From positions 199,770 to 263,769 of the forward strand of contig CAKOMG010000002.1 of NCBI GenBank assembly GCA_934096585.1: a DNA stretch of 64,000 bases, in the 5' to 3' direction. The DNA comes from an uncultured Bacilli bacterium. GTDB taxonomy: Bacteria > Bacillota_I > Bacilli_A > ML615J-28 > CAG-698. The notes below the pieces were generated by a model. It saw nothing but the letters and a program-made list of their open reading frames with translations, searched no databases and had not been told where the DNA came from. The first letter of the stretch is position 1. The number at the start of each line of letters is the position of its first letter. This document shows, one piece after another, positions 1 through 64,000 of this stretch. The translations under genes and the position numbers were made by a program.

Positions 1-23
1 GCTATACTAAAGATGGGGAGTTA

Positions 24-1223
24 ATGTGGGTCAATCGCCAAAGTAAGTTAATTAAAGAGGAAGACAAAGTTTTAGTATATTGCATTTATCGTAATCTTTC
101 AATTAATTCTACAATATATCAATCAATTGTAAATGAAATTGATAGTGGTATAATTGTTACAGATAATGTAACTAAAGAGATATTGTTTATGAACGATATA
201 ACAAGACAAATATATGAATTAAACAATGAACCTGTTGAAGGTAAAAAAGCAAGTGATGTTTTCTTTGATTTTGAAAATATTGATAAAATTGAAACAGCCG
301 CAGAAGAAGATTATAAAAATAGGCATTATTATATTTATCGTAAACCAATTGTATGGAATAAAATTGATGCTGTTGTAACTTATATATCGGATCGCACTGA
401 CAGTTATAACGCTAATACTAAAGCTAAAAATATTATTGCTCATTTACCTTTTGGTCTAGCTGTCTTTACATTAGATAAAGACAATTGTTTAAAAAAGCCA
501 TACTTTAGTTATGAAACTATGAATATAATGGACTTTGAAGAAAATCTGGATAACAATGAACTTGTAAAGTTTGAACGTATAAATAAAGATGATTTGGAAA
601 AATTAATGCCAGTATTAAATGAGGCAAAGAGAGATTTTAAACCATTTGATTCGGAATTTAGAATCAAATGTAAAGATGGAACAAATAGATGGGTTCGTAT
701 TATTGGTAAACCATTTTATGATGTTGTTGAAAAACAAAAAATGTTTTTAGTATTATATTCAAACATTACTCGTTTTAAAGAACAAGAAGAAATTATAGAA
801 TTATCAAAACAAGAAATTAATATTGCCAATAGCTTAAGCAGTATTGGTAAGATTATATGTTATTATGATATCAAATCTAAAACCTTAACTTCACCTGATA
901 GTTATGCAAAAAGGCATGGTATCAAGGCAGTTATGACTAATTATCCGGATTATAAAACGCAAAATTGTGCTAATGATACATCAAATGAAGAGTTTATAAG
1001 GTTTTATAATGACATTAATAATGGCGTACCAAAGGGATGTATGGAAACATGCTATGAGTTAGCTGATGGAAAAATTGCTTATGAAAGGGCTGAATATATC
1101 ACTTTGTTTGACAAGAATCATATTCCAAAGATTGCAGTTATTGCGATTGAAGATTCATCAAACATACACCAAGCTGAAGTGAGATTCGAAGAAATGAAAA
1201 GAAAATGCGATATAAAACTATAA
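24..1223 (+). CDS. hypothetical protein, possibly 5'-partial (its frame stays open to the window edge upstream of the first ATG)
   Basis: Long ORF in the track. No stop between position 1 and the ATG at 24 in this frame. No confident motif. Confidence 0.45.
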   Translation: MWVNRQSKLIKEEDKVLVYCIYRNLSINSTIYQSIVNEIDSGIIVTDNVTKEILFMNDITRQIYELNNEPVEGKKASDVFFDFENIDKIETAAEEDYKNRHYYIYRKPIVWNKIDAVVTYISDRTDSYNANTKAKNIIAHLPFGLAVFTLDKDNCLKKPYFSYETMNIMDFEENLDNNELVKFERINKDDLEKLMPVLNEAKRDFKPFDSEFRIKCKDGTNRWVRIIGKPFYDVVEKQKMFLVLYSNITRFKEQEEIIELSKQEINIANSLSSIGKIICYYDIKSKTLTSPDSYAKRHGIKAVMTNYPDYKTQNCANDTSNEEFIRFYNDINNGVPKGCMETCYELADGKIAYERAEYITLFDKNHIPKIAVIAIEDSSNIHQAEVRFEEMKRKCDIKL

Positions 1224-1273
1224 AAGGTGCATATAAATTACAAATAATGATATAATAATTTTTGGAGGTTATT

Positions 1274-1921
1274 ATGACTTATAAAGAAATTATAAATAAT
1301 GAATTAATTAACACATACATTGAAGAAGCAGATAATGCGTTAAAAGCACTTGGATATACTGAACATAGTTTTCCTCATGTTACTTTAGTAAGTAAGAGAG
1401 TAGAATATATTTTAAAGACTTTAGGGTATGATGAAAGAACTATTGAACTAGGTAAGATTGCGGGTTATTTACATGATATTGGCAATCTTGTCAATCGTGT
1501 TGATCATAGTCAAAGTGGTGCTTTAATTGCCTTTAGAATTTTAAGTGATTTACATTTCCCACCTCGTGAGATAGCAATGATCACTTCCGCTATTGGTAAT
1601 CATGATGAAGGTACCGGTGTACCAGTTAGTCCGCTTGCAGCTGCTTTAATTATTGCGGATAAATCAGATGTTAGAAGATCAAGAGCAAGAAGCAAGGAAC
1701 ATGATATTCATTATTTAGTTAATTATTCCGCAATTAACACGGAACTTGTAATAAATGATGAGCATACCGTTATAAAACTTTTACTCACTGTCGATACTAA
1801 TTATAGTTCAGTTATGGATTATCTAGAGATATTTATGCATCGTATGATTCTATGTAAAGCTTCAGCGAAACTTTTAGGTATGGAGTTTAAATTGATATTT
1901 AATGATCAATCATTAATATAA
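1274..1921 (+). CDS. HD-domain phosphohydrolase
   Basis: H...H (FPHVTLVS) and HD (YLHDIGN) metal-binding motifs, plus GNHDEG. GGAGG RBS precedes the ATG at 1274; the track ORF begins at an upstream TTG at 1262. Confidence 0.6.
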   Translation: MTYKEIINNELINTYIEEADNALKALGYTEHSFPHVTLVSKRVEYILKTLGYDERTIELGKIAGYLHDIGNLVNRVDHSQSGALIAFRILSDLHFPPREIAMITSAIGNHDEGTGVPVSPLAAALIIADKSDVRRSRARSKEHDIHYLVNYSAINTELVINDEHTVIKLLLTVDTNYSSVMDYLEIFMHRMILCKASAKLLGMEFKLIFNDQSLI

Positions 1922-1930
1922 GGTTTATAT

Positions 1931-2707
1931 ATGCTTGGTGCTATAATTGGTGATATTGTTGGTTCAGTATATGAATTTAATAATATCAAAACTAAAGATT
2001 TTCCTTTGTTTAGTGATAATAGTCATGTGACTGATGATACTATTATGACCTTAGCTATTTATGACATTTTAAAGCATAGTTCTTTAGATGAAAAAGATGT
2101 TGTAAAAGGAATTAAAGAATGGGGAAGAATGTATCCTAATGTTGGGTATGGTCATAGATTTTATCAGTTTCTACTTAGTGATGAATATGAAAGTTATAAT
2201 AGCTATGGTAATGGTAGTGCTATGCGAGTTAGTGCTTGTGGTTATTTAGGAAGAAGCAAAGAAGAAGTAAAGAAATATTCTAATCTTGTAACTAGATGCA
2301 CACATTCTCATCCTGATGCACTTCTTGGTGCTGAAGTTGTAAGTTTATGTATTTATTACGCAAGGCATAATAAAACAAAAGATTTTATAAAAAAGTATGT
2401 AAGTAAATATTATGATTTAAATTATTGTTATGATAATTTAGTTAAAAATTATACATTTGATGTCACTTGTAAAGGTAGTGTTCCTGTAGCAATATATTGC
2501 TTTTTAATATCTAATGATTTTATAGATTGCCTAAGAACAACTGTATCAATTGGAGGGGATACTGATACACTTTGTGCTATTGCTTGTAGTATTGCCTATC
2601 CTTTTTATAAAGTACATGATGATAATTTAATTAAAGAAGTAATGAAAAGAATTCCTGAAGGAAAAGCAAAAAATACTTTTATGGAAATAGTAAAGGAAGA
2701 AAAATGA
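1931..2707 (+). CDS. ADP-ribosylglycohydrolase family protein
   Basis: N-terminal GAIIGDIVGS...THVTDDT, typical of the ADP-ribosylglycohydrolase (DraG/ARH) fold. Lies 10 nt downstream of the HD gene. Confidence 0.55.
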   Translation: MLGAIIGDIVGSVYEFNNIKTKDFPLFSDNSHVTDDTIMTLAIYDILKHSSLDEKDVVKGIKEWGRMYPNVGYGHRFYQFLLSDEYESYNSYGNGSAMRVSACGYLGRSKEEVKKYSNLVTRCTHSHPDALLGAEVVSLCIYYARHNKTKDFIKKYVSKYYDLNYCYDNLVKNYTFDVTCKGSVPVAIYCFLISNDFIDCLRTTVSIGGDTDTLCAIACSIAYPFYKVHDDNLIKEVMKRIPEGKAKNTFMEIVKEEK

Positions 2708-2952
2708 AAACAAAAATAATTACTATGATATTAGGTATGCTATTATTCTTTGGTTGTGTTGCCCTTAGTGTCTTTCTATTTGCGAATAGAAATGATAATA
2801 ACAAAAATGTGTTGTGGGGGATTATAGTGATAGTCTTTGGTCCTTTGATTGATGTTGCTATATGCATGGTAATTTGCGGGGGAATTGAAGCTATAAAAGA
2901 AACTAAAGAATTAGAAGACTTTGTATATGATAGAAAAAAAGATAAAAAGTAA
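2704..2952 (+). CDS. small membrane protein (2 predicted TM)
   Basis: Hydrophobic 82-aa ORF overlapping the upstream stop (ATGA). Followed by a terminator. Confidence 0.4.
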   Translation: MKTKIITMILGMLLFFGCVALSVFLFANRNDNNKNVLWGIIVIVFGPLIDVAICMVICGGIEAIKETKELEDFVYDRKKDKK

Positions 2953-2977
2953 TGCAAATAAAGCATTACTTTTTTTA
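2948..2977 (+). terminator. rho-independent terminator
   Basis: agtaatgc-aaataaa-gcattact followed by TTTTTTT. Confidence 0.7.
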
Positions 2978-3204
2978 TCATTATTGTAAGAGATATTTTT
3001 TATGCAATAATTAAATATTATAAAAAAAACAAAAAATGCTCTGTCAAGATTTCTTATGATTAAAAATTGCTTTCACAAGATTATTTGATAGAACTAATAA
3101 AAAAAGACAAAGAGTATGGCGTTTAGCCATACTCTTTATCATAATAAAACATACAAATTAATAAAACAATAGTAGTCTTATACCACACCGAAAAAAGAAA
3201 TAGA

Positions 3205-3275
3205 AAGGAGAGAAAGTGCTTTCACACATCTCAATTTATTTTATCATATTATTTTTTAAAATGCAATAGTAATTT
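3205..3275 (+). repeat. copy A of a ~70-bp duplicated element (RBS + GTG + 17-codon hydrophobic ORF MLSHISIYFIILFFKMQ, 3216..3269)
   Basis: aaaggagagaaaGTGctttcacac...ttttatcatattat...gcaatag is shared almost exactly with copy B. Confidence 0.5.
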
Positions 3276-3340
3276 TTATTTTTTTATAATATTTGCTTTG
3301 AGTTTGTGCTTTTAAAGTGAAGAAAGACAAAATAACAAAA

Positions 3341-3369
3341 AAGACACCGTAGCTATCGGTGTCTTTTTC
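3341..3369 (+). terminator. rho-independent terminator
   Basis: gacaccg-tagctat-cggtgtc followed by TTTTT. One of the few GC-rich hairpins in the region. Confidence 0.75.
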
Positions 3370-3416
3370 AAATGAAAAAAATAATTAATATCTAAAGAAA
3401 GGATATTATAATAATG

Positions 3417-3487
3417 AAGAGAGGAAAGTGCTTTCACACTTACATCTATATTTTATCATATTATCTTATTAAAAGCAATAGTTAAAT
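3417..3487 (+). repeat. copy B of the duplicated element (RBS + GTG + 14-codon ORF MLSHLHLYFIILSY, 3428..3472)
   Basis: agagaggaaaGTGctttcacac...ttttatcatattat...gcaatag. Preceded by an extended -10 (ggaTATTATAAT). Confidence 0.5.
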
Positions 3488-3585
3488 AATAAATATTTAT
3501 AAAAAGTAAAGATATTTATTAATAATTAAATTATTATAGATTTTTTGATAAAAAAATGATACAATAAGTTTAATGAGGAAAATAA

Positions 3586-6429
3586 ATGAACTTAATTAAA
3601 AAAATAATTGTAAAATTAAAAATCAAAAAAATTCTTATAAATATAAATAATTATTCTTTATTTACAATAGAAACTAATTATTTAAAAGGATTAACTAATT
3701 GCAATGATAAAAAAATCAAAGAATTAGTTAATAATACATTAAAACAAATTGATGAACATAATGAAATTGTAAATCAATGTAGTTTAAAATTAAATAGTTT
3801 AAATTTGGATTTAAAAGAAATTATTCAGGCTCCAATACATTATGATATAAATGAATATAATAATCTTTATAATAATTTAAAACTATTTAAGATTAGTGAT
3901 GTAGTTATAAAACAAAAAATAAATAAGATTAAAGAAATTATTGATAAATATGATAATATCAAAGAACAATATCTATTGTATATTTATTTAAGTGATTTAT
4001 ATGAAAGTAAAAAGAATCATTATATTGATCAACAAGAAGCAATTGATGTAGTTAATAAAATTGATAATTGCTTTAAGAAAATTAATTTAAAAAATGAGTA
4101 TTATGATTTCGCATTATTTCATAACTTTAAACAAACTATTGATATTTTAAATAACAATTTTATAAACACTAATTTAAAAGATTGCATTTTTGATAATGTC
4201 AATAATCTTAGTTTAGATGATGAGCAAAGAAAAAGTATCTTACAAGATGATGTTTCCAATTTAGTAATTGCGGGTGCTGGAAGTGGTAAAACTTTAACTA
4301 TTTGTGGAAAAATAAAATATTTACTTGAAAAGCAAAATATAAATCCAGATGAAATATTAGTTTTATCATATTCAAAAAGTTCTAGTGAAGACTTAAATAA
4401 AAAAATTATAAATATTAATCCTAATATTAAAGTTAAAACATTTCATTCTTTGGGTTTAGAAATTATTCAAAGTTCTTTGAATAAAAAACAAACTATAGAT
4501 GATCAATATGATCATATAGTTGAAGAATATTTTAGTAAAGGATTATATGAAAAAAGAGGCTTATCAAAAACAATAATGATATATTATTCTTTATATTTGA
4601 CACCTATTGATGAAGATGAACATTTTGAAGAATTATATGAATATTTTGAATCTTTAAAGCAAAAGAAATTAATAACATTAAAAAAAGAAAAAGTAAAAAG
4701 TGTACAAGAATTAATGATTGCCAATTATTATTTTATTAATGGTATTAATTATGAATATGAAGCTTCATATAAAATTGATACGAGTACAGATGAAAAAAGA
4801 CAATATACACCTGACTTTAAATTAACTGATTTTGAAGATTTATATCATGAACATTATGGAATAGATGAAGAAGGCAATACTCCACAATTTTCTAAAGAAG
4901 AAGAAAAAGAATATATCAATGGAATGATTTGGAAAAGGAGTGTACACGAAAAGTATGAAACAAAATGTATTGAAACTTATTCATACCAGTTTTCTGATGG
5001 AACAATTTTTGATAACTTAGATAAAGAATTAGAACAATACGGAATTGTTAAAAAGCCAATTACTTTCAAAGACTTTATGAATACACTAGCATCAAATTAT
5101 GATGGTAATAATTTTAGTTCTTTAATTAGACTTATTAAAACATTTATAAATCTTTATAAGACTAAATATGCTAATAATAGTTATTTTGATGAACTTAAAA
5201 ATCAAGTATTTTCTTCAACATATCAAAAGAATAGAACTTCATACTTCATTGATATTTGTAAAGATGTTTATAATTATTATTATGAAAAATTAAAGAGTGA
5301 GAATAAAATAGACTTTGATAATATGATTTATGATGCTATTGATTACCTGTCCGATTTAAATAATTTTAAATATAAATATATTATTGTTGATGAATTCCAA
5401 GATATTTCAGTTAGTAGAATGCGATTATTAAAAGCATTGACGTATCACGGGAGTTCTAAATTATTTGTTGTTGGCGATGATTGGCAGGCTATTTATAGAT
5501 TTTCTGGATGTGATATTAATATCTTTTTAAATTTTGATAAGTATTTTCCAATGGCATCAATTAGTTATATTACAAAAACATATCGAAATTCTTATGAACT
5601 TCAAAAGATTGTTGAACCATTTATTACCGCAAATCCTGCACAAATAAAAAAGAATTTACGATCGGACATCCACTTAAATAATCCAGTTATAATTTTTTAC
5701 TATGATAAAGATAAAACATTAACTTTATATGAAATTTTTAAAGAAATATATAAGGAAAAAAGTGATGCTAGTATACTGTTATTAGGTAGAAATAATAAAG
5801 ATTTAGATAAAATAAATAAAATGACATATAGCAAAAAAGATGGTAAATTAATATTTTTATCTTATGAAACTTTTAATGTAACATTTAAAACTGTACATAG
5901 TTCAAAAGGATTAGAAGATGAGTATGTTATTTTACTTAATGCGGATGATTGTACAAATGGTTTCCCTAACAAAATTGAAGATGATAGAGTGCTGAATTTA
6001 GTATTAAGTGAGAAGGATGAATATAAATTTTCTGAAGAAAGAAGACTATTTTATGTAGCTTTGACAAGAACAAAATCGAAATGTTATATAATTGTTGATG
6101 CACATAGACCATCAATATTTGTAAAAGAAATAATAGATAATTGCATCATTGGTAATGAAAGTAAGTTTCCAATTGAGAAAAAATATCACTGTCCAAAGTG
6201 TAAAGGTAAGACATTAGTACTAAAAAGAGGAGATAAAAGGAATTTTTATTGTTGCACTAACTATCCTTATTGCGACTATATTACTAGTAATACCAGGATG
6301 GTTGAAAATCAAATTATTTGTCCTAAGTGTGGCCACTATATGGTTAGAAGACAAAACACAAGGGATGGATCCTATTTCTATGGATGTAGTAATTACCCGA
6401 ATTGTACTTTTACTAGAAGGTTCAATTAG
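3586..6429 (+). CDS. UvrD/PcrA-family SF1 DNA helicase with two C-terminal topoisomerase-type C4 zinc ribbons
   Basis: Walker A IAGAGSGKT. Motifs IIVDEFQD, VVGDDWQAIYRFSG, TVHSSKGLEDEYV and YVALTRTK. C-terminal CPKC...CCTNYPYCDY and CPKC...GCSNYPNC. The N-terminal ~220 aa is K/N-rich. Confidence 0.8.
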   Translation: MNLIKKIIVKLKIKKILININNYSLFTIETNYLKGLTNCNDKKIKELVNNTLKQIDEHNEIVNQCSLKLNSLNLDLKEIIQAPIHYDINEYNNLYNNLKLFKISDVVIKQKINKIKEIIDKYDNIKEQYLLYIYLSDLYESKKNHYIDQQEAIDVVNKIDNCFKKINLKNEYYDFALFHNFKQTIDILNNNFINTNLKDCIFDNVNNLSLDDEQRKSILQDDVSNLVIAGAGSGKTLTICGKIKYLLEKQNINPDEILVLSYSKSSSEDLNKKIININPNIKVKTFHSLGLEIIQSSLNKKQTIDDQYDHIVEEYFSKGLYEKRGLSKTIMIYYSLYLTPIDEDEHFEELYEYFESLKQKKLITLKKEKVKSVQELMIANYYFINGINYEYEASYKIDTSTDEKRQYTPDFKLTDFEDLYHEHYGIDEEGNTPQFSKEEEKEYINGMIWKRSVHEKYETKCIETYSYQFSDGTIFDNLDKELEQYGIVKKPITFKDFMNTLASNYDGNNFSSLIRLIKTFINLYKTKYANNSYFDELKNQVFSSTYQKNRTSYFIDICKDVYNYYYEKLKSENKIDFDNMIYDAIDYLSDLNNFKYKYIIVDEFQDISVSRMRLLKALTYHGSSKLFVVGDDWQAIYRFSGCDINIFLNFDKYFPMASISYITKTYRNSYELQKIVEPFITANPAQIKKNLRSDIHLNNPVIIFYYDKDKTLTLYEIFKEIYKEKSDASILLLGRNNKDLDKINKMTYSKKDGKLIFLSYETFNVTFKTVHSSKGLEDEYVILLNADDCTNGFPNKIEDDRVLNLVLSEKDEYKFSEERRLFYVALTRTKSKCYIIVDAHRPSIFVKEIIDNCIIGNESKFPIEKKYHCPKCKGKTLVLKRGDKRNFYCCTNYPYCDYITSNTRMVENQIICPKCGHYMVRRQNTRDGSYFYGCSNYPNCTFTRRFN

Positions 6430-6634
6430 GAAATTATCGCTTAATTTCGATGATTTTAATTTGTATAAAAAGAGACAATTTGTCTCTTTTTATTATATCT
6501 CTTTGTCACTATTTAAAATTTTTTTATTTTTTATTAAAAAAATTGTAGAAAGATTGATAAAAACGTGATATAATGAGAGAAGAAAGAAAGTAGTAAATAG
6601 TAAATTTATAAAGAGAAATAAGGATTTTACTATT

Positions 6635-7486
6635 ATGAATGATGAAAAATTTTTAAAAGCATTTAAAATGTTTGATGATTTTGGTGCTAAAAGTTGTGAC
6701 AATAAAACTGCTTTAGAGTTATTGAAGCAATTTCATGACACTAAATGGAAGACTCTTGTTGATTTCTTTCCAGCAATCAACAATGGAATGATGGTTATAG
6801 GATTTGATGATATTGATCATAATGTTTGTGTTTCATATTATAAACAGGTTGCAAAGGCAGCTGATTATAAAGCTTTATGTCATGCTTTTATTTATGGTGT
6901 ATTACATAATAAGCCTGAATATGAATATGCATTACTTGCATATTTATATTTAATGCATTTAGAAATGCATAAATATAATTTTGTTAATGGAAAATGTGAT
7001 GTTTGTCATATGTTTGATGTTAAACAAATGACTAAACAACAACAGTTCATTGAAGCTAATAATATTATGTATGATTTATGTGTTAAGGGTAAGGTTAATG
7101 AATTAGATTTTAATTCAGCAACTCTTATTCTTAAATACTTTAGAACTTTAAAAGAAGTAGTAGTAGATAAAAGTGATTATGATAAGTTTATTAAAGCATT
7201 AAATCTTATAAAAGATGATGATAATATGAAACCTAATGATTATGTCAATGTTTTATATTCAGAACACTATTTTGAAGGTTCAAAAGATGCTTTAACAAAT
7301 GTTGTTAATATACTTGGATATTTAAATATATTGCATCATCCTGATGTATTAGAGGAAGAGGAAATGAAATCACAATATGGATTTGATCCAAATAGTGAGT
7401 TTAAGTATCCAGTTCAATTATGGAATTCATCTTTTGGATATGATAAAAAGAGAGTAAAAGAATTATTTGGGGATATGTTTAAATAA
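6635..7486 (+). CDS. hypothetical protein
   Basis: ORF with an upstream RBS-like aaggat. No recognisable motif. Confidence 0.5.
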   Translation: MNDEKFLKAFKMFDDFGAKSCDNKTALELLKQFHDTKWKTLVDFFPAINNGMMVIGFDDIDHNVCVSYYKQVAKAADYKALCHAFIYGVLHNKPEYEYALLAYLYLMHLEMHKYNFVNGKCDVCHMFDVKQMTKQQQFIEANNIMYDLCVKGKVNELDFNSATLILKYFRTLKEVVVDKSDYDKFIKALNLIKDDDNMKPNDYVNVLYSEHYFEGSKDALTNVVNILGYLNILHHPDVLEEEEMKSQYGFDPNSEFKYPVQLWNSSFGYDKKRVKELFGDMFK

Positions 7487-7745
7487 AGGAACCTTTAATT
7501 TGCATTTCTTTGGTTTTAGTGGCGAGACTTAAAACTTAGTTGTTCAATTATTTTAAATTGAATTAAAAGGAAAATAGAGGGTTATTTTAGCAAATTATGG
7601 AAAGATTTGTAAGGAAGTTTATAAAGTAAGTAAGTATTAAACATAAAAAGATAATAGGTATATTTAGTCTCTTTAAAAAATGAGATGAGTATATGTCTTT
7701 TAATGTGTTTAATACTTTTTTTGTTTTATAAGGGGGCTTAATATA

Positions 7746-10112
7746 ATGACTTGTTTAGAGCAAATTGAAAATTCTAATCAGAATATTTGTAATAATTTGA
7801 AACATGCAAAGAATGATTCAATTAATGAAAGAGGTTTTTATTCAAATAATCTATTAAAGTATATACGCGATTTAATTGAAGGAGTATTTGGTTATATTTA
7901 TAATGTGAAGAACAATGTCAATTTAGAATACAGCCAAAGCAATTACCATATATTTAAAAAATATGCATTGGATAATCATGAATTAAATTTTATTACGAAA
8001 TTTCATCAATTATTACAAAACTCAAGCTCTCATTATTCGTTATCTGATGAAATCGCAGAAAGAGTTTTTATTAAGTATTTAAAATATTTAAATGAATTAA
8101 AAATATTTATGAAAAAAAATTTCAACATTGAAATTTTAGAAAATATAGATGATTTTCCTCTTAACTATTGTCAGGATGTTCAACAAATATATAATGAAGT
8201 AGTAAAGGAATTTTATGCTATTAATTTACAAAAAGGAGTTTCAAAAAGGTATTATATACAAAAAATTAAACCATTTTTTGTTAATAAAAAGATGTATTTT
8301 GAAATTACATTAATTTCAGCATATGATTATGCTAGCAAAACTGATAGAATGATAGTTTATTCTGAAAAATGTATTGATACTAATTATTGTGTCACTATTG
8401 AACATGTTAGAAAAATAATTAAAGTTTCAAATATTGATATCGATGTAAACATTTTGTTAAATTATAAAATTTCAATAAGACCGTGTGAATTTAAAAATTT
8501 ATTTAAACTATTAGGAGTCGAACTTGATCATATAGGTGATACACATACAAAAATCAATAATTATTTAACACAATCAGGATTAAATCTATTTGAAATATGT
8601 TCATGCAGCGAAAAAGTATTTAATGATTTTTTAAATAACTTTGAATCTAGTGATAAAGGTCAAGGTATAATCGATGGTTTTAAAAGAATTAGAAACATTA
8701 TTGTTAATCATTTAAACGGGTCCAATATATTAAAATATTTGTTATTTATTATGAACAATCGAGTATTGAAATCGCAATATGAAGAAAAAGAAAATCAAAT
8801 TTTATCAAATCTATATTTAAAATGTGAAAGTATTCCTTTTGATGAAATGCCATATTGTTCTGATTTACATAAGCATAAAGTATCAATAAGTTATTTATAT
8901 GAATGTATATCTTCAAAAAATAGAGAACATGAATTTATAGCAAAAAAATTGAATCTTATAACTCAAGACACAAATAGTATTTATCACGAATTAGATGAAT
9001 TTTCAAATAATAAAAATATAGAGTTGCTTATAAGTAAACATACTGAAAAATTATATTATAAACATACTTGCAATGAAAAAGATAGAAGAATACTAGATTG
9101 GAATAAAAAATATTATATAGGACAAAATGAGAATATAATTAAATCAATTTTAGATAAATTAATTGCTTTAGCATCAACAAAAATTGATAACATGACTGCA
9201 AATAATGAAATGGTTATTAATGCTTTCCCAATTAATCAAGAAAAGAAAGATATTTTAAAAAATATGTTTAACAATAATTCTATTTCATTAATATATGGTT
9301 CAGCAGGTACAGGCAAAACAGAATTGATAAAGTATTTTTCAAAATTAAATGACACAAAAGAAAAGTTATTTATAACTCATACTTATAGTGCGTTAAATAA
9401 TTTAAAAAATAGAATTGATATAAGAAATTCTAGGTTCATAACTGCAGATAGTTTTATAGAAAGAAAAGTAAAATTTCAAACAGAAATTGTCATATTTGAT
9501 GAATGTTCTACTATTGATAATGCTCAAATGTATTATTTGTTAAATAATATAGAATTTAAATGTGCTATATTTGTTGGGGATGTTTATCAAATAGAATCTA
9601 TAGAATTAGGTAACTGGTTTTATTTAATAAGTAAATTTGTACCTAAAAATGTTATTAATATTTTAACTGAAAATTTTAGAACAAATAATAATGAATTACA
9701 AAACATATGGAAAGAAATAAGAGAAATTAAAGATGAATCAATGCTATCTCTAGATTTGAAAAAGTATTCACATTTAATTTCGGATGAATTATTTAGAAAA
9801 TGTTCTGATGATGAAATAATTTTATGCTTAAATTATAATGGTTTGTATGGCATCAATTCCATAAATAATTATTTTCAAAATAATAATCCTAACGAGGAAT
9901 TTTATTGGGATGGAAAGTACTATAAAAAAGAAGATCCTATAATTTTTAATGATTCTAAAGCTTATCCAAATCTTTTTTATAACAATTTAAAAGGAAAAAT
10001 AATAGACATAAGTAAAGAAAATGATAAATATATAGTTTTTACATTAGAAATCTTTAGAAGAATTGATTATTTTGGCTATTTTTACAATGTGAAAATAATT
10101 GAAACAATTTAG
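7746..10112 (+). pseudogene. RecD/Pif1-like SF1 helicase, N-terminal unknown domain plus helicase core and SH3-like domain. Frame-broken before the C-terminal subdomain
   Basis: Walker A YGSAGTGKTE, Walker B VIFDECST and FVGDVYQ. The frame ends ETI* exactly where the next ORF continues the helicase in another frame. Confidence 0.65.
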
Positions 10113-10132
10113 ATGGACATGCAATTGTTAGT

Positions 10133-10480
10133 TTGACGATTCATAAAAAAGCATCTAAAGATGACGAAGATAATGAAATAAATAATTATTATGTTCCGTT
10201 TGATGTTGCTTATGCAATGTCAATACATAAATCACAAGGGTTAGAATTTGACTCCGTTAAAATTATAATTACTGATGAGATAGATGAGAAAATATCACAT
10301 AATATTTTTTATACTGCTATTACAAGAGCGAAGAATCAGTTGGCTATTTATTGGTCACCAGAAACGGAGAAAAAAATCATAAGTAATTTTACTAAACTCA
10401 CTAGAGGAATAGATGCTAATATATTAGCAGAAAAATTTAAATATAAAATGTATAAAAATCAAAAATATAAATGTATTTAA
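10133..10480 (+). pseudogene. C-terminal helicase subdomain (UvrD_C_2-like) of the same RecD-like helicase, in the +2 frame relative to the upstream part
   Basis: AMSIHKSQGLEFDSV and YTAITRAKNQL motifs. Its frame opens at 10103, overlapping the upstream stop. Confidence 0.65.
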
Positions 10481-10493
10481 GGAGGAAGTACAA

Positions 10494-11411
10494 ATGAGTA
10501 ATCCAGTTGCAGAAGTAATATCTGCATTAACTTCACCAGTAACTTACTTAATTGATATAATAAGCAAGGGAATAGGTGTTTTATATGAACCACATAGAAT
10601 TAAAAAAGAAGCAGATGCAGTAGCATATAAAATTAATAAAATTAGTCAAGTGATTTCTGATAATGGAAATGAATCAATTGAATATAATGATAATAATTTA
10701 ATTATCAATAATTATGGCAGTCAATTATATAATAATACAATTGCAAGATTTGTACATTTAGAATTACAAAGAGAAATAAATATTGAGAAAATAGCTGACA
10801 AAGCATATGATATTTTGTTAGAAAAAACACAGCAGCTCACAGAAACTGTTTCACAAGATTGGATTTTCAAATTTATTACTTCTGCACAAGATATATCAGA
10901 AGAAACAATTCAGACATTATGGGCTAAAATATTAGCTAATGAAATATTAAAACCTAATAGTTTCTCATTAAGGACATTGAATGTTTTAAAAAATATGTCA
11001 AAAAATGACGCTTTACTGTTTGAAAAAATATGTTCTTGTATTATTAATAATGATTTTGTTCCTAATGAATTATCAATTTTAAAAAAATATGGAATTACTT
11101 ACAAGGATATTGTAAGTTTGGATGAATATGGATTAGTCAATTCATCTGGAACAGCTGTAACTAATTTTAATATTACTACAACTAATAAAATGTTATTTAA
11201 AAATGATTTATGGATTTGTGCCGCAAATAACCCTTCAAAAATATCGTTGCTTTGTTTTCCTTTAACGAATGTGGCAAAAGAGATAAAATCAATTATTAAT
11301 ATTGATATTAATGAAAAATTTTTGTTGGAATATGCACAAAAAATTAGGGATGATAATCCTAAATCCCAAATAGTATTATATAAAAAAGATGTAGAAACAA
11401 AATATCAATAA
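10494..11411 (+). CDS. hypothetical protein (W-x-K-I-L-A-N-E motif, weakly reminiscent of DUF2806-type proteins)
   Basis: GGAGG RBS. 14 nt after the helicase fragment. The family assignment is by memory only. Confidence 0.45.
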   Translation: MSNPVAEVISALTSPVTYLIDIISKGIGVLYEPHRIKKEADAVAYKINKISQVISDNGNESIEYNDNNLIINNYGSQLYNNTIARFVHLELQREINIEKIADKAYDILLEKTQQLTETVSQDWIFKFITSAQDISEETIQTLWAKILANEILKPNSFSLRTLNVLKNMSKNDALLFEKICSCIINNDFVPNELSILKKYGITYKDIVSLDEYGLVNSSGTAVTNFNITTTNKMLFKNDLWICAANNPSKISLLCFPLTNVAKEIKSIINIDINEKFLLEYAQKIRDDNPKSQIVLYKKDVETKYQ

Positions 11412-11462
11412 GAGAAAAAGGAAAATAAAAAATTTACAAAATTAAAAAAAAGGAGAAATTGT

Positions 11463-12296
11463 ATGTCAACAATACCAAAAAAATTTATAGAATCAATTGT
11501 TACGATAAGTGTTAACACAACAAGCAATCAAAAAACTTGTATAGGTACGGGATTTTTAATAGCATATTTAGTGGAAAATATTAATAATACAAAAAAATAT
11601 GGACTATTTTTAATAACAAATAAACATGTTTTGCAAAATCAGAAAAAAGTATTTATTGGATTTAATCAAATTAACGTGCCTTCATCATTTGAAGTACAAA
11701 TAGATTTAGAACAAAATGGACAATTATCATATTCAATGCATATGAATCCTGCTGTAGATATAGTGGCAATGAATATTAATGTGCTATTTTTGCAACAAAT
11801 GAATGCTCAATATCAATATTTTAGATTTGATGATGATGCTTTAAAGATTCAAGATATGCAGTCAAAGAATATTTTCGAAGGAGATATTATTTATTCATTG
11901 GGATACCCATTGAATTTGGTAAACACATCATCAAAAAATCCTATTTGCAGGTTAGGATGTGTTTCTAGAATTGCTGATTTATATATACCTAGTAATCCTG
12001 AAGTTAATTTTTTAGTTGATGCCCAATCATTTCCTGGAAATTCAGGAGGACCTATTATTTTAATAAAGGACGAGATTGCTTCTAATAATGAAAACAGAAC
12101 TAATTCTTATTTGATTGGCATTTTACATAAGAACATTTTATATCAAGATCAACTTATCAGTGCACGAATGGGAAATGCGCAATCTATTTTATCTGAAAAT
12201 AGCGGTCTAACAATGGTACATCCTGTTGATTTTATAGAAGAAGTAATTAAATTAGAAATTTTAAGAATTGGCATTAATAACATAACATCATGCTAA
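11463..12296 (+). CDS. cytoplasmic trypsin-like (S1/Trypsin_2) serine protease
   Basis: CIGTGFLI...TNKHV (His). DIVAM (Asp). FPGNSGGPII (GDSGGP-type Ser). No signal peptide. AGGAG RBS. Confidence 0.7.
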   Translation: MSTIPKKFIESIVTISVNTTSNQKTCIGTGFLIAYLVENINNTKKYGLFLITNKHVLQNQKKVFIGFNQINVPSSFEVQIDLEQNGQLSYSMHMNPAVDIVAMNINVLFLQQMNAQYQYFRFDDDALKIQDMQSKNIFEGDIIYSLGYPLNLVNTSSKNPICRLGCVSRIADLYIPSNPEVNFLVDAQSFPGNSGGPIILIKDEIASNNENRTNSYLIGILHKNILYQDQLISARMGNAQSILSENSGLTMVHPVDFIEEVIKLEILRIGINNITSC

Positions 12297-13852
12297 CAGA
12301 AGGAAATCATAAAGTGACAGAACTAGAAAAAAAACAATATGTTTTTAACGGCATAATTAATGAATTATTTGCAAGAATTTATAATTATAATTCCAATTTA
12401 TTGAGTAAATGTAATAAAGGTGATGAGTGTAATTATGATGAAGTATTTGATTTTTATATTACTTCTAATGCTATAAGCTTTTTAAAAAATGTATATTTAG
12501 GTTTTATTACATCTCAAACATTTTTTTTAAATATTAGGTGCATTATTGAAGGATTAGCAGTAAAAAAAGCATTTGAAAAAAATTATTTTACAATAACAAA
12601 TTTCAATTTGTTAAAAGTACAAGCTCCGATTATTGAGTACCATCAATATAAGGAATTTCAAAATATACTTGATGAATGCTTATTTAAACATAGAGTTTTA
12701 AAAGGATATAATGAAGCAAAAAATGTGTTTCAGCAATCATTGCCTAATCTAAGTAATAAGGAGTTTAACAAAGTTTTACGTTCTCAAATTCCATTTTCTG
12801 GCAATTCAAAAATGACTTATAAAAAAATAATTTATGATAATTTAGGAGAAGAAATGGCAGAAGCGTATGGCTTCTTAAGTACAATTGTTCATCCGAATTC
12901 AAATTATAAAAAAAATACATCAGATTTGCTTCAAGTAATTGTTTTAACAATAGAACGTTTAAGATTAGAGTATAATAAAAAAAAGCAAGGAACAATAGAT
13001 TTAAAGCAAATGGATACTTTTGTAAAGCTTTCTTCTGATGCTAAAGCTTTTGAAGAAATTATTAATGAAATATGTATAAATTTTAAAACTATAAGTGATT
13101 ATTTTGAAAAAAATTTTGGAGAAAATTATGTAAGTTTTACTTTTACTGATTTAAGCCATATTTATAAAGAAGTTTCGAGTGATTTAATATTTGGATTTGT
13201 TGAACAAGTTAAGTCAAAATATAAAGTCATTCTTGAACTATTGGCCAGCTTTCATTATGTATATATTGAAAGTGATCATGTTAATCAAGTTTTTCAATTA
13301 TTAAAATATAATGAATTTATTAATTCATCAAATAAGGACAGTAATATAAAATTTGATAAACAATTAAAACAAGGATATGAAGCTTATAAGGAAATTTATA
13401 AAAATGGAGTTAGTTATGATTTGTTTGTGAAAAAATTTAGTAATAAATTAGGATATACAATCAATGAAAATGGTGATGTAAAAACTTATAATGAATTGGT
13501 AAAGGATTTTTGTAACATATTTGATGTGCCTGATGATAGCATTTCACTTCCAAAAGTTCTTAAATTAAATTATGTTGAATCACAAATGTTATCTCATGCT
13601 AATGGTTACATGTGGTTTGCAAATTCAGGAGCATGGGGAGATGTAAATAACGTATTTGTAAATTTAAATATTATGTTAGCAAAAATTTGTTTCACAATGT
13701 ATATAATATTTAAAAACTATTATGATCAAAGTAATGAATATAAGTATAAAAAAATGGCTAATCTTTTGAAGAAGGCATATAAATATATAAATAATAGCCA
13801 ATTAATGATAATAGAAATTTTAAATAAAAGAAATGGGATAATAGCACAATAG
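12290..13852 (+). CDS. hypothetical 520-aa protein, translationally coupled to the protease gene
   Basis: ATG overlaps the protease stop (ATGCTAA). No recognisable motif. Confidence 0.55.
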   Translation: MLTEGNHKVTELEKKQYVFNGIINELFARIYNYNSNLLSKCNKGDECNYDEVFDFYITSNAISFLKNVYLGFITSQTFFLNIRCIIEGLAVKKAFEKNYFTITNFNLLKVQAPIIEYHQYKEFQNILDECLFKHRVLKGYNEAKNVFQQSLPNLSNKEFNKVLRSQIPFSGNSKMTYKKIIYDNLGEEMAEAYGFLSTIVHPNSNYKKNTSDLLQVIVLTIERLRLEYNKKKQGTIDLKQMDTFVKLSSDAKAFEEIINEICINFKTISDYFEKNFGENYVSFTFTDLSHIYKEVSSDLIFGFVEQVKSKYKVILELLASFHYVYIESDHVNQVFQLLKYNEFINSSNKDSNIKFDKQLKQGYEAYKEIYKNGVSYDLFVKKFSNKLGYTINENGDVKTYNELVKDFCNIFDVPDDSISLPKVLKLNYVESQMLSHANGYMWFANSGAWGDVNNVFVNLNIMLAKICFTMYIIFKNYYDQSNEYKYKKMANLLKKAYKYINNSQLMIIEILNKRNGIIAQ

Positions 13853-13884
13853 GAATGAATGTTTTCAAATTAAGGGATTAATTT

Positions 13885-14412
13885 ATGAATATAGAAACAA
13901 GAAAAGAAGAACATCAAATTATTAATAATTTGATTAATGAAATAAAATCATTAGATTTTAAAGCGGGGATATTAATGATAATAACTTCGTTATTTACAAT
14001 ATTTTCTTATAAATATATTGATGTTTTAAAAGACATAAAAATTAAAGAAATGGTTTATTCTGATTTATCAATAATTTATTTAATTTATAAGATATGTATA
14101 ATTACATTTGTTTCTTTAAATGTATTAGCATTATTAATGTTTTTAACTAGTTTATTAATAAGTGCAAGACATAGAAATAAAAATAGTTTAAGTAATTATA
14201 AGAATATACTTAGAATGAATACTTTTAATATTGATTGTGAAATAGGTAATTTAATTGATAATGATGAGGATTTAATTTTACAAATTAAAACTAAAGCATC
14301 AATTATTAAAAGAAAGAATTATTGGATAGGGTTAGGAATAATGATATTTGTTTTAATGTTTATTGTTTTTATTGGGTTAGGTGTATTAAGTTACATGAAT
14401 GTAGTTATGTGA
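13885..14412 (+). CDS. small integral membrane protein (about 3 TM helices)
   Basis: Hydrophobic segments ILMIITSLFTIF, IITFVSLNVLALLMFLTSLLI and IGLGIMIFVLMFIVFIGLGVL. Confidence 0.55.
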   Translation: MNIETRKEEHQIINNLINEIKSLDFKAGILMIITSLFTIFSYKYIDVLKDIKIKEMVYSDLSIIYLIYKICIITFVSLNVLALLMFLTSLLISARHRNKNSLSNYKNILRMNTFNIDCEIGNLIDNDEDLILQIKTKASIIKRKNYWIGLGIMIFVLMFIVFIGLGVLSYMNVVM

Positions 14413-14431
14413 AAAGAAAGAGAAGTGCGCA

Positions 14432-15388
14432 ATGGAAGAAGTAAAAGAGTATTTAAATAATGTATTAAGTACAAAAGAATTAAAGTATGGTGGTCCTAAA
14501 TATTTATATAAATATAGACCTTTTGATAAATATACATTTGATATGTTAGAAAACAATTATGTTTTTTTGTGTAAAGCTGCAGATTTAGATGATAAATCAG
14601 AATGTGATGTTTCAATAGATATAAGTTCATTAGTTGATAATGAAAAGGGTACATTAAAAAAAGAGTGTATAAATCAGATTTTAGAAATAGTTAAACCTTA
14701 TACTACTGAAGAAAATTTTAATAAATCAAGAAACACCATATTAGCTTGTGAAAATGCAAATGGAACTATTCAAGCTAATCAATTATTAGAAAGATATTTT
14801 GGGTTACAAGAATTATTTCCTGATAATGATATATCACCATTTATTAATTTTTTTGCTGATTTACCTAAACGAATAGAGAATTTAATGGATAACATAGATG
14901 CTGGAAAATTGATTAAATTAGCAGTAGATGCAAAACAATCAATAGGAATATGTTCGTTATCTGATTCTTCAAATATTGAAAAACAATGGGAACAATATGC
15001 GAATAATGAAACGGGATATTGTATAGAGTATGATGTAAGTGATTATAAGTTAAATAACAATTTATTTCCTGTAGTTTATGAGGATGATAGAAAGAATAAT
15101 ATCACTATGGTATTAGTTGCATTATTGGTTAATTCATTTATCAGAAAAATAAGCGCTAATCAAATAAAAACAGATATAACACAATACTTTCGTTTATTTT
15201 TAACTAAAAATACTATATGGGATTATCAAAGAGAATGGAGAATATTAGGCGATGCTAATTCAAAGGAAATTGCACCTAAAATTAAAACTATTTATTTAGG
15301 TAAAGAAGTGAGTAGTGAAAATGCAAAAAAAATGGAAGAGTATTGTTTGAAAAATAAAATAAAACTGGTAAATAGAAAGGATACTTAA
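14432..15388 (+). CDS. DUF2971-like protein
   Basis: N-terminal LYKYRPFDKYTFDMLENNYVFLCKAADLDDKSEC resembles the DUF2971 signature. Assigned from memory. Confidence 0.5.
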   Translation: MEEVKEYLNNVLSTKELKYGGPKYLYKYRPFDKYTFDMLENNYVFLCKAADLDDKSECDVSIDISSLVDNEKGTLKKECINQILEIVKPYTTEENFNKSRNTILACENANGTIQANQLLERYFGLQELFPDNDISPFINFFADLPKRIENLMDNIDAGKLIKLAVDAKQSIGICSLSDSSNIEKQWEQYANNETGYCIEYDVSDYKLNNNLFPVVYEDDRKNNITMVLVALLVNSFIRKISANQIKTDITQYFRLFLTKNTIWDYQREWRILGDANSKEIAPKIKTIYLGKEVSSENAKKMEEYCLKNKIKLVNRKDT

Positions 15389-15391
15389 TTA

Positions 15392-17131
15392 GTGAAGAGT
15401 AATAATTTAGAAAAAATATTACAAGATTTTATTGAAAATAATGAATATAAGTCTATTTTAATTAATGGTCCCTGGGGTTGTGGAAAAACCTATGAAGCTA
15501 ATAAATTCATTAAAGGACATAAAAATGATAAAAACAAAGTTTATTATATATCTTTATTTGGGTTAGAAAGTATTGATGAAATAAATACAGAATTATATTG
15601 CGCCACCCAAAAACATACAAATTTGGCTAAAAGAGTATTAAAAACAGGCTTTTTTGTATTAACAAAAGCTATAAAAGCAATACCACAAGTTTCTGATTTT
15701 ACAACGGCCCTTGATTATCAACTTTCTATCATTAATGATGGTTCAAAAAAGAAAAAAGAAATTAAAAAAACACTGCTAATTTTTGATGATTTAGAAAGAT
15801 TATCAAATAACATTTCTTATTCTGATTTGTTAGGGTATATGAATTCTTTATTTTTATCAAATTGTAGATTTGTTTGTTTAATGTCTTATGAGAATGTTAA
15901 TGAAAATAGGAAAAAAGATTTTGATGATTTTAAAGAAAAGGTATTCGACACGATTTACAATATAAATGAGTCAAATATAGATGTTCTTGACGAAATATTT
16001 TCAAATTTGAATTTTTCTTTAAATACTGACATTTATGAACTATTTGAAATGAATATACGATTTGCAAAGAAAACAAAATTATTTTATGACAGAATAGAAA
16101 AGCATATGGACACATCAAAAATTAATTTAGAAGATATAAGTTTAAATAAAGAATTATTAATAAAAGCATGTATATATACAATAAAAATATCACTAAAAAA
16201 CCATGAAATGGTTGATGGAGATCATAATAAAGATTATAAATTTTATAACGAGTATTTTGATAACGATATTGCCAATGGAATTATAAACATAATTAAAAAT
16301 GAAAAATATAAAAGCGATTTTTCAATTCCTAATTTTAAATTTTTGGTTATGTCACTTTTAAAAGTATTTATGCATGATGATTATACTATGTTTGATAGTT
16401 TAACTATTGATGAAAGTGATAATAAAACTGACTATATTTTGGACAAGACTTTCTTTTATTTATCTGATGAACATAAAATAGAATATATTAACGAATTTAA
16501 AAAGGCTTTAAATGATAAAGAATTTAAATGGAATGGTGGACTTGGAAGAATATTGGGTGCTATTTTAAATGATAGTGATGTTTCTTTTACTGATGAAGAA
16601 ATTGCTAGTATTGCTAGATATCTAGTTAGTGAAAAGCAAAATGGTAAAATAAATGTAAAATGGGAATTGAATATATATGACAATAACAATATAATTTCAA
16701 AATATGATGATTTAATTAAAAAAATAGAAAACAAAATTAATGAAATTAAAAAAATTGATTATGTTCAAAAGTTAAAGAGATATGTAAAAGAATCTAATTA
16801 TAATGAATTGTATAATTGTGTTAGTGAACTTGGTACATGTGATACTCCAGAAAAACAAGAGGCATTAAAATATATAGTTGATAACAATTTTTTGATTCCA
16901 GATATTTCAGGTGATATTGATGAAAATCTATGGTCTTATTGTCATTCAATGGCACGATTTGCTAAAGCTAATGATAAGTGCGATGAATTTATTAAATATG
17001 CAAAATCAGTTTGCAATAAAGCTAAGTCAATAAGCGAAATCGAAAGATTTTATGCATTAATCTATTACAATATTGATAGCAATTTTAAGAAGAATGATTT
17101 AAGCAATATGAAAAACGAATATAATAATTAA
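15392..17131 (+). CDS. KAP-family P-loop NTPase (soluble, no TM insert)
   Basis: ILINGPWGCGKTYEA (GxWGxGKT) and LLIFDDLERL. 4 nt after the upstream gene. Confidence 0.7.
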   Translation: MKSNNLEKILQDFIENNEYKSILINGPWGCGKTYEANKFIKGHKNDKNKVYYISLFGLESIDEINTELYCATQKHTNLAKRVLKTGFFVLTKAIKAIPQVSDFTTALDYQLSIINDGSKKKKEIKKTLLIFDDLERLSNNISYSDLLGYMNSLFLSNCRFVCLMSYENVNENRKKDFDDFKEKVFDTIYNINESNIDVLDEIFSNLNFSLNTDIYELFEMNIRFAKKTKLFYDRIEKHMDTSKINLEDISLNKELLIKACIYTIKISLKNHEMVDGDHNKDYKFYNEYFDNDIANGIINIIKNEKYKSDFSIPNFKFLVMSLLKVFMHDDYTMFDSLTIDESDNKTDYILDKTFFYLSDEHKIEYINEFKKALNDKEFKWNGGLGRILGAILNDSDVSFTDEEIASIARYLVSEKQNGKINVKWELNIYDNNNIISKYDDLIKKIENKINEIKKIDYVQKLKRYVKESNYNELYNCVSELGTCDTPEKQEALKYIVDNNFLIPDISGDIDENLWSYCHSMARFAKANDKCDEFIKYAKSVCNKAKSISEIERFYALIYYNIDSNFKKNDLSNMKNEYNN

Positions 17132-17825
17132 TGTTATTATAAAAGTAAAAAGTAAAGAATATTAAACGATAAGTGTTTTTTGATCAGAAGTTAAACAAAA
17201 ATTAAAATATTATGTTTATATATTAGTTGATAAAAAGAACATATTTTTGATATTATAAAGAAAAAAGTAATTAGAATTTTTAATTATGTAAAATGATAAA
17301 GCAATAATATGATTATAAATATGGAATAATAAGAGCAACAGCACATATTAATCAAATAGTTGTATTTTATTTGAGATTACTTAGAATTAGAGTGCTATTC
17401 TTTATATTTGAATTAAAAAAATTTATTATATTGTATTTAAAAAATTTTAAATATTAATATAATAGGTATTAATTTTTAAATTCAAATAATTATTTAAAAA
17501 TATGAAATTTATTTATAAGGATAATATAAAAAATGTATAAATATGTTCATAAGTTTTTATGCTTTTTTCAACTGTGGAAGAGGAAAAAAGAAAGCGAGTA
17601 AATGCTTGCTTTTTAGTGGTTACTATGATATACTATATTTAGTGAAAGGAGGTTTTTATATCTCTGTTTTTTGATTAGTTATAGAAATTCGTTAATGCTT
17701 AAAAGAGTAAAAAGACATTAAATCAAAATTGCTAAACATAGTAAACCATGTATATTTAAATTTATAAAAAATGTTAATAATAAGTAATTTATTATGTAAA
17801 TTTGTAGAAATGTTAATTACAAAGT

Positions 17826-17837
17826 GTTGATATAATT
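17826..17837 (+). promoter_or_regulatory. extended -10 promoter (TGTTGATATAAT) for the methyltransferase gene
   Basis: A TGnTATAAT-type element ~25 nt upstream of the ATG at 17863. Confidence 0.45.
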
Positions 17838-17862
17838 GAACATATTTCAGAGATTAATAATT

Positions 17863-19083
17863 ATGCTTAAACAATCAATAAATGTTCATTTAACTAGAAA
17901 AGAAATAATTAAAAGTGGTAGTGTTTATACAAGTCCTGAATTAGTTAACTTAGTATTTAATCAAGCACAAGAATTTATAGATGGAAATACAGTTATAGGC
18001 GATTTTGGATCTGGATACGGAGCCTTTATAGAAAAATTTAAAAATTATGGTAAAAGATGTTTCGGAACTGAATGTGATGATTTAGCTTATAATTTATTAA
18101 AAAATGTTTATTTCGATATAGATATTTATCATGAAAACTCATTATTAAATGTAAATAGGGAAAAGTATTCTATATTGGAGCAAGACAAATTGATGATTAT
18201 CGGAAATCCTCCTTATAACGATACAACTAGTATATTCAAAAAGGGCGAAAAAGGTGAATTGATTTGTGATTCTGATTTAAAATCAAGAGATTTTGGCTTA
18301 TCTTTCTTAAAGGCTTATAACAAGCTAAAAGCAGATTACATTTGTGTCTTGCATCCTTTATCATATTTAATAAAAAAGCAAAATTTTACTTCTTTAGGTG
18401 ATTTTAAAAATAACTATAAATTGATTTCAGGGACTATCTTTTCAAGTAAAGAATTTGAGAGTATAAAGAAAAATAATTCAGATTTTCCTGTCGTTTCTGC
18501 TATATATAAAAGAGATGAAAAAGGAATGGATTATGATTTTATAAGAAAATTTAAATTTAAAATTTATAGAGAAAAAGGCGAATTCATATTAAGCAAAGTT
18601 TTAACTATTGATGGTTTGGTTGGCAAATACCCAACATCACATAAAATGAATAATAACCAAAATGAATCTAACTTAACTAAGCAAGATCAAAATAAAAATG
18701 ATTTGATACATTGCTTGCAATTTTATACACTAAGAGATATGAACTCGTTATTAAGAAATACTGGTTTTGTTGAAGGAGTAATTCCTAATGGAATTGACGT
18801 AACTTTAGAAAACTTATACCAATATTCATGGCTTTATTTTTTGAAAATTAATTTTAATCCAACGATAAATAAGTTTTTATATGGTAATTTATCTCCACTT
18901 TATTCAAATAAGATGAATGATTCAAAATTCAAATCTGAAGTTGTATATTATGCTTATTATCATTGTGATTTAGTTAAAAAATATATGAATTTAGAAAAGA
19001 TAAAATCATTATATGGACCATCTCCTGATCAATATAGTGCAATCTTTGATGAACTAGAAAATATATATAGCTTGTTTGTGTAA
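17863..19083 (+). CDS. gamma-class N6-adenine DNA methyltransferase (M.TaqI-like)
   Basis: Motif I VIGDFGSGYGAF upstream of motif IV IIGNPPYN. The track ORF starts at a TTG inside the -10 box; the ATG at 17863 is the likely start. Confidence 0.7.
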   Translation: MLKQSINVHLTRKEIIKSGSVYTSPELVNLVFNQAQEFIDGNTVIGDFGSGYGAFIEKFKNYGKRCFGTECDDLAYNLLKNVYFDIDIYHENSLLNVNREKYSILEQDKLMIIGNPPYNDTTSIFKKGEKGELICDSDLKSRDFGLSFLKAYNKLKADYICVLHPLSYLIKKQNFTSLGDFKNNYKLISGTIFSSKEFESIKKNNSDFPVVSAIYKRDEKGMDYDFIRKFKFKIYREKGEFILSKVLTIDGLVGKYPTSHKMNNNQNESNLTKQDQNKNDLIHCLQFYTLRDMNSLLRNTGFVEGVIPNGIDVTLENLYQYSWLYFLKINFNPTINKFLYGNLSPLYSNKMNDSKFKSEVVYYAYYHCDLVKKYMNLEKIKSLYGPSPDQYSAIFDELENIYSLFV

Positions 19084-19185
19084 TTAAAAGAAAATTAATA
19101 TAATAATAATTTATTATTTCGTCTTGAATGATTCAGTTTAATTGTAATGACATTTTTGAACTTTAAAAAAATTGTGAAATAAAAA

Positions 19186-19226
19186 GCAATAACTATTGTG
19201 GGTTGTCCAATAATTATTGCTTTTTT
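19186..19226 (+). terminator. rho-independent terminator
   Basis: gcaataactattg-tgggttgtc-caataattattgc followed by TTTTTT. Confidence 0.6.
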
Positions 19227-19591
19227 AACGTGTTTTATTAGGCGTGTTATAATAAATAATGATATTAATGAATTAATTATTTTTTAATATACAATGCAAC
19301 TTAATAAACAGGATTAGTTTAAAAAAATGTACATTAATAATATTTTAATTATGTCATAATATTATGAATTATATAGTTCTTTTGTCATGTTTATATTTTT
19401 TTTAAATAAAGTATTATTCATATTTAGCACTTAACTTTTCATGTATTATAGTGAATTCATGTTGTTAAGATATTAATATAAATTTTTTTCCTACAAATAT
19501 TGTCTATACTGATTTTATTGTCTCTATTAAAATTTATTGCAAAATAAAGTTTTTAAAAAATTAATTTTGCAAGGACATTTGTTAGAGCATT

Positions 19592-20365
19592 TTAATTTTG
19601 TGCAAAAGCATTTTTAATTATTACACTTAAAATTTCTAAAATATCATGTTTATGTGTTGATGAACACATTCCAAAACAAATAAATAAATCAAAAATAATA
19701 GATTTCATAGAAACATCAAAGGTTAGAATTCCATATGGTGTTTTTGCTGCAGTATTATTAATAATATTAGCACTATTATCAAATGCATCAACTGGAATAA
19801 TTAAATATAACATTGGTTGAACTCCTGTTGCGTATTGTTGCTTTTGTATCATGATTTCTATCAGCAGTTTTGAGTCATTAGGCTTAGTAATAAATGTAGG
19901 TAATTTAGTTGAAGAAGATAAAAATTCTATATTGTTTATTAGTAATGGGGCTTCTTTTTTAACTTCGATAGAATATTGATCTTGTAAAAAAGTGTTATTA
20001 TTATGTATTTGATTATAAATATTAGATATTTCTTGCTCTGAAATAATATTATTTTTACACATAAAATAAGTGATTTCTGATAATTCATAAGGGTGCTTTC
20101 TTTTTTTATTTGCTCCGATAAAAACAAAATTGTCAGTGTTAAGCTGTGTATTTTTTTCATCATTTCCAATTATAGTGTCGTAACCTATCTGCCATTCTAA
20201 ATAAGATTTTTTTGAAATAATATTTGATTTTGGTGCAAAGCCACTACCAAAAGATTGAATGTCATCTCTTGTTTTGCATCTGAATTTTCCTTGGCTTGTT
20301 AAAGGTAAGTTAACGGTTAGTGTATTATCGTTATTATCATAAAACATTTCAGCTAATTTTCTCAT
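19592..20365 (-). CDS. hypothetical protein; candidate cognate restriction endonuclease (convergent with the MTase)
   Basis: 257-aa ORF with an RBS (aggaggaact) before the ATG. No clear nuclease motif. The call is contextual only. Confidence 0.35.
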   Translation of the reverse strand: MRKLAEMFYDNNDNTLTVNLPLTSQGKFRCKTRDDIQSFGSGFAPKSNIISKKSYLEWQIGYDTIIGNDEKNTQLNTDNFVFIGANKKRKHPYELSEITYFMCKNNIISEQEISNIYNQIHNNNTFLQDQYSIEVKKEAPLLINNIEFLSSSTKLPTFITKPNDSKLLIEIMIQKQQYATGVQPMLYLIIPVDAFDNSANIINNTAAKTPYGILTFDVSMKSIIFDLFICFGMCSSTHKHDILEILSVIIKNAFAQN

Positions 20366-21033
20366 TTTATAGTTCCTCCTATTATAAAGCTTTTATTAAA
20401 AATAATTCTTATGTTATATGTGTATTGATATTTTTATAAAAAATTTTAATTATAAATTTTTGCATTGCTTTAAATGAATCTTGCTTTCTGCAATATTTTA
20501 TTGTATTTAGAACGCTCATTAATAGATCAATTCTCATCTTTGCTTTAAATTTTTAAGTTTTTATAACTTGTATATAAGCTTTTTATATGTAATGAGAGTA
20601 ATTGTTTTTGCATTTAGATATTACTTAAAATCATTAAATTAATTGATGCTTTTAAAAAATTAAACTATTTCTTCGAATTTTTAAATATCGCAAATTTATT
20701 ATTAATGATATAAATTTAGTAAATGATTTAATTTATAATTATTTTTTGAAAGATATGTAATATTTTTTATAAAACTTTTAATTATATATTAACTTTCGAT
20801 TAATTATAACATTTTTTTATCAAAAATACTATTTGAGCATAATAATTATTATATGAAAGCGTTTCATCATTACTTAATAATTAAAAATATATTTTTAAAA
20901 AATAGAAAAAAGAAAGCTGTTTCGTATAAATATGTTATATTTTCAGCAGATAATAAATTTTTAAATTGTAATTTTCTTTCATATAATTATGTTAAAATAT
21001 ATAAATAGAATAAATATAGAAAGGAAATTAAAT

Positions 21034-21987
21034 ATGAATGTAATAGAACTAATTAATAATGCAAATAAAATTTCAAAAAATGATATAATTAAATTGCAAG
21101 ATATGTTTGAAAACCTTAAATATAAAAATGAAGATGATTTTGAAAAGTTAAAAAGGATAATTAGCAGTATAAGCAGTAATTATCTTGAGATTAATGAAGC
21201 TAACTTAGTAGAAATTAATTTATTAAAGGAATTACTTATAGATTATTTGTGTTATATGGAAAAAGTAGAAGACAATATGTTTATGTTGAAACTAATATGC
21301 TCATTAATTTGTTATTCAAAAGATTCATTAAATCAATTTAATGATCCAATACCTTTGGAATTTGCTATTGCTGAATGTTATTTAAATATTGCAAAAGTAT
21401 TTATTAATTATTATAATCATCATTTTATTATTTATGTTGATAGGCGTAATTATGAAAAAAAGTTGAATATATTGTATAATGACAATATGGCAATTGAATT
21501 ACTATTAGAAAGCATTAAATATGTTCCTAATTATGATGAAGCTAATTTGTTACTATCAATTATTTATTTGAATAATAATAACTATTATAAATCATATGAA
21601 TATTTTATGAATATTAAAGGCTATGGTGAAGAATTATTTGATTGTACAGGTAATAAATATCATTTTTATCATGAGCGTGATATAGATGGAGATTTATTTA
21701 ATAGTTTAGGATTTGTTTTGCAACAAAATGAATGTTTTTTTGAAGCCTTTCAAGTTTTTTACAAATCTTATTTGATTAATAAGCATAAAGAAATAGAAAA
21801 TAAAAATTCTAACATTCTTTATAATCTTGCTAGTTGTTATTTAGATGGAATTGGTGTTCATCAAAATTTAGATAAAGGAATTTATTTTTTAAACTTATAT
21901 ATTAAAAATCTAAAGTTAAATAATATAGATATTAATCAAACAGAAGATCATGATGGAATTATTGATAGATTTTATTTTAAAAAATAA
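21034..21987 (+). CDS. Sel1/TPR-like repeat protein
   Basis: YNLASCYLDGIGVHQNLDKGIYFL resembles a Sel1 repeat. RBS aaaggaaa precedes the ATG at 21034. Confidence 0.5.
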   Translation: MNVIELINNANKISKNDIIKLQDMFENLKYKNEDDFEKLKRIISSISSNYLEINEANLVEINLLKELLIDYLCYMEKVEDNMFMLKLICSLICYSKDSLNQFNDPIPLEFAIAECYLNIAKVFINYYNHHFIIYVDRRNYEKKLNILYNDNMAIELLLESIKYVPNYDEANLLLSIIYLNNNNYYKSYEYFMNIKGYGEELFDCTGNKYHFYHERDIDGDLFNSLGFVLQQNECFFEAFQVFYKSYLINKHKEIENKNSNILYNLASCYLDGIGVHQNLDKGIYFLNLYIKNLKLNNIDINQTEDHDGIIDRFYFKK

Positions 21988-22030
21988 TTTTAACGGTTGA
22001 AATAATTTAAAGTGATTTGATATAATATTT
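21987..22030 (+). promoter_or_regulatory. promoter cassette copy 1 (TTTTAACGGTTGAAA...TTGATATAATA)
   Basis: -35 TTGAAA at 21997-22002, 18-nt spacer, -10 TATAAT at 22021-22026. Near-identical to copies at 30371 and 31272. Confidence 0.6.
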
Positions 22031-22032
22031 GT

Positions 22033-22150
22033 AACCTTATGGTTAGCCCGCTCATATGGCTTAAAACAGGGAGTGTCGAAAGGAAGCAACATAGAAAACC
22101 GATTAGCATAAACTTTAGAGTAGGGTATTGCTTTCCACTCTATATTTTTA
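22033..22150 (+). ncRNA. candidate small ncRNA (~115 nt), contains a GUC-GAAA-GGAAGCAAC hairpin reminiscent of SRP RNA domain IV
   Basis: Strong promoter, a locally GC-rich structured sequence and the terminator agagtagg-loop-ccactct + TATTTTTATT. The only ORF here is a 69-aa frame of doubtful coding character. Confidence 0.45.
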
Positions 22151-22471
22151 TTATTAATAGCTTATGTTGCGATAAATTTAAAATAAAATACACTTTAAGT
22201 TTTTACAATTTAAATGAATTCAATTTTAATCTTTTTATAACAAAATGATTAAATGATTAATAATTAAAACAAATTATTATAAATGCTTAATTATAAAAAA
22301 TATAAAAATATAATAGTTCATAATTTAAAGATTTTTATTAAGTAAAGAGTAATAGTGATACTATATTTATAAACTTGTATGTTGCTATTACCTTTTTCAA
22401 TTATAACGATTTACAAATTGAATATCAATTTGATATAATAGAAATATAAACTAAGGAATAGGGAGGATATA

Positions 22472-25303
22472 ATGAAAAAAGAATTGAATAGAACAACTCT
22501 TGTTGAAATAGGGAATGAATTAAAATATCAAATTAAAACAAAAAAAGATATTTTTTCTGAAACAATCGTATTTGTGCCAGATAAAAGTGTTGAACAATGG
22601 TTTAAGGCTTTTTGGTTAAATACTGAAGATGATGTTTTAATGAATGTAAAATTTAAAACACTTAACGAAGGAATATTTGATATTTTTGATATAGCAAAAT
22701 ATCAAAATATTGTATCACCATTATCATTAAATTACTTCGTTCTTAAAGCACTTGTTTCACTAACAAAAGAAGAGCTAGGAGAAACAATAACTAATTATAT
22801 TTATAAAGAAAATAGTATTGATAGTACAAAATTGTATGATTTAAGTACTGAATTAACAAACTTATTTACTAACTATGAAAAAGATATGATAGAAATAACA
22901 GGTAATCAAGAAATAATTTATGATTATGTTATGAATGAATTAGATAATAATTCGTTATTTACAATTAAACATTTAATTGATCAAAATACTAAGTACAAAT
23001 ATTATGATAATACTATAAATATATTTGGGTATGATGAATTTGATCATTTGACTCAAAAGATTATTGATGATTTTTCAAAAGATAATAATGTTATTATTTA
23101 TTCTTTAAAAAAGAATGAGAATGTGAAACTACCTGATATAAAATTAGTTTCTGCACCATCAAAAGAAAAAGAAATAGTTAGTTTACATAGTACAATTTGT
23201 GAATTATTAAAAGATAAAACAAATACTTATAAAGACTTTTTAGTACTAGCTCCTAATATAACTGATTATGAAATCGAAATAGTTAGAGTGTTTAAACAAG
23301 ATAATATTAGTTTTCCAAATATTCCGTTTATAATTAACAATAAAAATAAAAAGTCTAGTGAATTAACAAAAGGGCTAAATGTTTTATTTAACATTTTAAA
23401 AAAAGGATTTTTTACTCGTTTTGACTTTATTGATTTAATAACTAACAAAATGATTATGGAATCAAGAAATATTGAAGAAGATAATATTAATAGTTTTAAA
23501 CAAATAATTGCTGAAGCGAATGTGTATAGAAATGATGATTGGAATTATGCTAAAAAAAGAATTGTTTTATCTAAATTAGTAGATTCTAATCAAATAGATG
23601 ATAATATAATTCAAGTTAAAAATCAAAAATATCTAACATATTCTAATATTTCATTAGATGATGAATCCAAAGTAAAATTCATAAAATTAGTAGATGATTT
23701 ATATGATTGGACTAAATTGTTTTCAAATAACCCTCTAATAACTGATGAAATAATAGACTCATTAATGCTTAACCTAAGCAAATGGTTTTCAATCCTTGAT
23801 CAAAATAATTGCGAAACTAATATTATCTTTAAAAAAATAATATCAGGATTAAATAATTGGAAAAAATATAATATATCTTGTGATAATATTCCTTTATTTA
23901 CTTTAATGTATATACTAATAAAAAGTAGTGAAAAGCAAGATATAAATTCATCTAATTTATTTATTGAAGGTATTTCGTTTATGGATTATTTGCCAAATGT
24001 AATTTTAGAATCAAAGTATGTATTTTTTATTGGAGCAAGTTCAAATTGTTTTCCTAATAAAGTGATTAAAAGTGAACTGGATTTAAGACAAGATTTTCAA
24101 AAAGATGATTATACTCATTTTGAATTGCAAGTATATAATTCTAGATGTTTGTTTAATATAAGTTTTGTTAATAAGAATTTAAAAACTGATGAAGATTTTT
24201 ATCCATCGTCTTTTGTATTAAAATTGTTAAATCATAAAGGCATAAAAAAATATGAAGATTTTCAAATTAATGTTCAATTAGATGAAAAAAGGGAATGGAA
24301 TCATTTGTATACAAAAAAAGAATTTAAAGATAAAGATTTTTATTACGGCTTATTCAATAATAAAGAAGAAGAGTATGTTCCAATTACTGTAACAAAAGAA
24401 GTAAATCATAAAGTCAAAGTGTCTGATATTGTTAGTTTCTTAAAAGAACCTTTACAATTTAAAGCAGAACAATTATTTAAACGTTATGATAATTTAAGCG
24501 AAAAGTTAGAAAATGAATATGAAGCATTATGTCTTAATGCATTAACTAAGTATATACTTGTAAGTAAGGTTGCAAATTATTTGTTGACAGATAGAAAGAA
24601 AGAATTAACAGATGACGAAAAAAATAAGTTATTCTTGCTATATGATTTAAAGCATGAACTACCTCAGATTAATGATGGTTTAAAGATAAATGCAATTGAC
24701 AATGTTATTAAAGAAAGTCAAGAAATATATGATCAAATAATGACAGATACTAGTGGGAATTATGAGTTAAAAGTATTAGATGATTTAAATATAAATGTTG
24801 ATAATGAAGTTATAACCATTACTTCAAAAGATACTATATGTATAAATAAAAATGATGATAGTAGAAATTATTATGAACTTAAAAAAATAAAAAAAGAAAC
24901 CAAAGAATACTTAAAATTATATATTTCTTCATTAATTGATATAGCACAAGAAAAAACAAATGTAAAATACAAAGTACAATTAATAAAGGAAGGTATTAAA
25001 TCTTTCGAAATTACACCAAATCAAGCACAAGAAATTATTAAAAAATTATTGATTTTAATGAATGACTATTCAAATAATAAGTATTTTGATATTGAAACAA
25101 TGGACAAATGTGATTATAAGGAATTAATAGATAATGCTCTTGATCCATCAGGAAATAAAGGGGCTTGGAAATATTTTAAAGATAAAAGACTATTTAATGA
25201 AAATAACTTAGGTTATAATGAAGATGATTTTGATAAAGAATTTAATGAAATGAAAAATATAATAAGCAATTTAATATTATTTTTAAAAAAGGGAGATGAA
25301 TAA
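22472..25303 (+). CDS. recC: exodeoxyribonuclease V gamma subunit RecC (compact, 943 aa)
   Basis: Immediately upstream of, and overlapping, recB. Size and position match a recC-recB-recD operon. No catalytic motifs expected. Confidence 0.6.
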   Translation: MKKELNRTTLVEIGNELKYQIKTKKDIFSETIVFVPDKSVEQWFKAFWLNTEDDVLMNVKFKTLNEGIFDIFDIAKYQNIVSPLSLNYFVLKALVSLTKEELGETITNYIYKENSIDSTKLYDLSTELTNLFTNYEKDMIEITGNQEIIYDYVMNELDNNSLFTIKHLIDQNTKYKYYDNTINIFGYDEFDHLTQKIIDDFSKDNNVIIYSLKKNENVKLPDIKLVSAPSKEKEIVSLHSTICELLKDKTNTYKDFLVLAPNITDYEIEIVRVFKQDNISFPNIPFIINNKNKKSSELTKGLNVLFNILKKGFFTRFDFIDLITNKMIMESRNIEEDNINSFKQIIAEANVYRNDDWNYAKKRIVLSKLVDSNQIDDNIIQVKNQKYLTYSNISLDDESKVKFIKLVDDLYDWTKLFSNNPLITDEIIDSLMLNLSKWFSILDQNNCETNIIFKKIISGLNNWKKYNISCDNIPLFTLMYILIKSSEKQDINSSNLFIEGISFMDYLPNVILESKYVFFIGASSNCFPNKVIKSELDLRQDFQKDDYTHFELQVYNSRCLFNISFVNKNLKTDEDFYPSSFVLKLLNHKGIKKYEDFQINVQLDEKREWNHLYTKKEFKDKDFYYGLFNNKEEEYVPITVTKEVNHKVKVSDIVSFLKEPLQFKAEQLFKRYDNLSEKLENEYEALCLNALTKYILVSKVANYLLTDRKKELTDDEKNKLFLLYDLKHELPQINDGLKINAIDNVIKESQEIYDQIMTDTSGNYELKVLDDLNINVDNEVITITSKDTICINKNDDSRNYYELKKIKKETKEYLKLYISSLIDIAQEKTNVKYKVQLIKEGIKSFEITPNQAQEIIKKLLILMNDYSNNKYFDIETMDKCDYKELIDNALDPSGNKGAWKYFKDKRLFNENNLGYNEDDFDKEFNEMKNIISNLILFLKKGDE

Positions 25304-28300
25304 AATGGATCAATTTAAGATTGAAAATTTTAAAGAAAATATTAATTATGTAATTGAAGCTTCAGCGGGAACGGGAAAAACATATAATATTATTGAAATA
25401 GTAAAAAAACTTCTTCAAGGTAAAAATATTAAATTAAATGATATTTTAATAGTAACATATACAGAAAAGGCAGCAGGTGAATTAAGAGATAGAATTAGAA
25501 AAGAATTACCAGAAGAAGATGTGGATAATGTACCAATTTTTACAATACACTCTTTTTGTCAAAGCGTAATTAAAGAATTTGGAATTTCTTCTAATTTGCC
25601 ATTAAATCTAAGTTTAGTTGGAAATGATGAATTAAATGAGTTTGCTGATAAATTTATTAGAGATTGTTCATTAATTGATGATATTGCTGAATGCCTTAAA
25701 CAAGGTATAGAAATTAATATAGATACTTTGAAAAACAAATTAGTTGATGGGGTTGATAAGTATTATTTGGATTCTAATTATAATGAAGATAGCGAAATAA
25801 TAGTTATAAAAGATTCTAATGAATTTTTGGATGAGATAAATAAATTAAAAAATAAAAAAGCTAATAAAAGTAATAATGATAAGATTAAAAAAAGTATGAT
25901 TCATTTTTTAAGTTGTAAATACTTAAAGCAACTATACATAGCTTGGCAAAAAGAAAAAGAACTAAATAAAAAAGAATCTTATAACGATATGATTAGATCT
26001 GTTAGAGAAGCAATATTAGATAACAAATGTTTATTGAAAAGCAAATTACAAGAAAAATATAAATATGCAATAATAGATGAATTTCAAGACACTAATCAAT
26101 TACAATTTGATATATTTAGTAATATATTCTTATGTGAAAACCATAATATAATAGTTGTTGGTGATCCAAAACAATCAATATATTCATTTCAAGGAGCAGA
26201 TGTTAATGTTTATTATAAAGCAGTTGATGAGATATTAAAAAAAGGTGGATTGAAATGCTCATTAAATACTAATTATCGCTCAACACAAAATATTGTTACA
26301 TCATGTAATCAATTGTTTAAACATTTTGATTTTGATGGTATGGATCAATTTGAAGAATCTATTTGCCCAACAGATGAAGTACATAAAAGAGAAGTATTAT
26401 TTGATGGTAAAGATATTGAATCATTTTGGATTGGAAATAAAGACCTAAATGATATTGAATACGCAAAAGCAGTAGTTAAAGAAATAATAATTTGTTGCGA
26501 AAAAGATAAAAATGGAAAAACTAGATTGCAATTAAAAAAAGGACCTGAAGAATTTAGAAATGTCAGTTTCAAAGATTTTGCTATTTTAGGAAGAACAAGA
26601 TTGGAAATGCAGGCAATTTGTAATATTTTTAAAAAAGTAGGTATTCCTTTTGTTAAGTATAAGGATTTAAAATTGTTTAATGGAAAAGAATGCGCCGATT
26701 GGAAAGCTATATTTGAAGCAATTGATTGCATTGATTTTACAGGTTCGAATAGAGCAATATTTAAAAAAGCCTTATTCACAAATTTCTTTGGACTTTCATT
26801 GCAAGAGATTGCTGATGAAAAATATAATACAGATGAAAGTGATCAAATGGTATTAATAAGTAAATGGAAATTGATAGCTTCAGAAAAACAATGGGAAGAT
26901 TTAATTGATGACATTTTAGTAAGTTCAAATATTATTGATAGGATGAGTTCTTTAACTAATATCGATTCTATTGGAATATATAAGCAAATTGGTAATTATT
27001 GCGTTGATTATTTAACAAGTAACCATTCCATTAATGATTTAATTAATAAACTAAATGATCTAAGTCAAGGTGAAGAAGATACTGAAGATGGAAATGTTGT
27101 AGAAAGAAGTACAAATTTTGATGCTATACAACTGCTTACAATGCATACATCAAAGGGACTTCAATTTCCGGTAGTTATAGCTGTTGGTGGATTTAAACAG
27201 TTTCCTCCTGAAAAAGGAATAGTAACATATCATAAAGAAAATAAAAAGATATTAGATTTTCAAATTAATGAAGAATTTAAAAAAGAACGTTTAGAAGAAA
27301 CTAAAAGATTATTTTATGTAGCATATACTAGAGCAGAATATATTTTAATGTTTCCTTGTGTAAGCAAATTTATAACAAATAATGATAAAAACTTTATTAT
27401 AGATTCTATTAATCAATATGAAAATAATAATAAATTTAAAAGAATTGATGCTTCAATATTTAATTATAAGGAACTAAAAGAAAAAGTTCAAAATATATTA
27501 AATAAACCAGCTGAAGAATCAAAAGAAGAACGAGTTAAACAAGAAGAAGTACTAAAAACAATTATTAAAGAAAGTAATTCAAAAAAGGTTTACAAACATT
27601 CATATTCTTCTTTATCCCATTCTGGAGTAATTGATGAAGATGACAATAAAGAAGGAGTAGTAATTGGAGGATTATCAAATTTCGATACTAAAGTTGTTTC
27701 TGATAATCCATATTTAAACGAAAGTAATAATGCAATTCAAATGCCAAGTGATTATCCTAAAGGTTCAAACATAGGAACATGTTTACATGAAATTCTTGAA
27801 AAAATAGATTTCACAAATACTAATAATTTGATTTATATTGTAAAAAATAGTTTTAGTAAAAATGGGTTTAAAGATAATGATGAAAAATGGAATGACTATA
27901 CTAAAAAAATAATTGATAATGTACTAAATGCTAAACTTCCGATTATAAAAGGGAATAACATAACTAATGACTATTTATTATTAAGCGAAATACCAAATAA
28001 TTGTAAAAAAAATGAAGTTGAGTTTTCATATAATTTATTAAATGAAAAACTAAAGAATTATTGTAATGGCTTTATTGATTTACTTTTTAAGAATGGTGAA
28101 TATTATTCCATTGTTGACTGGAAATCAGATGGATTAAGTGATGACTTTATTTCATTTTCATCACAAAAAGATTTGCAAGAACATGTTAGTGATTGCTACT
28201 CTATCCAAAGAGTAATATACTCTTATTCATTAATTCAATGGTTAAAATGTTATTATAAAAATGAAACGGAAGAGGAATTGTTTAACAATCATTTTGGTGG

Positions 28301-28430
28301 AATCTATTATATTTTTGTGAGAGGATGCAATGAAGGGACAGGAAATGGAGTATATTGTCAGACATGGAATAATTATAAAGAATTAGAAAATTCATTTAAT
28401 GAAATTATTAATTCTAGAATATGGAGGTAA
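25296..28430 (+). CDS. recB: exodeoxyribonuclease V beta subunit RecB (SF1 helicase + C-terminal PD-(D/E)xK nuclease)
   Basis: EASAGTGKTY Walker A. IIDEFQDTN. VVGDPKQSIY. TMHTSKGLQF. YVAYTRA. C-terminal GFIDLLFKNGEYYSIVDWKSD nuclease motif. Confidence 0.8.
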   Translation: MNKMDQFKIENFKENINYVIEASAGTGKTYNIIEIVKKLLQGKNIKLNDILIVTYTEKAAGELRDRIRKELPEEDVDNVPIFTIHSFCQSVIKEFGISSNLPLNLSLVGNDELNEFADKFIRDCSLIDDIAECLKQGIEINIDTLKNKLVDGVDKYYLDSNYNEDSEIIVIKDSNEFLDEINKLKNKKANKSNNDKIKKSMIHFLSCKYLKQLYIAWQKEKELNKKESYNDMIRSVREAILDNKCLLKSKLQEKYKYAIIDEFQDTNQLQFDIFSNIFLCENHNIIVVGDPKQSIYSFQGADVNVYYKAVDEILKKGGLKCSLNTNYRSTQNIVTSCNQLFKHFDFDGMDQFEESICPTDEVHKREVLFDGKDIESFWIGNKDLNDIEYAKAVVKEIIICCEKDKNGKTRLQLKKGPEEFRNVSFKDFAILGRTRLEMQAICNIFKKVGIPFVKYKDLKLFNGKECADWKAIFEAIDCIDFTGSNRAIFKKALFTNFFGLSLQEIADEKYNTDESDQMVLISKWKLIASEKQWEDLIDDILVSSNIIDRMSSLTNIDSIGIYKQIGNYCVDYLTSNHSINDLINKLNDLSQGEEDTEDGNVVERSTNFDAIQLLTMHTSKGLQFPVVIAVGGFKQFPPEKGIVTYHKENKKILDFQINEEFKKERLEETKRLFYVAYTRAEYILMFPCVSKFITNNDKNFIIDSINQYENNNKFKRIDASIFNYKELKEKVQNILNKPAEESKEERVKQEEVLKTIIKESNSKKVYKHSYSSLSHSGVIDEDDNKEGVVIGGLSNFDTKVVSDNPYLNESNNAIQMPSDYPKGSNIGTCLHEILEKIDFTNTNNLIYIVKNSFSKNGFKDNDEKWNDYTKKIIDNVLNAKLPIIKGNNITNDYLLLSEIPNNCKKNEVEFSYNLLNEKLKNYCNGFIDLLFKNGEYYSIVDWKSDGLSDDFISFSSQKDLQEHVSDCYSIQRVIYSYSLIQWLKCYYKNETEEELFNNHFGGIYYIFVRGCNEGTGNGVYCQTWNNYKELENSFNEIINSRIWR

Positions 28431-30381
28431 TATGAACGAATATAATAATTTAAAAGAACTTGTTATAAAATATAAACTAATGTCTCCTATTTGGAAATAT
28501 GTTTTAGAGTTAATAGAAGAAGAATTAGACTTCAATGAAAATGAACGAGAGTATGTTTTGATATTGTTTATTATCTATTTTTGTTTAATAGACGATGGTA
28601 ATATTTGTATGTTACTTAATAAAAATATATTAAGTGAAAAGTGGAATGAAAAAGTAGAATCAACAATCATAATGCAAAGAAACAAGATGATTGTTGATGA
28701 CACTGAATTAAATACTATCAAAAAATTAACAAACGTAGCTATAAATGATTATTTATCTTTAATTAATAATGAGCATTTAAATAAAGTAATTGGTAAAAAT
28801 AAAGAATTTGAAATAGAAGATGGATGGTTATATTTAAGAAAATATAATATTGCAAGAAAAGGAATAATTAATTCTATTAAAAGATTATTTGATAAAGAAT
28901 ATATAGGAAACCCCCTTTATAATTATAAAGATTATTGTATTAAAAATGTTAATAATGAAAATAACAAAGAATTTAGTTTATCTAAAGGACAAGAGAATGC
29001 GGTAAACAAAGGATTTAATAAGAATTTAATTATTACTGGTGGTCCTGGGACAGGTAAGACGACTTCAATCTTATTTCTTTTAATTAACATTCTTACTTCA
29101 AATCTTGAAAGTAATGTTTATTTAATTGCACCAAGTGGAAAAGCTGCCAGTAGAATGAAAGAGAGTATAATAAAGGGATTATCATTAGTAAATGAAGAGT
29201 TTAAAAATAAAAATTATGATTTAATTGATAAAATAAATAAACTAGAGGAATCTACTATTCATAGATTATTATCTTATGATTATGAAACAAATAGTTTTTT
29301 ATACAATAAATATCATCCATTTAATCAAGATTCAATATTTGTAATTGATGAAGCTAGTATGATTGATATATGTTTATTTAATTCCCTATTAGAAGCAGTC
29401 CCTGATAATGCAAGAATATTTATTATGGGAGACAAAAATCAGTTACCTTCAGTAGAGTGTGGTGCAGTATTTGGTGAATTCCTAAAAATGAATGAATTAA
29501 AAGATAATATTATTGAACTAGATGAATCAATAAGGTTTAAAAAAGGAACAAAGATATATGAATTTGCGCAAGCAATTAATCAAGGAAATACTCTACCTAT
29601 ATCCAATGATGAGTTCAAGGAATTGAAAGACTTTACAATATATGAAGAAAATAATAATAAACCAATTTATTTCTTTAACTATAATGATTCAAAACAAGAT
29701 TTTGATAGTGTAATAAAAAAATGGGGTAATAAATATTATAAAAACCTTCAAATGAAATGTTCAAATCTTGATTATAACAATAGTGAATCTTTTAATGAAC
29801 TTTTTAGTTTAATAGAAGAATCAAAAATACTATGTGCTGAAAATGATGGTATTTATGGAGTTAAACAAATCAATAATATAATAAAAAAGAACTATGTTAA
29901 CAATTCAATAATTTCATATAATGGTCACTATCCTGGAGAAATTATGATGATTAATAAAAATAATAAAACATTAGATCTTTATAATGGTGATTCAGGAATC
30001 CTAGTTACTTTTGAAAATGACAATACTTTATATTTTATGATTAAAAAATCATCTACATTAGTAAATACAGATGAAAAGAAAAATAACAAAGTATTTAAAA
30101 AGGAACAGTATGTATTTTATCCATTAAGATTAATATCGTTTAATGAAATTGATTTAGCTTATGCAATTACTATTCATAAATCTCAAGGATCAGATTATAA
30201 AAATATTCTAGTGATATTACCTAAACAAAAAGGACATCCTTTACTTAATAGACAAATTGTTTATACTGCTATTACAAGAACAAAAGGAAATACATATATA
30301 ATTTCAAATCTTAATCGTTTAGAAGAAGCAAAAGACAATTTAATTATTCGCGATACTAACATAGCTAGTTTTAACGGTTGA
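28399..30381 (+). CDS. recD: exodeoxyribonuclease V alpha subunit RecD
   Basis: ITGGPGTGKTT. VIDEASMID. AITIHKSQGSDY. TAITRTKG. Overlaps the recB end by 32 nt. Confidence 0.8.
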   Translation: MKLLILEYGGNMNEYNNLKELVIKYKLMSPIWKYVLELIEEELDFNENEREYVLILFIIYFCLIDDGNICMLLNKNILSEKWNEKVESTIIMQRNKMIVDDTELNTIKKLTNVAINDYLSLINNEHLNKVIGKNKEFEIEDGWLYLRKYNIARKGIINSIKRLFDKEYIGNPLYNYKDYCIKNVNNENNKEFSLSKGQENAVNKGFNKNLIITGGPGTGKTTSILFLLINILTSNLESNVYLIAPSGKAASRMKESIIKGLSLVNEEFKNKNYDLIDKINKLEESTIHRLLSYDYETNSFLYNKYHPFNQDSIFVIDEASMIDICLFNSLLEAVPDNARIFIMGDKNQLPSVECGAVFGEFLKMNELKDNIIELDESIRFKKGTKIYEFAQAINQGNTLPISNDEFKELKDFTIYEENNNKPIYFFNYNDSKQDFDSVIKKWGNKYYKNLQMKCSNLDYNNSESFNELFSLIEESKILCAENDGIYGVKQINNIIKKNYVNNSIISYNGHYPGEIMMINKNNKTLDLYNGDSGILVTFENDNTLYFMIKKSSTLVNTDEKKNNKVFKKEQYVFYPLRLISFNEIDLAYAITIHKSQGSDYKNILVILPKQKGHPLLNRQIVYTAITRTKGNTYIISNLNRLEEAKDNLIIRDTNIASFNG

Positions 30382-30408
30382 AAATTAGAAAGTGAATTTG
30401 ATATAATA
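30371..30408 (+). promoter_or_regulatory. promoter cassette copy 2
   Basis: -35 TTGAAA at 30378-30383 (overlaps the recD stop), 18-nt spacer, TGATATAAT at 30399-30407. Confidence 0.6.
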
Positions 30409-30413
30409 TTAGT

Positions 30414-30630
30414 GTAATTAAATAATCATAATTAAATATACCTTCCTAAATTTAACAAGGCTGATATACCCTTGTAATAAAGTATATCTAAAAATGAATA
30501 ATAAAATAATCCATAAAGAGATGGCGAGAGACAAGCTCAATGACCCATCAGCAACTTACAGTAAAATGCAAAGTGCTAAAGCTTGAACGATGGAATCAGT
30601 GAAAGGCTTCCATCATAGAAGCCTTTTTTG
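30414..30630 (+). ncRNA. candidate ~215-nt structured ncRNA (class unknown) or an unusually long terminated leader
   Basis: No ORF. Locally GC-enriched with multiple hairpins (acaagg-loop-ccttgt; gatgg-loop-ccatc). Ends in the intrinsic terminator aggcttc-catcata-gaagcct + TTTTTT. Confidence 0.45.
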
Positions 30631-30670
30631 ATTATTAACATATAATTAGTTATAAAAGGAAAAATTGTTT

Positions 30671-31240
30671 ATGAAATGTAAATTTGTTTTGCAAAGTTGT
30701 AATATACTTAAAAAAAATAGTAAAAAAAGAAAATTGATTTATGTGAATGACTATTTTGTTTTTAATTTAACAAAAACATATAAAGACATTATTGACGAAT
30801 ATATAGATGAAGGTATGATTATTATTAAAAAAAGTTGTTCATATAAGTTAGTAGAAAAAATACTTTTAGAAAATAAATATATCTACCGGCCAAGCTTATA
30901 CTATTTAAAATACAATAGAAAGTATAGTTTAAGAAGCATTGTTTATATGATTAAAAAACCAAATATTTTGAATGATAAACTATTTATAGAAAAAATAAAA
31001 GTATTATTAAAACAATCAGGTTGTAAATCAATACTATTTATAAATAAAACTCAGGAAGTTTATATTGATTTAAAAAAGAATAAAAATAAATGTAAAGAAA
31101 CAAATAAAAAAAGACTTTATAAAAAATATAAAGGCGTTCTTATACCATGCTATGGAATTTATCTATATAGAAATAATCATTATTCAATAGATAGTGGTGA
31201 ATTTCAAGCAGGTTTTAGATATAGGTATACACGTTTTTAA
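30671..31240 (+). CDS. hypothetical K-rich protein
   Basis: RBS aaaaggaaaaa precedes the ATG at 30671; the track starts at an upstream TTG. Confidence 0.45.
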   Translation: MKCKFVLQSCNILKKNSKKRKLIYVNDYFVFNLTKTYKDIIDEYIDEGMIIIKKSCSYKLVEKILLENKYIYRPSLYYLKYNRKYSLRSIVYMIKKPNILNDKLFIEKIKVLLKQSGCKSILFINKTQEVYIDLKKNKNKCKETNKKRLYKKYKGVLIPCYGIYLYRNNHYSIDSGEFQAGFRYRYTRF

Positions 31241-31271
31241 CTAAGTAAAAGGTAAAATAAGGTGACAGAGT

Positions 31272-31310
31272 TTTAACGGTTGAAAAAAAATTAGTGAATT
31301 TGATATAATA
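31272..31310 (+). promoter_or_regulatory. promoter cassette copy 3
   Basis: -35 TTGAAA at 31280-31285, 18-nt spacer, TGATATAAT. Drives the FtsH-like operon. Confidence 0.6.
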
Positions 31311-31335
31311 GTATTATAAAAACAGGAGAAAAAAT

Positions 31336-32577
31336 ATGGAGCAATTTAATAAAATTATAGGATATGAAAATGTAAAAAAAGAATTAATTACAATTAGTGA
31401 TTACTTTAATAAAACGGATTTATGTAGACAACACAATGTTAAGTTACCTAAAGGAATTCTTCTTTATGGGGATTCAGGATGTGGTAAAACATTATTTTTA
31501 AAAGAATTTTGTAAGGTAACTAATAAATATGTAATAAATGTTCAAGGATGCAGTGATGATATAATTAAAGAAATTAGCGATGATTTTAAAGAAGCACGTG
31601 TTATAGGAAATACTGTAATAATTATAGATGAGTTAGACTTACTAATAAACAAAGATTATAGAATAGTTAGATTGTTGCAATCATATTTGGATGGATTTGA
31701 AGATTATGATGGAATTTTTGTAGTAGCAACAACTAATAATGTTGGAAAAATAGAAAATTCATTATTAAGAGAGGGGAGATTTGATAGAAAAATTAAAGTA
31801 GATTTACCAAATGAAAAAACAAGAAAGGAATTAATTGATTATTACATAAGACAATTAGGTCTTGATGTAAATGTTGATTCTGAATATTTATCAAAAATCA
31901 TGGTCGATAGATCTTGCAGTTTTATTCAAACAATTATTAATGATTGTTATTTGAGATTTAATCAAAACATTACAACTGATAATATTGATTATTCATATAA
32001 TGTTATTGCATATGGAAACACAAATGATTATATAAAAAATGATATAAATAAAACAATAGCCATTCATGAAGCAGGACATATTGCCTTAACATATAAAAAT
32101 AGAAAGTATTTTACTTTTTATAAAGCATCAATTAACACAAATTCAAATAAAATAAATGGAGTTTCAAAACTTTATGATGCAAAAGAACAAAATGATGATT
32201 TAGAAGAGTATATCGCAAAAATTGAAATTGATATTGCAGGTTTTTTAACAACATACAATTTACTAAAAATAAAAGATGGAGGTTCTTATGGAGATTTAAA
32301 AGATGCTATTTATAATGCAAGATTTTTAATCAATAGTTTAGGATACAAAATGCCAAGAAATGTATTGAGAGAATATGACCAATTTGAGGGTAGAAATGAA
32401 ACAGAAATTAACTGTCATCGCAATGAAATTTTCGTGAGAAAATTGATGAAAAAATGTGAAAGAAATGTAAAAAAATACATTATTAAAAATAAAAAGAAAA
32501 TATATGATATAGCAAATCAATTGTATGAAAGAGGATCAATTAAACAAAATGAAGTAATGGAAATAATGGAGAGGTAA
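31336..32577 (+). CDS. soluble FtsH-like protease: AAA+ ATPase fused to an M41-type HExxH metalloprotease. No transmembrane N-terminus
   Basis: Walker A GDSGCGKT. Walker B IIIDELD. Sensor-1 VVATTNN. REGRFDRKI. Protease motif TIAIHEAGHIAL. Confidence 0.7.
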   Translation: MEQFNKIIGYENVKKELITISDYFNKTDLCRQHNVKLPKGILLYGDSGCGKTLFLKEFCKVTNKYVINVQGCSDDIIKEISDDFKEARVIGNTVIIIDELDLLINKDYRIVRLLQSYLDGFEDYDGIFVVATTNNVGKIENSLLREGRFDRKIKVDLPNEKTRKELIDYYIRQLGLDVNVDSEYLSKIMVDRSCSFIQTIINDCYLRFNQNITTDNIDYSYNVIAYGNTNDYIKNDINKTIAIHEAGHIALTYKNRKYFTFYKASINTNSNKINGVSKLYDAKEQNDDLEEYIAKIEIDIAGFLTTYNLLKIKDGGSYGDLKDAIYNARFLINSLGYKMPRNVLREYDQFEGRNETEINCHRNEIFVRKLMKKCERNVKKYIIKNKKKIYDIANQLYERGSIKQNEVMEIMER

Positions 32578-32580
32578 AAA

Positions 32581-34257
32581 ATGAAAATAAAAAGAAAAAA
32601 TAAAGAAAAAGAAGAATTTATAGAAAACTATAAGAACTATTTAATAAATAATTGGGAAATGATTAAGGATTATGTAACTAATCGTACTATGAATATTAAA
32701 GTGAATAAGGAATGCTGGCCTGAAGATTTTCTACCAAATAATTATTTTTATGAAAAGAAAGGGTTCAATGAGATTACAAAATATAATAAAATACCAATAT
32801 ATCAATTGCTTTATTTAAATGGTATGGATGATATGTTTCAAATCGATAAATATGGAGCTATATTTTATTTAAGTGCTATAAAAAAGATTAATAATTCATC
32901 AAAATTGATTCTTGAGCCACTTGATAATAGAAAAAAATTATATGATGATTATGATTATAATTTGTTTATTAATTATAATAGTTATAATAGTTTATTTATG
33001 GGTTTTAGTGAAGAAGAAATCAAAAATAGAATAACAGATGGTTTAATAATTAAAGTGATTGACAATCATTTAGAATTTGAAAAGTATTTTAAATTAAATG
33101 ATTATGATCTTGGCGAATTACAGACAACAGAATTGCCTAGAGTAGCATCTAGATTAATAAAAAATAATAAATTTAATGACTTATCTATTTTAGAAAAAGA
33201 TGAAATCAATAAAATAAATTATTATGATTTTTTAAAAAAAATTTATAATTATGTTTCAAATATTGATGAACAAGAATTGAATGATATATATAAGAAGAGT
33301 TTATCTTTATTTTGTGATATTTGTTTGATTGCTTTTATTTTTATGTCTAAAATTGTTTATTTAAATAAAGTTAATGGCAAAACAAGAAAGTTTAATTATA
33401 AACTTTTCGATGATGAGAATAATGAAATTCTTTCAAAAACAGTTGATAATATTAGTCCATTTTTTATAAAAAATGAGATAATTAATTATGAATATAAAAG
33501 TAAACTAAAATTAGAAGGATTAAATTTTGAAATACAAGAAATTATAGATTATAAACAAAGAATATTAGATGATATGCTAGAAGAATATGTTAATTTGTTA
33601 GGAATGGATGGTGCAGTAAATAAAGCAAAAACATGGGATAATAGAGTAATACATTCGATTGCACATTCATTGATTTATCATTGCAAGGATCCTGAAACTC
33701 GATACAAGGCTATTGATGTATCTATAGAGTTGGTTAAACTTAATATTGATAACTTTATAAACAAAACTATATTTGGATGTTCTAGAGTTGATTATTATTT
33801 TATTTTAGAAGATATCACATTGATAATTGATGTATTATTAGACTCTAACATTCTTTCAACGCATAACTGTAGAAAGTATTTTAATATACCTAATGATTAT
33901 CATTATGATAATTTGTTAGCATTTGAATATTTGAAAAAGGGATATAAGCTGGTTTTACGATTCGGCGTAAATTATAAATTAATGTATTTATATGGATTAA
34001 TTTTATACAAAGAAATTTTTACAAAGAATACTAAAGAAGAAGGTTTACAAATCATAAAACAATATAATGAGCATTTAGAACATGACTTTGATGTCGCTTT
34101 AGCAAGGTATTGGCATTATTTGAAAGATGAAAAAAACTATGATAATGAACAATCGATTCAAGCATATATAGATAATAAATTAGAAAAGGTTGAAAAAATT
34201 AAACATGATTATTACGCCAATTGTAGTCAATGGAAAAATAGTAGCTCAAATTTATGA
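32581..34257 (+). CDS. hypothetical 558-aa protein, co-operonic with the FtsH-like gene (3-nt gap)
   Basis: ORF with RBS. No recognisable motif. Confidence 0.5.
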   Translation: MKIKRKNKEKEEFIENYKNYLINNWEMIKDYVTNRTMNIKVNKECWPEDFLPNNYFYEKKGFNEITKYNKIPIYQLLYLNGMDDMFQIDKYGAIFYLSAIKKINNSSKLILEPLDNRKKLYDDYDYNLFINYNSYNSLFMGFSEEEIKNRITDGLIIKVIDNHLEFEKYFKLNDYDLGELQTTELPRVASRLIKNNKFNDLSILEKDEINKINYYDFLKKIYNYVSNIDEQELNDIYKKSLSLFCDICLIAFIFMSKIVYLNKVNGKTRKFNYKLFDDENNEILSKTVDNISPFFIKNEIINYEYKSKLKLEGLNFEIQEIIDYKQRILDDMLEEYVNLLGMDGAVNKAKTWDNRVIHSIAHSLIYHCKDPETRYKAIDVSIELVKLNIDNFINKTIFGCSRVDYYFILEDITLIIDVLLDSNILSTHNCRKYFNIPNDYHYDNLLAFEYLKKGYKLVLRFGVNYKLMYLYGLILYKEIFTKNTKEEGLQIIKQYNEHLEHDFDVALARYWHYLKDEKNYDNEQSIQAYIDNKLEKVEKIKHDYYANCSQWKNSSSNL

Positions 34258-34399
34258 AAGTGATGAAGAAATAATAGTTAGAGACAATTTGTTTAATGCA
34301 TTATATGGATATGATAAAGTAAATAATTATACCTTTGATAGCAATCATGAAAAAGTATGTAATGGAAATATTTTGAATCAAATAATAAAAATAGAATAA
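34190..34399 (+). CDS. small protein with YD-repeat-like segments (low confidence; the real start is probably internal)
   Basis: YGYDKVNNYTFDSNHEKVCNG resembles the downstream paralogue. Overlaps the 3' end of the 558-aa gene out of frame. Confidence 0.3.
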   Translation: MKKLNMIITPIVVNGKIVAQIYESDEEIIVRDNLFNALYGYDKVNNYTFDSNHEKVCNGNILNQIIKIE

Positions 34400-34413
34400 A
34401 AAGGAGAACAAGT

Positions 34414-34599
34414 ATGGATGAAATTTTAAAAGATAGATATGGGCATAAAATAGGAACAATAAAAGAAGTGGGAAATAAATTGTATATTTATGATGAACAT
34501 GGTCATAAAGCAGGATATTATGATCCAAATACAAATAAGACATATGATGAACATGGTCATTTTGTTGGAACTGGAAATTTATTAACTTCATTGATATAA
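34414..34599 (+). CDS. 61-aa YD-repeat-like small protein
   Basis: RBS AAAGGAG precedes the ATG. Three degenerate repeats: RYGHKIGTI, YIYDEHGHKAGYYDPNTNKT and YDEHGHFVGTG. Confidence 0.5.
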   Translation: MDEILKDRYGHKIGTIKEVGNKLYIYDEHGHKAGYYDPNTNKTYDEHGHFVGTGNLLTSLI

Positions 34600-34638
34600 A
34601 GTGATTATTGCTTTATTATATATCTAATTATTCATGAA

Positions 34639-34668
34639 TGCTATCTTTAAAAGCTTTACTTATGTAGA
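34639..34668 (+). terminator. probable intrinsic terminator (A/U-rich stem)
   Basis: aaaagct-loop-agctttt followed by TTTT. Confidence 0.4.
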
Positions 34669-34961
34669 GCTTTTTTTTGTATAAAAAATACAATTTTTTA
34701 ATTTTCATTATTTTTTTATTGCATATAATCGAATACTATGATATAATAAGATTAACTAGAAGAGGTTATTTTTTTCAAAGTATTTGAGTAATGTAATTTT
34801 CTTATTGCTTTTTCGCAAAAGTTTTAAGAGGAAAATATTACAACTATTATTTTGACGAATGAAACCTTATTTATAAGGATTAGTCTATCTAAAAATAGGC
34901 TATCTTTAATCATAAGGTTTTTTTCTTTTTCTAGTAATACATAAAAAGGAGAAAGAAAAGT

Positions 34962-35774
34962 ATGAGAAAAAATTTGAATGATTATTTTGAAAGTGTGGAA
35001 AGAAAAATTGGCTATGAGTTTGAAAATGAAGATTTGTTAAGACAAGCATTTACTAGAAAATCTTATAGTTCAATTTATGGAACTGAAAATAATGAAGTAT
35101 TGGAATTTATTGGTGATAAAGTAATTGATTTGATTGTAGTTAAAGTTATTTCTGATTATTTTGGATTCTATAAATCAGAATCAGCTTATTATGATGAAGA
35201 TAATGATTTAAATGAGTTTTGTATTGTTGCTAATAAAGATGAATCTGATTTTACAGAAATAAAAAAAGAATTAGTATCAAATGAAAACTTGTCAAAAATA
35301 ATTGATAAATTAGATTTTGCAAAATTAATGTGGATGGGAGATAACGACATCAATAATCATATTGAAAAAGAGCAAAAAGTTAAAGCTGATTTATTTGAAG
35401 CAATAGTTGGTGCAATAACCATAGATTGTGATTGGAATATGGAAATATTGGAAGAGGTTATAAAAAGATTATTATATATTAATAATACACTGAAAAATGT
35501 TTCTACGGAAGAAGAAAGACCAGAAAAATTTACTGTTGAAAAAGCAATTAACACATTAAAAGAGCTTGCTGAACAAGGAAAATGTTCTGAACCTATATAT
35601 GAAATATCAGATGAACAAATATTTCAAGATGGAGAATATTGGTGGTCTTGTGATTGCACTGTTAATAGTTGGCATATTTCAGAAAGTGCACTTTCTAAAA
35701 GTAAAAAAGGTGCTAAAAAGTATACTGCTTATTTAGTTCTATGCACTAGATATAATCTAGATGTCGAGGAATAA
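34962..35774 (+). CDS. class-1 RNase III paralogue (catalytic domain with ~45-aa insertion, plus C-terminal dsRBD)
   Basis: RKIGYEFENEDLLRQAFTRKSYS. NEVLEFIGDKVID (E/D catalytic). ADLFEAIVGAITID (D/E catalytic). dsRBD-like SKKGAKKYTAYLVL. Confidence 0.75.
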   Translation: MRKNLNDYFESVERKIGYEFENEDLLRQAFTRKSYSSIYGTENNEVLEFIGDKVIDLIVVKVISDYFGFYKSESAYYDEDNDLNEFCIVANKDESDFTEIKKELVSNENLSKIIDKLDFAKLMWMGDNDINNHIEKEQKVKADLFEAIVGAITIDCDWNMEILEEVIKRLLYINNTLKNVSTEEERPEKFTVEKAINTLKELAEQGKCSEPIYEISDEQIFQDGEYWWSCDCTVNSWHISESALSKSKKGAKKYTAYLVLCTRYNLDVEE

Positions 35775-35777
35775 ATT

Positions 35778-36338
35778 ATGGAAAATTCACAAATTGAAGT
35801 GTTAAAGAAAAAGTATTCTCAAATAATTGATGATTTAATTAAAGTAAATAAGAAGTTTTATAAGCTTAATTATGAAATAAAATGGATTTTTATCTTTGAT
35901 GAAAATGTGGCAAATGTTTGTGCTTTTGATGCTAAGAAAGGTATAATAAAAATAAATGTGGTGACAGTTGCTTATTCTTATGAAAATAATCAACCTTTAT
36001 TTATTGAGTGTTTTCTATTACATGAAATAAGACACTTTTATCAACAATTAATAATTAATGAGTACTTAAGAAATCCAAATGAATGTATAAATAGTGTTAT
36101 TGCACAACAATGGCTTTTTGAAAAGAAAAATTATATTAAGCCTCTTGATGAAAATGGGCACTTAAATGTAAATTATTACCTACAGGACATAGAAATTGAT
36201 GCTTTTTCGTTTTCATATGCCGTTATAATATATAAATATGGTGATTTAAAATATCTTAAAATACCAAGTGCTTATCAAAATGAATATTTTAAAGAACAAT
36301 TGAATACTTGGATTGAACTATTTAAAAAAGAACAATAA
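35778..36338 (+). CDS. small HExxH protein (putative zincin-like metallopeptidase, ImmA/IrrE- or SprT-like), coupled to the RNase III gene
   Basis: CFLLHEIRHFYQQ. 4-nt intergenic gap. Confidence 0.5.
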   Translation: MENSQIEVLKKKYSQIIDDLIKVNKKFYKLNYEIKWIFIFDENVANVCAFDAKKGIIKINVVTVAYSYENNQPLFIECFLLHEIRHFYQQLIINEYLRNPNECINSVIAQQWLFEKKNYIKPLDENGHLNVNYYLQDIEIDAFSFSYAVIIYKYGDLKYLKIPSAYQNEYFKEQLNTWIELFKKEQ

Positions 36339-36360
36339 ATATGTTCCGATGCTAAATTTA

Positions 36361-36589
36361 TTAATCCACGACTAGGTTCTTGGAAAAAAGATGTTTATGA
36401 GTTAATAGATAAAAAATGGGTGAGTATTTTAATCTGCAAAATATTTATGACTATGAGAATTATCTTAAAAATTTATATCCATCAAATAATAACATAAGGC
36501 CTAAAATTAGACAAGTTCTACAGCAACTTCGAGATATAGGACTTATAAAATTTCTTGGATCAGGGTCTTATAAAAAATTAATAAAATAA
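36361..36589 (+). pseudogene. frameshifted gene remnant (about 75 codons across two frames)
   Basis: Frame A reads NPRLGSWKKDVYELIDKKWVSIL. Frame B continues NLQNIYDYENYLKNLYPSNNNIRPKIRQVLQQLRDIGLIKFLGSGSYKKLIK*. No start codon or RBS. Confidence 0.4.
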
Positions 36590-36673
36590 TAGTCTTAATT
36601 CTTTTGCTTAGTATTTTTTAACCATATAACTAATATTATTAATGTATTTTATTATTATGTAAGGAGACTAAAA

Positions 36674-36997
36674 ATGAAAAAAACAATTTTAGCTATTATA
36701 TTATTTTTCATATTACTATTTATTGCTGGCGGATGTACTGCTGTCTTTCAAGGAGTAGAAGCGCTATGGCAAGCTATTATAGGATTTTTACCTATTTTTA
36801 AACCTGCCATTGAACAATCATTTAAAGATTATTTTACTTCTGCATACTTTATTGTTGGTGTAATAATTTTTATAGGTTCACTTTTTGGTATTACAATAAA
36901 CGTAAAAAATAGACATGTTTTATATGTGTTGATTTCTACAATACTGACTATTATTTCTTTATTAAGTATTATTACTAATTTGGTGGTGTGTAAATAA
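36674..36997 (+). CDS. small membrane protein (3 TM)
   Basis: Hydrophobic 107-aa ORF with RBS AAGGAGA. Its stop abuts the next ATG. Confidence 0.5.
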   Translation: MKKTILAIILFFILLFIAGGCTAVFQGVEALWQAIIGFLPIFKPAIEQSFKDYFTSAYFIVGVIIFIGSLFGITINVKNRHVLYVLISTILTIISLLSIITNLVVCK

Positions 36998-37495
36998 ATG
37001 AAAGAAAATGCTATATTATTATTAATAAAAGAAATTAAAAAAAGTTTAGAATCAGGAAATTATTTATCCGCATTAATTGTTGCATTAACAATTCCAGATA
37101 TTTGTGGGAAAATATTATATCCAAAAGAAACGAATGGTAAAAGATATAAAAAATGGTTTGACAAATATATTGGTGATTACAAAAATAGTCCGATATATAA
37201 GGATTTACCTGAATGCATAGGATGGACTAACATGAATGGCGAAAAATTTTATGCATTAAGATGTGCTATGCTTCATGAAGGCTCAGATGATATTGTTGAT
37301 AAAATCAAAATAGACAAATTCAACCTTTATTATGGAAACAATTCTATCATCGAAAAACATTGTGTTGAGTATAGAGAAGATTCCTTATTTGATGGTTCAG
37401 TAATAGAACATCCTAAAATTGAATCATTAGATATTAACGTATATGAAATATGTCAAAAAATAATTTTAGCTGCTAATTTTTTTTTTAAAAAATGA
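36998..37495 (+). CDS. hypothetical protein, coupled to the membrane protein
   Basis: The ATG follows the upstream TAA directly. Confidence 0.5.
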   Translation: MKENAILLLIKEIKKSLESGNYLSALIVALTIPDICGKILYPKETNGKRYKKWFDKYIGDYKNSPIYKDLPECIGWTNMNGEKFYALRCAMLHEGSDDIVDKIKIDKFNLYYGNNSIIEKHCVEYREDSLFDGSVIEHPKIESLDINVYEICQKIILAANFFFKK

Positions 37496-37747
37496 AGTTG
37501 ATGATTTATCAAAGCTCCCAACAATTCAATACAATCTTGGTATACCTTCAATATTTTTATCAAATACTAATTTAAAATAAATATAAAAAGAAAGCAATAA
37601 TTCTATGGATAATCAATCCATAATGATTATTGCTTTTTATTTTAGCTTATTAAAATTAATTTATATATTTTAAATAAATAGTTAAGTTTAAAAAATGAAA
37701 AAAAGATTCATAACTAAATGGTATACTATTAAAAAAAGGAAGGTAAA

Positions 37748-38707
37748 ATGATGGAATTAATCAAAGATTATAGAAATTTAGAAAATGGTTGGAATGGTGG
37801 ACTTTCAGAAGCATATGTTTGTTGTTTAAATCTAATTAATAATAAAAAGGTAAATAATATACTTTTTGATAAAAAACTTACAACAAAAATTCTTGATAAT
37901 AATTATTATATGCTATTACAAATAGTTTTGAAAGAAATTAAAAAATTATTACCTCAAGGGAATGGTAATAAATATATATATGAATGTATAGATTTAGATC
38001 AATTAAACAAGGAATGTGGTAAAAAAATGATTCCAATAGTTGATGAAATTCGAATAAAATATTATTGTGTTATCATAAGAAATATTATTAGTTATTTGAG
38101 TTCTGAAATTGAATTATTTAAAAAGTTAGAAAAAAAGACAGAAGAAGAAAGAAATAAACTGCTAGAAGAAATGGAAAGATATATAATAAGTTATTTTAAT
38201 GTATTTGAAAATCTTCCAAAACAAAATAGTAAAAAAAGTCGTAAAAATGACAATAATAAAAAAGAAACTGTTGAAGATAAAATAATTAATGAGTATATTG
38301 ATCAACTTAATGCATTCGAACAAAAGCCATTTGATCAATATGATTCTTTTGAAAATTACGTTGAAGAAACAATAACTGTTAAAAATAATATTGAAGAAGG
38401 AATTGAAAAAATTAATAGAAATCTTATTAAAAACAGTGTTGAAATAAATGAATTTGCTGAAAAGTATGAAATTAAAGTTGAAGAAGTTGAAAGAATCTTT
38501 ACTAGTGACAATTTTAAAACCTCATTAAGCAATAATCCAGTTGTTGATTGTTATAATTCATATATAAATGAAAATATTATAGGCGAATTTATAAATTTCT
38601 TTGGTCAACTTTTTTCATTTGAATTTAATGATAATTTAGAGGCAAATATTCCAGATTTATTTGAAACTCGTTCACAATACTATCATGGTAAATATAGAGA
38701 AAATTAA
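37748..38707 (+). CDS. hypothetical protein (coiled-coil-rich)
   Basis: ORF with RBS AAAGGAAGG. Confidence 0.5.
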   Translation: MMELIKDYRNLENGWNGGLSEAYVCCLNLINNKKVNNILFDKKLTTKILDNNYYMLLQIVLKEIKKLLPQGNGNKYIYECIDLDQLNKECGKKMIPIVDEIRIKYYCVIIRNIISYLSSEIELFKKLEKKTEEERNKLLEEMERYIISYFNVFENLPKQNSKKSRKNDNNKKETVEDKIINEYIDQLNAFEQKPFDQYDSFENYVEETITVKNNIEEGIEKINRNLIKNSVEINEFAEKYEIKVEEVERIFTSDNFKTSLSNNPVVDCYNSYINENIIGEFINFFGQLFSFEFNDNLEANIPDLFETRSQYYHGKYREN

Positions 38708-38728
38708 TCAAATTTTGAGTAAAGTTAT

Positions 38729-41700
38729 ATGAATAATATAGAAAGAATAGTTAATATAATAAAAGAAAAGATAAAAAGCAATCCTATAATTTTATTTAAT
38801 TGCTTTTTTACTGAGAAGATGCTATATGAATTATTAGTTGAAGAAGCAATTGATGAAAGAATCTTTTATTACATGATGTTTTTATATGACTTTGGATATG
38901 TTTCTGATGTGATATTTAAAAATAAAGATATTGCAATAAATAATATTAAAAATAAGAATAATGAATCGCAACTACCAATTCAAGAAATTAATTATTGGAA
39001 TTTAATCTTATCTGATGAAATAATTAAATGCATTAAGGAAACACATTTTAATGAACGAAAGTTAAATGAAAATGTTGGTAAAATTATATTTTTGAATGAA
39101 CCTTCATTTAATGATTCAAATTATTCAGGTGTTGATGGTGAATATGAAATTTATAAAGAACTAAAAACTTTTAATGATCAAAAATATAATGATTTTTTAT
39201 ATGCAAATTATAGAGTTAAAATACATAATAAAGATTATGAATCTGATTTTATAATAGTTTCAAATAATGTCATAATAATTATTGAAGTTAAAAATTGGCA
39301 TGGAGAGATTACAATCGATAAGTATGGTAATATTACAACTAATGGTTCTTTAGGATATAAAAATCCAATTTCTCAAAATAATAGACATGTTAATGATTTA
39401 AGAACTTTTCTTATAAATAAATTTGATATTGATATTCCTATTAAATCTGTAATAGTTTTTGGCAAAAAGTCACATGTGATTAATATTGATAAAGAATATA
39501 ATAGGGACACTGAAATAATTAATTATGATGAATTGAATTATTTTATACAAAAAACTATTCATAATGATGAAAATAAAAAGATTTTTGATAATAAAATCAT
39601 ATCATCATTCATTAATGTGTACAACAGTTTCGATAACACAAATTATATTTTTTATCCTGAAGATTTTATTAATTTAGAATTAGCAAATGAGTATTATAAA
39701 TATCAAGAAGTTGTTAAAGATTCAAATTATAAAAAAGGTAAAAAAATATTTCACTATTCAATAGATTCTACTAATAGGCAATTAGAAAATGATATGAATA
39801 CTATTTATTTTGATAAAATCATTAAATATAATATTCGTTTTAATGATGATATTAAGTATAATTGTTTTATAATCAATAGCTTTTTAAAATTCAATGTTAA
39901 ATGTAGATTTAAATATGCAAATTTAATTGCTGTAATTTATAATTATTTGCTTAGAAATAATGAAATAGATTCTTCATTAGATATACCTTTATTTATAAAT
40001 CATTATGATTATAATAATATTACAGATATAAGAGAACAATATCCTAAAATATTTAAATTAATGATAGTTATACTATTGCTTATTAAAAATAATTATTTTA
40101 CATTAAATGAAATGAATATTGAAATACCTTTTTTTATAGAAGATAAATATGAAAGTTTATTAACTATAGCAATCAAATGCTTGAATAATTATTTAGAAAA
40201 AATTTCATTATTAACCATAGGTAAAATATTAAAATTAAAAATTCAAGATGATGAATCATATGAAGTAGGATTTGAAAAAGATTCTAATTTGGATATTATG
40301 ATTTTAGATTATAATAATAAAAAATTCTCACAAGAAATCGAAGAAAATTCTTTATGGATTGAAGATAATATTAGATATAATATAAACGACAAAAATGATT
40401 ATATTTTAATTGATTTTTTAAAAGAATTTACACCTTTTACAGCATTTAAAGAAGGGCAATTAGATTTTATAAAAAATATTCTCAATTTTCCAACAAACAA
40501 AATTGTAATTATGCCTACGGGAAGCGGTAAATCATTAATATATTATTTTTGTGCAATTTTACAACCGAAAGTAACATTTATTGTTTCGCCTAACGATATT
40601 TTGATTAGTAATCAAATAAATAATTTAAAGAAAATTCATAGATATACTAATGTAGTTAAATTAAGTTATAAAACAAAAATAGGCTTAAATCAAATAATTT
40701 ATTCTACACCTATTATTTTACAAGAGGATTCACTTATTAGAGACATAATAGATTGTGACAACATATATAGTTTTGTTTTAGATGAAGTTCATTGTTTATC
40801 TTTCCTAAGTCATAATTTTAGACCAGAATATTTCACATTATCATCTAAACTAAATATGTTTTTCAAAAAGACATTATCTTTGGGTTTTACCGCAACTTCT
40901 GATTACGAAGTTACAAAAGATTTAGCAAAACAATTAACAATTAATTTTTCAGAACAGGATATCTTGGAAAATATAAATATGAGAACAGATAGGCTTTCAT
41001 ATGATATTAGATGTTATGATACAAGGGAAGAACAGTTAATTGCTTTGTTTGAATTATCCAAAAGGATTAGTGTACTTAAGAATATTGTTTTTGTAAAAGA
41101 TGAAAAAACAGCAAATGAAATATTTAAAATAATAGGAACAAATAAAAGTTTAATTTTTTCACAAGATGATCAGGGTGTCTTAGATTTATTTATAGATTTA
41201 AATAGTGGTTTTAATTTTTTAATTTGTGGATATGAATTAGGGATAGGATTAGATTTAGGTAATATCAGCAATGTTATACATTTTGGAATTCCTTACTCAA
41301 AAATGGATTATGTTCAACAAATAGGTCGTGCAGGAAGAAATGGAGAATATTGTAAATCTTACGTATTATATTTAAATCAACAGAAATTTGAATCCTATTT
41401 ATTTGATAGAAATTTAGAATACGATTCATTTATTAGTAAATTAATTGCAGATGAAAAAAACGATTATACAATGAGTTATTTAAATATATTTAAAAAATTT
41501 TTAAATTATAATAAACAAAAGAAAGAATTTAAAAATATTCTATTACAAGTTATGGAAGATTATTTTAATCGCGGATTTACTACTACCATTTTGACTGAAA
41601 ACAATGATTTCTGTTTTTATATTTTACAAGCACTTGGAATTATATCATACTGGGGAAAAAATAAAAATCAAGTGGTACTTTGCTTGAATAAATTAAATAA

Positions 41701-42442
41701 TATTAGTTTAATTAAAAATAACTTTCGAACATACATGTCTATTATTGGAAATAATGATATGAATGAAAAAATATCTTATTGCAATGATATGACTAAATTA
41801 GCATTATTATTTTATGATGTTTTTGTAGAAAACTACATTATTTCTAAAAGAAACCAAGTGTTTGAACTTCTAGAAATGTTAGAAAGATATAAAGACCAAA
41901 TGAATGTTTCAAATGAAATTAATTCAGAAATTGAGAATTTTTTTGCATTGCCTTTTATGCGTGTTTCTAAATGTGAAAATTGGATAAGAAAAGTCCCTTT
42001 AATGGATATTAACTCTAATATTTTATCTTTTAATTCAGACGATATAGATAATATTATCAATGTCGTTGATTTAATAAATTATGCAACACCTAGTGTTTAT
42101 TACTTAAAACTATTGCGAGAATATGTAAATAATAGTGAAATAAAAGATTTTACAAATAAGATTGAACAGATTTGTAATAAATTAGATTCATACAATATTT
42201 TTAATTTATTTATATCTTTTGGTGATGTTTTAAAAAAATTATCGAGCAATGAAAAAAAGAATTTTGATAATTATTTATTACAAGTTTTATCTATGATGTC
42301 AAATTTAATTTCAATAGATAATTTTAATGTGATGTCAAAAAAATATATAAATAATTTATCAATTGAATCAAATAAATACTATGCATTAGCTATTTATTTT
42401 GACGAATATATTAAAAAAATGAGGAAAGATAAAAATGGATGA
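38729..42442 (+). CDS. NERD-domain / RecQ-family SF2 helicase fusion protein (1237 aa)
   Basis: NERD-like DFIIVSNNVIIIIEVKNWHGEI. RecQ motif I MPTGSGKSLIYY. Motif II VLDEVHCLSFLSHNFRPEY. Motif VI QQIGRAGRNGEY. Confidence 0.7.
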   Translation: MNNIERIVNIIKEKIKSNPIILFNCFFTEKMLYELLVEEAIDERIFYYMMFLYDFGYVSDVIFKNKDIAINNIKNKNNESQLPIQEINYWNLILSDEIIKCIKETHFNERKLNENVGKIIFLNEPSFNDSNYSGVDGEYEIYKELKTFNDQKYNDFLYANYRVKIHNKDYESDFIIVSNNVIIIIEVKNWHGEITIDKYGNITTNGSLGYKNPISQNNRHVNDLRTFLINKFDIDIPIKSVIVFGKKSHVINIDKEYNRDTEIINYDELNYFIQKTIHNDENKKIFDNKIISSFINVYNSFDNTNYIFYPEDFINLELANEYYKYQEVVKDSNYKKGKKIFHYSIDSTNRQLENDMNTIYFDKIIKYNIRFNDDIKYNCFIINSFLKFNVKCRFKYANLIAVIYNYLLRNNEIDSSLDIPLFINHYDYNNITDIREQYPKIFKLMIVILLLIKNNYFTLNEMNIEIPFFIEDKYESLLTIAIKCLNNYLEKISLLTIGKILKLKIQDDESYEVGFEKDSNLDIMILDYNNKKFSQEIEENSLWIEDNIRYNINDKNDYILIDFLKEFTPFTAFKEGQLDFIKNILNFPTNKIVIMPTGSGKSLIYYFCAILQPKVTFIVSPNDILISNQINNLKKIHRYTNVVKLSYKTKIGLNQIIYSTPIILQEDSLIRDIIDCDNIYSFVLDEVHCLSFLSHNFRPEYFTLSSKLNMFFKKTLSLGFTATSDYEVTKDLAKQLTINFSEQDILENINMRTDRLSYDIRCYDTREEQLIALFELSKRISVLKNIVFVKDEKTANEIFKIIGTNKSLIFSQDDQGVLDLFIDLNSGFNFLICGYELGIGLDLGNISNVIHFGIPYSKMDYVQQIGRAGRNGEYCKSYVLYLNQQKFESYLFDRNLEYDSFISKLIADEKNDYTMSYLNIFKKFLNYNKQKKEFKNILLQVMEDYFNRGFTTTILTENNDFCFYILQALGIISYWGKNKNQVVLCLNKLNNISLIKNNFRTYMSIIGNNDMNEKISYCNDMTKLALLFYDVFVENYIISKRNQVFELLEMLERYKDQMNVSNEINSEIENFFALPFMRVSKCENWIRKVPLMDINSNILSFNSDDIDNIINVVDLINYATPSVYYLKLLREYVNNSEIKDFTNKIEQICNKLDSYNIFNLFISFGDVLKKLSSNEKKNFDNYLLQVLSMMSNLISIDNFNVMSKKYINNLSIESNKYYALAIYFDEYIKKMRKDKNG

Positions 42443-43451
42443 TAAAAAAATTGAAATTATAAAAGAACACATAGATTCCTTTGTTAATGATATGGTTGAT
42501 ATTAATAAAATTGAAGAAACATTAAAACTATATTATACTAATATAAAAACACAAGTAGAAGTTTTTACAACTGAATTTAACAAAAATAGAGAATATTTGT
42601 TAAATCAAATTGAAAAAGAGCGAAATCAATTAAATAATTTATCTTCAAATCAAATTGATTTGTTTAAAGAAGAAGCAAGAAAAGAACTAGAAGCTTTTAA
42701 AAAATTTAATAATGATTTAAATGAAAATCATAAGTCTTTTACTAGTGAAATCGAACGAATGATTTCCAATATCATTGAAAAAAATCAAAACCATTTACGA
42801 GATTTATCTTCTCAACAAATTGAATTATTTAAAGAGCAAACCGAAAAGCAAATAAAGAGTAATAATGAGCTAATTGATAATTACAAGCGAAATCAAAATG
42901 AATTTAGTAGTAATTTTAATCAGGCCTTAGTTACTTTAAACAGTTCAATATCAAAATATAATGATGAAAGTATTAGATATTTTGAAAAAAACAATAAATT
43001 AGTTATAGATTGTGAAAATAGATTTCAACAAATTAATAATGATGTTGATAATATTAGTAAAATAATAAAGGATTCAACAACAATAATATCAACAGAATTT
43101 AATAATATTATTCAAGTATTAAATAATTCATACACACAAATTAATGAATTTCTTATTAGTTTTAATAATAGTGTTGAAATTAATAATAAATTAATAAGTG
43201 ATAATTTTATTAAAATGTCAACAGAATTGAATGATGAATTTAATTCTATTTCAACAAAATTTAGTAATATCTTAGATGATAATAATAAAATAAATAATGA
43301 TATTAAACTAAAAATTGAATCGATAAACCAATATAGTGAAGAAAATCGTGAAAATAATAAAATGATTAAAAAACAAATGAAATTCTTGTGTGTTGCAATT
43401 ATTATTAACTTTTTAATTTCATTAGCATTGTTAATTTTATATTTTGTATAA
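42435..43451 (+). CDS. coiled-coil protein with a C-terminal transmembrane anchor
   Basis: Repetitive N/Q/E/K-rich heptad-like sequence ending in FLCVAIIINFLISLALLILYFV. Overlaps the helicase stop by 8 nt. Confidence 0.55.
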   Translation: MDDKKIEIIKEHIDSFVNDMVDINKIEETLKLYYTNIKTQVEVFTTEFNKNREYLLNQIEKERNQLNNLSSNQIDLFKEEARKELEAFKKFNNDLNENHKSFTSEIERMISNIIEKNQNHLRDLSSQQIELFKEQTEKQIKSNNELIDNYKRNQNEFSSNFNQALVTLNSSISKYNDESIRYFEKNNKLVIDCENRFQQINNDVDNISKIIKDSTTIISTEFNNIIQVLNNSYTQINEFLISFNNSVEINNKLISDNFIKMSTELNDEFNSISTKFSNILDDNNKINNDIKLKIESINQYSEENRENNKMIKKQMKFLCVAIIINFLISLALLILYFV

Positions 43452-43470
43452 TATACAAATTTATTTATAA

Positions 43471-43515
43471 AGACAATAATTTTTAAATGGTAATCATTAA
43501 ATTATTGTCTTTTTT
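43471..43515 (+). terminator. rho-independent terminator
   Basis: 12-bp perfect stem agacaataattt/aaattattgtct followed by TTTTTT. Confidence 0.7.
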
Positions 43516-43785
43516 AATTGTTTATTCGAAAACAATTCCTTTTTTTGTAGAAATAACATATAATATAAATGCATATATACCTATTTAATTCGAACTAATA
43601 GTTTAAGCAGCTTAAAATGTCATCAGGCATAAGGAAGTCACAAGACTTTTATATTCAAGATTAAATTGATTTAAACATATTGTTTTACAAGAATGTAAAA
43701 AATTCATTCATAAAATATTACAAAAATGTAATTTATGGGTTGCTTTTTATTACAAAAATGTGTATTATAATATTAGGAGCATTTT

Positions 43786-45120
43786 ATGTTAAAAAGAAAG
43801 ATTGATTTATTTTTAAAAAAATGGTTTAACAACAATAATAGACATCCATTAATAATTAGAGGACCTAAATTAATTGGCAAAACTACTTCAATAATGAGCT
43901 TTGCAAAAACACATTATGAAAATATTATCTATATTAATTTAATGGATGATCAAAGATATAAAAAAGCATTTGAATATAATAATCAATCACAAGTCTTATC
44001 TTGTTTATTAAAAATGAATCCAGAATTAAAATTTATTCCTAATAAAACTATAATAATTATAGATGAAATACAAGAATGTCCAAATGTCTGTACATCGCTA
44101 AAATCATTTAGCTTGGAAAAACAATATGATATAATATGTATTGGTGTGATATTAGATATTCATTTAGAAAAAATTCAAAGTATACCAGTAGGATATAAAC
44201 ATGAATATATAATGCGTTCATTGGATTTTGAAGAATTCTTATGGGCAAATGGATATGATGAGTTTCAAATAGATAACGTTTATTCATATTTAAAACAATT
44301 AAAACCACTACCAATTGAATTATATAATAATCTTTTAAAATTATTTAAAGATTATATAACGATAGGTGGAATGCCTGAAATTGTTGATGAATATATTAAA
44401 GGAAAATCAATAAATGATTTATTATCAATGCATTATTCCATTTATCAAACATATAAAAATGAAATAAAGAGTTACGTAGAAAAGAAAAATGTAAAAAAAA
44501 TAGAATTAATTTTTGATAATATAACAAAAGAATTAATAAGTAATGATGACAAATTTGAAATTCATGATTCATCAATTCGCTATAAAACATATAATTATTA
44601 TGAATGTATTAATAGTTTAAAAGATGCTGGAGTAATTAATATTGCTTATAACTTACAATCTCTTGATTTACCTTTAAAGGGAAATGAAATAGATAATTAC
44701 TTTAGAATATATTATAGTGATACATCTCTACTATTATCTTCAATTGATGAAGAATCAAAAAAAGACTTCATTATTAATAATAATTTTCAAATTTATAATG
44801 GAGCTTTATTTGAAAACATAGTTGCAGAAGCTATAACAAAACAAGGATATGAAGATATATTCTTTTATAAAAATGATTCAGCAACTATTGAGTTAGATTT
44901 TGTAATAAGAGTAAAAAATGAAATAATTCCTATAGAAGTAAAAGCTAAAAAAGGAAGAGCTAAATCATTAAGAACATTATTAGATGAGAATATAGTTAAT
45001 TATGGAATTAAACTATCAAATAACAATATAGGATTCGATGGTAAAATATTTACAATTCCTTCATTTCTTACATTCTTATTAAAAAGATTTTTTAATGAAA
45101 CAGATTATATAAAATGGTAA
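43786..45120 (+). CDS. AAA-family ATPase of the DUF4143 (archaeal-ATPase-like) type
   Basis: PLIIRGPKLIGKTT Walker A. IIIIDEIQECPN. Confidence 0.6.
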   Translation: MLKRKIDLFLKKWFNNNNRHPLIIRGPKLIGKTTSIMSFAKTHYENIIYINLMDDQRYKKAFEYNNQSQVLSCLLKMNPELKFIPNKTIIIIDEIQECPNVCTSLKSFSLEKQYDIICIGVILDIHLEKIQSIPVGYKHEYIMRSLDFEEFLWANGYDEFQIDNVYSYLKQLKPLPIELYNNLLKLFKDYITIGGMPEIVDEYIKGKSINDLLSMHYSIYQTYKNEIKSYVEKKNVKKIELIFDNITKELISNDDKFEIHDSSIRYKTYNYYECINSLKDAGVINIAYNLQSLDLPLKGNEIDNYFRIYYSDTSLLLSSIDEESKKDFIINNNFQIYNGALFENIVAEAITKQGYEDIFFYKNDSATIELDFVIRVKNEIIPIEVKAKKGRAKSLRTLLDENIVNYGIKLSNNNIGFDGKIFTIPSFLTFLLKRFFNETDYIKW

Positions 45121-45135
45121 ATAAGGAGTTACATT

Positions 45136-46233
45136 ATGTTTGAAAGTAAAAATCAAAAGTTTATAACTAAGTTAATAGAAGTAATGAATAAAAATAAGGG
45201 ACAATTTAAAAACATTGATTCACCTGACAAATTTTCAAAATTTAATATATTCATTAAAAATGAAATTAAAAAAATAGAATCATTAGATATTATAGATGGT
45301 GATTTACATTACTCACTTCATATGAATGAACTTCTTAAAGAAGACTTTTATGAACCAGAATTATTCCCCGCAATATACTTTCCAAAAAACAAAATAATAG
45401 TATCAATGAAGTTTAAAGATACATTCATTAAAAAGAAAGAAGATACTATAATATTTGCCATATGTTATGATATTACAAGTGATGCACTTAAATATTATTC
45501 TAATAACTGTTTAAAAACGGATATTTATTTTAGTGAAATAAAGAATGGCAAATTAGATCCTATTATAGCTATCAAAAATGTAAATGCTGAAAGAATAATT
45601 GCGGATATAATAGCTTTACCTCATTTACAAACAAATGAAAGTAGTAGCAATACAATAAGAAGAGCAATAGGAGAAAACATATTTTATTTATTAGATAAAG
45701 ATTTATTAAGAATAGTTTTAAGTCAAGATGATGATCCATTCTCTGGACATTGTATTTGGGGAACTGAGATTGTTGAAAACTATTATTTAATGCTTGAATT
45801 ATTCACAAATCTCTCATTATCTTACTATACTCCTAATCCTGAAAAAATAGATTACTTTATCCAAGGATTCTTTGAATTTCATAAAGATTATGTATTAAGT
45901 GCATTTTGGCCAAACTTATCCACAAAAGCAGAGAATAATGAATATACAGAATTCGGGATAGTAATGAATAGAAATACTAAAAAAATGAGATTCTTTGCGG
46001 AAAGAAAATCAATCTTCTTATCACAAACAAGTTTCCTAATAGATGAATATTATGAAGATGGAACAAAGTATTGTTGGTTAAAAGAAGATATTGAACAAGT
46101 ATATGACAGTAATAAAGATCCAATTGAAATCTTTGCAAGAAACATTTGGTTTTTACTTGAAAATGAAGAAACATTAAAAAGAAGTGCAAAACAAAATTTA
46201 ATGTTTTATGTGAATGGGATAAAGATTAAATAA
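45136..46233 (+). CDS. hypothetical protein
   Basis: ORF with RBS AAGGAG. Confidence 0.5.
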   Translation: MFESKNQKFITKLIEVMNKNKGQFKNIDSPDKFSKFNIFIKNEIKKIESLDIIDGDLHYSLHMNELLKEDFYEPELFPAIYFPKNKIIVSMKFKDTFIKKKEDTIIFAICYDITSDALKYYSNNCLKTDIYFSEIKNGKLDPIIAIKNVNAERIIADIIALPHLQTNESSSNTIRRAIGENIFYLLDKDLLRIVLSQDDDPFSGHCIWGTEIVENYYLMLELFTNLSLSYYTPNPEKIDYFIQGFFEFHKDYVLSAFWPNLSTKAENNEYTEFGIVMNRNTKKMRFFAERKSIFLSQTSFLIDEYYEDGTKYCWLKEDIEQVYDSNKDPIEIFARNIWFLLENEETLKRSAKQNLMFYVNGIKIK

Positions 46234-46334
46234 CAACGATTATAAATAATCTTTACAACGGCAATAAATAGCAACGGCAATAAATTGCCTTTATATATAA
46301 TAAGAAAGAGATATAATTTTTAAGGAGTACTACA

Positions 46335-46952
46335 ATGAAAGTATTAATTATAAATGGAAGTCCAAGAACTAATGGCAATACTCAAATAGCCATTAATGAA
46401 CTAACAAAAGAATTTGAAAAAGAAAACATTGAAGTAAAAAATATCGAAATAGGAACAAAAGACATAAGAGGATGTATAGCATGTGGCACATGCTATAAAA
46501 CCGGTAAATGTGCATTTAATGACTTAGTTAACGAAGGAATAGAATTATTAAAAGAAGTAGATGGAGTAATTATTGCAAGCCCTGTATACTATGCTTCCGC
46601 AAACGGCTCTCTAATATCATTTTTAGATCGTATGTTTTATGCAAATCATACTGACCTAACAATGAAAGTAGGTGCAAGTGTAGCAGTAGCAAGAAGAGGT
46701 GGCACCTCTTCAACATTCGATGAACTAAATAAATACTTCACAATTAGCGGTATGCCAATTGCATCAAGTTACTATTGGAATAGTGTCCACGGAAGAGATA
46801 AAGGTGAAGCTCAAGAAGATAAAGAAGGATTATACACAATGCGAATGCTTGCTAAAAACATGATCTTTTTAATGAAAGCAATAGCTCTTGGAAAAGAAAA
46901 ATATGGACTACCACTTAAAGAAGAGCGTGCAGTTACAAACTTTATTCATTAA
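46335..46952 (+). CDS. NAD(P)H-dependent FMN reductase / iron-sulfur flavoprotein (flavodoxin-like fold)
   Basis: MKVLIINGSPRTNGNT and CIACGTCYKTGKC. Confidence 0.65.
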   Translation: MKVLIINGSPRTNGNTQIAINELTKEFEKENIEVKNIEIGTKDIRGCIACGTCYKTGKCAFNDLVNEGIELLKEVDGVIIASPVYYASANGSLISFLDRMFYANHTDLTMKVGASVAVARRGGTSSTFDELNKYFTISGMPIASSYYWNSVHGRDKGEAQEDKEGLYTMRMLAKNMIFLMKAIALGKEKYGLPLKEERAVTNFIH

Positions 46953-46978
46953 ACATCTCTAAAAAGAGATGTTTTTTT
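46952..46978 (+). terminator. rho-independent terminator
   Basis: aacatctct-aaaa-agagatgtt followed by TTTTTT. Confidence 0.75.
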
Positions 46979-47047
46979 ACTTGCAACTTAGAGTTGCTTG
47001 CTATATAATTATAATTATAGTAAAATATTGGTGTAAGGAGGAAAAAG

Positions 47048-47494
47048 ATGATAGATTTTGTGAAAGTTGGAAATGTCATAATGACAAAAAGAAGACAACT
47101 AAATATGACACAAGATGATTTAGCTAATCATTTATTTGTCACTAGACAACTAGTATCAAAATGGGAAAATGGAACCGGAGTTCCCTCAATAGACGTATTG
47201 ATTGAATTATCCAAATTATTCAAAATTCCTATTGAAGAGCTCTTATGTTTAAATGAAGAATTTATTGTCAATGAAGAAAATATCTTTAGTGGCCATAACA
47301 GAATGTTTGTCATTGAAAATATCATAAATAATAACATAAAAGTTGATTTACCAAGTGTCTTCTATCAATTTTCTAACACAGAAAGAATGATAGTATTAAG
47401 AGCCATAAAAGATGGACGATTAAAAATCAATATAAAAGAACTATATCCTAAACTTACACCTGAAGAACAATTATACATTAGAAAGGAGATATAA
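47048..47494 (+). CDS. XRE-family helix-turn-helix transcriptional regulator
   Basis: MTQDDLANHLFVTRQLVSKWENGTGVPSIDVLIELSKLFKIPIEELL. Confidence 0.7.
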   Translation: MIDFVKVGNVIMTKRRQLNMTQDDLANHLFVTRQLVSKWENGTGVPSIDVLIELSKLFKIPIEELLCLNEEFIVNEENIFSGHNRMFVIENIINNNIKVDLPSVFYQFSNTERMIVLRAIKDGRLKINIKELYPKLTPEEQLYIRKEI

Positions 47495-47496
47495 TT

Positions 47497-48153
47497 ATGA
47501 TTTTAAAAAAAGTAATTGAAGATAATAAAGAAATATATGTTCCAATTAGTTTGGAAGAAGCTGCACAACTAAAAGATCGTTCTTTACTTGTTTTCACAAG
47601 TGAAGATTCAGAAGATGAATTTGAAGATTATTTAGATGAACTAGAAGAACGTGAAGAAGAAGAAAGAGAAAGATTAGAAGAAGAACGTGAAAGAATGGAA
47701 GAAGAAAGAGAAGATGAATGGGAAGAAAAGATGGATAAATTGGAAGAAAAGTTAGACAAATTAAAAGATTTTGATGTCTTTAACTTTGATTTCTCACATA
47801 TAGGTAAAGGATCAAAAATAATGTCTATATTACCATTCTTAAGTAGAGAACAATTATCTGAAATTGTAAATGGGTATATTGATGGAACATTAGGATATGA
47901 TATTAACATTACATGCTTATTCCCATTTATTTGTAGAGAAGATTGTGATAAGCTATTTAATAAGTTTTTATCTGATGAATCATTACATTCATATGTTTAT
48001 AAAATAATACCATTTGTTTCATCAAATGTCTTACAAGAATTTGTGAATGAATATGTAAATGGAAAATATCAAAATATTGATGTAAAGAAAATATATCCAT
48101 TTTTACCAAATTATTCAATTAAACAATTATTTGATTATTTATGTAAAAAATAA
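47497..48153 (+). CDS. hypothetical protein with a highly acidic E/R-repeat segment
   Basis: LEEREEEERERLEEERERMEEEREDEWEEK. 2 nt after the HTH gene. Confidence 0.5.
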   Translation: MILKKVIEDNKEIYVPISLEEAAQLKDRSLLVFTSEDSEDEFEDYLDELEEREEEERERLEEERERMEEEREDEWEEKMDKLEEKLDKLKDFDVFNFDFSHIGKGSKIMSILPFLSREQLSEIVNGYIDGTLGYDINITCLFPFICREDCDKLFNKFLSDESLHSYVYKIIPFVSSNVLQEFVNEYVNGKYQNIDVKKIYPFLPNYSIKQLFDYLCKK

Positions 48154-48341
48154 AACTTTAGTTTAGAGGTGATTTATCATGAAGAAATTATTTTCTAATA
48201 AAACTAAAAACTGTTATAATCAACTTGAAGATAGTAAAACTTTTAATTATGAAAAAGAATATAATAAATATTTATTAGAAATGCAAAATATAGATTTAGT
48301 TGAAAAAAGAATTCGTAACACTAATTATTTGTGTTAAAATA

Positions 48342-48370
48342 AAGCCTCCTAAAAATTAGGAGGTTTTATT
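48342..48370 (+). terminator. rho-independent terminator
   Basis: aagcctcct-aaaaatt-aggaggttt followed by T-rich sequence. Follows an unlisted 52-aa ORF (about 48179-48337). Confidence 0.65.
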
Positions 48371-48451
48371 TAAAAATAATCAATTTCACTTGAAAAAAAA
48401 GATAATATATTATATAATATAGCCACTTAAATTATATATTTGGAGAACTGT

Positions 48452-48973
48452 ATGATACAAATTAAAATCATTGATCAAAATCATGAAAATGATATTCATT
48501 TGCCAAATGATGATTTTAAAATTTTTGGAAGATTAAAACCTTCATATATCAATGATTCATGGAGTTATGAAATCATTAAAAATGATACCATAACACAAAT
48601 GAAGTTTCCTGATGAATTATATAATTATAGTGAAATGAAAGACTATATTTTTATTGGTGCTTATGATAATGATAATTGTATAGGATTATTAGTTTTAAGA
48701 CACTGTTTCTTTAAATACATGTATATTTATGATTTAAAAGTAAAAAACGAGTATAGAGGAAAGCATGTAGGTAAAATGTTAATAGAGAAAGCAAGTTGTG
48801 TAGCCAAAGATTTTAAGTATAGTGGTATATACACAATAGTTCAAGATAACAATTTAAGTGCTTGTTTATTTTATTTAAATAACGGATTCTATATTGGTGG
48901 TATTGATACTAATATTTATAAACATACAGCGCAAGAGGGAAAGATAGACATAATATTATATAAGGAATGTTAA
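48452..48973 (+). CDS. GNAT-family N-acetyltransferase
   Basis: LKVKNEYRGKHVGKMLIEKA (motif A) and NNGFYIGG. Confidence 0.6.
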   Translation: MIQIKIIDQNHENDIHLPNDDFKIFGRLKPSYINDSWSYEIIKNDTITQMKFPDELYNYSEMKDYIFIGAYDNDNCIGLLVLRHCFFKYMYIYDLKVKNEYRGKHVGKMLIEKASCVAKDFKYSGIYTIVQDNNLSACLFYLNNGFYIGGIDTNIYKHTAQEGKIDIILYKEC

Positions 48974-48990
48974 AAGTAAGGAGTGTAATT

Positions 48991-49602
48991 ATGGTTAAAA
49001 AGTTTTTAACAATTTTTAGTTTAGTAATTTGTATGTTTTGTTTAGTAGCTTGTGATGAGGGAAATGATGATGGACCACATGAACAACTTCATGATTCAAA
49101 ACAATGGTTCACGGAAAAAGAATTAGAAGCAAAAGGATTAAAAGGACTTAAAGCTCCAATCAATTTGACAGGTGATATGAATTCAAGTGATACATGGTTT
49201 AATGATGGATATTCATTCTCTCAAAATTGCCCAAGTGAAGAAGTGTTTGAAGAAAACGCCAAGATTATATTTGAATATTTGAAAGCAAATTATAATGGAA
49301 AAATGGGTAAACCAAGAATTGAACAAATAGGAATGGAAACTAATGAAACTTGGTACATCATTGAACAAAAAGAAACATTAGCTGATTATTTTGATGATAA
49401 TCCTAGTAAATTATATTTATTCTATTATGTTGTTGATGAAACATTAGAAGATGGGTATTTAACAAGTAATGGTGTTTTGACACTTGAAATTCGTTATGAA
49501 TTCGATACATCTACTAATGCTTATCTGTTTAAGTTGTTTATTGAAAATCCAAGTAAATCACATAATGGTGCTTATACAAATTATTATAAATTGAGAGGTT
49601 AA
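48991..49602 (+). CDS. lipoprotein
   Basis: MVKKFLTIFSLVICMFCLVAC signal peptide with a lipobox. AAGGAG RBS. Confidence 0.6.
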   Translation: MVKKFLTIFSLVICMFCLVACDEGNDDGPHEQLHDSKQWFTEKELEAKGLKGLKAPINLTGDMNSSDTWFNDGYSFSQNCPSEEVFEENAKIIFEYLKANYNGKMGKPRIEQIGMETNETWYIIEQKETLADYFDDNPSKLYLFYYVVDETLEDGYLTSNGVLTLEIRYEFDTSTNAYLFKLFIENPSKSHNGAYTNYYKLRG

Positions 49603-49603
49603 T

Positions 49604-50293
49604 ATGAAATATAAAATTGTTGGGTGGACTGATTATGATAATGAAGAATTTAAGGAAATGGTAAACTTCACTCACAATGCCTATTTAACACTTATTAGAG
49701 AAATTAGAGAACAAGGATATACAATATCTGGATATGATCATCAAGAAAATGGGTGGGTACCCATTTTTAACACTGGTGAAATTATTAGAATGACGCAAAG
49801 AGGATGGGGCGGAATCATGGCAGATGTCATCCAGTTTGAACAAAAAAATGGATATGAGTATTCAATTTATGGTGTTGGTGGTGCTGTTATGGGATATAAT
49901 GACGAGTCTATCTATCTTAAAGATGATATTGATTTTCCAAATATTGAAGATATTTGTGACACCTATAAAATTGTAATATCTGAAAAAACATTTAATAATT
50001 ATCAAGATGGTGAAACATTATTTAGATTCTTCATAAATGAAGAATTAAGTAGTTCAGATAATCATGATCGTTTGTTACTTACTTATAAAGGTCATGTCAT
50101 AAAAACAGAAATAATGTGTATCTATTATTATGAAAAAAGTAAAATAGATGACCAAATCGAAGCATGTAGGGCCTATGAAGAAGATAAAGAATCAAAATAT
50201 ATTTATATTGTTGAACCTAATAGACCATATGACTTTGAATCAAAAAGAAAATCAATGGTATTAAGAATATTAAGTGAATATGAAGAAGAATAA
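49604..50293 (+). CDS. hypothetical protein
   Basis: ORF immediately after the lipoprotein gene. Confidence 0.5.
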   Translation: MKYKIVGWTDYDNEEFKEMVNFTHNAYLTLIREIREQGYTISGYDHQENGWVPIFNTGEIIRMTQRGWGGIMADVIQFEQKNGYEYSIYGVGGAVMGYNDESIYLKDDIDFPNIEDICDTYKIVISEKTFNNYQDGETLFRFFINEELSSSDNHDRLLLTYKGHVIKTEIMCIYYYEKSKIDDQIEACRAYEEDKESKYIYIVEPNRPYDFESKRKSMVLRILSEYEEE

Positions 50294-50344
50294 AGACTCT
50301 TTCTTATTATATATAGTGTTGTATATTAAAATGAAAATTTTATA

Positions 50345-50382
50345 ATGTTCTTTGCCATTTTATAGGCAAGGAACATTTTTTT
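50345..50382 (+). terminator. rho-independent terminator
   Basis: atgttctttgcc-attttata-ggcaaggaacat followed by TTTTTTT. Confidence 0.65.
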
Positions 50383-50455
50383 AAAATGCTCATTAATCTC
50401 TTTTCTTATTATATATAATATGGTATAATAGTATTAATATTTTAAGAGGTACTTT

Positions 50456-51745
50456 ATGGATAAACTTATTTTTTTATCAAAGCAATATGATTTAGTAGTT
50501 GGTGATACGTTTGAACTTTTTTATCGTGGAGTTATTAGATCAATGAACCCTTATAAATATTACATTCATGTAGTATGTGATAAGGGTAATCCTTTCCCTA
50601 GGTATTTTTCCTATACACCAAAAGAAAATGAAGAAGGAAAGTATAAGTTAACTATAAGTTTGTATGATGATTATCATAATTTAGTTGAAAGTGGTGAAAC
50701 AGTTTTAAATGTTATTAAACCGGAAAAACCAAAACGTAAAATGAATATTTTATGTATTGGGGACTCCCTAACATTTAATGGTATGTGGCCATATGAAGGC
50801 TATAGACGCTTTACACAAAACGACGGTGAGCCCAAGGGACTTGGTTTTAGCGAATCATTAAATATGATTGGGACATGCAAAAAAGCAGAAGTAGGATATG
50901 AAGGATATGGAGGATGGCAATGGCGTCACTTCTGTTTAAATGAAGCATTTGATGCTTCAAGTGGAATATGGGTAGAACTGGATAATAATCCTTTTGACGA
51001 AAATGATCAACATTCTATTTGGATGTGTGATAATTTACCATGGGTAATGGAATCAATTGAAAAGAATAGAATAAAATTTAAAAGAGGATTAAATAACTAT
51101 TTTTGTGGGAACACAATTAGTAATGTATTTAATCATATAAGTGGTGGTGTACATCATAATACAATCAAAGGAACAAAATATTATTTTGACAAAGGAAATC
51201 CTTTCTGGAATGAAGAAACAAAAGGACCAGACTTCAAAAAGTATGTTTTAAAAAACAATTTCCCAGGAATTGATTATGTTTATATCCTATTGACATGGAA
51301 TGGACAATTTACTCCATTTAATCATGATTTTAGTCATTTTGATCCCTTTATAAGACAATTAATTGATCAAATTCATAAAGACTTTAAAGATGCTAAAATA
51401 AGATTAATGGGTATTCAAAGTCCATCAATTAATGGTGGTATTGCTTTTAATTATGGAGCTAGCGGCTATTATTCTGATGTATTTGGTGAAGTATCAACAG
51501 CCTTCTTTTATGATGAATATTTAGAAAAATTATGTTCTGAATATGATTTTTGTAAATATATTGATACAAAGGCACAATTTGATGTCGAGTATAATATGCC
51601 CGCAATGATGAAACCTGTTAACACTAGAAGTAGTATAATGGAACGCATTGGAACAAATGGTGTCCACCCAACAAATGATGGATATTTACAAATAGGTGAT
51701 GTATTCTATCGTGCTTTAGTAAGTGATATGAAAAATGAAAAATAA
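50456..51745 (+). CDS. SGNH/GDSL-family hydrolase
   Basis: ILCIGDSLTFNG (GDSL block) and C-terminal GVHPTNDGY (DxxH block). Confidence 0.6.
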   Translation: MDKLIFLSKQYDLVVGDTFELFYRGVIRSMNPYKYYIHVVCDKGNPFPRYFSYTPKENEEGKYKLTISLYDDYHNLVESGETVLNVIKPEKPKRKMNILCIGDSLTFNGMWPYEGYRRFTQNDGEPKGLGFSESLNMIGTCKKAEVGYEGYGGWQWRHFCLNEAFDASSGIWVELDNNPFDENDQHSIWMCDNLPWVMESIEKNRIKFKRGLNNYFCGNTISNVFNHISGGVHHNTIKGTKYYFDKGNPFWNEETKGPDFKKYVLKNNFPGIDYVYILLTWNGQFTPFNHDFSHFDPFIRQLIDQIHKDFKDAKIRLMGIQSPSINGGIAFNYGASGYYSDVFGEVSTAFFYDEYLEKLCSEYDFCKYIDTKAQFDVEYNMPAMMKPVNTRSSIMERIGTNGVHPTNDGYLQIGDVFYRALVSDMKNEK

Positions 51746-51844
51746 GTCGAATTACTTTATAATTTGACTGTAAAATTTAAATATCGTTGCTTACTTTTAA
51801 AAAATGTGATATAATAGATTTATATAAATGAGTGGAGGTATTTT

Positions 51845-52573
51845 ATGTTTTTATTATTTTATGACCCAATATATGAAAAGTTTTTTCAATTTTTTAATAA
51901 TTCTATATGGAGTGTAGTTATAAGAATTGTTACTGCTGTAATAATGGGAGCAATCATTGGTTGTGAAAGAAGCAATAAACGTCACGCTGCTGGACTTAGA
52001 ACTTTTATTTTAGTTACACTTGCCGCAACTGTTGCGATGATGCTTGATTATTTTACGGGATTAAATACAGCTGGCTTTTATTTACCTATAATGTCTGGTG
52101 CTGTAATAATAGGTGTTGCTATCATTAGTTCTAACACTACTTTATTCACATCAAGAAGTCAAATTAAAGGCCTAACAACATCTGTAGGTTTATGGGCATG
52201 TGCTATTTTAGGACTTACATTAGGGGCCCAATTATATATGACAACTATTATTTTATTTGTTGCTTTATTGCTTAGTTTATCCCTATTTCCTGTATTTGAA
52301 TCAATTCTAAAAAATAGATCAAACCATTTTGAAGTTCATTTAGAATTGAAAAATGCAAGTTACTTAAAAGATTTCGTAACAACAATTCGTGAATTAGGAT
52401 TAAAAATAGATGATATTGAATCTAATCCCGCATACATTAATTCAGGATTAAGTGTATATTCAATTTCCATTTCTATTACAAGTAAAGAATTAAAAAAATA
52501 TAAAACACATAAAGAAATAATCGAAGCATTAAAAACATTAGATTATGTTTACTATATTGAAGAAATGAACTAG
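51845..52573 (+). CDS. MgtC/SapB-family membrane protein
   Basis: IMGAIIGCERSNKRHAAGLRTFILV. Confidence 0.7.
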   Translation: MFLLFYDPIYEKFFQFFNNSIWSVVIRIVTAVIMGAIIGCERSNKRHAAGLRTFILVTLAATVAMMLDYFTGLNTAGFYLPIMSGAVIIGVAIISSNTTLFTSRSQIKGLTTSVGLWACAILGLTLGAQLYMTTIILFVALLLSLSLFPVFESILKNRSNHFEVHLELKNASYLKDFVTTIRELGLKIDDIESNPAYINSGLSVYSISISITSKELKKYKTHKEIIEALKTLDYVYYIEEMN

Positions 52574-52582
52574 AGGTAAAAA

Positions 52583-53050
52583 ATGAAAATTTGGAATAAA
52601 ACACAAGACATTAAACTTGATGTAAAACTAGATGAAAAACCTGGATTTTACATATGGTATGAAGACGAAGTTGATAAAGACACTAAAGATGCATTAGATG
52701 AATTTGTTAACTGGGTATTTAATAATTATAATGTTACAACACCAGTATACATCAATTGTGTAAACAAAGATTATGTCACATATGAAAATGATGATAATGA
52801 GCAAGGATATATATTTAATTGGTATACAACTAAAAAAGTAGAAACAATCGATAATATTGATGATTGCCCTGATATTCTTCTTCCTGTTAAAATTGGTGAA
52901 TGGGAATTTGAAGACATTTTAAGATCTTTAGTTGAAGCAATTACTTTATATTTTGCTTGGTGTTTAAATGAATTAAATGATAATTTTACAGTAGATGAGG
53001 AAGAAGTACAAGAAATAATAGATAAATATTATGCTTTATGTGAAGAATAA
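52583..53050 (+). CDS. hypothetical acidic protein
   Basis: ORF with RBS. Confidence 0.45.
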   Translation: MKIWNKTQDIKLDVKLDEKPGFYIWYEDEVDKDTKDALDEFVNWVFNNYNVTTPVYINCVNKDYVTYENDDNEQGYIFNWYTTKKVETIDNIDDCPDILLPVKIGEWEFEDILRSLVEAITLYFAWCLNELNDNFTVDEEEVQEIIDKYYALCEE

Positions 53051-53095
53051 TGCCAGTTTAATTCTTATTTTTAAACAAAAAGAAAGGATGAAATT

Positions 53096-53488
53096 ATGGA
53101 TAATTTTCAAAGATTTTTAACTGAAAAGAACTTAAACGAAGAAGAAGTATTTGTATTACTTGTTGGTCAAGAAAATGATATTTTACCTGGTGCAGAGTAT
53201 TATAATTACTATGTTATTGTTAAAACAAATGAAATGGTATGCTATGATAATAATGATTTTAATAAAGAATATCACATCAGTTTCTCTTCATTTCAACAAG
53301 CTGAGTTTGGTTTCGCTGAAGGAAACTTATGGATTATAAGTCAAGTTAATGGTTCATTTTTTGCATTTGGTGCTTCAAGAAAAATGTGGAAATCGGGTAT
53401 TGGCAAAAAATTAGTTGATAGACTTGGATATTATATTGGAATTGATAATGAAAAAGCATATAATAAGTTTGTTGGTATTAGGAAATAA
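53096..53488 (+). CDS. hypothetical protein
   Basis: ORF with RBS AAAGGATG. Confidence 0.45.
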   Translation: MDNFQRFLTEKNLNEEEVFVLLVGQENDILPGAEYYNYYVIVKTNEMVCYDNNDFNKEYHISFSSFQQAEFGFAEGNLWIISQVNGSFFAFGASRKMWKSGIGKKLVDRLGYYIGIDNEKAYNKFVGIRK

Positions 53489-53502
53489 TTAATTAGAAAT
53501 AA

Positions 53503-53536
53503 AAAGAGTTTTTGTATGAAAACTCTTTTGTTTTTT
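53503..53536 (+). terminator. rho-independent terminator
   Basis: aaagagttttt-gtatg-aaaactcttt followed by a T-run. Confidence 0.7.
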
Positions 53537-53601
53537 TCATTTGGCTTAAAGATTGAAATAAATTTGAATAAGGTGTATAATATAGTACTAGAGGAAATAG
53601 T

Positions 53602-54963
53602 ATGAATAATAACATTTTAGGAACAGAAAAAATAGGTAAATTATTTATAAAACTGGCAATACCATCAGTTGTTGCACAAATTATTAATTTACTATATAAT
53701 ATTGTTGATAGAATATTTATTGGTCATATTCCTGATGTTGGTAAAGAGGCTTTAACAGGAGTTGGCGTATGTTTACCAATTATCACTTTAATTAGTGCTT
53801 TTTCCGCTCTTTGCGGAATGGGTGGCGCACCTAAAGCTGCCATTAAGATGGGTGAAGGAAAAAAAGAAGAAGCAAATAAAATTTTAGGTAACTCTTTTAC
53901 CTTAACTATAATTCTAGCTATCGTTTTAACAATCATCTTTGAAATATTTGGTTATGATTTATTAATGGCTTTTGGTGCAAGTGAAAATACTATTACTTAT
54001 GCTTCCCCTTATTTAAAAGTATATACGATAGGAACAATATTTGTGATGATATCGTTAGGATTAAATATGTTTATCACAACCCAAGGTTATTCTAATATTA
54101 GCATGCGCAATGTAATAATTGGAGCAGTCTCAAATATTATCCTTGATCCGATATTTATATATTTGTTTAAAATGGGTGTTAAAGGAGCAGCATTAGCTAC
54201 AATCATTTCTCAAGCTATATCTTCAGTATTTGTTTTAAAATTTTTATTTGGAAGTAAAACTTTATTAAAAATAAAAGTTAATAATTTAAAACTAAAAGCA
54301 AGTATAATATTACCTTGTATTGCTTTAGGAGTATCTCCTTTTGTAATGCAAGCAACCGAAAGTATACTTTCAATATGTTTTAATACATCACTTCAAAAAT
54401 ACGGACAAGATTTAGCAGTTGGAACAATGACTATTTTAACATCATTAATGCAACTTGCAATGCTTCCATTACACGGATTTACTCAAGGAGCTCAGCCGAT
54501 AATTAGTTATAATTATGGTGCTAAGCAATATGATAGAGTAAAGAAAACATTCATTATTCAATTAATTGTATGTTTTAGTTATTCATTTATATTTTGGTTA
54601 ATGGTTATGGTTTTACCTAAACCATTAATTATGATGTTTACAAGTAATAAAGAATTAATAGATTATACAACATGGGCAATTAGAATTTATATGGCATTCC
54701 TTGGTATCTTTGGTGTGCAAATCGCTTGTCAACAAACTTTTGTTTCCCTTGGTAATGCGATAATATCTTTAATACTAGCCTTACTTAGAAAAGTAATTTT
54801 ATTAATTCCTTTAATTTACATTATCCCAACATTTATAAATAATAAATGCATGGCTGTCTTTTTAGCAGAACCAGTTTCAGATATGATTGCTGTTACAACA
54901 ACCATAACAGTATTCCTAATATATTTTAAAAAGAAATTTGGAAAACAAATGAAAGAGGTATAG
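53602..54963 (+). CDS. MATE-family efflux transporter
   Basis: 12 hydrophobic segments. N-terminal LAIPSVVAQIINLLYNIVDRIFIGH. Confidence 0.65.
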   Translation: MNNNILGTEKIGKLFIKLAIPSVVAQIINLLYNIVDRIFIGHIPDVGKEALTGVGVCLPIITLISAFSALCGMGGAPKAAIKMGEGKKEEANKILGNSFTLTIILAIVLTIIFEIFGYDLLMAFGASENTITYASPYLKVYTIGTIFVMISLGLNMFITTQGYSNISMRNVIIGAVSNIILDPIFIYLFKMGVKGAALATIISQAISSVFVLKFLFGSKTLLKIKVNNLKLKASIILPCIALGVSPFVMQATESILSICFNTSLQKYGQDLAVGTMTILTSLMQLAMLPLHGFTQGAQPIISYNYGAKQYDRVKKTFIIQLIVCFSYSFIFWLMVMVLPKPLIMMFTSNKELIDYTTWAIRIYMAFLGIFGVQIACQQTFVSLGNAIISLILALLRKVILLIPLIYIIPTFINNKCMAVFLAEPVSDMIAVTTTITVFLIYFKKKFGKQMKEV

Positions 54964-54964
54964 T

Positions 54965-56323
54965 ATGAAAATAGTAGTTATAGGTGACGGAAAGGTCGGA
55001 AGAACGATTGTTGAACACACATCAAGAGAAGGTCATGAAGTCATCATTATTGATAAAAACCCCAAAGTAATTGAACAAATAGTAGATAAATATGATGTTA
55101 TGGGAATTTGTGGGAACGGAGCAAGTTACGAAATTCAAAAGAGTGCATCCGTTAACAAAGCCGATTTAGTTGTAGCAACAACCTCAAGTGATGAAGTCAA
55201 TATTTTATCATGTATTGTTGCTAAAGCTTTAGGTGCCCGTTTTACAATTGCTCGTGTTAGAAGTTATGAATATAACAGTCAAATTGACATCATGAAAAAA
55301 ACATTAGGAATTACATTAATTCTTAATCCTGAGTATGAAACTGCAAAAGAAATATCTAATATTATTAATTTTCCTGAAGCCATAAGAGTTGATACATTTG
55401 CGAAAGGAAATGTTGACTTAGTGGAATTATATATTCCTGAAAACAGTCCGTTAATCGACCAATCACTGTCAAGCATTCATTCTAAGTATCAAGTAAGTAT
55501 CTTAGTATGCGCAGTACAAAGAGGGGATGAAGTTATAATTCCTGATGGTAACTTTGTTTTTAAAGCTAAAGATAAAATTCATATTACCGCAAGTAGAAAT
55601 AATGTCAGAGCATTTCTTAAAAAATTAGGATTAATAGAATCAAAACTACAAACAGTATTAATAATTGGTGGCGGAAAGATCAGTTTATATCTTGCTGAAC
55701 AACTAATTAAAAACAAATATAAAGTAAAAATTGTGGAAAAAGATTATAAAAGATGTTTAGAATTAAGCGAATTATTAAGTGATGCCATAATCATTCATGG
55801 TGATGGTAGTGATCAAATATTACTTCAAGAAGAAGGAATAAATGAAACAGATGCTGTTGTTTGTTTAACTGACCTAGATGAAGAAAACATTATTGTTTCA
55901 ATGTATGCATCAAAACAAAATGTTCACAAAATTATAACAAAAGTAAATAAAAGTACCTTATTTAATTTGTTTGAGACAATTGATATGGCAAGTATTGTTG
56001 CCCCAAAAGAAATCACAGCATCCAGAATTGTTAGCTATGTTCGTGCAACAAGTAACTTAAGAGGAAGTAATGTAATCACCCTTTATAAACTTGTAAACAA
56101 TCAAGTTGAAGCTCTTGAATTCATTGCCAAAGACAATAAAAAAATTGTAAATATCGCTTTAAAAGATTTGAAATTAAAAAGCAAAATATTAATTGCATGT
56201 ATCATTCGCGATGGTGAAGTAATAATCCCATCAGGTAATGATATGATTATGAACAACGATAGTGTTATTGTTGTCACAACTGCAGAAAAATGTTTAACTG
56301 AGCTTTCAGATATACTGGTGTAA
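54965..56323 (+). CDS. trkA: Trk potassium uptake protein TrkA (two RCK/NAD-binding domains)
   Basis: MKIVVIGDGKVGRT and VLIIGGGKISLYLA. Confidence 0.75.
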   Translation: MKIVVIGDGKVGRTIVEHTSREGHEVIIIDKNPKVIEQIVDKYDVMGICGNGASYEIQKSASVNKADLVVATTSSDEVNILSCIVAKALGARFTIARVRSYEYNSQIDIMKKTLGITLILNPEYETAKEISNIINFPEAIRVDTFAKGNVDLVELYIPENSPLIDQSLSSIHSKYQVSILVCAVQRGDEVIIPDGNFVFKAKDKIHITASRNNVRAFLKKLGLIESKLQTVLIIGGGKISLYLAEQLIKNKYKVKIVEKDYKRCLELSELLSDAIIIHGDGSDQILLQEEGINETDAVVCLTDLDEENIIVSMYASKQNVHKIITKVNKSTLFNLFETIDMASIVAPKEITASRIVSYVRATSNLRGSNVITLYKLVNNQVEALEFIAKDNKKIVNIALKDLKLKSKILIACIIRDGEVIIPSGNDMIMNNDSVIVVTTAEKCLTELSDILV

Positions 56324-56326
56324 ATC

Positions 56327-57787
56327 ATGAACTATTCGATTGCTAAAAACTTATTAGGAAAAATATTGATAATAATAGCAATCCTAATGGTTTTACCATT
56401 AATTGTAGCTATATGTTATCAAGAAAAGTTATTAAACATGTTTGCCTTTTTAATTCCAATGGTGGTGCTTTTTGGTATTGGCTTTTTACTTAATATTAAA
56501 AAAGCAAAAGATACAAGAATGAGTGCAAGAGATGGATTTATAATTGTTGGTTTAACATGGATTTTAATGTCACTATGTGGAGCCATTCCTTTAATGATTT
56601 CAGGAGAAGTTCCAAATTTCTTTGATGCTTTCTTTGAAATGAGTTCAGGCTTTACAACAACTGGTGCCAGTGTAATACCTGATATTACTAAGATTAGTCA
56701 TAGTATTTTATTCTGGAGAAGCTTGTCCCACTGGATTGGTGGTATGGGAATCCTAGTATTTATTCTAGCCTTTATCCCAGAAAGTAACGAAGGTTCTGCT
56801 GTACACATTTTAAGAGCTGAAAGTCCAGGACCTCAAGCTGGTAAATTAGTTTCAAAAATGAAAGTGACATCAAGAATTCTATATTTGATTTATATTACTT
56901 TAACTATTATATTAATTTTATTACTATGGATTGGTCCAGATAAAAAAATGGAATTTTTTAATAGTGTAATTTATGCACTTGGTACTGCTGGTACTGGTGG
57001 ATTTTCAATGGATGCAAGTGGTCTTGATGGTTATAGTAGTTATTCGCAATATGTAATTGCTATATTTATGTTATTATTTGGTGTTAACTTTTCAATCTTT
57101 TATTTAATACTAATTGGGTCATGGAAAGAAGTATTTAAAAATGAAGAATTAAAAGCATATTTCATTATTGTTGTTGCATCAGTATTAATTGTATCAGTTA
57201 ATATTTATTCAATTTATCAAAATATAGAAACTTCCTTTAGACAAGCTTTATTTCAAGTTGCTTCCATCATTTCAACAACCGGCTATTCATCTGCGAATTT
57301 TGATACTTGGCCAACTATGTCTAAAATAATATTAATATTTGTAATGGTAACAGGAGCTTGTGCTGGATCAACTGCAGGTGGAGTTAAAATAATTAGAATA
57401 ATTATTGTTATTAAATCTACTTTACGAAAGATTAAAAATATGGTTAGTCCAAGAAAAGTAGAAATTATTAAAGTCGATGGAAAACCACTAAATGAGAGCG
57501 TAATTGATTCTGTTCAAAGCTATATTGTTGTTTACATTATTATTTTCTTATTATGTTCGTTATTAATATCAATTGATAATTTTGATTTAGTATCTAATTT
57601 GACTGCTTCCCTTACTTGTTTAAGTAATGTTGGACCTGGTCTTGGTATTGTCGGTCCTCATGGATCATTTGCGGATTTCTCATGGTTTTCAAAATTTGTA
57701 TTGTCACTTGAAATGATTGCAGGTAGACTTGAATTATTCCCATTATTAATTTTGTTCAGTCCAAGAGCATGGACTAGAAGATCTTAA
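56327..57787 (+). CDS. trkH: Trk-type potassium transporter membrane subunit TrkH
   Basis: Polytopic membrane protein with selectivity-filter-like SSGFTTTGAS and STTGYSS. Adjacent to trkA. Confidence 0.7.
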   Translation: MNYSIAKNLLGKILIIIAILMVLPLIVAICYQEKLLNMFAFLIPMVVLFGIGFLLNIKKAKDTRMSARDGFIIVGLTWILMSLCGAIPLMISGEVPNFFDAFFEMSSGFTTTGASVIPDITKISHSILFWRSLSHWIGGMGILVFILAFIPESNEGSAVHILRAESPGPQAGKLVSKMKVTSRILYLIYITLTIILILLLWIGPDKKMEFFNSVIYALGTAGTGGFSMDASGLDGYSSYSQYVIAIFMLLFGVNFSIFYLILIGSWKEVFKNEELKAYFIIVVASVLIVSVNIYSIYQNIETSFRQALFQVASIISTTGYSSANFDTWPTMSKIILIFVMVTGACAGSTAGGVKIIRIIIVIKSTLRKIKNMVSPRKVEIIKVDGKPLNESVIDSVQSYIVVYIIIFLLCSLLISIDNFDLVSNLTASLTCLSNVGPGLGIVGPHGSFADFSWFSKFVLSLEMIAGRLELFPLLILFSPRAWTRRS

Positions 57788-57797
57788 GGAAAAAAAT

Positions 57798-58463
57798 ATG
57801 AGTTTAAGACTTGATTATTTACCAGGGCAAGAAAATATAAAATTGTATCAAGATGATGAAATGTTTTGCATTAATACAGATACAATGGTATTAGGGGAGT
57901 TTATTAATGTTTACCGTCAAGATACAGTTTTAGACATTGGTACAAATAATGGGGCATTACTATTATATGCAAGCATGTTTAATCCTAAGAAATTAATCGG
58001 TATTGATATTAATGAAAAAGCGATTGAGCTAGCCAAAAAAAATATGGAATTAAACGACATTAAAAATTATGAATTAAAGCATGCGGATGCTTCAACGTAT
58101 CAAGGGGAAGAAGTAGATGTTATAATTTTTAATCCTCCTTATTTTAAGACGAAAGAAGATAATAAATGTGAAAACTATTATTATAAGATTGCTAAACATG
58201 AAGGAGACTTTAGTTTAGAAAAAATGGTTAGTTGTATAGATAGAAATTTAAAAAATAATGGTACATTATATTTTTTATTTCAAACATCAAGATTAAATGA
58301 AGTGTTAATTGCTTTAAATAAGAAAAAAATAATTGTAAAAGAGATGCAATTTGTTTATGATGAAAATAAAGAGTATTCTAATGTATTTATGATTAAGGCT
58401 GTTAAACATGCAAATGAAGGTATGAATGTTAAAAAGCCAATCATTATAAAAAGATCCAAATAA
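57798..58463 (+). CDS. class I SAM-dependent methyltransferase with NPPY motif (YfiC/HemK-like)
   Basis: [13 protein letters not shown] and IIFNPPYF. Confidence 0.6.
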
Positions 58464-58476
58464 ATGGATCTTTTTT
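58452..58476 (+). terminator. rho-independent terminator overlapping the stop codon
   Basis: gatcca-aataaa-tggatc followed by TTTTTT. Confidence 0.6.
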
Positions 58477-58479
58477 CTA

Positions 58480-58514
58480 TTTCCCAAAAATAAAAAAATA
58501 TTGATTTTGGGAAA
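58480..58514. repeat. 10-bp perfect inverted repeat tttcccaaaa / ttttgggaaa with a 15-nt spacer
   Basis: Directly downstream of the terminator, overlapping the start of a doubtful 73-aa ORF. Confidence 0.5.
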
Positions 58515-58724
58515 TGAAAGTGATATAAAAAGGGATGAAAAAATATATATTCAGGTTTCTCAAAATATTATGGATCAATCCACATTTCAAAGAGAGGTTA
58601 CACCACTTTTACAAATCAAAGATGCATATCCAAAAATGTTAATTTCTAGAACTTATCACGAACAATATAAGTATGAAGGAATAGCCATAATTGATATTGC
58701 TGATTGGTTAAAGAACATATAAAA

Positions 58725-58752
58725 AAATACTTAGCTTAAGGGCTAAGTATTT
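58725..58752. terminator. bidirectional terminator between convergent genes
   Basis: aaatacttagc-ttaagg-gctaagtattt flanked by A-run and T-run. Confidence 0.65.
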
Positions 58753-59762
58753 TATATTGGTTTATTCATAAATTCTGCCAATTTTTTAGCTTTATTCATT
58801 AGCTTTTCGAATTTATCAATGCGTAATGATTCTCCACCATCACTTAAAGCATGCTCTGGAGCGTTATGTACTTCAATCATCAAACCATCAGCTCCTGCCG
58901 CAATGGCTGCTAAAGACACCCCTTCAACAAGTTCCCAATGACCAGTTGCATGAGATGGATCAATAATAATTGGTAGATTCGTTTTTTGCTTGATAATAGC
59001 AATAACCGATAAGTCAAGAGTATTTCTAGTCATCGTTTCAAAGGTTCTAATTCCTCTTTCACATAATATGACATTAGGATTACCATTTGCAATTATATAT
59101 TCGGCACTCATTAACCATTCTTCAATGGTATTGCCAAAACCTCTTTTTAAAATAACTGGTTTGTCAACTTTACCAAGTGCTTTAAGTAATTCAAAGTTTT
59201 GCATATTTCTGGCACCCACTTGATATATATCCACAATATCTTTCAAATCATCAATTTGTTTAATGGACATAGCTTCAGAAACAAAAGGTAAAGCAGTTTC
59301 TTTTTTGACTTTTTCAATCATAGAAATAGCATCAGTTCCTAACCCTTGGAATACATAAGGAGAAGTACGAGGTTTAAATATACCGCCCCTTAATATTGTT
59401 GCTCCCGCCTTTTTAATTGCTTTTGCAGTTTCCATAATTTGATTTTCATTTTCAACACTACATGGCCCCGCAATAATAATAGTTCTAGTGCTATCAAAAA
59501 CTATATCATTAACTTTAATTGGCTTAATTTCTTTATTGTCTTTTTTAGTTTTATAAAAAGGATCAGAAATTTTAATAGTATCAATTACAAAATCAAAACC
59601 ATTTATGACATCAGTATCTAGATTTGTTGTGGTGCCAATTAATCCAAAGACGCCAAGATCATGGCTACTAGCATCGATAACTTTAATATTATAACTTTCA
59701 ATTTTTCTTTTTAATTCCAAAACTTTATCTTCTGGCGTTTCAATTTTAAATGTTATTATCAT
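58752..59762 (-). CDS. 3-deoxy-7-phosphoheptulonate (DAHP) synthase, class I-beta type with an N-terminal regulatory domain
   Basis: IIAGPCSVENENQIMETAKAIKKAGATILRGGIFKPRTSPY. Confidence 0.75.
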   Translation of the reverse strand: MIITFKIETPEDKVLELKRKIESYNIKVIDASSHDLGVFGLIGTTTNLDTDVINGFDFVIDTIKISDPFYKTKKDNKEIKPIKVNDIVFDSTRTIIIAGPCSVENENQIMETAKAIKKAGATILRGGIFKPRTSPYVFQGLGTDAISMIEKVKKETALPFVSEAMSIKQIDDLKDIVDIYQVGARNMQNFELLKALGKVDKPVILKRGFGNTIEEWLMSAEYIIANGNPNVILCERGIRTFETMTRNTLDLSVIAIIKQKTNLPIIIDPSHATGHWELVEGVSLAAIAAGADGLMIEVHNAPEHALSDGGESLRIDKFEKLMNKAKKLAEFMNKPI

Positions 59763-59884
59763 AATTATTTCCTTATTATTAAATATACTAATATTATAAC
59801 ATAATTTTAAAAAAAAGTAAAAAAGTTTACTTAAATTTAAGTGAAATATGTTATAATAGATATAAGTATTAAATGAGGTAGTTT

Positions 59885-61399
59885 ATGAATAAAGAATTAA
59901 GCGAACAAATTGAAAAATATGAAGGATTCAGAAATAGAATTAAAGCCTTAAATTATGTTGGTAACATCATTTACTGGGATGCATCAACAGTTGCTCCAAG
60001 AGACTCATACATGGAAAGAGGAGAAAGAATGTCTGTAATATATAAAGAACATTACGACATTAGAATGAGTAAAGAATATATTGAAACAGTTGAATATTTA
60101 TCAAATCATAAAGAAGAGCTTGATAGTGATTTTAACCATGAAATAGAACTTATAGTAGAAGATATTGAAAATACAAAAAAAATACCTGTTGAAGAGATGC
60201 TTGCCTATGAAAAGATTGTAAATGAAGCAATAGTAAAATGGGAAGAAGCAAAAAATAAAGATGATTTAAGTATATTTTTGCCTTCATTAAAAGAAATAGT
60301 TAAATATAAAAGAAAAGAAATAAAATATTTAGAAAAAGAAAATTTAAAAGGCTATGATGTTTTATTAAATAATTATGAAAAAGGATATACTATTAAAGAA
60401 TACGATAAATTTTTTGATAGATTAAAAGAGGAATTAGTTCCCTTTGTAAAAAAAGTATTAGCAATAAATAATAATAAATACCCTTTTAGTGAAAAGGCAT
60501 TTAATATTGAAAAACAAAAGGAAATGCAAAAATATATTGCCACCGTTATGTGCTTTGATTTTAATCGTGGAGCCATGGGTGAAACAGAGCATCCATTTAC
60601 TTGGAATACATCATCTAAAAATGTCAGAACCACAAATCATTTTTATTTAAATCATTTTGATTATTCCATTTTTAGTGCTATTCATGAACTTGGTCATGCA
60701 ACCTATGAATTGAATGTTGATCCGAAATATGATGATACATTTATCGGTGGTGGAGCATCAATGGCGCTTCATGAATCACAATCGAGATTTTATGAAAACA
60801 TTATTGGAAGAAGTTATGAGTTTTGGAAAAACCATTACTTTAAACTTCAAGAACTATTTTATGAAGAATTGAAGGATGTAAGTTTAGATGAATTTTATCA
60901 CTTCATTAATAATGTTCAAGCATCATTTATAAGAACAGAAGCTGATGAACTTACATATCCCCTACATATAATGTTAAGATATGAATTAGAAAAGAAACTA
61001 ATGGCTGGAGAAATTGAAGTAGACATGATAGAAAAAGAATGGAATAAACTATTTAAAGAATACTTTGGATTAGATGTTCCATCTCCAAAGTATGGAGTAC
61101 TTCAAGATAGTCACTGGTCTGATGGCTCGTTCGGCTATTTCCCAACATATGCTTTAGGTAGTGCTATTGCTAGCCAATTGTTTGATAAGATGAATGAGGA
61201 TTTTGATGTTTTAAAATCATTAGATTCTAAAACTACACTATCTATTAATGAATGGTTAAAAGAACACATTCATAAATATGGCTCTAGTAAATATTCAAAA
61301 GAGATTTTAGAAAAGGCAATTCAAGGACCGTTTGATGCAAAGCACTATATTAATTATTTAATTAATAAGTATTCAAAAATTTATAATGTAAGTAAATAA
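59885..61399 (+). CDS. M32 carboxypeptidase (Taq-type)
   Basis: HELGHATYE and GVLQDSHWSDGSFGYFPTYALG. Confidence 0.75.
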   Translation: MNKELSEQIEKYEGFRNRIKALNYVGNIIYWDASTVAPRDSYMERGERMSVIYKEHYDIRMSKEYIETVEYLSNHKEELDSDFNHEIELIVEDIENTKKIPVEEMLAYEKIVNEAIVKWEEAKNKDDLSIFLPSLKEIVKYKRKEIKYLEKENLKGYDVLLNNYEKGYTIKEYDKFFDRLKEELVPFVKKVLAINNNKYPFSEKAFNIEKQKEMQKYIATVMCFDFNRGAMGETEHPFTWNTSSKNVRTTNHFYLNHFDYSIFSAIHELGHATYELNVDPKYDDTFIGGGASMALHESQSRFYENIIGRSYEFWKNHYFKLQELFYEELKDVSLDEFYHFINNVQASFIRTEADELTYPLHIMLRYELEKKLMAGEIEVDMIEKEWNKLFKEYFGLDVPSPKYGVLQDSHWSDGSFGYFPTYALGSAIASQLFDKMNEDFDVLKSLDSKTTLSINEWLKEHIHKYGSSKYSKEILEKAIQGPFDAKHYINYLINKYSKIYNVSK

Positions 61400-61412
61400 A
61401 AAGGAGAAAATA

Positions 61413-62501
61413 ATGAAAGATTTTATTACTGCACTTATTGTGCCATCAAGAATGCGTAAATTTCGCTATATGAGTATTCTCATAGCAATGTTAATATTCG
61501 TTGTCAGTATTTATTTAATAAGTATTCCTCACAATGTATTTTTAAATCAAAATAAAGACAAATTTATTAAAGAAAACTCTTATGTTAGTGTGTATGAAGA
61601 TTTAGAAAACACCGCGCTAAGTGATGACTTTAAGAATCAAGGATATAAAGTTGTTAAAAACGCAATGACTTCTAAAACTAATGAAGGTCTTGTTAAAATA
61701 TTCCAATTTAACACTGATGCAACTATAAAAGGTGAACAAAAAAATATTAATTTATATGTGGTTTTTGATCCTAAAAGCACACTTCTAGATAATACTGAAA
61801 AAATCAAAAAAGGATACTTAGCAAAATTTGAGAATGCAAAATATGCCCAATCAATTGCTTATTTGATTTATATTGATTCTCTTTCAACAACTGAAGAAGT
61901 AAATGATGCATGGTATGAAGAACGTTATATATATTATAACAGTCTATCAAAAGAAGAAATCCAAAAAATATACCAATCAAAAAACAATTTTGATTTATAT
62001 GGTATTAAAATTACAGGAGAAAATAATTATTTGACTATTTTCTTAAAAGACCAATTAATTACACAAATAGCTTATAAAGCTAAAGAAGGTGCTGATGTAA
62101 CTTATCCAGCATTAACTTCATATTATAGTAATTGTGATGACATTGATTTTAGCTCAGTTACAACATTAAAAGAATTTGGTACTGTTGTGGCAAATGGCTT
62201 ATTCAAAGCATTAAAAGAAACAGAAAAAACTAGATACTTATTTAATGTTATAATTTATGCAATCATTTATCCCGCAATATATTGTTTATTATTATTCTGG
62301 TGTATGCGTAAAAGAGGTACAATGAAAACATACAAAGAATATTATAACGTAGCATCAATTGCTAGTATTATTCCAGTTTTAGCAACATTTATTACTGGTT
62401 GGTTTGTACCAAATGCTGTATTAATTTATGGTATTGGTTTCTCAGTAATGACATTAATTGCATTTTATAAAATAAATCTTACTCCAGAACAAGGTGTATA
62501 A
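61413..62501 (+). CDS. membrane protein (N- and C-terminal TM segments)
   Basis: Hydrophobic ends flank a soluble middle. Confidence 0.5.
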   Translation: MKDFITALIVPSRMRKFRYMSILIAMLIFVVSIYLISIPHNVFLNQNKDKFIKENSYVSVYEDLENTALSDDFKNQGYKVVKNAMTSKTNEGLVKIFQFNTDATIKGEQKNINLYVVFDPKSTLLDNTEKIKKGYLAKFENAKYAQSIAYLIYIDSLSTTEEVNDAWYEERYIYYNSLSKEEIQKIYQSKNNFDLYGIKITGENNYLTIFLKDQLITQIAYKAKEGADVTYPALTSYYSNCDDIDFSSVTTLKEFGTVVANGLFKALKETEKTRYLFNVIIYAIIYPAIYCLLLFWCMRKRGTMKTYKEYYNVASIASIIPVLATFITGWFVPNAVLIYGIGFSVMTLIAFYKINLTPEQGV

Positions 62502-62602
62502 AGATTATTATTTATATTTAATTCGACATTAACTTGCTTTGTTAGAATTAGATGAATCACTAACAAATTACTAATAATATTGTAAAATGTTCATTAAAGA
62601 AT

Positions 62603-62634
62603 AAAAAGTCTCCTAAATAAAAGGAGACTTTTTG
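62603..62634. terminator. bidirectional terminator
   Basis: aagtctcct-aaataaa-aggagactt flanked by A-run and T-run, between convergent genes. Confidence 0.7.
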
Positions 62635-63855
62635 CTATCTTGATATAATTTTTACAATATTAATTAAAATATTTACGCATCTATCCATTGCTTCAGTTGT
62701 TATACATTCATATCTACCATGACAATTATAGCCACCTGTTCCAAGATTTGGACATAGAATGTTATTGTATGTTAGAGTTGCACCATCAGTTCCCCCTCTA
62801 ATTGGTGAGATGATTGGAGCTATACCTTCCATAATAGTTGCTTCCTTTGCAATATCAACTATTTCCATATGATCCTTTAAATACTCATACATATTATAAT
62901 AAGTATCTTTAATTGTTACTTTAACTGGATTAGTTTCGTATTTTTTATTTAAGAATTCTTGAATATCTAAGAAATTTTGTTTTTGTTTATTGAATAACTC
63001 TTTATCATGATTTCTTATTATATAATGCATCTTTGTATTTTCAACTGTCCCTTCAATATCATTTAAATGATTAAATCCTTCATACATTGTTGTGTTTTCT
63101 GGCTTATTAAAAGAAGGAAGAAGATTGTTGAATTCCATAGCGATTAAAATACTATTAATCATATGACCTTTAGCGCTACCTGGGTGAATGTTAATACCAT
63201 TAATTTCTACATCAGCACTAGCTGCATTAAAATTTTCGTAGTCAATTGAACCTTCAGCACCACCATCAACTGTATATGCAAAATCAACTTTAAATTCCTC
63301 ATAATTAAATTTGCTTGTCCCTTCCCCTATTTCTTCATCAGGAGTAAAACAAATTCTAATCATTCCATGTTCAAATTCTTTATGGTCATGAATGTATTCA
63401 ACAAGTGTCATTATTTCCGCAATACCGGCTTTATCATCAGCCCCTAGTAATGTTGTTCCATCAGTGACAATTAGAGTTTCTCCAACTCTATTTTTTAAGA
63501 ATGGAAACTCTTTAACACTCATTACAATATTTTTTTCTTCATTTAAAACGACATCTTCACCATTATAATTAAATATCATTCTTGGATTTACATTTTCTCC
63601 AGTTAAATCTGGTGAAGTATCCATGTGGGAAATAAATCCAATTGTTTTAATGTCTTTTTTAGAGTTGCTTGGTATATAGCCATATACATAACCATATTTA
63701 TCCATATAGGCATTAGTAACTCCAAGATCTAGTAATTCATCGACTAATACTTTACCAAGATTAAATTGACACTTAGTGCTAGGATGACTTGTACTATTTG
63801 GATCAGACATTGTATTTATTTTGACATAATTTAAAAATCTTGCAAAACTTTTCAT
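62635..63855 (-). CDS. pepT: peptidase T (tripeptide aminopeptidase, M20B)
   Basis: MKSFARFLNYVKINTMSD N-terminus, HMDT and GADDKAG motifs typical of PepT. Confidence 0.75.
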   Translation of the reverse strand: MKSFARFLNYVKINTMSDPNSTSHPSTKCQFNLGKVLVDELLDLGVTNAYMDKYGYVYGYIPSNSKKDIKTIGFISHMDTSPDLTGENVNPRMIFNYNGEDVVLNEEKNIVMSVKEFPFLKNRVGETLIVTDGTTLLGADDKAGIAEIMTLVEYIHDHKEFEHGMIRICFTPDEEIGEGTSKFNYEEFKVDFAYTVDGGAEGSIDYENFNAASADVEINGINIHPGSAKGHMINSILIAMEFNNLLPSFNKPENTTMYEGFNHLNDIEGTVENTKMHYIIRNHDKELFNKQKQNFLDIQEFLNKKYETNPVKVTIKDTYYNMYEYLKDHMEIVDIAKEATIMEGIAPIISPIRGGTDGATLTYNNILCPNLGTGGYNCHGRYECITTEAMDRCVNILINIVKIISR

Positions 63856-64000
63856 ATAATTCTCCTTTTTCTAAATTTTACCACTTGTAAATTTAATTGT
63901 CAAATAATTATTTAAAAATGGGCTTTTACCTAATCAATTATTTGATTTTAAACATATATTATATTGGTGATAAAAGTTGATTGATAAAAAAACATGTGAA

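Follow-up and report, generated by a model that had tools for sequence, protein, structure and literature searches.

Six genes (A–F) lie head-to-tail on one strand of a 64,000-nt stretch of DNA, hereafter the window, between a disrupted helicase gene and a type II restriction–modification (R-M) pair (Table 1). The question raised by this locus is whether the array, or its B/C/D part, represents one undescribed multi-component defence system, as proposed in the preliminary description, or a patchwork of separate anti-phage defence genes. The evidence favors the patchwork, with a probability of roughly 0.65: the region would be a segment of a chromosomal defence island that varies among strains, composed of independently exchangeable modules. 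The host DNA is very AT-rich (about 23% GC).

Table 1. Features of the array and its flanks (window coordinates)
Feature	Position	Strand	Description
283-aa protein	6635-7486	+	Function uncharacterised; conserved, anchors the variable region on its left
SF1 helicase	7746-10480	+	PDC-S53 candidate family, frameshifted; two ORFs: 7746-10112, 10133-10480
A, 305 aa	10494-11411	+	DUF2806 protein, Abi-alpha family relative
B, 277 aa	11463-12296	+	Cytoplasmic chymotrypsin-fold serine protease, PADLOC candidate PDC-S45
C, 512 or 520 aa	12314-13852 from GTG (512 aa); 12290-13852 from ATG (520 aa)	+	All-alpha, DUF5677-like
D, 175 aa	13885-14412	+	Orphan PycTM-like membrane protein
Recombination breakpoint	14413-14431		L026 homology ends at 14415, 3 nt past the D stop (blastn and six-way alignment of the D 3' border)
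E, 318 aa	14432-15388	+	DUF2971 protein, PADLOC PDC-S31 (Aristaios family)
F, 579 aa	15392-17131	+	Soluble KAP-like P-loop NTPase, PADLOC PDC-S49
Type II R-M pair	17836-20365	+ and -	PADLOC; methyltransferase 17836-19083 (+), endonuclease 19592-20365 (-)

Layout of the array and families of its products

An ORF scan of the window recovered all six genes at 10494-17131 on the + strand, as described before, and the neighbors support a phage-defence setting. Upstream, the helicase is broken, as had been noted: its two ORFs match PDC-S53 at 1.5e-225 (profile positions 4–784) and 2.7e-44 (796–896; profile length 900), and comparison with the intact 911-aa gene of contig L026 traces the split to the loss of 1 nt from an A-run near 10102. 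Downstream, the R-M pair is recognized by the PADLOC models MTase_II (4.4e-43) and REase_II (2.8e-8).

The gaps reported earlier (52, −7, 33, 20, and 4 nt) were mostly off by one (51, 32, 19, and 3 nt); the value of −7 stands if C starts at ATG 12290. Gene callers used a start equivalent to GTG 12314 for the 512-aa homologs. Since this GTG is preceded by a ribosome-binding site (GAAGGA) and ATG 12290 lacks a Shine–Dalgarno sequence, the B/C overlap is probably an artifact of ORF calling; with the GTG start, the B–C gap is +17 nt. Nor is a tightly coupled operon demonstrated: each of the genes possesses its own ribosome-binding site (AAGGAGG in A), the + strand carries 44 of the 48 window ORFs of at least 120 aa, and promoter-like and terminator-like signals were as numerous in a sequence scan as expected from shuffling.

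Judging by sequence matches, most products of the array belong to families previously flagged as defence candidates: four of the six match PADLOC models of defence systems or candidate systems, the PDC families being candidates, not validated systems. B, E, F, and the helicase are listed there as single-gene candidates (prefix PDC-S). As to membership in named systems, the genes are catalogued singly (PDC-S45, PDC-S31/Aristaios, PDC-S49) but not as pairs. A, without a match in PADLOC, is assigned to Pfam DUF2806 (6e-34) and shows below-cutoff similarity to Abi_alpha (0.002) and NCBIfam TIGR03899 (2.6e-29).

The view of B as a cytoplasmic protease with an intact triad was upheld. The motifs TNKHV, DIVAM, and GNSGGP are found at residues 52, 99, and 192, respectively; the catalytic His55, Asp99, and Ser194 are invariant across 29 homologs, and no hydrophobic N-terminal segment is seen on sequence inspection. 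B matches Trypsin_2 in Pfam (1.4e-6) and PDC-S45 in PADLOC (1.2e-29). The closest PDB structures to its AF2 model (pLDDT 87) are DegQ, DegS, and HtrA1; the predicted fold is an HtrA/DegS-like protease domain, with no PDZ domain.

C is the sole unlisted candidate in the array. Its description as devoid of recognizable domains is correct for Pfam, PADLOC, and NCBIfam, where it finds no match, but 10 of 35 family members are weakly similar to DUF5677. Its AF2 model (pLDDT 91) comprises 23 helices and retrieves no PDB structure by Foldseek. In D, described earlier as having three TM helices, three hydrophobic blocks (22–41, 57–95, 144–175) correspond to 3–4 predicted TM helices. D matches the PADLOC PycTM models (5e-8, 9.5e-8, and 3.5e-4), and PF18967 is precomputed on its relatives of at least 90% identity; it resembles the Pycsar membrane effector PycTM, yet it is an orphan, i.e., without a cyclase. 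An exhaustive HMMER search with D returned only its own cluster and ten matches at 23–31% identity.

The DUF2971-like character of E was corroborated (Pfam DUF2971, 3e-9; PDC-S31, 1.3e-28). It is 31% identical over 173 aa (E-value 2e-16) to a 316-aa DUF2971 protein of pUCCL641D, which fits the published Aristaios gene by size and plasmid; Aristaios is a validated DUF2971 protein working as a single gene (PMC11381338). In F, Walker A (GPWGCGKT, residue 26) and Walker B (DDLERL, residue 132) are present, and the TM insertion is absent, as stated before: sequence inspection revealed no TM segment. The label KAP is backed by these motifs, by PDC-S49 (1.5e-26), and by plasmid homologs annotated as KAP or P-loop NTPases, but not by Pfam KAP_NTPase, to which F has no match. 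The first ~170 aa of F match lone plasmid genes of 550–620 aa ("KAP family/P-loop NTPase fold"); its C-terminal region (~400 aa) is uncharacterised.

Differences in gene content between strains

The array breaks at the borders of D when strains are compared, which argues against a single system of six genes or of B, C, and D. Contig L026, the only one repeating A-B-C-D, is 98.6% identical to window positions 2313-14415 (blastn); because of this identity, the repeat is not independent evidence either way. E lies outside the common block: past the breakpoint, a different DUF2971 allele and a 1236-aa STAND-like NTPase replace E and F. Of A–F, just C (at 62% aa identity) and D are kept in L027, where a Metallophos-nSTAND gene follows D.

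Three sister contigs (L035, L036, and L037) share with the window just D (93.5–95% identity) and the 283-aa gene. Homology around D starts 5–16 nt before its ATG and ends at the stop or at most 3 nt past it. Upstream of D, there are unrelated cassettes with genes of 217, 152, and 90 aa, preceded by ThsA-Macro/TIR, NUDIX, and AAA_23 genes; downstream, there are DUF2971 and YobI-ATPase genes (L035), a 322-aa gene, or DUF6119. Since D follows unrelated genes in these contigs, it is not a dedicated effector of C; since it sits only 10–33 nt after four unrelated genes, tight spacing at this locus does not imply functional coupling. The 283-aa gene behaves similarly: window positions 6427-7744 are 96.5–98% identical at the DNA level in L027, L035, L036, and L037, with differing flanking genes. 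Its product has no above-threshold match in Pfam, PADLOC, or NCBIfam.

The conservation of D could also be read differently: D might be a shared membrane effector (a PycTM-like pore or disruptor) triggered by whichever sensor cassette adjoins it. This would explain why D alone is conserved mid-island, being the only island-internal gene that keeps at least 90% identity in six contigs whose sequence changes on either side of it, and it agrees with the likeness to the Pycsar effector; in L036, a ThsA-Macro and TIR pair just upstream could make nucleotide signals. Still, we consider this reading improbable: none of the six locus variants contains a cyclase or another common signal generator, the neighbors of D are mutually unrelated and some are self-contained systems, and the 283-aa anchor behaves alike without effector features. 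The conservation would follow just as well from D being a species core gene that supplies homology for cassette exchange.

Occurrence of the families elsewhere and the proposed organization

Except for D, which is restricted to the species, each family of the array occurs separately, and those of A, B, C, and F are found elsewhere without other window genes, contrary to the single-system claim. On IncX4 plasmids, relatives of A belong to the backbone and stand alone. Among 80 metagenome loci with B relatives, no counterparts of A, C, D, or E are present nearby, and a KAP-like gene occurs in just 2. B relatives are usually inserted in type I R-M operons, with hsdM on one side and hsdS on the other, where the adjoining cargo varies (DUF6414, DpnII-like, DUF4145, AbiJ-like, KilA-N); the nearest ones (56% identity) are solitary, with gaps of ~200 nt. 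F-like genes were solitary in all four plasmid contexts inspected, and KAP NTPases give protection as single genes (PMC12632615).

C homologs form 105 clusters. In 25 species-representative genomes plus 3 additional lineages, its relatives occur with none of A, B, and D, and their neighborhoods harbor SIR2, HerA, RhuM, Thoeris IV, PD-T4-1, SoFic, type I R-M, AbiH, and similar genes.

The earlier alternative of two adjacent systems is nearer the truth but still not fine enough: the data agree with five or six independent modules. On the available evidence, these would be packed head-to-tail, one gene each: the decaying PDC-S53 helicase, A, B, C, E, and F, followed by the R-M pair. The 283-aa gene and, mid-array, D would serve as species-conserved anchors for homologous recombination, at which whole cassettes may be swapped between strains. 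Each module would act singly as an abortive-infection or defence gene. By analogy with the proposal for Aristaios, E may be a toxin with an ADP-ribosyltransferase fold; F might operate as an ATP-dependent switch that controls the C-terminal region of the same protein, a mode shown in other KAP proteins; B could be an intracellular protease activated by infection, and A an Abi-alpha-like lysis-timing factor. For C, the neighborhoods would suggest only a defence-associated role.

Possible links between C and its neighbors

Several observations speak against the patchwork. C recurs elsewhere near DUF2971 and/or PDC-S49-type NTPases, hinting at a functional or ecological link; where upstream sequence is available, about half of the loci have C directly against, or overlapping, a preceding gene on the same strand, and synergy of adjacent defence genes has been documented elsewhere (PMC13069673).

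C might be a conserved sensor or regulator with an interchangeable upstream partner, B and C being a genuine two-gene system of a modular family, in which the partner elsewhere is SIR2, DUF2971, a KAP-like NTPase, HerA, or RhuM. The genes abutting or overlapping C upstream include a PDC-S49 NTPase (L004), SIR2_2 (L005 and L018), DUF2971 (L006 and L013), HerA (L007), RhuM (L010), a SymE-like gene (L033), and the protease of the window; the DUF2971–C pair is kept between L006 and L013, though C is only 73% and DUF2971 46% identical. Nevertheless, such a partnership seems unlikely. The independent cases are few, because L005/L018 are syntenic and L006/L013 related, and some "partners" are complete known systems or toxins (HerA after SIR2; RhuM). 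No close same-strand upstream gene exists in L027 (287-nt gap), in L028-L032 (divergent neighbor), or in L034, L135, L011, L012, and L022. Unrelated genes are also tightly spaced here, and C is missing from the B-relative loci.

It is rather doubtful, too, that C, DUF2971, and a KAP-like NTPase form a loose three-component system of unfixed order (C ... E-F in the window, with D as an unrelated insertion). C does show a weak recurrent association with both: a span of 10 kb covers all three families in the window, in L004 (an E-like gene of 45% identity 5.5 kb downstream of C), and in L013 (the KAP-like gene two genes upstream of C), and L006 has two of them. Of 28 C lineages other than the window, 3 have DUF2971, vs. 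0 of 80 protease loci (crude Fisher p ~0.02, calculated by hand from counts), and a P-loop NTPase follows DUF2971 in the window (KAP-like), L035 (YobI-ATPase), L026 (STAND-like), and pUCCL641D (truncated AAA ATPase). On the other hand, L026 retains C but has E and F replaced, the breakpoint falling in between, most C loci contain neither partner, hsdR separates the KAP-like gene from DUF2971 in L013, and F shares just 24–28% identity with its KAP-like counterparts in L004 and L013; the single-gene function of Aristaios and the solitary F-like plasmid genes point the same way. Co-location without shared function is explained by the fact that type I R-M operons commonly carry all three as cargo.

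Finally, a co-transcribed system of all six genes, suggested by the common strand, the short gaps, and the lack of predicted terminators between genes, is highly improbable and already contradicted by the comparative sequence data, i.e., the breakpoint past D seen in a strain of 98.6% identity, C and D without the other four genes in L027, the separate occurrence of every family but D, and D beside unrelated cassettes in sister contigs, while co-orientation and tight packing are typical of the whole window.

Cassette turnover between strains

The region of genes A–F (see the table) appears to be a patchwork of defence genes that move independently, most of them catalogued single-gene candidates, with defence cassettes probably swapped between strains at two conserved anchor genes. 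The preliminary description had presented the six genes as a tightly coupled operon and candidate undescribed module, either one multi-component system or two adjacent ones; the reading as one undescribed system is not supported, and a single six-gene system was rejected, since the array is interrupted by borders between strains and its members occur apart. A new multi-gene system, triggered by a protease and acting through a membrane effector, would have mattered, but the evidence points to an ordinary, well-resolved mosaic defence island.

Genes of the array and neighbouring features in the window, with PADLOC matches (E-values in brackets)
Feature	Position	Strand	Length	PADLOC match
283-aa gene, left anchor	6635-7486	+	283 aa	
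Helicase, broken	upstream of A	+		PDC-S53
A, DUF2806 protein	10494-11411	+	305 aa	none
B, trypsin-like protease	11463-12296	+	277 aa	PDC-S45 (1.2e-29)
C, helical protein	12290-13852	+	520 aa	none
D, membrane protein	13885-14412	+	175 aa	PycTM
E, DUF2971 protein	14432-15388	+	318 aa	PDC-S31 (1.3e-28)
F, KAP-like NTPase	15392-17131	+	579 aa	PDC-S49 (1.5e-26)
Type II methyltransferase and endonuclease	downstream of F			matches

All the ORFs of the array were recovered at the positions first noted, and all the motifs quoted for B and F were present in the translated proteins. The absence of a signal peptide from B agrees with its lack of a hydrophobic N-terminus. The helicase upstream of A is broken as described, the loss of one base from an A-run near 10102 having cut it in two; the same gene is intact (911 aa) in the 98.6%-identical contig L026. 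The reported 7-nt overlap of B and C did not hold: homologues of C of 512 aa are called from the position of GTG 12314, which is preceded by GAAGGA (ATG 12290 lacks a Shine–Dalgarno sequence), so the B/C gap is likely +17 nt. Each of the six genes has its own ribosome-binding site. The window is very AT-rich (GC 19–31%), and 44 of its 48 ORFs of at least 120 aa lie on the plus strand. In this AT-rich DNA, a scan for promoter-like and terminator-like sequences was uninformative, the counts equalling those in shuffled sequence; Rfam returned no RNA element matches between 3 and 22 kb of the window, and the search for repeats or att-like sites at the cassette borders gave AT-rich chance matches only.

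Five sister contigs, i.e., other contigs of the same locus, were found via look-ups of near-identical proteins and compared with the window by blastn; the borders obtained were sharp. L026 is 98.6% identical to the window over 2313-14415 and has no homology to it from 3 nt past the stop codon of D, where a different DUF2971 allele (undetected by phmmer seeded with E at E 0.01) and then a 1236-aa STAND-like NTPase are encoded. L027 has only the 283-aa gene (6427-7744) and the C+D segment in common with the window, the latter being 79.7% identical in DNA and its C protein 62% identical. In L035, L036 and L037, only the 283-aa gene and D itself (93.5–95% identity) are shared with the window, the homology of D beginning 5–16 nt 5' of the ATG and ending 0–3 nt past the stop.

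The genes directly 5' of D in L035–L037 are unrelated (217, 152 and 90 aa, spaced 10–25 nt); directly 3' of D there is a DUF2971 gene with a YobI-ATPase gene, a 322-aa gene or a DUF6119 gene, and in L027 a Metallophos-nSTAND gene. Across the sister contigs, D adjoins four unrelated upstream genes at 10–33 nt. Tight same-strand packing is misleading at this locus, as exemplified by D. Given its borders and unrelated neighbours, D is taken to be a conserved anchor inside the island, with a cassette hot spot on either side, and not a dedicated partner of C.

The product of the 283-aa gene has no family match, and the gene retains 96.5–98% DNA identity in all sister contigs. Both of its flanking genes are replaced between the contigs, making it the second island anchor. 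Like defence hot spots flanked by core genes, the locus turns over cassettes between conserved flanking genes; unlike in those, one of the two anchors is a PycTM-like membrane protein inside the island.

The DUF2971 alleles are swapped between strains, and E sits in a cassette separate from A–D. DUF2971 genes are unusually many and diverse in the island variants, the alleles being 20–72% identical to each other (L036:4139-7983, with several copies or fragments; L027:13488-13937; L035:10558-11535; L026:12129-13064), and such a gene directly follows D in three of the six locus variants.

Genes A, B, E and F and their catalogued relatives

The best-supported family of A is DUF2806 (Pfam, 6e-34, 118 bits). 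Abi-alpha, an abortive-infection protein of an E. faecalis prophage (Pfam Abi_alpha/DUF4393), has been described as similar to PF10987 (DUF2806) (PMC6356687), and A resembles it in being a cytoplasmic DUF2806 protein of about 300 aa. The direct Abi_alpha (PF14337) match of A is weak and below the cutoff (E 0.0021, 18.6 bits vs. a cutoff of 29). A differs in that the stronger assignment is to DUF2806, whose plasmid members are of unknown function, and in the lack of a PADLOC match. Relatives of A are found as lone backbone genes of IncX4 mcr-1 plasmids.

The DUF2971 match of E (PF11185, 3e-9) lies above the cutoff. Aristaios, a single-gene DUF2971 antiphage system of 316 aa from the Lactococcus plasmid pUCCL641, needs no second gene to function, and its predicted fold is ADP-ribosyltransferase-like (PMC11381338). 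A 316-aa DUF2971 protein of pUCCL641D, matching the published Aristaios gene in size and plasmid, is 31% identical to E over a 173-aa core (E 2e-16). E is similar to Aristaios in length (318 vs. 316 aa), DUF2971 core and defence or mobile context, but only its C-terminal half aligns, the N-terminal 150 aa being unrelated. In pUCCL641D itself (L126:3638-4974), the DUF2971 gene taken to be the validated Aristaios gene is followed by a 98-aa remnant annotated as ‘AAA family ATPase’ and abutting an IS6 element; the original Aristaios locus may have comprised DUF2971 plus an ATPase. No relatives of E were found in IMG/VR.

F carries a Walker A motif (GPWGCGKT, residue 26) and a Walker B motif (DDLERL, residue 132). 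Its best Pfam match, ATPase_2 (6e-7), is below the cutoff, and KAP_NTPase (PF07693) does not match at E 0.1. The first ~170 residues match lone plasmid genes annotated as ‘KAP family NTPase’ or ‘P-loop NTPase fold protein’, the relatives being lone plasmid genes of 550–620 aa; for the C-terminal region, no relatives could be detected in solved structures. As first noted, F lacks the TM insertion: no 19-residue window reaches a Kyte–Doolittle mean of 1.6. Tmn, according to what Gao et al. reportedly described in 2020, is a KAP-family NTPase of phage defence with TM helices; a Tmn-like assignment of F was rejected, as F has none. F does share with defence KAP NTPases the GxWGxGKT Walker A, the DDLxR Walker B and an uncharacterised C-terminal region of ~400 aa. 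KAP NTPases with C-terminal regions of unknown nature are documented to protect as single genes, e.g., EF_KAP, which differs from F in having TM helices (PMC12632615).

The pairing of E with F was rejected, as DUF2971 was absent from all four inspected plasmid contexts of F-like genes. Relatives of E and F, like those of B and C, recur between or beside hsdM, hsdS and hsdR. The window cassettes, by contrast, are not inside a type I restriction–modification (R-M) operon.

Both features required of PDC-S45, one of the PADLOC single-gene candidate families, are present in B, namely the profile match and an intact Ser/His/Asp triad, H55, D99 and S194 being invariant among 29 homologues. The AlphaFold model (pLDDT 87) matches the protease domains of DegQ, DegS and HtrA1 and has no PDZ domain. 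The homologues form more than 660 clusters and typically reside between hsdM and hsdS of type I R-M operons, sometimes with a cargo gene 5' of them (DUF6414, DpnII-like, DUF4145, AbiJ-like or KilA-N); the closest, at 56% identity, are solitary genes of islands or integrative elements. Such PDC-S45 cargo between hsdM and hsdS recurs at L046:3665-11667 and about 50 other loci in L038–L117, often with a second variable cargo gene just 5'. A second, diverged B-like protease of 285 aa (1.2e-52 to B) is encoded at L026:18103-18960, adjoining an ISL3 transposase fragment.

None of 80 metagenome loci holds relatives of A, C, D or E near the B relative. The A+B pair was rejected because no DUF2806 gene occurs near any relative of B. 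A DUF6414–protease pair was rejected too: in 38 of 62 metagenome loci a DUF6414 gene precedes the protease, but these loci are highly redundant, and others hold a DpnII-like, DUF4145, AbiJ-like or KilA-N gene at that position, or nothing.

Nuclease–protease pairs are known from Hachiman, AVAST, Lamassu and DRT (Tuck et al. 2025, PMC12799240), and B resembles them as a trypsin-like protease in a defence island; by analogy, it is plausible that B would activate a neighbouring proenzyme. At the same time, B is a free-standing 277-aa protease domain, unfused to HamA, Avs1a or LmuA; the gene upstream encodes a DUF2806 protein without an MBL domain and not an MBL-fold nuclease; and relatives of B have no constant neighbour. 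With no MBL nuclease and the protease unfused, a Hachiman- or AVAST-type pair was rejected. Overall, these findings support PDC-S45, PDC-S31 and PDC-S49 as mobile single-gene cargo.

Membrane protein D and helical protein C

Three PADLOC PycTM models align with D over almost their full length, the best being PDLC02364 (5.1e-8; residues 10–168 on profile positions 10–152 of 160). Its three hydrophobic blocks bear out the three TM helices of the preliminary description and are compatible with 3–4. Relatives of at least 90% identity carry precomputed PF18967 matches; a current Pfam-A scan of D gave no PF18967 at E 0.1. Searched exhaustively with HMMER, 1.84 billion representatives yielded only the cluster of D itself and ten proteins at 23–31% identity.

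In its small size, 3–4 TM helices and near end-to-end profile match, D is like the PycTM effector of Pycsar. Unlike in Pycsar, no cyclase gene adjoins D in any of the six locus variants: no cyclase domain was detected in the window genes between 6.6 and 19 kb (Pfam, PADLOC), and for the genes on either side of D in L026, L027 and L035–L037 the precomputed Pfam matches list no cyclase family, several of these neighbours being without any match. Furthermore, D is a species-restricted orphan and behaves like a conserved anchor instead of a member of a mobile two-gene cassette. Hence, with no cyclase in any variant, D is best regarded as an orphan PycTM-like protein and not as a Pycsar system.

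C is the only one of the six genes that is uncatalogued in PADLOC, Pfam and NCBIfam, having no match in any of them, and it would represent a candidate defence family of weakly DUF5677-like helical proteins of about 510 aa. Its AlphaFold model is confident (pLDDT 91, pTM 0.92) and wholly helical, with 23 helices; Foldseek against the PDB gave nothing at E 0.001 or better, and no homology was detectable between the two halves of the protein. R83, E87, H201, E430, Q432, H436 and N438 are invariant. HEPN proteins combine a four-helix fold with an Rx4-6H motif, and C does not fit this definition, no such motif being visible near its invariant histidines. Ten of 35 family members, the window C not among them, match DUF5677 (PF18928) weakly at residues ~110–205, with scores below or near the cutoff of 27.1 bits (best 1.1e-5, 26.0 bits). 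A DUF5677 ORF was among nine candidates screened elsewhere and is absent from the five listed as protective (PMC12632615).

The C family comprises at least 105 clusters at 90% identity, almost all of 500–525 aa. Both defence islands and type I R-M operons harbour its members, whose neighbours include SIR2, HerA, RhuM, type IV Thoeris, PD-T4-1, SoFic, AbiH, AAA_21 and type I R-M genes. A, B and D are absent from the vicinity of C in 25 species-representative genomes and several metagenome contigs, and no relatives of C were found in the viral contigs of IMG/VR or in the PLSDB plasmid collection.

In several in-frame fusions, the C-terminal part of a C-family protein is joined to N-terminal fragments of other defence proteins, i.e., NERD, RloB, KAP NTPase, HsdR domain 3, DEAD helicase and HsdS, with junctions at query residues 227–414 (P0095, P0100, P0101, P0103, P0104 and P0105; L134:3075-4628; L013:3775-11479). 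P0101 consists of the first 285 aa of the KAP-like gene product of L013 and the last 232 aa of its C, both 100% identical, and thus lacks hsdR and DUF2971 through a deletion. When cassettes turn over, the 3' half of C seems to persist as an anchor.

Among the alternatives to C as independent cargo, a link of C with DUF2971 and KAP-like genes, or an architecture of C plus a variable effector, is kept as a minority reading. Where upstream sequence is available, a same-strand gene abuts C on that side in roughly half of the loci (SIR2_2, DUF2971, PDC-S49 NTPase, HerA, RhuM or SymE-like). In L006 and L013 the gene immediately upstream of C encodes DUF2971, C being 73% and DUF2971 46% identical between the two loci; a PDC-S49-type NTPase gene is directly upstream of C in L004, where an E-like gene (45% identity) lies 5.5 kb downstream, and two genes upstream in L013. 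However, these loci are in or beside R-M genes, which collect such cargo (an Eco57I-type methylase gene in L004, hsdR in both L006 and L013, which are related to each other), L026 swaps E and F yet keeps C, and most C loci have neither a DUF2971 nor a KAP-like partner; hence the minority status of both readings.

The same neighbours could be taken to suggest that C founds an uncatalogued anti-phage family of gut Firmicutes and serves as a shared sensor or regulator subunit, the effector gene upstream of it being interchangeable: it would be paired here with a trypsin-like protease and elsewhere with SIR2, DUF2971 or a KAP-like NTPase. If so, the protease/520-aa pair would be one member of a modular class of two-gene systems; we consider this unlikely. 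A conserved C+D pair, hinted at by L027, was rejected in view of D standing behind unrelated genes in L035–L037 and by C occurring without D in 28 other lineages. The points worth following up are limited to the C family itself and the weak association of C with DUF2971 and KAP-like genes.

Further features of the window

Upstream of the left anchor, window 3586-6429 encodes a 947-aa UvrD/helicase IV-like protein with C-terminal topoisomerase-type zinc ribbons; L035–L037 have at this position a 1070-aa UvrD-like gene with no detectable DNA homology to it. A 59-nt direct repeat (3212-3270 and 3424-3482, 81% identity, 212 nt apart) lies in the intergenic stretch upstream of the UvrD-like gene of the window.

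At 22472-30381, three overlapping genes resemble RecC (943 aa, Exonuc_V_gamma), a UvrD/RecB-like helicase (1044 aa) and RecD (660 aa), the last also matching PDC-S68 and type IV RecD models; their role may be that of a housekeeping RecBCD or may lie in defence. An IetA-like AAA ATPase of 413 aa (PADLOC IetA, 1.5e-15) is encoded at 31336-34257 together with a 558-aa protein, starting 3 nt later, that has no Pfam or PADLOC match; the pair may be ietAS-like with a non-canonical partner. Finally, 38729-43451 encodes a 1237-aa helicase matching PsyrT (2.4e-36) and DpdF (1e-34) models and, after it, an overlapping 338-aa protein without matches, and is likely another defence module.

Follow-up and report, generated by a model that had tools for sequence, protein, structure and literature searches.

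Around the recCBD operon of an uncultured 24% GC gut bacterium, within the 64-kb stretch of DNA analysed here (the window), a near-consensus promoter sequence recurs, and the segment that follows one of its copies, between recD and the next gene, belongs to the SAM-I riboswitch clan but has no P4 helix. The interpretation that, taken as a whole, we consider probable is that the repeat represents a small family of homologous promoters of the housekeeping type. This family would be reused before four unrelated transcription units within 9.3 kb: a candidate small RNA (transcript 1), recCBD itself, the riboswitch leader (transcript 2) with the orphan gene ORF189, and an operon headed by a soluble FtsH-like protease. 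The elements around recCBD are mostly of known kinds. Promoter activity is inferred, and all transcription start sites and 3' ends given below are predictions.

Promoter cassettes around recCBD

The 15-mer TTTTAACGGTTGAAA occurs exactly three times in the window, always on the + strand, at 21988, 30369 and 31271 (an earlier note on this DNA had recognised the same copies but placed them 1-2 nt away, at 21987, 30371 and 31272), and is one of just two 15-mers with at least three occurrences there. The longer pattern TTTTAACGGTTGAAA-N15-TGATATAAT gave three exact matches against 0.00 expected, none being found in 100 dinucleotide shuffles, so the reused promoter module proposed in that note is real. 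Each copy has the -35 hexamer TTGAAA, an 18-nt spacer and the extended -10 element TGATATAAT, and the 9-nt block TTTTAACGG abuts the -35. Between 20.9 and 32.7 kb, the three cassettes and the recC promoter are the top four TG-extended sigma-70-type sites, with 11/12 matches plus the TG; one minus-strand site in this interval also reaches 11/12, without the TG. Among roughly 50 TGnTAWAAT sites in the window, TAACGRTT stands at the -35 only in these four. The recC promoter, with the pattern TTATAACGATTTACA-N18-TATAAT, is listed below as a diverged fourth copy beside the three already reported. The AAGTGA(A/T) box described within the spacer is not fixed, since it reads AGTGATTTGA in copy 1, AGTGAATTTGA in copies 2 and 3, and has AGTAA in place of AGTGA in copy 2 of strains L004, L006, L010 and L017; the TGATATAAT downstream of it is exact. 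The cassettes and the genes around them are as follows.

21988-22032, + strand: promoter cassette copy 1; -35 at 21997-22002, extended -10 TGATATAAT at 22018-22026
22401-22446, + strand: recC promoter, diverged fourth cassette; TTATAACGA, -35 TTTACA at 22410-22415, 18-nt spacer, TGATATAAT at 22431-22439
22472-25303, + strand: recC
25296-28430, + strand: recB
28399-30381, + strand: recD; stop codon inside the -35 of copy 2
30369-30413, + strand: promoter cassette copy 2; -35 at 30378-30383, extended -10 at 30399-30407
30671-31240, + strand: ORF189, orphan protein of 189 aa, predicted to be riboswitch-controlled; ribosome-binding site AAGGA at 30656-30660
31271-31315, + strand: promoter cassette copy 3; -35 at 31280-31285, extended -10 at 31301-31309
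31336-32577, + strand: soluble FtsH-like AAA plus M41 metalloprotease; Walker A, HEAGH, no membrane N-terminus
32581-34257, + strand: orphan ORF558

Copy 1 begins directly after the stop codon of a TPR/Sel1-like gene (20989-21987). As had been noted, the recD stop codon TGA (30379-30381) lies within the -35 of copy 2, copy 3 precedes a gene for an FtsH-like protein with AAA and peptidase-M41 domains, and the other two copies precede ORF-less, GC-enriched segments with hairpin/U-tract ends that flank recCBD. Copy 3 would give SAM-independent expression of the soluble protease and of ORF558. The cassettes are kept in every strain variant compared, and the -35 of all three copies is TTGAAA in most strains and TTTACA in others; such a change in concert at three sites offers a clean small case for promoter homogenisation or for co-evolution with a regulator. 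The related element L023 has its own cassette, CCATATCGATTTACAAA, twice, at the two equivalent positions, and the second of these is 80% identical over 56 nt to the recC promoter of the window.

Near-identical promoter-sized DNA before non-homologous genes has been described as putative mobile promoters, and the upstream elements reused in this way include SAM riboswitches (Matus-Garcia, Nijveen and van Passel 2012; PMC3575422). Under the working definition, sequences upstream of non-paralogous genes share 80% identity or more across 50 nt or more. Copies 2 and 3, which are 84% identical over 51 nt, reach this level, and to that extent the earlier suggestion of a mobile promoter module holds; copy 1 (34-35 of 46 positions identical to copies 2 and 3, or 74-76%) and the recC copy (71% identical to copy 1 over 42 nt, 22399-22440) fall below it, and nothing marks a transposable unit. 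Similarity between copies ends at about -47 and about +5, the flanks hold AT-rich chance repeats, and the repeated unit is surrounded by neither terminal inverted repeats nor a target-site duplication, on which grounds a promoter-carrying element of the MITE or Correia type was rejected.

A different account, to which we assign a clearly minor share of the probability, is that the conserved block serves mainly as the operator of a dimeric regulator, with transcript 1, the riboswitch unit and the protease operon as its local regulon. The sequence TTTTAAC-G-GTTGAAA is a 15-bp imperfect palindrome (6/7 pairs) whose edges coincide with those of the exactly conserved block, and the spacers between blocks vary among copies, which fits contact sites under selection better than a recent duplication. 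The concerted -35 difference between strains points the same way, as does the fact that the block occurs nowhere else in 64 kb plus about 17 kb of strain-specific DNA. However, the corresponding block is TTTTAACGGTTTACA in L021/L022, with 5/7 pairs, and CCATATCGATTTACA in L023, where the register of the palindrome is shifted; the post-hoc probability of the palindrome is only about 0.005; no helix-turn-helix regulator was found in the neighbourhood apart from a 57-aa DpnI_C fragment; and scans of viral and of JGI metagenome contigs gave no match to the cassette from which a regulon might be defined. A family of homologous promoters is the reading that we prefer.

A P4-less SAM-I riboswitch between recD and ORF189

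For the transcript expected from copy 2, the earlier note had proposed a 6S-like RNA or, as a fallback, a terminated riboswitch leader of no class that it could match, and it is the fallback that proved correct. The segment at 30.4-30.63 kb was assigned by cmscan to Rfam family RF00162, the SAM-I riboswitch, with 56.9 bits against a gathering threshold of 44.4 (E = 1.7e-10, model positions 1-108), RF00162 being the best-scoring member of clan CL00012 that was kept. A 6S RNA (RF00013), an extended hairpin of about 180 nt with a central bubble, was rejected: the window holds no match to it at the gathering threshold, and RF00162 explains the region. The same family also matches strains L017 and L021 and the diverged element L023/L024, with 51-56 bits in L017, L021 and L023. 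The leader is made up of three parts.

30414-30507, + strand: leader upstream of the aptamer; 3-7% divergence between strains, absent from L023
30508-30596, + strand: SAM-I (S-box) aptamer; P1, P2 (K-turn), P3 and putative L2/J3-4 pseudoknot, P4 absent
30589-30629, + strand: predicted expression platform; antiterminator GAUGGAA (30589-30595) / UUCCAUC (30608-30614), intrinsic terminator 30601-30629

Ten aptamers were aligned to the covariance model, an alignment that is itself fitted to the model, and showed 85.7% paired cells and double changes at 8 of 26 pairs; P2a was 100% paired, with three of its five pairs covarying. The covariation score was 0.303 against 0.098 for shuffles (0/500), and at most 0.071 when the alignment was slid. 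Helices P1, P2 and P3 are thus supported by covariation, strongly so in P2 and P3. The pseudoknot CAAG (30532-30535) / CUUG (30582-30585) has four possible pairs in all sequences and, being invariant, shows no covariation. The window and all nine relatives lack the 17 model positions of P4 entirely, and for this reason transcript 2 is filed, on its sequence, as a variant of the SAM-I clan without P4, with putative SAM binding, rather than as a canonical SAM-I riboswitch. The identical junction, again without P4, is present in five unrelated contigs from metagenomes (27-43% GC), in two of which it precedes ECF-transporter S components, a typical riboswitch cargo; a scan of viral contigs gave no match to the junction. 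A full-text literature search returned no description of a P4-less SAM-I riboswitch, which is absence of evidence only. A natural and recurrent variant of this kind bears on the contribution of the peripheral helix to SAM binding and switching.

Copy 2 would initiate a leader of about 216 nt, the 3' half of which is the riboswitch. With SAM bound, P1 would form and the terminator at 30601-30629 would halt transcription; in its absence, the 3' strand of P1 would pair with the 5' arm of the terminator and permit read-through into ORF189, and possibly into the next operon. The terminator, already reported in the earlier note, has a 10-bp stem and a U6 tract; no other was called in the region, and there is none besides it downstream of recD. 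Its stem shows two compensatory pairs across strains (L017) and L023, and the antiterminator complementarity is kept in L023 despite sequence change (GAUGGAAA/UUUCCGUC). Since no terminator lies between recD and the leader, this hairpin probably also ends the recCBD transcripts, and, if it is shared in this way, read-through from a DNA-repair operon would be SAM-dependent. Between strains the aptamer diverges by 0-1.1%, against 3-7% in the leader upstream of it, although part of this conservation is due to recent shared ancestry of the window and L004, which are near-identical from about 30495 onward.

Searches of Pfam, NCBIfam, PADLOC and structures gave no match for ORF189, and an exhaustive HMMER search gave a single homologue; the AlphaFold model of the protein has a pLDDT of 60, and Foldseek found nothing below E = 0.03. 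Family searches did not recognise it as a sulfur or methionine gene. A phage SAM lyase was considered and rejected (E = 0.04, TM 0.24-0.32), the similarity being of a generic ferredoxin-like kind. The only relatives of the AAA-M41 protein in viral contigs, 26-27% identical, come from giant-virus bins. In the L023 element a diverged copy of the module adjoins an integrase, with the riboswitch, the orphan gene and the soluble FtsH-like protease all retained. That a SAM riboswitch stays linked to these genes in both settings, and not to sulfur metabolism, is a hint of a SAM-dependent process so far unrecognised.

Two further readings concern the use of the riboswitch. In one, it would be the sensor of a portable ORF189/FtsH-like/ORF558 module of the infection-sensing defence or addiction type, with transcript 1 as a co-regulated small RNA from the same promoter family; we regard this as very improbable. 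The three-gene module is adjacent to an integrase in one genome and lies here in a defence-island-rich region by recBCD, and as high SAM would keep the switch OFF, a collapse of SAM, for instance on expression of a phage SAM lyase, would induce the module. These observations support linkage only, not function, and a full-text literature search found no SAM-riboswitch-controlled defence genes, again absence of evidence only. In the other, the riboswitch would be a decaying relic, inactivated by the complete loss of P4 and surviving as a constitutive terminator of recCBD. The downstream gene is not a known member of the S-box regulon, and in L021 an IS200/IS605-type element separates the riboswitch from ORF189. 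Decay of this kind is, however, very improbable given that the same P4-less junction is found in five unrelated contigs, with covarying P2 and P3 and two instances before ECF S components, that antiterminator complementarity is maintained through sequence change, and that the aptamer is about 96% identical between the window and L023 when the protein encoded by the downstream ORF is just 39% identical. A P4-less riboswitch that would respond to SAM is the account adopted here.

Transcript 1: a lineage-restricted candidate small RNA

Two features are distinguished downstream of copy 1.

22033-22150, + strand: transcript 1, candidate small RNA of about 115 nt; non-coding, no Rfam family
22116-22142 (plus U-tract to 22149), + strand: terminal hairpin of transcript 1; 8 bp, bulge, 10-nt loop, then AUAUUUUU

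Copy 1 would drive a non-coding RNA of about 115 nt that ends at a modest hairpin and U-tract, possibly with some read-through toward recC, which has its own promoter 260 nt downstream. This RNA is most likely a lineage-restricted candidate small RNA. Its GC content is 38.1%, against 24% for the window (top 1.7% of windows; the aptamer is similar, at 40.4%), and the enrichment spans all 118 nt. In three strain comparisons, which are not independent, it diverges by 0.8, 1.7 and 4.2%, whereas recC diverges by 3.7-6.1% and the spacer next to transcript 1 by 15-16%, 4-19 times as much as transcript 1 itself; the 5' domain (22033-22068) and the terminal stem are invariant across five strains. The only long ORF through it, of 69 aa (22039-22248), is frameshifted in L004 and L017 by a 1-nt deletion at 22076, as is a minus-strand ORF (21916-22092) that crosses this indel, so that coding on either strand was rejected.

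The terminal hairpin would at best be a weak form of the intrinsic terminator that had been claimed. By the standard criteria, such a terminator has a GC-rich stem no shorter than 5 bp and a 3-8-nt loop, with the U-run following at once, whereas this hairpin has a bulge, a 10-nt loop and a dG of about -9 kcal/mol, and was not called by the terminator scan. A long-range helix of 14 bp between its 3' arm and 22070-22089 could form instead. Transcript 1 gave no fold signal, its minimum free energy being no better than that of shuffles (z = +0.85; about 0 in a second test). No homologue was found outside the species, in relatives' recC loci and other scans, nor any match in viral contigs. The closest RecC homologues are at most 40% identical, and unrelated genes stand immediately beside their recC genes, without a leader, a cassette or a homologue of transcript 1; a RecB scan of reference genomes yielded two loci of about 39% identity. 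In the Rfam and covariation analyses proposed in the earlier note, transcript 2 matches RF00162 and its aptamer is supported by covariation in ten sequences; transcript 1 has no match at E<=10 and no covariation. In a search for targets, duplex energies over 46 translation-initiation regions placed the neighbouring genes at or below average; the longest perfect complementarity to transcript 1 in the window, 14 nt and AU-rich, is within the shuffle range, and a 12-nt match to 22375-22386 falls in hypervariable spacer, with no signal overall.

The first suggestion, with transcript 1 as the 4.5S/SRP RNA of the cell and transcript 2 as a 6S-like regulatory RNA, is extremely unlikely to hold. Both transcripts are GC-enriched, and the stretch GUGUC-GAAA-GGAAGCAAC (GUGUCGAAAGGAAGCAAC, 22073-22090) superficially resembles the SRP domain IV motif GGAAGCAGC. 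However, the U of GUGUCGAAAGG, inside this motif, is deleted in strains L004 and L017, a loss that SRP domain IV would not tolerate; the GAAA 'tetraloop' has two closing pairs at most; no helix joins the 5' and 3' ends as helix 5 does in SRP RNA, and helix 8, with its GNRA loop and conserved internal loops, is absent as well. A 501-nt search with permissive filters gave no Rfam match at E<=10, the SRP RNA model (RF00169) included, and nothing alike was found outside the species, whereas SRP RNA is universal. The 6S half of the proposal gives way to the SAM-I riboswitch, with its 56.9 bits and covariation. Annotation should record one 'sRNA' as an S-box riboswitch and abandon the SRP and 6S identities.

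Two other identities deserve more weight. Transcript 1 could be the 5' part of a long recCBD leader from a second promoter, in which mutually exclusive helices attenuate read-through into recC; we hold this to be possible but doubtful. The weakness of the terminal hairpin makes read-through likely, and its 3' arm CCACUCU has two possible partners, the local 22116-22124 and the more distant 22070-22089. On the same strand, recC follows 320 nt further on, and its promoter is related to the same cassette. Yet the 253-nt spacer from hairpin to recC promoter is 14% GC and, being 15-16% diverged between strains, with indels, shows no constraint as a leader; both alternative helices precede one and the same U-tract, so that neither is an obvious anti-terminator; and relatives of RecC have no such leader. 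Transcript 1 might also be a functionless remnant, such as the leader of a lost gene, retained for the terminator of the TPR gene and for the promoter, which we think unlikely. This would agree with the lack of structure signal, homologues and predicted targets above chance, and with the terminator stem being the most invariant part besides the 5' 36 nt. Against it, this 36-nt domain has no terminator role and is nevertheless invariant in five strains in which the TPR gene differs by up to 13%, and the GC enrichment extends over the whole 118 nt. We retain transcript 1, whatever its putative role, as a reasonable lineage-specific small RNA candidate in a poorly known gut lineage.

Comparison with known systems

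Like putative mobile promoters, the cassettes are promoter-sized DNA of high similarity before non-homologous genes, but the copies all lie within 9.3 kb and the blocks expected to contact protein are alone conserved, the spacers between them not. Transcript 1 resembles 4.5S RNA (RF00169) in its size of about 115 nt and in a GAAA followed by GGAAGCA, and differs from it in not being conserved beyond one species.

In Listeria, the terminated SAM riboswitches SreA and SreB reportedly act in trans as small RNAs. With SAM, the riboswitch of the window would likewise yield a discrete terminated RNA of about 200 nt, and a 'small RNA' of that appearance in RNA-seq is what the transcript 2 of the earlier note would show; there is no evidence of a trans target here, and the parallel is a lead only.

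The closest relative is the SAM-I riboswitch (RF00162, clan CL00012). The covariance-model score of the window lies above the curated threshold, and P1, P2 with its K-turn-type internal loop, P3 and the conserved junction nucleotides can all be recognised, together with segments that could pair as the L2/J3-4 pseudoknot. The predicted platform is similarly an OFF switch, with a terminator and an antiterminator that uses the 3' strand of P1, and the host is again a low-GC gut bacterium. In place of the four-way junction of SAM-I, the core in the window is a three-way junction that lacks P4. The SAM-IV and SAM-I/IV variants of the same clan show that the peripheral helices around the SAM-I binding core can be rearranged and that P4 can lie elsewhere. 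They have a second pseudoknot and, 3' of P1, a replacement hairpin, whereas in the ten aptamers aligned here nothing but the terminator logic is conserved 3' of P1. The riboswitch of the window departs from SAM-I further in its predicted control of an orphan gene rather than of a methionine, cysteine or SAM gene, and in a leader that probably doubles as the 3' end of the recCBD operon.

Repeated promoter cassettes around recCBD

The 15-mer TTTTAACGGTTGAAA occurs exactly three times in the window (GC 24.3%), at 21988, 30369 and 31271 and always on the + strand (copies 1, 2 and 3); it is one of just two 15-mers found there at least three times, the other being an A-rich low-complexity word. TTTTAACGGTTGAAA-N15-TGATATAAT matched exactly three times, whereas 100 dinucleotide-preserving shuffles gave no match, which confirms the repeated cassette described in the earlier note. 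Each copy consists of TTGAAA as the -35, a spacer of 18 nt and TGATATAAT as an extended -10, and the conserved block is TTTTAACGG. The surrounding genes were identified from Pfam and NCBIfam, and the features are as follows.

20989-21987, + strand, TPR/Sel1-like protein, upstream
21997-22002, + strand, TTGAAA (-35) of copy 1
22472-25303, + strand, RecC
25296-28430, + strand, RecB
28399-30381, + strand, RecD
30378-30383, + strand, TTGAAA (-35) of copy 2
31280-31285, + strand, TTGAAA (-35) of copy 3
31336-32577, + strand, AAA and peptidase M41 protein (AAA-M41), downstream

In a generic promoter scan of 20.9-32.7 kb, 11/12 with an upstream TG was reached by four + strand sites: copies 1-3 and the predicted promoter of recC itself at 22410-22439 (TTATAACGA-TTTACA-N18-TATAAT). 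The window has ~50 TGnTAWAAT sites, and TAACGRTT is present at the -35 of these four alone. The recC promoter is 71% identical to copy 1 over 42 aligned nt, copies 2 and 3 are 84% identical to one another across 51 nt, and copy 1 agrees with these two at 34-35 of 46 positions; promoter reuse, which the earlier note had raised, is borne out by these four related cassettes. The similarity runs from about -47 to about +5, and neither terminal repeats nor target duplications were found flanking the cassettes. The -35 of copy 2 contains the TGA stop of recD. Within the spacer of the recC promoter (22415-22431) lies a 17-bp palindrome, AAATTGA-ATA-TCAATTT, which is probably not a conserved operator because one arm is mutated in each of two strain variants of the locus, L017 and L021.

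The AAA-M41 protein aligns to positions 160-598 of the FtsH profile, with Walker A and HEAGH present and the membrane N-terminus absent. Identical or near-identical proteins are found on metagenome contigs from pig gut and human (Hadza) gut, and the closest relatives of RecC or RecB anywhere have just ~40% identity. Homology between strains ends just upstream of the TPR gene (~20965), and beyond lies a strain-variable defence island, which houses an Eco57I-like methylase (17836-19083) and an R.Pab1-like endonuclease (19592-20365, minus strand) in the window; Thoeris ThsA/ThsB, PycTM and AbiU2 in L017 (1-8500); and C5 methyltransferases and AbiU2 in L021 (1-8500).

The second transcript and the genes behind it

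A cmscan search at gathering thresholds returned RF00162 as the sole match in the whole window, at 30508-30596 (56.9 bits, threshold 44.4; E = 1.7e-10), within the second candidate transcript (30414-30630). The alignment is good throughout P1, P2 and the internal loop of P2, P3 and the junctions; the P4 hairpin is missing, all 17 of its positions being deleted, and pseudoknot pairing is possible between L2 (CAAG) and J3/4 (CUUG). The 3' strand of P1 (GAUGGAA, 30589-30595) is complementary to UUCCAUC (30608-30614), a segment that spans part of the 5' arm and of the loop in a 10-bp terminator with U6 behind it (30601-30629), the only terminator called by the scan in 12 kb. The predicted expression platform is of the standard S-box OFF design, and the transcript is, as judged from its sequence, a SAM-I riboswitch. 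Of the two identities proposed earlier, the terminated riboswitch-like leader is thus upheld by the RF00162 match and by the terminator/antiterminator, and the 6S-like RNA was wrong, RF00162 being the single Rfam match.

Substitutions in the aptamers of L017 and L021 fall in loops, and in the L017 terminator stem a G-C pair has become A-U and one C-G pair is gained; aptamer divergence is 0-1.1%, compared with 3-7% in the 94 nt of leader that precede the aptamer. When metagenomes were scanned with the P4-less junction GTGCTAAAGCTTGAACGATGGAA, the P4-less SAM-I junction GUGCUAAAGCUUGAACGAUGGAA turned up on five unrelated contigs (GC 27-43%), four of which pass the Rfam threshold with the same P4 deletion; ECF-transporter S components lie downstream of two of the five, and unrelated unknown proteins without a Pfam family downstream of the other three. 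Two contigs of a diverged related element (L023 and L024) carry an integrase, a 166-aa ORF, a SAM-I aptamer (55.1 bits, likewise P4-less), P0041, a homologue of ORF189 (the orphan gene behind the riboswitch), a 69-aa ORF, an AAA-M41 protein with 61% amino-acid identity to that of the window, and the start of a homologue of the orphan gene ORF558. The L023 terminator differs in sequence but keeps the terminator/antiterminator logic, and contributes a second compensatory pair. When ten aptamers were aligned with a covariance model built in this analysis, paired cells amounted to 85.7%, both sides had changed in 8 of 26 pairs, and the covariation score was 0.303; shuffles gave 0.098 (0/500), and sliding the partners gave no more than 0.071. 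Strain variation, the conserved module, the recurrence of the P4-less form and covariation together argue for a functional-looking, recurrent P4-less variant rather than a wreck.

ORF189 (30671-31240, RBS AAGGA) is a real gene. Its reading frame runs for 190 codons in a genome of 24% GC, and the conserved motifs IYVNDYFVF, RSIVY and YRNNHxSIxxGEF are common to it and P0041, the one distant homologue (39% identity) found by exhaustive HMMER. Searches of 5.8 billion and 1.84 billion sequences gave as relatives only its own cluster and P0041; no family was found in Pfam, NCBIfam or PADLOC, and no PDB structure was significantly similar to its AlphaFold model (pLDDT 60, core 70-88). At 31336-34257 the soluble FtsH-like protease is paired with the 558-aa product of ORF558 (32581-34257), for which the searches run found no homologue outside this species; PADLOC on this pair gave only partial AAA-domain matches to IetA. 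Two small ORFs downstream of ORF558 comes an RNase III-like protein (270 aa, 34962-35774), then a 186-aa protein with an HExxH motif, and at 36416-36589 a 57-aa ORF comprises the DpnI_C 'Dam-replacing' winged-helix domain alone (E = 1.7e-20), probably a fragment of a restriction enzyme gene.

The terminator scan called nothing between ORF189 and copy 3, so transcripts reading through from the riboswitch could contribute to the expression of the protease operon, alongside the operon's own predicted promoter. It called nothing between recD and the riboswitch either, so recCBD transcripts would end at, or read through, the predicted SAM-controlled hairpin. In L021 a ~716-nt IS200/IS605-type insertion with split Y1 transposase ORFs (18172-18888; one strain lineage) falls exactly between the riboswitch terminator and the ORF189 RBS, equivalent to window 30631-30635. 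Divergence between the window and strain variant L004 drops from 3-5% across recCBD to 6 differences in ~1.7 kb from the aptamer on (30495-32181), which points to a recombination boundary, or to the riboswitch/ORF189/protease module having swept recently.

The first transcript

The candidate ~115-nt RNA at 22033-22150 had been proposed as a 4.5S/SRP RNA, and this proved mistaken. Rfam on 501 nt around it, with E<=10 and permissive filters, gave only a chance snoRNA match (E = 2.3); its minimum free energy is no better than that of shuffles (z = +0.85; about 0 for the 3' domain); its GAAA has at most two closing pairs, and an end-to-end helix is absent; and L004 and L017 lack the U of GUGUCGAAAGG. 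A coding role was also rejected, as the indel in these two strains frameshifts both ORFs crossing the region.

The transcript diverges from three strains by 0.8, 1.7 and 4.2%, compared with 15-16% for the adjacent 253-nt spacer, 3.7-6.1% for recC and up to 13% for the TPR gene, and its first 36 nt and terminal stem are invariant in five strains. Its GC content is 38.1% (aptamer-like, in the top 1.7% of windows), that of the spacer 14.2%. A modest hairpin of -9 kcal/mol (22116-22142) stands at the 3' end with AUAUUUUU after it, and the terminator scan did not call it; the 3' arm of the hairpin has an alternative partner at 22070-22089 (-11.5 kcal/mol), and the L021 substitutions and the indel of L004 and L017 all lie outside both helices. 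Neither the loci fetched from outside the species nor viral contigs contained a homologue, and no target complementarity rose above chance. With moderate confidence, the transcript may be a lineage-restricted sRNA. It is not simply the leader of recC, because recC has its own predicted promoter, and some read-through may occur; an upstream leader or attenuator of recCBD seems unlikely, and a remnant slightly more so.

Evolution and reuse of the cassette

The cassettes are retained in every strain, and L023 has its own pair (CCATATCGATTTACAAA, twice) at the corresponding sites, one ahead of the riboswitch and one ahead of the protease unit, the second being 80% identical over 56 nt to the recC promoter of the window. 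The common core is TAWCGR-TTKAMA; protein-contact blocks are conserved and spacers are copy-specific, a pattern that fits selection on function better than it fits very recent duplication.

All three copies have TTTACA at the -35 in strain variants L021 (at 9527, 17907 and 19532) and L022, and TTGAAA in the other strains, so that the same two substitutions separate them at three sites up to 9.3 kb apart. The change abolishes the recD TGA stop of L021 and lengthens RecD there by two codons. As TTTACA also stands in the recC promoter of every strain and in both L023 cassettes, TTGAAA is probably the derived form, three times over. The concerted change might reflect short-tract gene conversion, or possibly co-adaptation to a factor reading the cassette block. 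The 15-mer itself, a 6/7 palindrome, suggests an operator, a reading weakened by the L021 and L023 sequences; a search of the neighbourhood turned up no regulator gene.

Known kinds of element account for most of the finding. Of the earlier interpretation, promoter reuse and the riboswitch leader stand, and SRP and 6S RNA fall. The interest that remains lies in the P4-less SAM-I form, in its conserved linkage to an orphan protein and a soluble FtsH-like protease module within a region rich in defence genes, in the -35 change in concert, and in a conserved candidate small RNA of no known class. Promoter reuse and putative mobile promoters have been described before, with SAM riboswitches noted among the reused upstream elements (PMC3575422), and copies 2 and 3 reach the threshold of that work.

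Follow-up and report, generated by a model that had tools for sequence, protein, structure and literature searches.

The window (the whole 64-kb stretch of DNA that was analysed, from an uncultured Bacilli bacterium) holds a unit that consists of a promoter, a gene for an anchorless FtsH-like protease, a partner gene, two small paralogous open reading frames (ORFs) and a terminator. A neighbouring segment lies directly upstream. The features, numbered from the first letter of the window, are:

30369–31240, plus strand: upstream neighbour (promoter copy, SAM-I riboswitch, terminator and orphan ORF), kept with the block in all strains
30508–30596, plus strand: SAM-I riboswitch (RF00162), 56.9 bits against a gathering threshold of 44.4, full model 1–108
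30601–30627, plus strand: riboswitch terminator (expression platform)
30665–31240, plus strand: orphan ORF of 191 aa
31271–31309, plus strand: promoter-like element with TTTTAACGG upstream box, −35 TTGAAA, 18-nt spacer and TG-extended −10 TATAAT
31336–32577, plus strand: anchorless FtsH-like protein of 413 aa, AAA+ module followed by an M41 zinc-peptidase domain
32581–34257, plus strand: orphan partner of 558 aa, predicted to be all-α-helical and coupled to the protease
34205–34399, plus strand: small putative ORF of 64 aa (69 aa from the TTG at 34190), called in all strains
34414–34599, plus strand: small putative ORF of 61 aa, last gene of the unit, Shine–Dalgarno sequence AAGGAG upstream
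34649–34674, plus strand: intrinsic-terminator-like hairpin and T-run, the first terminator after the protease promoter

The protease gene has a Shine–Dalgarno sequence (AGGAG) 8 nt 5′ of its ATG. Its stop codon is followed after exactly 3 nt by the start of the partner (taa aaa atg), the gap given in an earlier reading of the sequence alone, and GGAGAGG lies 5′ of the partner start. The short gap and this separate Shine–Dalgarno sequence predict that the partner is translationally coupled to the protease. Both are real genes, as judged from dN/dS values against a sister strain of 0.16 for the protease and 0.27 for the partner. The 64-aa ORF overlaps the 3′ end of the partner by 53 nt and is a paralogue of the 61-aa ORF (BLASTP, 7e-05); with 2 non-synonymous and 1 synonymous differences from the sister strain, its coding capacity is not firmly supported. 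The 61-aa ORF contains YD/GH-rich hairpin-like repeats, and its coding status is uncertain because it shows 6 non-synonymous and 0 synonymous differences. An assignment of the small ORFs to β-flower proteins is unsupported (Bflower_2, E 0.053; BLASTP to the Bflower protein of locus L003, E 0.21). Two terminators were found in 4.9 kb, against 0.3 expected, and between-strain homology stops at 34677–34682, 3–8 nt past the one that closes the unit. The sequence-only reading had passed over the small ORFs and terminator, the SAM riboswitch directly upstream and the pore-loop loss described below.

The core of the protease promoter (TTGAAA-18-TATAAT, 31280–31309) agrees with 11 of 12 consensus positions and has an extended −10 TG. 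The window contains the repeated strong promoter noticed at the outset three times in nearly identical form, the further copies being at 21988–22026 and 30369–30407, and a stretch of about 40 nt (TTTTAACGGTTGAAA...TTTGATATAAT) is common to all three. Only 0.24–0.34 matches were expected, and none of 100 shuffles reached three. One copy also precedes a recC-like operon. Transcriptional read-through from the upstream neighbour into the protease operon is possible, because there is no terminator between them. A SAM-I riboswitch also occurs in locus L001 (56.2 bits), and the upstream neighbour is absent as a conserved unit from a diverged lineage (L004).

The surrounding DNA is an island, as first described: GC content is 18–25% at 3–45 kb of the window and 27–31% in the flanks, and the low-GC part encodes an R.Pab1 endonuclease, RecBCD-type genes, a NERD-DEAD helicase (PADLOC PsyrT match, 2.4e-36), DUF2806 and DUF2971. 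Immediately to the right of the terminator, a 9-kb slot differs among three strains. The five-gene block itself, present on at least 13 contigs, is 96–97% identical at the nucleotide level among all strains seen, and the variation is confined to the right-hand slot. The block is therefore conserved rather than variable in the sampled strains and could have a species-core function.

All five motifs originally read in the 413-aa ORF are present (GDSGCGKT, IIIDELD, VVATTNN, REGRFDRKI and IAIHEAGHIAL). The AAA+ module, including the lid, spans approximately residues 1–230, and the M41 domain approximately residues 234–410. Pfam matches are to AAA (PF00004, 5.3e-20) and to Peptidase_M41 (PF01434, 1.5e-07), the latter just passing its cut-off (32.0 against 29.9 bits). 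The ATPase carries Walker A (G45–T52), Walker B (D98/E99), the sensor-1 residue N134, arginine fingers (R145/R148) and the DGF inter-subunit signalling motif. The zinc site comprises HEAGH (244–248) and D320, which we take to be the third zinc ligand from alignment to the GAxxD motif of FtsH and published FtsH structures. Across 15–21 family members with 25–60% identity, G45, G48, G50, K51, N134, R145 and R148 are invariant, as are H244, E245, H248 and D320 of the M41 domain; D98 and E99 are invariant or nearly so.

The fold is that of FtsH. A full-length monomer model from AlphaFold2 (AF2; pLDDT 86.8) gave Foldseek TM-scores of 0.83–0.85 to FtsH (3kds), YME1 (6az0) and AFG3L2 (6nyy), and the family profile matched FtsH 6gcn over residues 4–411 (E 2.9e-66). 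The AAA+ module, lid and M41 domain follow one another as in these M41 proteases (MEROPS), and the protein keeps Walker A and B, sensor-1, DGF, arginine fingers, HExxH and the aspartate ligand. It aligns end to end with the cytosolic part of FtsH in TIGR01241, but scores far below the cut-offs of that FtsH equivalog model (128.4 against 600 bits) and of NF008004 (70.1 against 1,008 bits), and is only 23–25% identical to canonical FtsH. The 64-kb window contains no canonical ftsH.

FtsH-type proteases are membrane-anchored unfoldase-proteases. Here Walker A begins after only 44 residues, the best 19-residue Kyte–Doolittle hydropathy is 1.11 (against 2.22 for the first transmembrane helix of the canonical FtsH P0097), and a Pfam search found no match to PF06480. 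The N-terminal transmembrane helices flanking a periplasmic or extracellular domain, by which FtsH is recognized, are missing, as the sequence-only reading had noticed. The proposal made there of a cytoplasmic paralogue rather than membrane FtsH or a fragment of it agrees with the low TIGR01241 score and with at least 40 protein clusters of 410–470 aa that have the same N-terminus.

The protease also differs from FtsH in its pore loops. In FtsH, YME1 and AFG3L2, pore loops grip and pull substrates. Alignment to FtsH shows gaps of 8 and approximately 14 residues in the protease at pore loops 1 and 2, and in the AF2 model only 6 residues connect strand 65–69 to helix 76–90. Both loops are deleted throughout the anchorless family, as judged from alignments and motif spacing in 40 members. 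The spacer between Walker A and Walker B is 41–49 residues (41–45 in 39 of 40) and that between Walker B and sensor-1 is 31–39 residues (31–35 in 37 of 40). None of the 40 has a pore-1 motif at the pore-loop position; the sole match to [FYW][VILMA]G, a YVG in P0002, abuts Walker B. By comparison, nearly all M41 proteins of at least 460 aa have a 47-residue Walker A–B spacer with (K/M)[YF]VG, and 39–42 residues between Walker B and sensor-1, with one exception (P0111, a deleted 24-residue spacer).

With ATPase and peptidase residues kept and the pore loops gone, the family probably hydrolyses ATP and cuts peptide bonds without threading of the FtsH type. One would thus expect a protease that does not thread its substrates rather than an unfoldase like FtsH. 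Translocation is not necessarily lost with the canonical pore loops, as other residues or the partner could substitute for them.

Relatives of the protease come from gut and rumen Bacillota and are annotated only as ‘AAA family ATPase’; the family is so far uncharacterized. Members occur in 16 GTDB species (best match to the protease among GTDB representatives, 35% identity). FtsH is a universal essential gene, whereas the anchorless family is patchy and accessory. A literature search returned nothing relevant on an anchorless M41 family or on a link between M41 and WYL proteins. FtsH-like genes of jumbo phages (Pseudomonas phage PA5oct group) also combine AAA and M41-like domains on mobile genomes, but they are only 24–26% identical to the protease over 81% of the query and form a different clade, phrog_30773 (666-position profile). 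A phage origin of the protease clade was rejected, as INPHARED and IMG/VR contain no close relatives. The ‘FtsH ternary systems’ of the Aravind laboratory are likewise distinct: in these, tandem FtsH-type AAA domains are found alongside MoxR and vWA, and the M41 domain is lacking (PMC7159879).

A WYL regulator lies within 6 kb of the protease in 15 of 19 informative relatives' loci; of the regulator clusters, c1 matches Pfam WYL and c2 is related to c1 by homology (hhalign probability, 98.9%). ADP_ribosyl_GH, Macro or NADAR genes sit beside the protease in 6 loci, HAD_SAK_2 in 3 and NUDIX in 3, and other neighbours include RtcB and a PrfH-like RF-1. At one relative's locus (L010), AddAB-like genes are directly downstream. 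Regulators of the wHTH-WYL-WCX type co-localize with and control phage-defence systems (PMC9122601, PMC11662680), and those of the CapW and DriD type are single-stranded DNA sensors (PMC11662680, PMC12041258). The relatives' loci resemble WYL (BrxR/CapW)-regulated defence modules, the same pattern being seen in BREX, CBASS and further defence operons (PMC9122601, PMC11662680), but the locus in the window has no WYL gene (positions 27–39 kb). We found no M41 protease in described WYL-regulated systems, and the term is absent from PMC9122601. Some relatives are on megaplasmids among replication genes, a setting that fits a role in mobile-element maintenance equally well.

Remote-homology searches found no relatives of the partner beyond the lineage that carries the pair. 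A word-indexed search of 5.8 G proteins matched only its own 100% and 90% clusters, and an exhaustive phmmer search of 1.84 G representatives found nothing beyond itself. Pfam, PADLOC, PHROGs and NCBIfam gave no match even at E 10, a scan of JGI metagenome contigs gave no homologue, and a three-sequence profile against the PDB gave only chance coiled-coil matches. A diverged WYL regulator was rejected as an identity (hhalign probability, 0.2–0.3%). The single-sequence AF2 model has a pLDDT of 36.6, too low for a comparison of folds. A helix at residues 241–261 is strongly hydrophobic (Kyte–Doolittle hydropathy, 2.19) and holds an invariant CxxC (C245, C248); H358 and H362 are also invariant.

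The pair recurs at one diverged locus (L004), where the protease is 59% and the partner 34% identical (partner E 5e-88) and where neither the layout nor the 3-nt gap has changed. The loci of 23 more distant protease relatives all lack the partner, so what the family conserves is not this pair. The pairing proposed by the sequence-only reading therefore holds across a diverged lineage and ends there. Within that range, the partner is co-inherited and has diverged more quickly than the protease (identities of 90% against 97.6%, and of 34% against 59% to L004).

We tentatively favour, at somewhat less than an even chance, an accessory zinc protease that is ATP-regulated but does not thread, and that has a helper specific to this lineage. 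It derives from the cytosolic part of FtsH and would most likely still be a hexamer that binds and hydrolyses ATP, an oligomer being suggested by the retained arginine fingers and DGF motif. Having lost its anchor and both pore loops, it would not unfold proteins processively; instead, ATP may act as a gate or switch for limited cleavage of certain targets that are unstructured or are presented to it. The partner would most likely be a specificity or regulatory subunit, perhaps an adaptor or sensor through which a target is offered or kept back, or else the very substrate under control. The frequent neighbours of the family, WYL regulators and ADP-ribose-removing enzymes, point to a conflict or stress role induced by damage or infection rather than housekeeping proteostasis. 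A defence or stress role fits this context, although it is unproven. The same linkage suggests that the family may be an unrecognized inducible proteolytic arm of conflict or damage responses in gut Bacillota.

The pair could alternatively be a two-component abortive-infection or toxin-like defence system, which we consider somewhat unlikely. The partner would sense a phage cue and the protease would be the effector or its activator; in a variant, the partner is a pro-toxin and cleavage frees its hydrophobic helix. The location in an island beside a strain-variable defence slot, the rapid evolution and hydrophobic helix of the partner and the family's association with regulators typical of defence systems are all consistent with this. 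There is also a precedent in IetAS, an AAA ATPase (IetA) with a subtilisin-like protease (IetS), which acts as a plasmid-stabilizing toxin–antitoxin pair and against phages (PMC13069673). Both are small accessory operons that bring together an AAA ATPase of the classical clade and a protease, but in IetAS the ATPase and the serine S8 protease are separate proteins, whereas here a single polypeptide carries a zinc M41 protease and the second gene is an unrelated orphan. The resemblance to protease-based immune sensors that was initially suggested found no support in PADLOC-DB v2, in which no catalogued defence system was matched and the partner had no match; the protease gave weak AAA-level matches to IetA (1.5e-15) and TRIP13, those to IetA being limited to the lid and the C-terminal half of the AAA module. 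NCBIfam IteA_antiphage (NF042959) scored 42.9 bits against a cut-off of 510, there is no IetS homologue, and neither the partner nor the small ORFs matched an S8 protease or any other family in Pfam or PADLOC. Further, the pair has a narrow distribution within a single lineage, the block does not vary among the strains seen, no toxin domain was recognized, and a highly toxic product would not be expected behind such a strong consensus promoter. If the pair were a defence module, a metalloprotease-based type would join the known repertoire.

An unlikely, related possibility is that the protease has a regulatory or repair-linked function in a damage-response regulon and is co-regulated here with RecBCD by the shared promoter. 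It would act after DNA or RNA damage to remove specific proteins, for example repressors, stalled complexes or proteins that carry ADP-ribose or another modification. The same promoter sequence precedes the recC-like and protease operons, and AddAB-like genes, RtcB, the PrfH-like RF-1, HAD_SAK_2 and the ADP-ribosyl glycohydrolase, Macro and NADAR genes accompany relatives elsewhere; in addition, single-stranded DNA is sensed by WYL regulators of the CapW and DriD type (PMC11662680, PMC12041258). However, the repeat may be just a strong promoter with no shared operator, RecBCD or AddAB adjacency is seen in only two lineages, and the orphan partner is left unexplained.

More speculatively, and in our view quite unlikely, the protease could be the effector of an undescribed class of protease-based immune or stress modules, with the 558-aa orphan as sensor or adaptor and the operon wired to RecBCD and SAM read-outs. 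The first would be read through the shared promoter or operator and the second, cellular SAM, through read-through from the upstream riboswitch, such that proteolysis would follow when a phage attacks RecBCD or deploys a SAM lyase. In other lineages, WYL regulators that sense single-stranded DNA would switch the protease on.

The partner might instead supply the missing membrane anchor and re-create a split FtsH for membrane-protein quality control. Its helix at 241–261 equals the first transmembrane helix of FtsH in hydropathy, and the two genes are tightly coupled. We regard this as very unlikely: the helix has an invariant Asp inside its CxxC motif and an additional Glu and Arg in L004, both of its flanks are basic, and most family members have no such partner. 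Membrane-protein extraction should also be impossible for the protease because it has no pore loops. Finally, a decaying or truncated housekeeping ftsH copy, or a mis-called fragment without its own function, would explain the marginal M41 score and low FtsH equivalog score but has a negligible probability, given a full-length ORF with promoter and Shine–Dalgarno sequence, the low dN/dS, invariant catalytic residues, a confident full-length model and a family in 16 GTDB species whose clusters share the short architecture.

With all of its catalytic residues and neither anchor nor gripping loops, the anchorless family constitutes a natural separation-of-function variant of FtsH. Such a variant raises the question of why an AAA+ protease unable to thread would still hydrolyse ATP, and at approximately 410 aa it is a small, soluble subject for structural studies. 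The FtsHi proteins of the chloroplast Ycf2–FtsHi motor are also FtsH-derived paralogues that have lost one of the two ancestral activities, and two of their structures (8xku and 8xqw) are among the Foldseek matches of the protease. The losses are reversed: FtsHi proteins keep the pulling motor and have lost the protease site, whereas the anchorless family keeps the protease site and the ATPase residues and has lost the pore loops and the anchor.

A soluble FtsH paralogue in an operon with a protein of unknown function had been proposed from the sequence alone, and this reading is correct. The operon comprises the following features.

31280–31309: protease promoter, TTGAAA-18-TATAAT with an extended −10 TG
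31336–32577, + strand: 413-amino-acid protease, Pfam AAA and Peptidase_M41
32581–34257, + strand: 558-amino-acid partner, starting 3 nt beyond the stop codon of the protease, with GGAGAGG just upstream
34205–34599: two small ORFs in tandem (64 and 61 amino acids), between the partner and the terminator
34649–34674: first terminator after the protease promoter

Every FtsH AAA+ motif listed for the protease, as well as the M41 zinc site, is present, and Pfam identifies an AAA domain (PF00004, 5.3e-20, residues 41–156) and a Peptidase_M41 domain (PF01434, 1.5e-07, residues 234–410, 32.0 bits versus a cut-off of 29.9). The claimed absence of an N-terminal transmembrane segment also holds: only 44 residues precede Walker A, and the protein has no hydrophobic segment (maximum 19-residue hydropathy of 1.11, versus 2.22 for the first transmembrane segment of canonical FtsH). 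A fragment of ftsH is ruled out by the gene's own promoter and AGGAG Shine–Dalgarno sequence, a dN/dS of 0.16 relative to a sister strain (0.27 for the partner), the recovery from 5.8 billion proteins of about 40 clusters of AAA+M41 proteins of 410–470 amino acids with the same short N terminus, the end-to-end alignment of this anchorless family with the cytosolic part of FtsH, and the predicted structure. The family profile matches FtsH structures over residues 4–411 (E = 2.9e-66), and the AlphaFold2 model of the protease (pLDDT 86.8) superposes on FtsH (3kds), YME1 (6az0) and AFG3L2 (6nyy) with TM-scores of 0.83–0.85. The clusters are nearly all metagenomic, and the few named members are annotated as ‘AAA family ATPase’. 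Relatives with 29–35% identity occur in 16 GTDB species, all gut or rumen Bacillota (uncultured Bacilli, Erysipelotrichaceae, Anaeroplasmataceae, Enteromonas and Oscillospiraceae); one member from a cultured organism is WP_042258768.1, on the megaplasmid pCY186 of Butyrivibrio proteoclasticus.

Our firmest new finding is that the whole family has lost both pore loops while keeping every catalytic residue, along with its linkage to WYL regulators. Aligned with canonical FtsH, the protease has an 8-residue gap opposite EFVEMFVGVGA (pore loop 1) and a gap of about 14 residues after Walker B (pore loop 2); in the model, six residues link strand 65–69 to helix 76–90. A scripted comparison of spacers and motifs over all M41-containing matches split the anchorless proteins cleanly from M41 proteins of at least 460 amino acids by their spacers and pore-1 motif.

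Spacers and pore-1 motif in anchorless proteins (n = 40) and in M41 proteins of at least 460 amino acids
Walker A–B spacer: anchorless, 41–49 residues (41–45 in 39 of 40); longer proteins, 47 residues (24 in one protein, P0111)
Pore-1 motif: anchorless, none at the pore position; longer proteins, (K/M)[YF]VG (absent in P0111)
Walker B to sensor-1 spacer: anchorless, 31–39 residues (31–35 in 37 of 40); longer proteins, 39–42 residues

The loss of both loops had been overlooked in the sequence-only reading. Across family members that share only 25–60% identity, the residues of Walker A (G45, G48, G50 and K51) and Walker B (D98 and E99), D119 of the DGF motif, sensor-1 N134, both arginine fingers (R145 and R148) and the HExxH residues H244, E245 and H248 are invariant or nearly so. 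The same is true of D320, which aligns with the aspartate of the FtsH GAxxD motif; in published FtsH structures, this aspartate is the third zinc ligand. Such conservation at this level of divergence implies that ATP hydrolysis, communication between subunits and peptide-bond cleavage are under selection. The family has dropped the grip and translocation elements of FtsH-type enzymes in addition to the membrane anchor. We infer that ATP may gate or switch a protease that acts on presented or unstructured targets, rather than drive a processive unfoldase.

We found no description of an anchorless, pore-loop-less M41 family in the literature. The window protease resembles FtsH in fold but differs in its lack of an anchor and pore loops and in its equivalog score (TIGR01241, 128 bits versus a curated threshold of 600). 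IetAS is the only catalogued defence system that it matches, and only by generic AAA similarity; in that system, of unknown mechanism (PMC13069673), the AAA ATPase is a protein separate from the serine protease. In the ‘FtsH ternary systems’ of Kaur et al., tandem AAA domains occur alongside MoxR and vWA, and an M41 domain is lacking (PMC7159879). Phage FtsH-like genes are distant (24–26% identity).

In the wider protease family, outside the window, the recurrent neighbour is a wHTH-WYL regulator. One neighbour cluster (c1) carries Pfam WYL/WCX domains, and a second (c2), which has no Pfam annotation, is homologous to it (hhalign probability 98.9%, E = 1.6e-17); taken together, they lie within 6 kb of the protease in 15 of the 19 loci whose flanking sequence is long enough. 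Other neighbours include ADP-ribosyl glycohydrolase, Macro or NADAR proteins (six loci), HAD_SAK_2 (three loci) and NUDIX (three loci), with RtcB/RF-1, TIR, Fic, GmrSD, Mrr and AddAB-like genes at single loci each. Regulators of the wHTH-WYL-WCX type (BrxR and CapW) co-localize with phage-defence systems, control them and sense single-stranded DNA (PMC9122601, PMC11662680). By association, the family may therefore have an inducible role in conflict or in the response to damage. There is no WYL gene in the window, so this association does not extend directly to it.

Clusters with genes for WYL regulators, ADP-ribosyl glycohydrolase, Macro, NADAR, HAD_SAK_2, NUDIX and RtcB/RF-1 (PrfH-like) surround the protease at loci L005, L006, L009, L010, L011, L013–L015 and L017–L026. 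At three loci, a small unannotated protein of 134–150 amino acids (cluster c13) separates the protease from the WYL gene. At the locus of a distant relative (L010, 10162–15811), AddAB-like genes lie directly downstream of the protease; the family thus adjoins an end-resection nuclease twice independently, RecBCD-type in the window and AddAB-like in L010.

The 3-nt gap to a 558-amino-acid protein was confirmed. In the diverged lineage L004, the protease (59% identical) precedes an ORF of at least 538 amino acids that is 34% identical to the partner over 520 residues (E = 5e-88), again with a 3-nt gap. The partner is a real gene and is coupled to the protease; at 23 further loci of the protease family, it was never present. 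Conservation of the pair is confined to a narrow lineage. At both depths, the partner has diverged more quickly than the protease (90.1% versus 97.6% identity, and 34% versus 59% at greater depth). The proposed searches for remote homology and structure yielded little: no homologue was detectable beyond its own species-level clusters, no library searched gave a domain, and the all-helical model (pLDDT 36.6) is too poor to use. One strongly hydrophobic helix (residues 241–261, hydropathy 2.19) bears an invariant CxxC (C245 and C248) and may be either a membrane segment or a core helix that is buried and binds metal. H358 and H362 are also invariant, and a YLYGLxLYKEI segment is conserved.

The operon closes with two mini-proteins that carry repeated YD/GH hairpin-like motifs. 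Both are predicted in all strains and are mutually paralogous (BLASTP 7e-05), with no family assignment found; that they are coding is less certain, as non-synonymous changes make up most of the differences between strains. Upstream lie copies of the promoter and a riboswitch gene.

21988–22026, 30369–30407 and 31271–31309: near-identical promoter copies of about 40 nt, each with a TTTTAACGG box, TTGAAA and a TG-extended TATAAT
30369–31240: region with a SAM-I riboswitch (RF00162, 56.9 bits) and associated terminator (30601–30627), gating an orphan 191-amino-acid ORF

The three copies, compared with about 0.3 expected by chance, bear out the repeated strong promoter noted previously. They precede a recC-like operon, the riboswitch gene and the protease operon, and may amount to a common operator, in which case co-regulation with RecBCD would follow. 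The second copy drives the riboswitch and the 191-amino-acid ORF, after which there is no terminator until 34649; read-through under low SAM may thus raise transcription of the protease operon. The ORF has no homologue outside the species of the window and is absent from L004. It lies in a defence-like island and, as the cargo of a SAM riboswitch, is unusual; in strain L001, riboswitch and ORF are separated by an inserted IS200-like element (Y1_Tnp). Several gut metagenomes contain the block of genes for proteins of 189/191, 413, 558, 64 and 61 amino acids, which was found on at least 13 contigs.

The region at about 3–45 kb of the window has a GC content of 18–25%, versus 27–31% in the flanks. 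It is rich in genes for UvrD- and RecD-type helicases, UvrD/AAA_30 helicases, DUF2806, DUF2971 and an ATPase_2 protein, and also contains an RNase III-like gene, a NERD-DEAD helicase resembling PsyrT/DpdF and the following features.

3586–6429: UvrD helicase with fused topoisomerase zinc ribbons
19592–20365, − strand: R.Pab1 restriction endonuclease
22472–30381: RecBCD-type trio (RecC-like, 943 amino acids; RecB-like, 1,044; RecD-like, 660), directly upstream of the protease block
34683–43683: strain-variable slot of 9 kb, directly after the operon terminator

The stretch from about 3000 to 45000 looks like a single large island, defensive or variable. From this context, a defence system is a plausible reading of the protease–partner pair, among others; we consider it unlikely that the locus is a new immune module that is built on a protease and coupled to RecBCD and SAM status. 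The protease block itself is conserved between strains (96–97% nucleotide identity). Homology between strains stops at 34677–34682, just past the terminator, and restarts at 43684, so that the block borders a hypervariable slot. In the window strain, the slot encodes an RNase III-like protein (270 amino acids), a 186-amino-acid protein with HEIRH (HExxH), a 107-amino-acid membrane protein, a 165-amino-acid phrog_18591 protein, a 319-amino-acid protein without known function, and a NERD+DEAD helicase of 1,237 amino acids (PADLOC PsyrT, 2.4e-36; DpdF-like) with a 338-amino-acid partner. Two other strain types carry other small gene sets instead, either genes for 85- and 117-amino-acid proteins or a gene for a 57-amino-acid protein with DUF3800.

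Follow-up and report, generated by a model that had tools for sequence, protein, structure and literature searches.

The constant companion of the accessory RNase III gene described here is a previously uncatalogued leader RNA, and not the HExxH gene that follows it. The RNase III is an intact, bacterial-type enzyme and belongs to a distinct, horizontally mobile family; temperate phages carry it at their lysis/integrase (moron) end, and it also occurs in defence-type islands. Taken together, these claims on identity, mobility and the leader are held with high confidence. An earlier, sequence-only reading of the window (the whole 64-kb stretch of DNA that was analysed) had proposed an accessory RNase III with a HExxH protein as its partner; the accessory RNase III stands, while the HExxH protein as a conserved partner does not.

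An intact class 1 RNase III

The two genes are:

34962..35774, + strand: RNase III family gene, 270 aa; RNase III domain with an insertion of ~21 aa, and a double-stranded RNA-binding domain (dsRBD) with four invariant Cys
35778..36338, + strand: HExxH gene, 186 aa, HEIRH codons at 36021–36035; putative zincin-fold protein, probably a co-transcribed passenger

The 270-aa open reading frame matched both models of the Pfam PF14622/PF00636 pair above cut-off (Ribonucleas_3_3, 5.9e-17; Ribonuclease_3, 4.9e-15). Among 27 aligned family members, the blocks NEVLEFIGD and KADLFEAIVGA showed no variation and residues E45, E48, D52, E94, D143 and E146 were invariant. Counted on the E. coli sequence, these residues are equivalent to E38, E41, D45, E65, D114 and E117, and in a profile alignment the acidic catalytic residues of the family line up with those of C. 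jejuni Rnc. The AlphaFold2 model (pLDDT 90.7) aligned over its full length with the E. coli, Aquifex and Thermotoga RNase III structures, and Foldseek aligned ~255–260 columns to the full-length E. coli and Aquifex enzymes. Residues 192–263 of the model form an alpha-beta-beta-beta-alpha unit. Because the Pfam dsrm model gave no match on the window protein itself, the dsRBD is assigned from this fold and from the TIGR02191 alignment, which extends through residue 256. The catalytic motifs (EFIGD and ADLFEAIVGA) and dsRBD recognised in the sequence-only reading are thus confirmed by their invariance and by the predicted fold. The modelled protein has the class 1 layout, with a single nuclease domain and then one dsRBD, and is predicted to be a homodimeric Mg-dependent dsRNA endonuclease. 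The dN/dS values for the gene in three strains (0.13–0.23) indicate purifying selection.

Canonical Rnc proteins (TIGR02191; 7r97, 2ez6, 1o0w, 3n3w) share with the window protein the single RNase III domain with a C-terminal dsRBD, the signature motif, the acidic catalytic residues and the fold. In contrast to canonical Rnc, the window family carries an insertion between helix alpha-3 and the E65-equivalent residue (family positions 67–87). The length of this insertion was given as ~45 aa from the sequence and comes to ~21 aa once the family profile is aligned with C. jejuni RNase III (3n3w). The family also differs in having four invariant Cys residues in the dsRBD (C208, C230, C232 and C261), in its location on prophages and islands, in being often pseudogenised and in its TIGR02191 score, which for the window protein is 104.3 bits, below the equivalog cut-off of 166.25.

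A structured leader RNA upstream of the RNase III gene

The RNase III gene is preceded by a structured 5′ leader of ~210 nt (34739–34951), the parts of which are:

34739..34747, + strand: extended −10 promoter element TGATATAAT, read from the sequence, with a possible weak −35 element TTGCAT at 34719–34724
34749..34863, + strand: leader core (model R1); Shine-Dalgarno (SD)-like 5′ stretch and small hairpin P0, then a long irregular hairpin
34755..34765, + strand: 5′ strand of the closing helix ACTAGAAGAGG; anti-anti-SD, pairing with 34925–34935 (RNAduplex)
34775–34855, + strand: the long irregular hairpin; P1 TCAAAGTA/TATTTTGA, an internal loop, P2 and P3–P4, imperfect, ~30 bp
34862..34924, + strand: second long hairpin with a run of 7 U; intrinsic-terminator-like
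34925..34935, + strand: U/C-rich stretch past the terminator CTTTTTCTAGT; 3′ strand of the closing helix or, alternatively, anti-SD
34946..34951, + strand: SD sequence AAGGAG of the RNase III gene, read from the sequence

Aligned homologous loci share the −10 block, which keeps its register immediately before the leader; a scan for consensus promoters gave another nearby candidate (TTTTCA-16-TATAAT, 34702–34729). The RNAfold structure of 34749–34930 had an energy of −47.7 kcal/mol (z −5.99). The terminator hairpin was missed by a simple terminator scan because its stem is AT-rich. The U/C-rich stretch has two alternative partners, the 5′ strand of the closing helix and, in MFE folds, the SD region (34946–34957), and this dual complementarity recurs across the family. 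In the window leader the MFE fold sequesters the SD of the RNase III gene, and the two alternative folds are close in energy.

Conservation, covariation and novelty of the leader

The leader could be recognised by eye upstream of all sampled homologues. In cmsearch, R1 scored 83.8 bits on the window leader (E 2e-13) and at 50 of 87 loci, including loci of relatives at 38–49% identity, it had a + strand match that precedes the RNase III gene by a constant distance. R1 was also found in 15 viral contigs or loci. No strong R1 match was obtained at the other ~37 loci. Truncated contigs and pseudogenes account for some of them, and others show only a weak match at the usual position; part of the family may therefore have a divergent leader or none.

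Across 45 leader sequences, 93.7% of cells were paired, compared to 44–58% in slid controls, the pairing percentages being inflated by an alignment that was fitted to the model. Both sides changed in 21 of the 33 pairs, and none of 500 shuffles reached the observed values. The closing helix showed compensatory variants over 41 loci (mean z −2.7 against shuffles), and full-length MFE folds of six out of eight leaders contained the closed junction. The GACC...GGUC hairpin with its U-run was present in all 38 homologous leaders folded, as were the SD and anti-SD elements. The stems and internal loops are conserved in sequence beyond the needs of pairing, the internal loops being near-invariant.

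No Rfam 15 model matched the leader at gathering score or at E values up to 10; the only match in the window at gathering score was a SAM riboswitch elsewhere. When Rfam scans were restricted to the leader regions of the window and L010, matches up to E 10 did not rise above chance level. In IMG/VR, an exact 20-mer from the leader was confined to loci of the RNase III family. A T-box or other known leader, suggested by shared GA-rich blocks, was rejected as no Rfam model fits. An inverted repeat acting at the DNA level, for example an att site of a serine integrase, was also rejected: the element has many conserved G-U pairs, which are workable on the + strand only, covariance model scores on the minus strand are ~90 bits lower, and the element is enclosed by a promoter, a terminator and an SD switch.

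Locus setting and spread of the family

In the window, the RNase III and HExxH genes lie in a variable island directly behind recBCD-like genes and among defence-like NERD-RecQ/DpdF-like, ZorA-like and IetA-like genes. The unit conserved between strains is:

34700..36336, + strand: promoter, leader, RNase III gene and HExxH gene, with unrelated flanks

This block was 94.4% identical to positions 1775–3410 of the L001 locus (blastn), which lacks window positions 36337–43683. In a third strain (L122) the pair is retained and the flanks are different again, with MutH/SNF2/methylase genes as surroundings. Repeats flanking the block were limited to AT-rich chance matches. The accessory setting read from the sequence therefore holds: the island varies between strains, and smc, ftsY, acpP and era are not among the annotated neighbours.

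The family contains more than 120 clusters at 57–63% identity, with at least 571 matching stretches in GTDB species genomes, and its hosts are low-GC gut Bacilli, Mollicutes-like bacteria and Clostridia. NCBI labels its members ‘ribonuclease III domain-containing protein’ or ‘hypothetical protein’. Acholeplasma-like taxa with different names share near-identical copies. Thoeris or GmrSD genes adjoin the RNase III gene at L035, L113 and L014, and the neighbours of other homologues include rpmB/asp23/fakA, groES-EL, GmrSD, integrases and Thoeris. Among annotated neighbours, era, recO, smc, ftsY and acpP were beside no sampled family locus. PADLOC-DB 2.0 gave no match for the window RNase III, and none of the literature that we searched describes a bacterial RNase III carried by a phage, a defence system based on RNase III or this leader.

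Members of the family are carried by 23 viral contigs in IMG/VR, and phage-borne copies are placed at the lysis/serine-integrase end of prophages. The gene order at L097 is tail/holin genes, leader and RNase III gene, phrog_2308 and two large serine integrase genes. At ~25 loci, phrog_2308 and two integrase genes lie directly upstream of the leader and RNase III gene, with less than 100 nt between the second integrase gene and the start of the leader on the same strand. A plasmid search returned two distant matches only.

The window gene appears accessory because its rnc score is below the cut-off, the family is found on viral contigs, Thoeris and GmrSD are among its neighbours and several genomes contain nonsense pseudogenes (L036, in a complete genome, L047, L051, L052 and L058). 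It could alternatively be the organism's only, housekeeping RNase III, displaced by chance. The intact catalytic residues and dsRBD are compatible with this, as is its being the sole RNase III in the 64-kb window, an observation that says little on the rest of the genome. However, the score of 104 bits against the cut-off of 166, the family members on viral contigs beside integrases, the nonsense pseudogene in a complete genome, the presence of two family copies in one MAG (L046 and L052) and the neighbourhood that differs between strains make a housekeeping role extremely unlikely. The sequence-only reading had already doubted that this was an ordinary rnc, and the prophage-borne, repeatedly pseudogenised family supports that doubt.

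The association with integrases raises the alternative that the RNase III serves phage gene control rather than host defence, by processing prophage or lytic transcripts. In phage lambda, int is retroregulated by RNase III at sib, and hairpins 3′ of integrase genes could give a similar retroregulation here. The ~25 loci with the leader just past the second integrase and the position of the L097 gene between holin and integrase genes fit this proposal, with RNase III-substrate-like hairpins directly downstream of integrases as in sib/int. Lambda uses the host RNase III, whereas here the phage brings its own, and the hairpins stay with the RNase III gene even where there is no integrase. The leader and gene persist without integrases at many chromosomal loci, including the window, and survive prophage decay at L010; moreover, the family was absent from all 50,697 GenBank phage records searched. 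Control of phage genes as the main role is therefore unlikely.

The HExxH gene is not a conserved partner

As noted from the sequence, the HExxH gene follows the RNase III gene directly. The gap is 3 nt and a GAGGA SD for the HExxH open reading frame sits within the 3′ end of the RNase III gene (...GAGGAATAAATTATG); in this species the HExxH gene is probably a co-transcribed downstream passenger, translationally coupled to the RNase III gene. HEIRH was unvaried across all five HExxH homologues. The HExxH family is small, with four clusters at 90% identity and 234 representatives among 1.84 billion proteins, and its product is a putative zincin-fold protein of a small orphan family. The closest known proteins are the minigluzincins (selecase, projannalysin and proabylysin) and other minimal zincins (SprT/Wss1 and M48). 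Searches of PADLOC, PHROGs and NCBIfam gave nothing usable; the one PADLOC-DB 2.0 match, to PDC-M07B, was marginal (E 0.0099) and had no qualifying stretch. Pfam matches on distant or fused HExxH relatives were incidental fusions to GNAT, SEC-C and OEP domains only.

The two genes occur together in three strains of one species only. HExxH homologues were found at none of the 80 genome loci holding an RNase III family member, a count of genome loci that is separate from the 23 IMG/VR viral loci. Beyond the window species, the HExxH gene adjoins a radical-SAM gene, a Shedu-containing island or genes of no known kind. At L003–L006, a 276-aa gene upstream of the HExxH homologues was considered as a hidden RNase III and rejected, having no similarity and no Pfam match.

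The sequence-only reading had raised the possibility of an immune or toxin-antitoxin module. In a dedicated two-gene module of this kind, either protein would hold back or switch on the other; a nuclease effector might, for instance, be paired with a metallopeptidase that serves as sensor or antitoxin. The 3-nt spacing with its internal SD would suit such a module, as would the inheritance of the pair as a single block in three strains with both flanks swapped, the purifying selection on both genes and the defence-like surroundings in the window and at L122. In other lineages, too, the slot downstream of the RNase III gene is taken by tightly coupled small open reading frames that are unrelated (SymE-toxin-like, XRE HTH, an acidic family and an N/Q-rich family). 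Against this, the pair is confined to one species, the homologues of each gene are found apart as described above, many RNase III family members have no downstream partner at all and PADLOC gives no convincing match. A dedicated module is thus very unlikely, and we conclude that the two genes do not form a system: their adjacency is either a chance of gene order in this species or a local addition. For the claim of a conserved pair, the useful outcome is this negative one. Because the pair has stayed intact in three strains despite changed flanks, with both genes under purifying selection, the two may nevertheless be functionally linked within the species.

Models for the function of the leader

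RNA-binding proteins often autoregulate via their own leaders, and E. coli RNase III does so by cutting a stem-loop in its own 5′ UTR (rncO). Our favoured explanation, which we consider probable, is of a mobile RNase III that travels with its own leader and is autoregulated in cis. The specific mechanism, in which the enzyme would cleave this leader, is put forward because of the analogy with rncO and the substrate-like length of the hairpins, and its chances are a little short of even.

In this mechanism, the terminator would halt most leader transcripts, and in those that read through the closing helix would hold the SD open. As RNase III accumulated it would cut both long hairpins, detaching the 5′ anti-anti-SD strand from the body of the mRNA; the anti-SD would then shut the SD, or the message would be destabilized. 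The enzyme, which could be harmful, would thereby hold its own level down through homeostatic negative feedback, and expression would rise when other dsRNA titrated the enzyme. That the enzyme cuts its leader, which way the regulation runs and what the RNase III does biologically (defence or phage gene control) are what we infer here.

The window locus resembles rncO (RF00552) in that an RNase III gene lies behind long hairpins in its own 5′ UTR, and self-cleavage that lowers expression would, by analogy, be common to both. The two RNAs have no similarity in sequence or structure, and the window leader differs from rncO in adding an intrinsic terminator, an SD/anti-SD pair and a covarying long-range closing helix. 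If the model is correct, the leader is a clean example of RNase feedback control outside E. coli rncO, and in this ~210-nt RNA, which is absent from Rfam, an SD switch is combined with a terminator and a long-range helix. Gut Bacilli, Mollicutes-like bacteria and Clostridia would have temperate phages that carry their own dsRNA nuclease, a class of gene well known in eukaryotic viruses. The Thoeris, GmrSD and other defence neighbours at prophage ends would then open roles in phage–phage competition, or in the control of antisense-regulated elements, to direct testing.

The leader might instead sense something else, as a small-molecule riboswitch or as the target of another protein or sRNA, with the RNase III as its regulated output. 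Its multi-helix junction, near-invariant internal loops and platforms for termination and SD sequestration are riboswitch-like, as are alternative folds near in energy. However, metabolite riboswitches usually control several gene families and this motif is bound to a single one; the unusually long, dsRNA-like helices suit a substrate of RNase III, and the prevalence of self-regulation among RNA-binding proteins also favours the enzyme itself as the ligand. Sensing of another ligand is accordingly given little probability.

A further alternative assigns the RNA a role in trans. The terminated leader transcript (~170 nt, with two long hairpins) would be abundant and would occupy the RNase III, acting as decoy or antitoxin in the manner of type III toxin-antitoxin systems; shut-off of transcription by a phage would free the nuclease and lead to abortive infection. 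The order promoter, structured non-coding RNA, terminator, endoribonuclease gene is that of ToxIN and AbiQ/antiQ, mobile and defence contexts are common to both, and the prophage and defence-island locations would suit such a role, as would the conservation of stems and internal loops beyond pairing. In contrast to type III systems, the leader has no tandem repeats (TRF and a repeat finder gave no array in 34600–34960) and the nuclease belongs to a different superfamily, unrelated to the ToxN/AbiQ-type toxins. Toxicity of the RNase III is an assumption in this proposal, and control in cis fully accounts for the SD/anti-SD/anti-anti-SD logic. We therefore regard a decoy function as distinctly improbable.

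Autoregulation in cis, the reading that we prefer, could also be combined with such a decoy. The phage-borne RNase III and its leader would then form an RNA–protein surveillance module, in which the terminated leader acts as decoy or antitoxin and also gates translation, and a flood of foreign dsRNA during superinfection, or loss of leader transcription, unleashes cleavage; each lineage would have its own modulators or effectors in the variable, tightly coupled genes downstream. We consider this combination quite unlikely. The candidates for such modulators or effectors would be the HExxH zincin here and the SymE-like, acidic, N/Q-rich and XRE proteins elsewhere, and dsRNA cleavage would serve as an immune or abortive response.

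The RNase III protein and its family

The window has a very low GC content (∼20–29%). The features of main interest are:

34739–34951, + strand: structured 5′ leader RNA of the RNase III gene
34962–35774, + strand: RNase III gene (270 aa)
35778–36338, + strand: HExxH gene (186 aa)

The RNase III ORF matched Pfam Ribonucleas_3_3 (5.9e-17) and Ribonuclease_3 (4.9e-15), and scored 104.3 bits against NCBIfam TIGR02191, under the equivalog cut-off of 166.25. Six residues (E45, E48, D52, E94, D143 and E146) were invariant across 27 aligned family members, and when the profile was aligned with RNase III of C. jejuni they fell on the canonical catalytic positions. In the AlphaFold2 model (pLDDT 90.7) the C-terminal domain has alpha-beta-beta-beta-alpha topology, and the model aligns over ∼255–260 columns with the full-length RNase III structures of E. 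coli, Aquifex and Thermotoga; the dsRBD is therefore real. The sequence-only reading of a 270-aa RNase III with catalytic acidic residues and a dsRBD therefore stands, but the ∼45-aa insertion it described is reduced to ∼21 aa (family positions 67–87 in the profile alignment). Four cysteines in the dsRBD (C208, C230, C232 and C261; window 35583–35744) are also invariant in the 27 members, which suggests a structural metal site not present in canonical RNase III dsRBDs. As judged from its sequence, the window contains an intact dsRNA-nuclease gene. By sequence and fold the product is a class-1 RNase III; by both score and neighbourhood it falls outside the housekeeping rnc equivalog.

The family is large and tight, with more than 120 clusters at 57–63% identity and lengths of 270–280 aa; most come from gut MAGs that carry a Bacilli or Clostridia label. 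GTDB species genomes contain at least 571 matching stretches, in taxa including Acholeplasma equifetale, the Izemoplasma-like ‘Tenericutes MO-XQ’, Anaeroplasmatales, Coprobacillus CAG:698 and Clostridium CAG:288. Relatives in Lachnospiraceae and Oscillospiraceae are 38–49% identical, and some are longer. Neighbourhoods vary by genome (rpmB/asp23/fakA, groES-EL, GmrSD), and none of the annotated neighbourhoods of family loci was the usual rnc one. From these facts and the mobility of the family, we infer that the window gene is a paralogue.

One MAG carries two family copies, and several copies have in-frame stops, one of them in a complete genome. Acholeplasma-type copies are nearly identical between differently named taxa. 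These loci (L036 [CP017948.1], L037, L039, L042, L047, L049 and L051–L053) are labelled as Acholeplasma, Izemoplasma and Mariniplasma taxa and even ‘Bacillales’, and several have nonsense codons. Such near-identical, partly nonsense-bearing copies suggest recent phage-mediated spread followed by decay.

Pairing with the HExxH gene

The RNase III stop codon is 3 nt from the HExxH ATG, which is preceded by a GAGGA inside the 3′ end of the RNase III gene, a geometry that predicts co-transcription in the window species. The pair is retained in two other strains of the species, L001 and L122, where each flank differs. Window 34700–36336 aligns to L001 as a single block of 94% identity (blastn), with unrelated DNA upstream. 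Both genes are under purifying selection, with dN/dS of 0.13–0.23 for RNase III and 0.22–0.43 for HExxH.

Relatives of the HExxH protein formed four clusters among 5.8 billion proteins, and a profile search returned 234 representatives among 1.84 billion. In other species the homologue comes after a radical-SAM gene (locus L002), after unknowns (L120), or after a 276-aa protein near a Shedu gene (L003–L006). This 276-aa protein is not an RNase III. A tblastn search limited to genome loci found an HExxH homologue in 0 of 80 with an RNase III family member. The close downstream ORF noted from sequence alone is confirmed, but the pair is conserved in one species only. That reading had rightly flagged an unusual accessory RNase III and chosen the wrong partner: the conserved partner is the leader RNA.

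A conserved leader RNA

Upstream of each homologue sampled is a long gap containing common sequence blocks, and compensatory changes are visible in the leader alignments. R1, a covariance model of the leader core (34749–34863; 120 positions, 33 pairs), had matches in 50 of 87 loci (E 1e-23 to 1e-6), including distant Clostridia relatives, each on the + strand and at a constant distance before the gene; ∼12 more of these loci had weak matches at the same position. Matches were also obtained in 15 viral loci. The covariance model search gave no match in L036, L037, L047 and L049, four of the near-identical loci. On 45 sequences, 93.7% of cells pair, compared with 44–58% when partners were slid. 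Both sides change in 21 of the 33 pairs, and no shuffle reached the observed values. The fitting of this alignment to R1 itself biases it towards the model. The many conserved G–U pairs, and minus-strand scores ∼90 bits lower, speak for an RNA, and the alternative of a DNA site was rejected.

Each of the 38 leaders that were folded has two further elements 3′ of the core: another long hairpin with a U-run at its end, and a U/C-rich stretch (34925–34935 in the window) pairing with the Shine–Dalgarno (SD) sequence. This stretch is also complementary to the leader 5′ end (34755–34765), with clear compensatory variants: GTCCG/CGGAC, CTAGAA/TTCTAG, TCTGAAGAA/TTCTTCAGA, GTCAGAG/CTCTGAC and ACCGATAAG/CTTATCGGT. 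The closing duplex had a mean z-score of −2.7 (41 loci). Full-length MFE structures showed a closed four-way junction and free SD in six of eight leaders; those of the window and locus L030 adopted the SD-sequestered alternative. The window leader had a folding z of −5.99. Overall, the leader is conserved and covarying, with terminator and SD-switch elements.

The leader had no match in Rfam 15, and within IMG/VR an exact leader 20-mer was restricted to these loci. No tandem repeats were found in it, so it has no repeat array of the kind by which type III toxin–antitoxin systems are defined. Immediately before the RNase III promoter lie a strong terminator (34649–34674) and a 61-aa ORF (34414–34599, + strand) with only a weak Bflower_2 match and an internal exact 18-nt repeat (34489–34506/34543–34560, YDEHGH motif).

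Negative autoregulation by RNase III is known from E. coli rncO. The leader would be functionally analogous, but belongs to neither the rncO family nor any other Rfam family. Most likely, its two long hairpins would be cleaved by the encoded enzyme or by host RNase III, which would separate the 5′ anti-anti-SD strand from the message. The anti-SD would then close over the SD, or the mRNA would decay. The nuclease would thereby be kept low, and would rise when titrated by other dsRNA.

Phage linkage and downstream ORFs

The RNase III family is mobile and phage-linked: 23 IMG/VR contigs contain a member, and none was found in GenBank phage records. In the viral locus L097, tail/holin genes are followed by the leader and RNase III, then by phrog_2308 and a pair of large serine integrases. 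In ∼25 loci the trio of phrog_2308 and two integrases comes immediately before the RNase III gene, with a holin farther upstream in nine; L010 has a decayed form.

L035 2125–5693, L097 7093–10585 and ∼25 further loci: conserved trio travelling with the RNase III unit at prophage ends, comprising a phrog_2308 HNH-like protein and two adjacent large serine recombinases (∼45–50% identity)

Thoeris adjoins the RNase III gene in L035, and GmrSD does so in L113 and L014. A tRNA-like sequence between GmrSD and the leader in L014 (∼5420–5500) is consistent with an integration hotspot. Known defence-system models gave no match. The moron-end prophage position, next to defence systems, makes competition with other mobile elements the favoured role; the main alternative is a function within the phage itself, for instance sib-like control of the integrase mRNA. 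The object of interest is the unit formed by leader and RNase III, with its link to phages, and not the pair with HExxH.

The HExxH gene occupies, in the window, a slot filled elsewhere by unrelated small ORFs. Many lineages have a small, tightly coupled ORF after RNase III, and many others have nothing there. The occupants include an N/Q-rich protein of ∼55 aa in eight loci (L010 [6831–6998], L017, L020, L022, L024, L029, L041 and L063), an acidic ‘DNMAMD’ (‘DNMAMDxDSG’) protein of 57–86 aa in five (L077, L083, L088, L089 and L091), an 88-aa SymE_toxin-like protein in two (L038 and L044; 1.3e-6) and an XRE HTH protein in two; Thg1-like and nucleotidyltransferase proteins also occur in the slot. 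The N/Q-rich, acidic and SymE-like ORFs recur in different lineages, where they either overlap the RNase III stop codon or lie right against it; they form at least three unrelated families, the SymE-like one alone having a Pfam assignment. They may be nuclease modulators, or cargo in a fixed slot.

Other features of the island

Immediately after recD, in the strain-variable island, is a SAM-I riboswitch followed by three ORFs outside methionine and SAM metabolism:

30508–30630, + strand: SAM-I riboswitch (RF00162, 56.9 bits), own terminator hairpin 30602–30630
30671–31240: 189-aa unknown ORF
31336–32577: FtsH-like AAA+M41 protein, TM-less, weakly IetA-like
32581–34257: 558-aa unknown

A SAM-sensing switch on defence-like genes would be unusual, and we speculate that it could sense phage SAM lyases.

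A 7.3-kb segment (36337–43683) is missing from strain L001. It contains a TM protein, a phrog_18591-like 165-aa protein, a 319-aa unknown and:

36416–36589: DpnI_C-domain fragment
38729–42442: NERD + RecQ/DpdF/PsyrT-like helicase, 1237 aa
42435–43451: ZorA-like protein, 338 aa, overlapping the helicase

The segment looks like an uncharacterised two-gene defence candidate.
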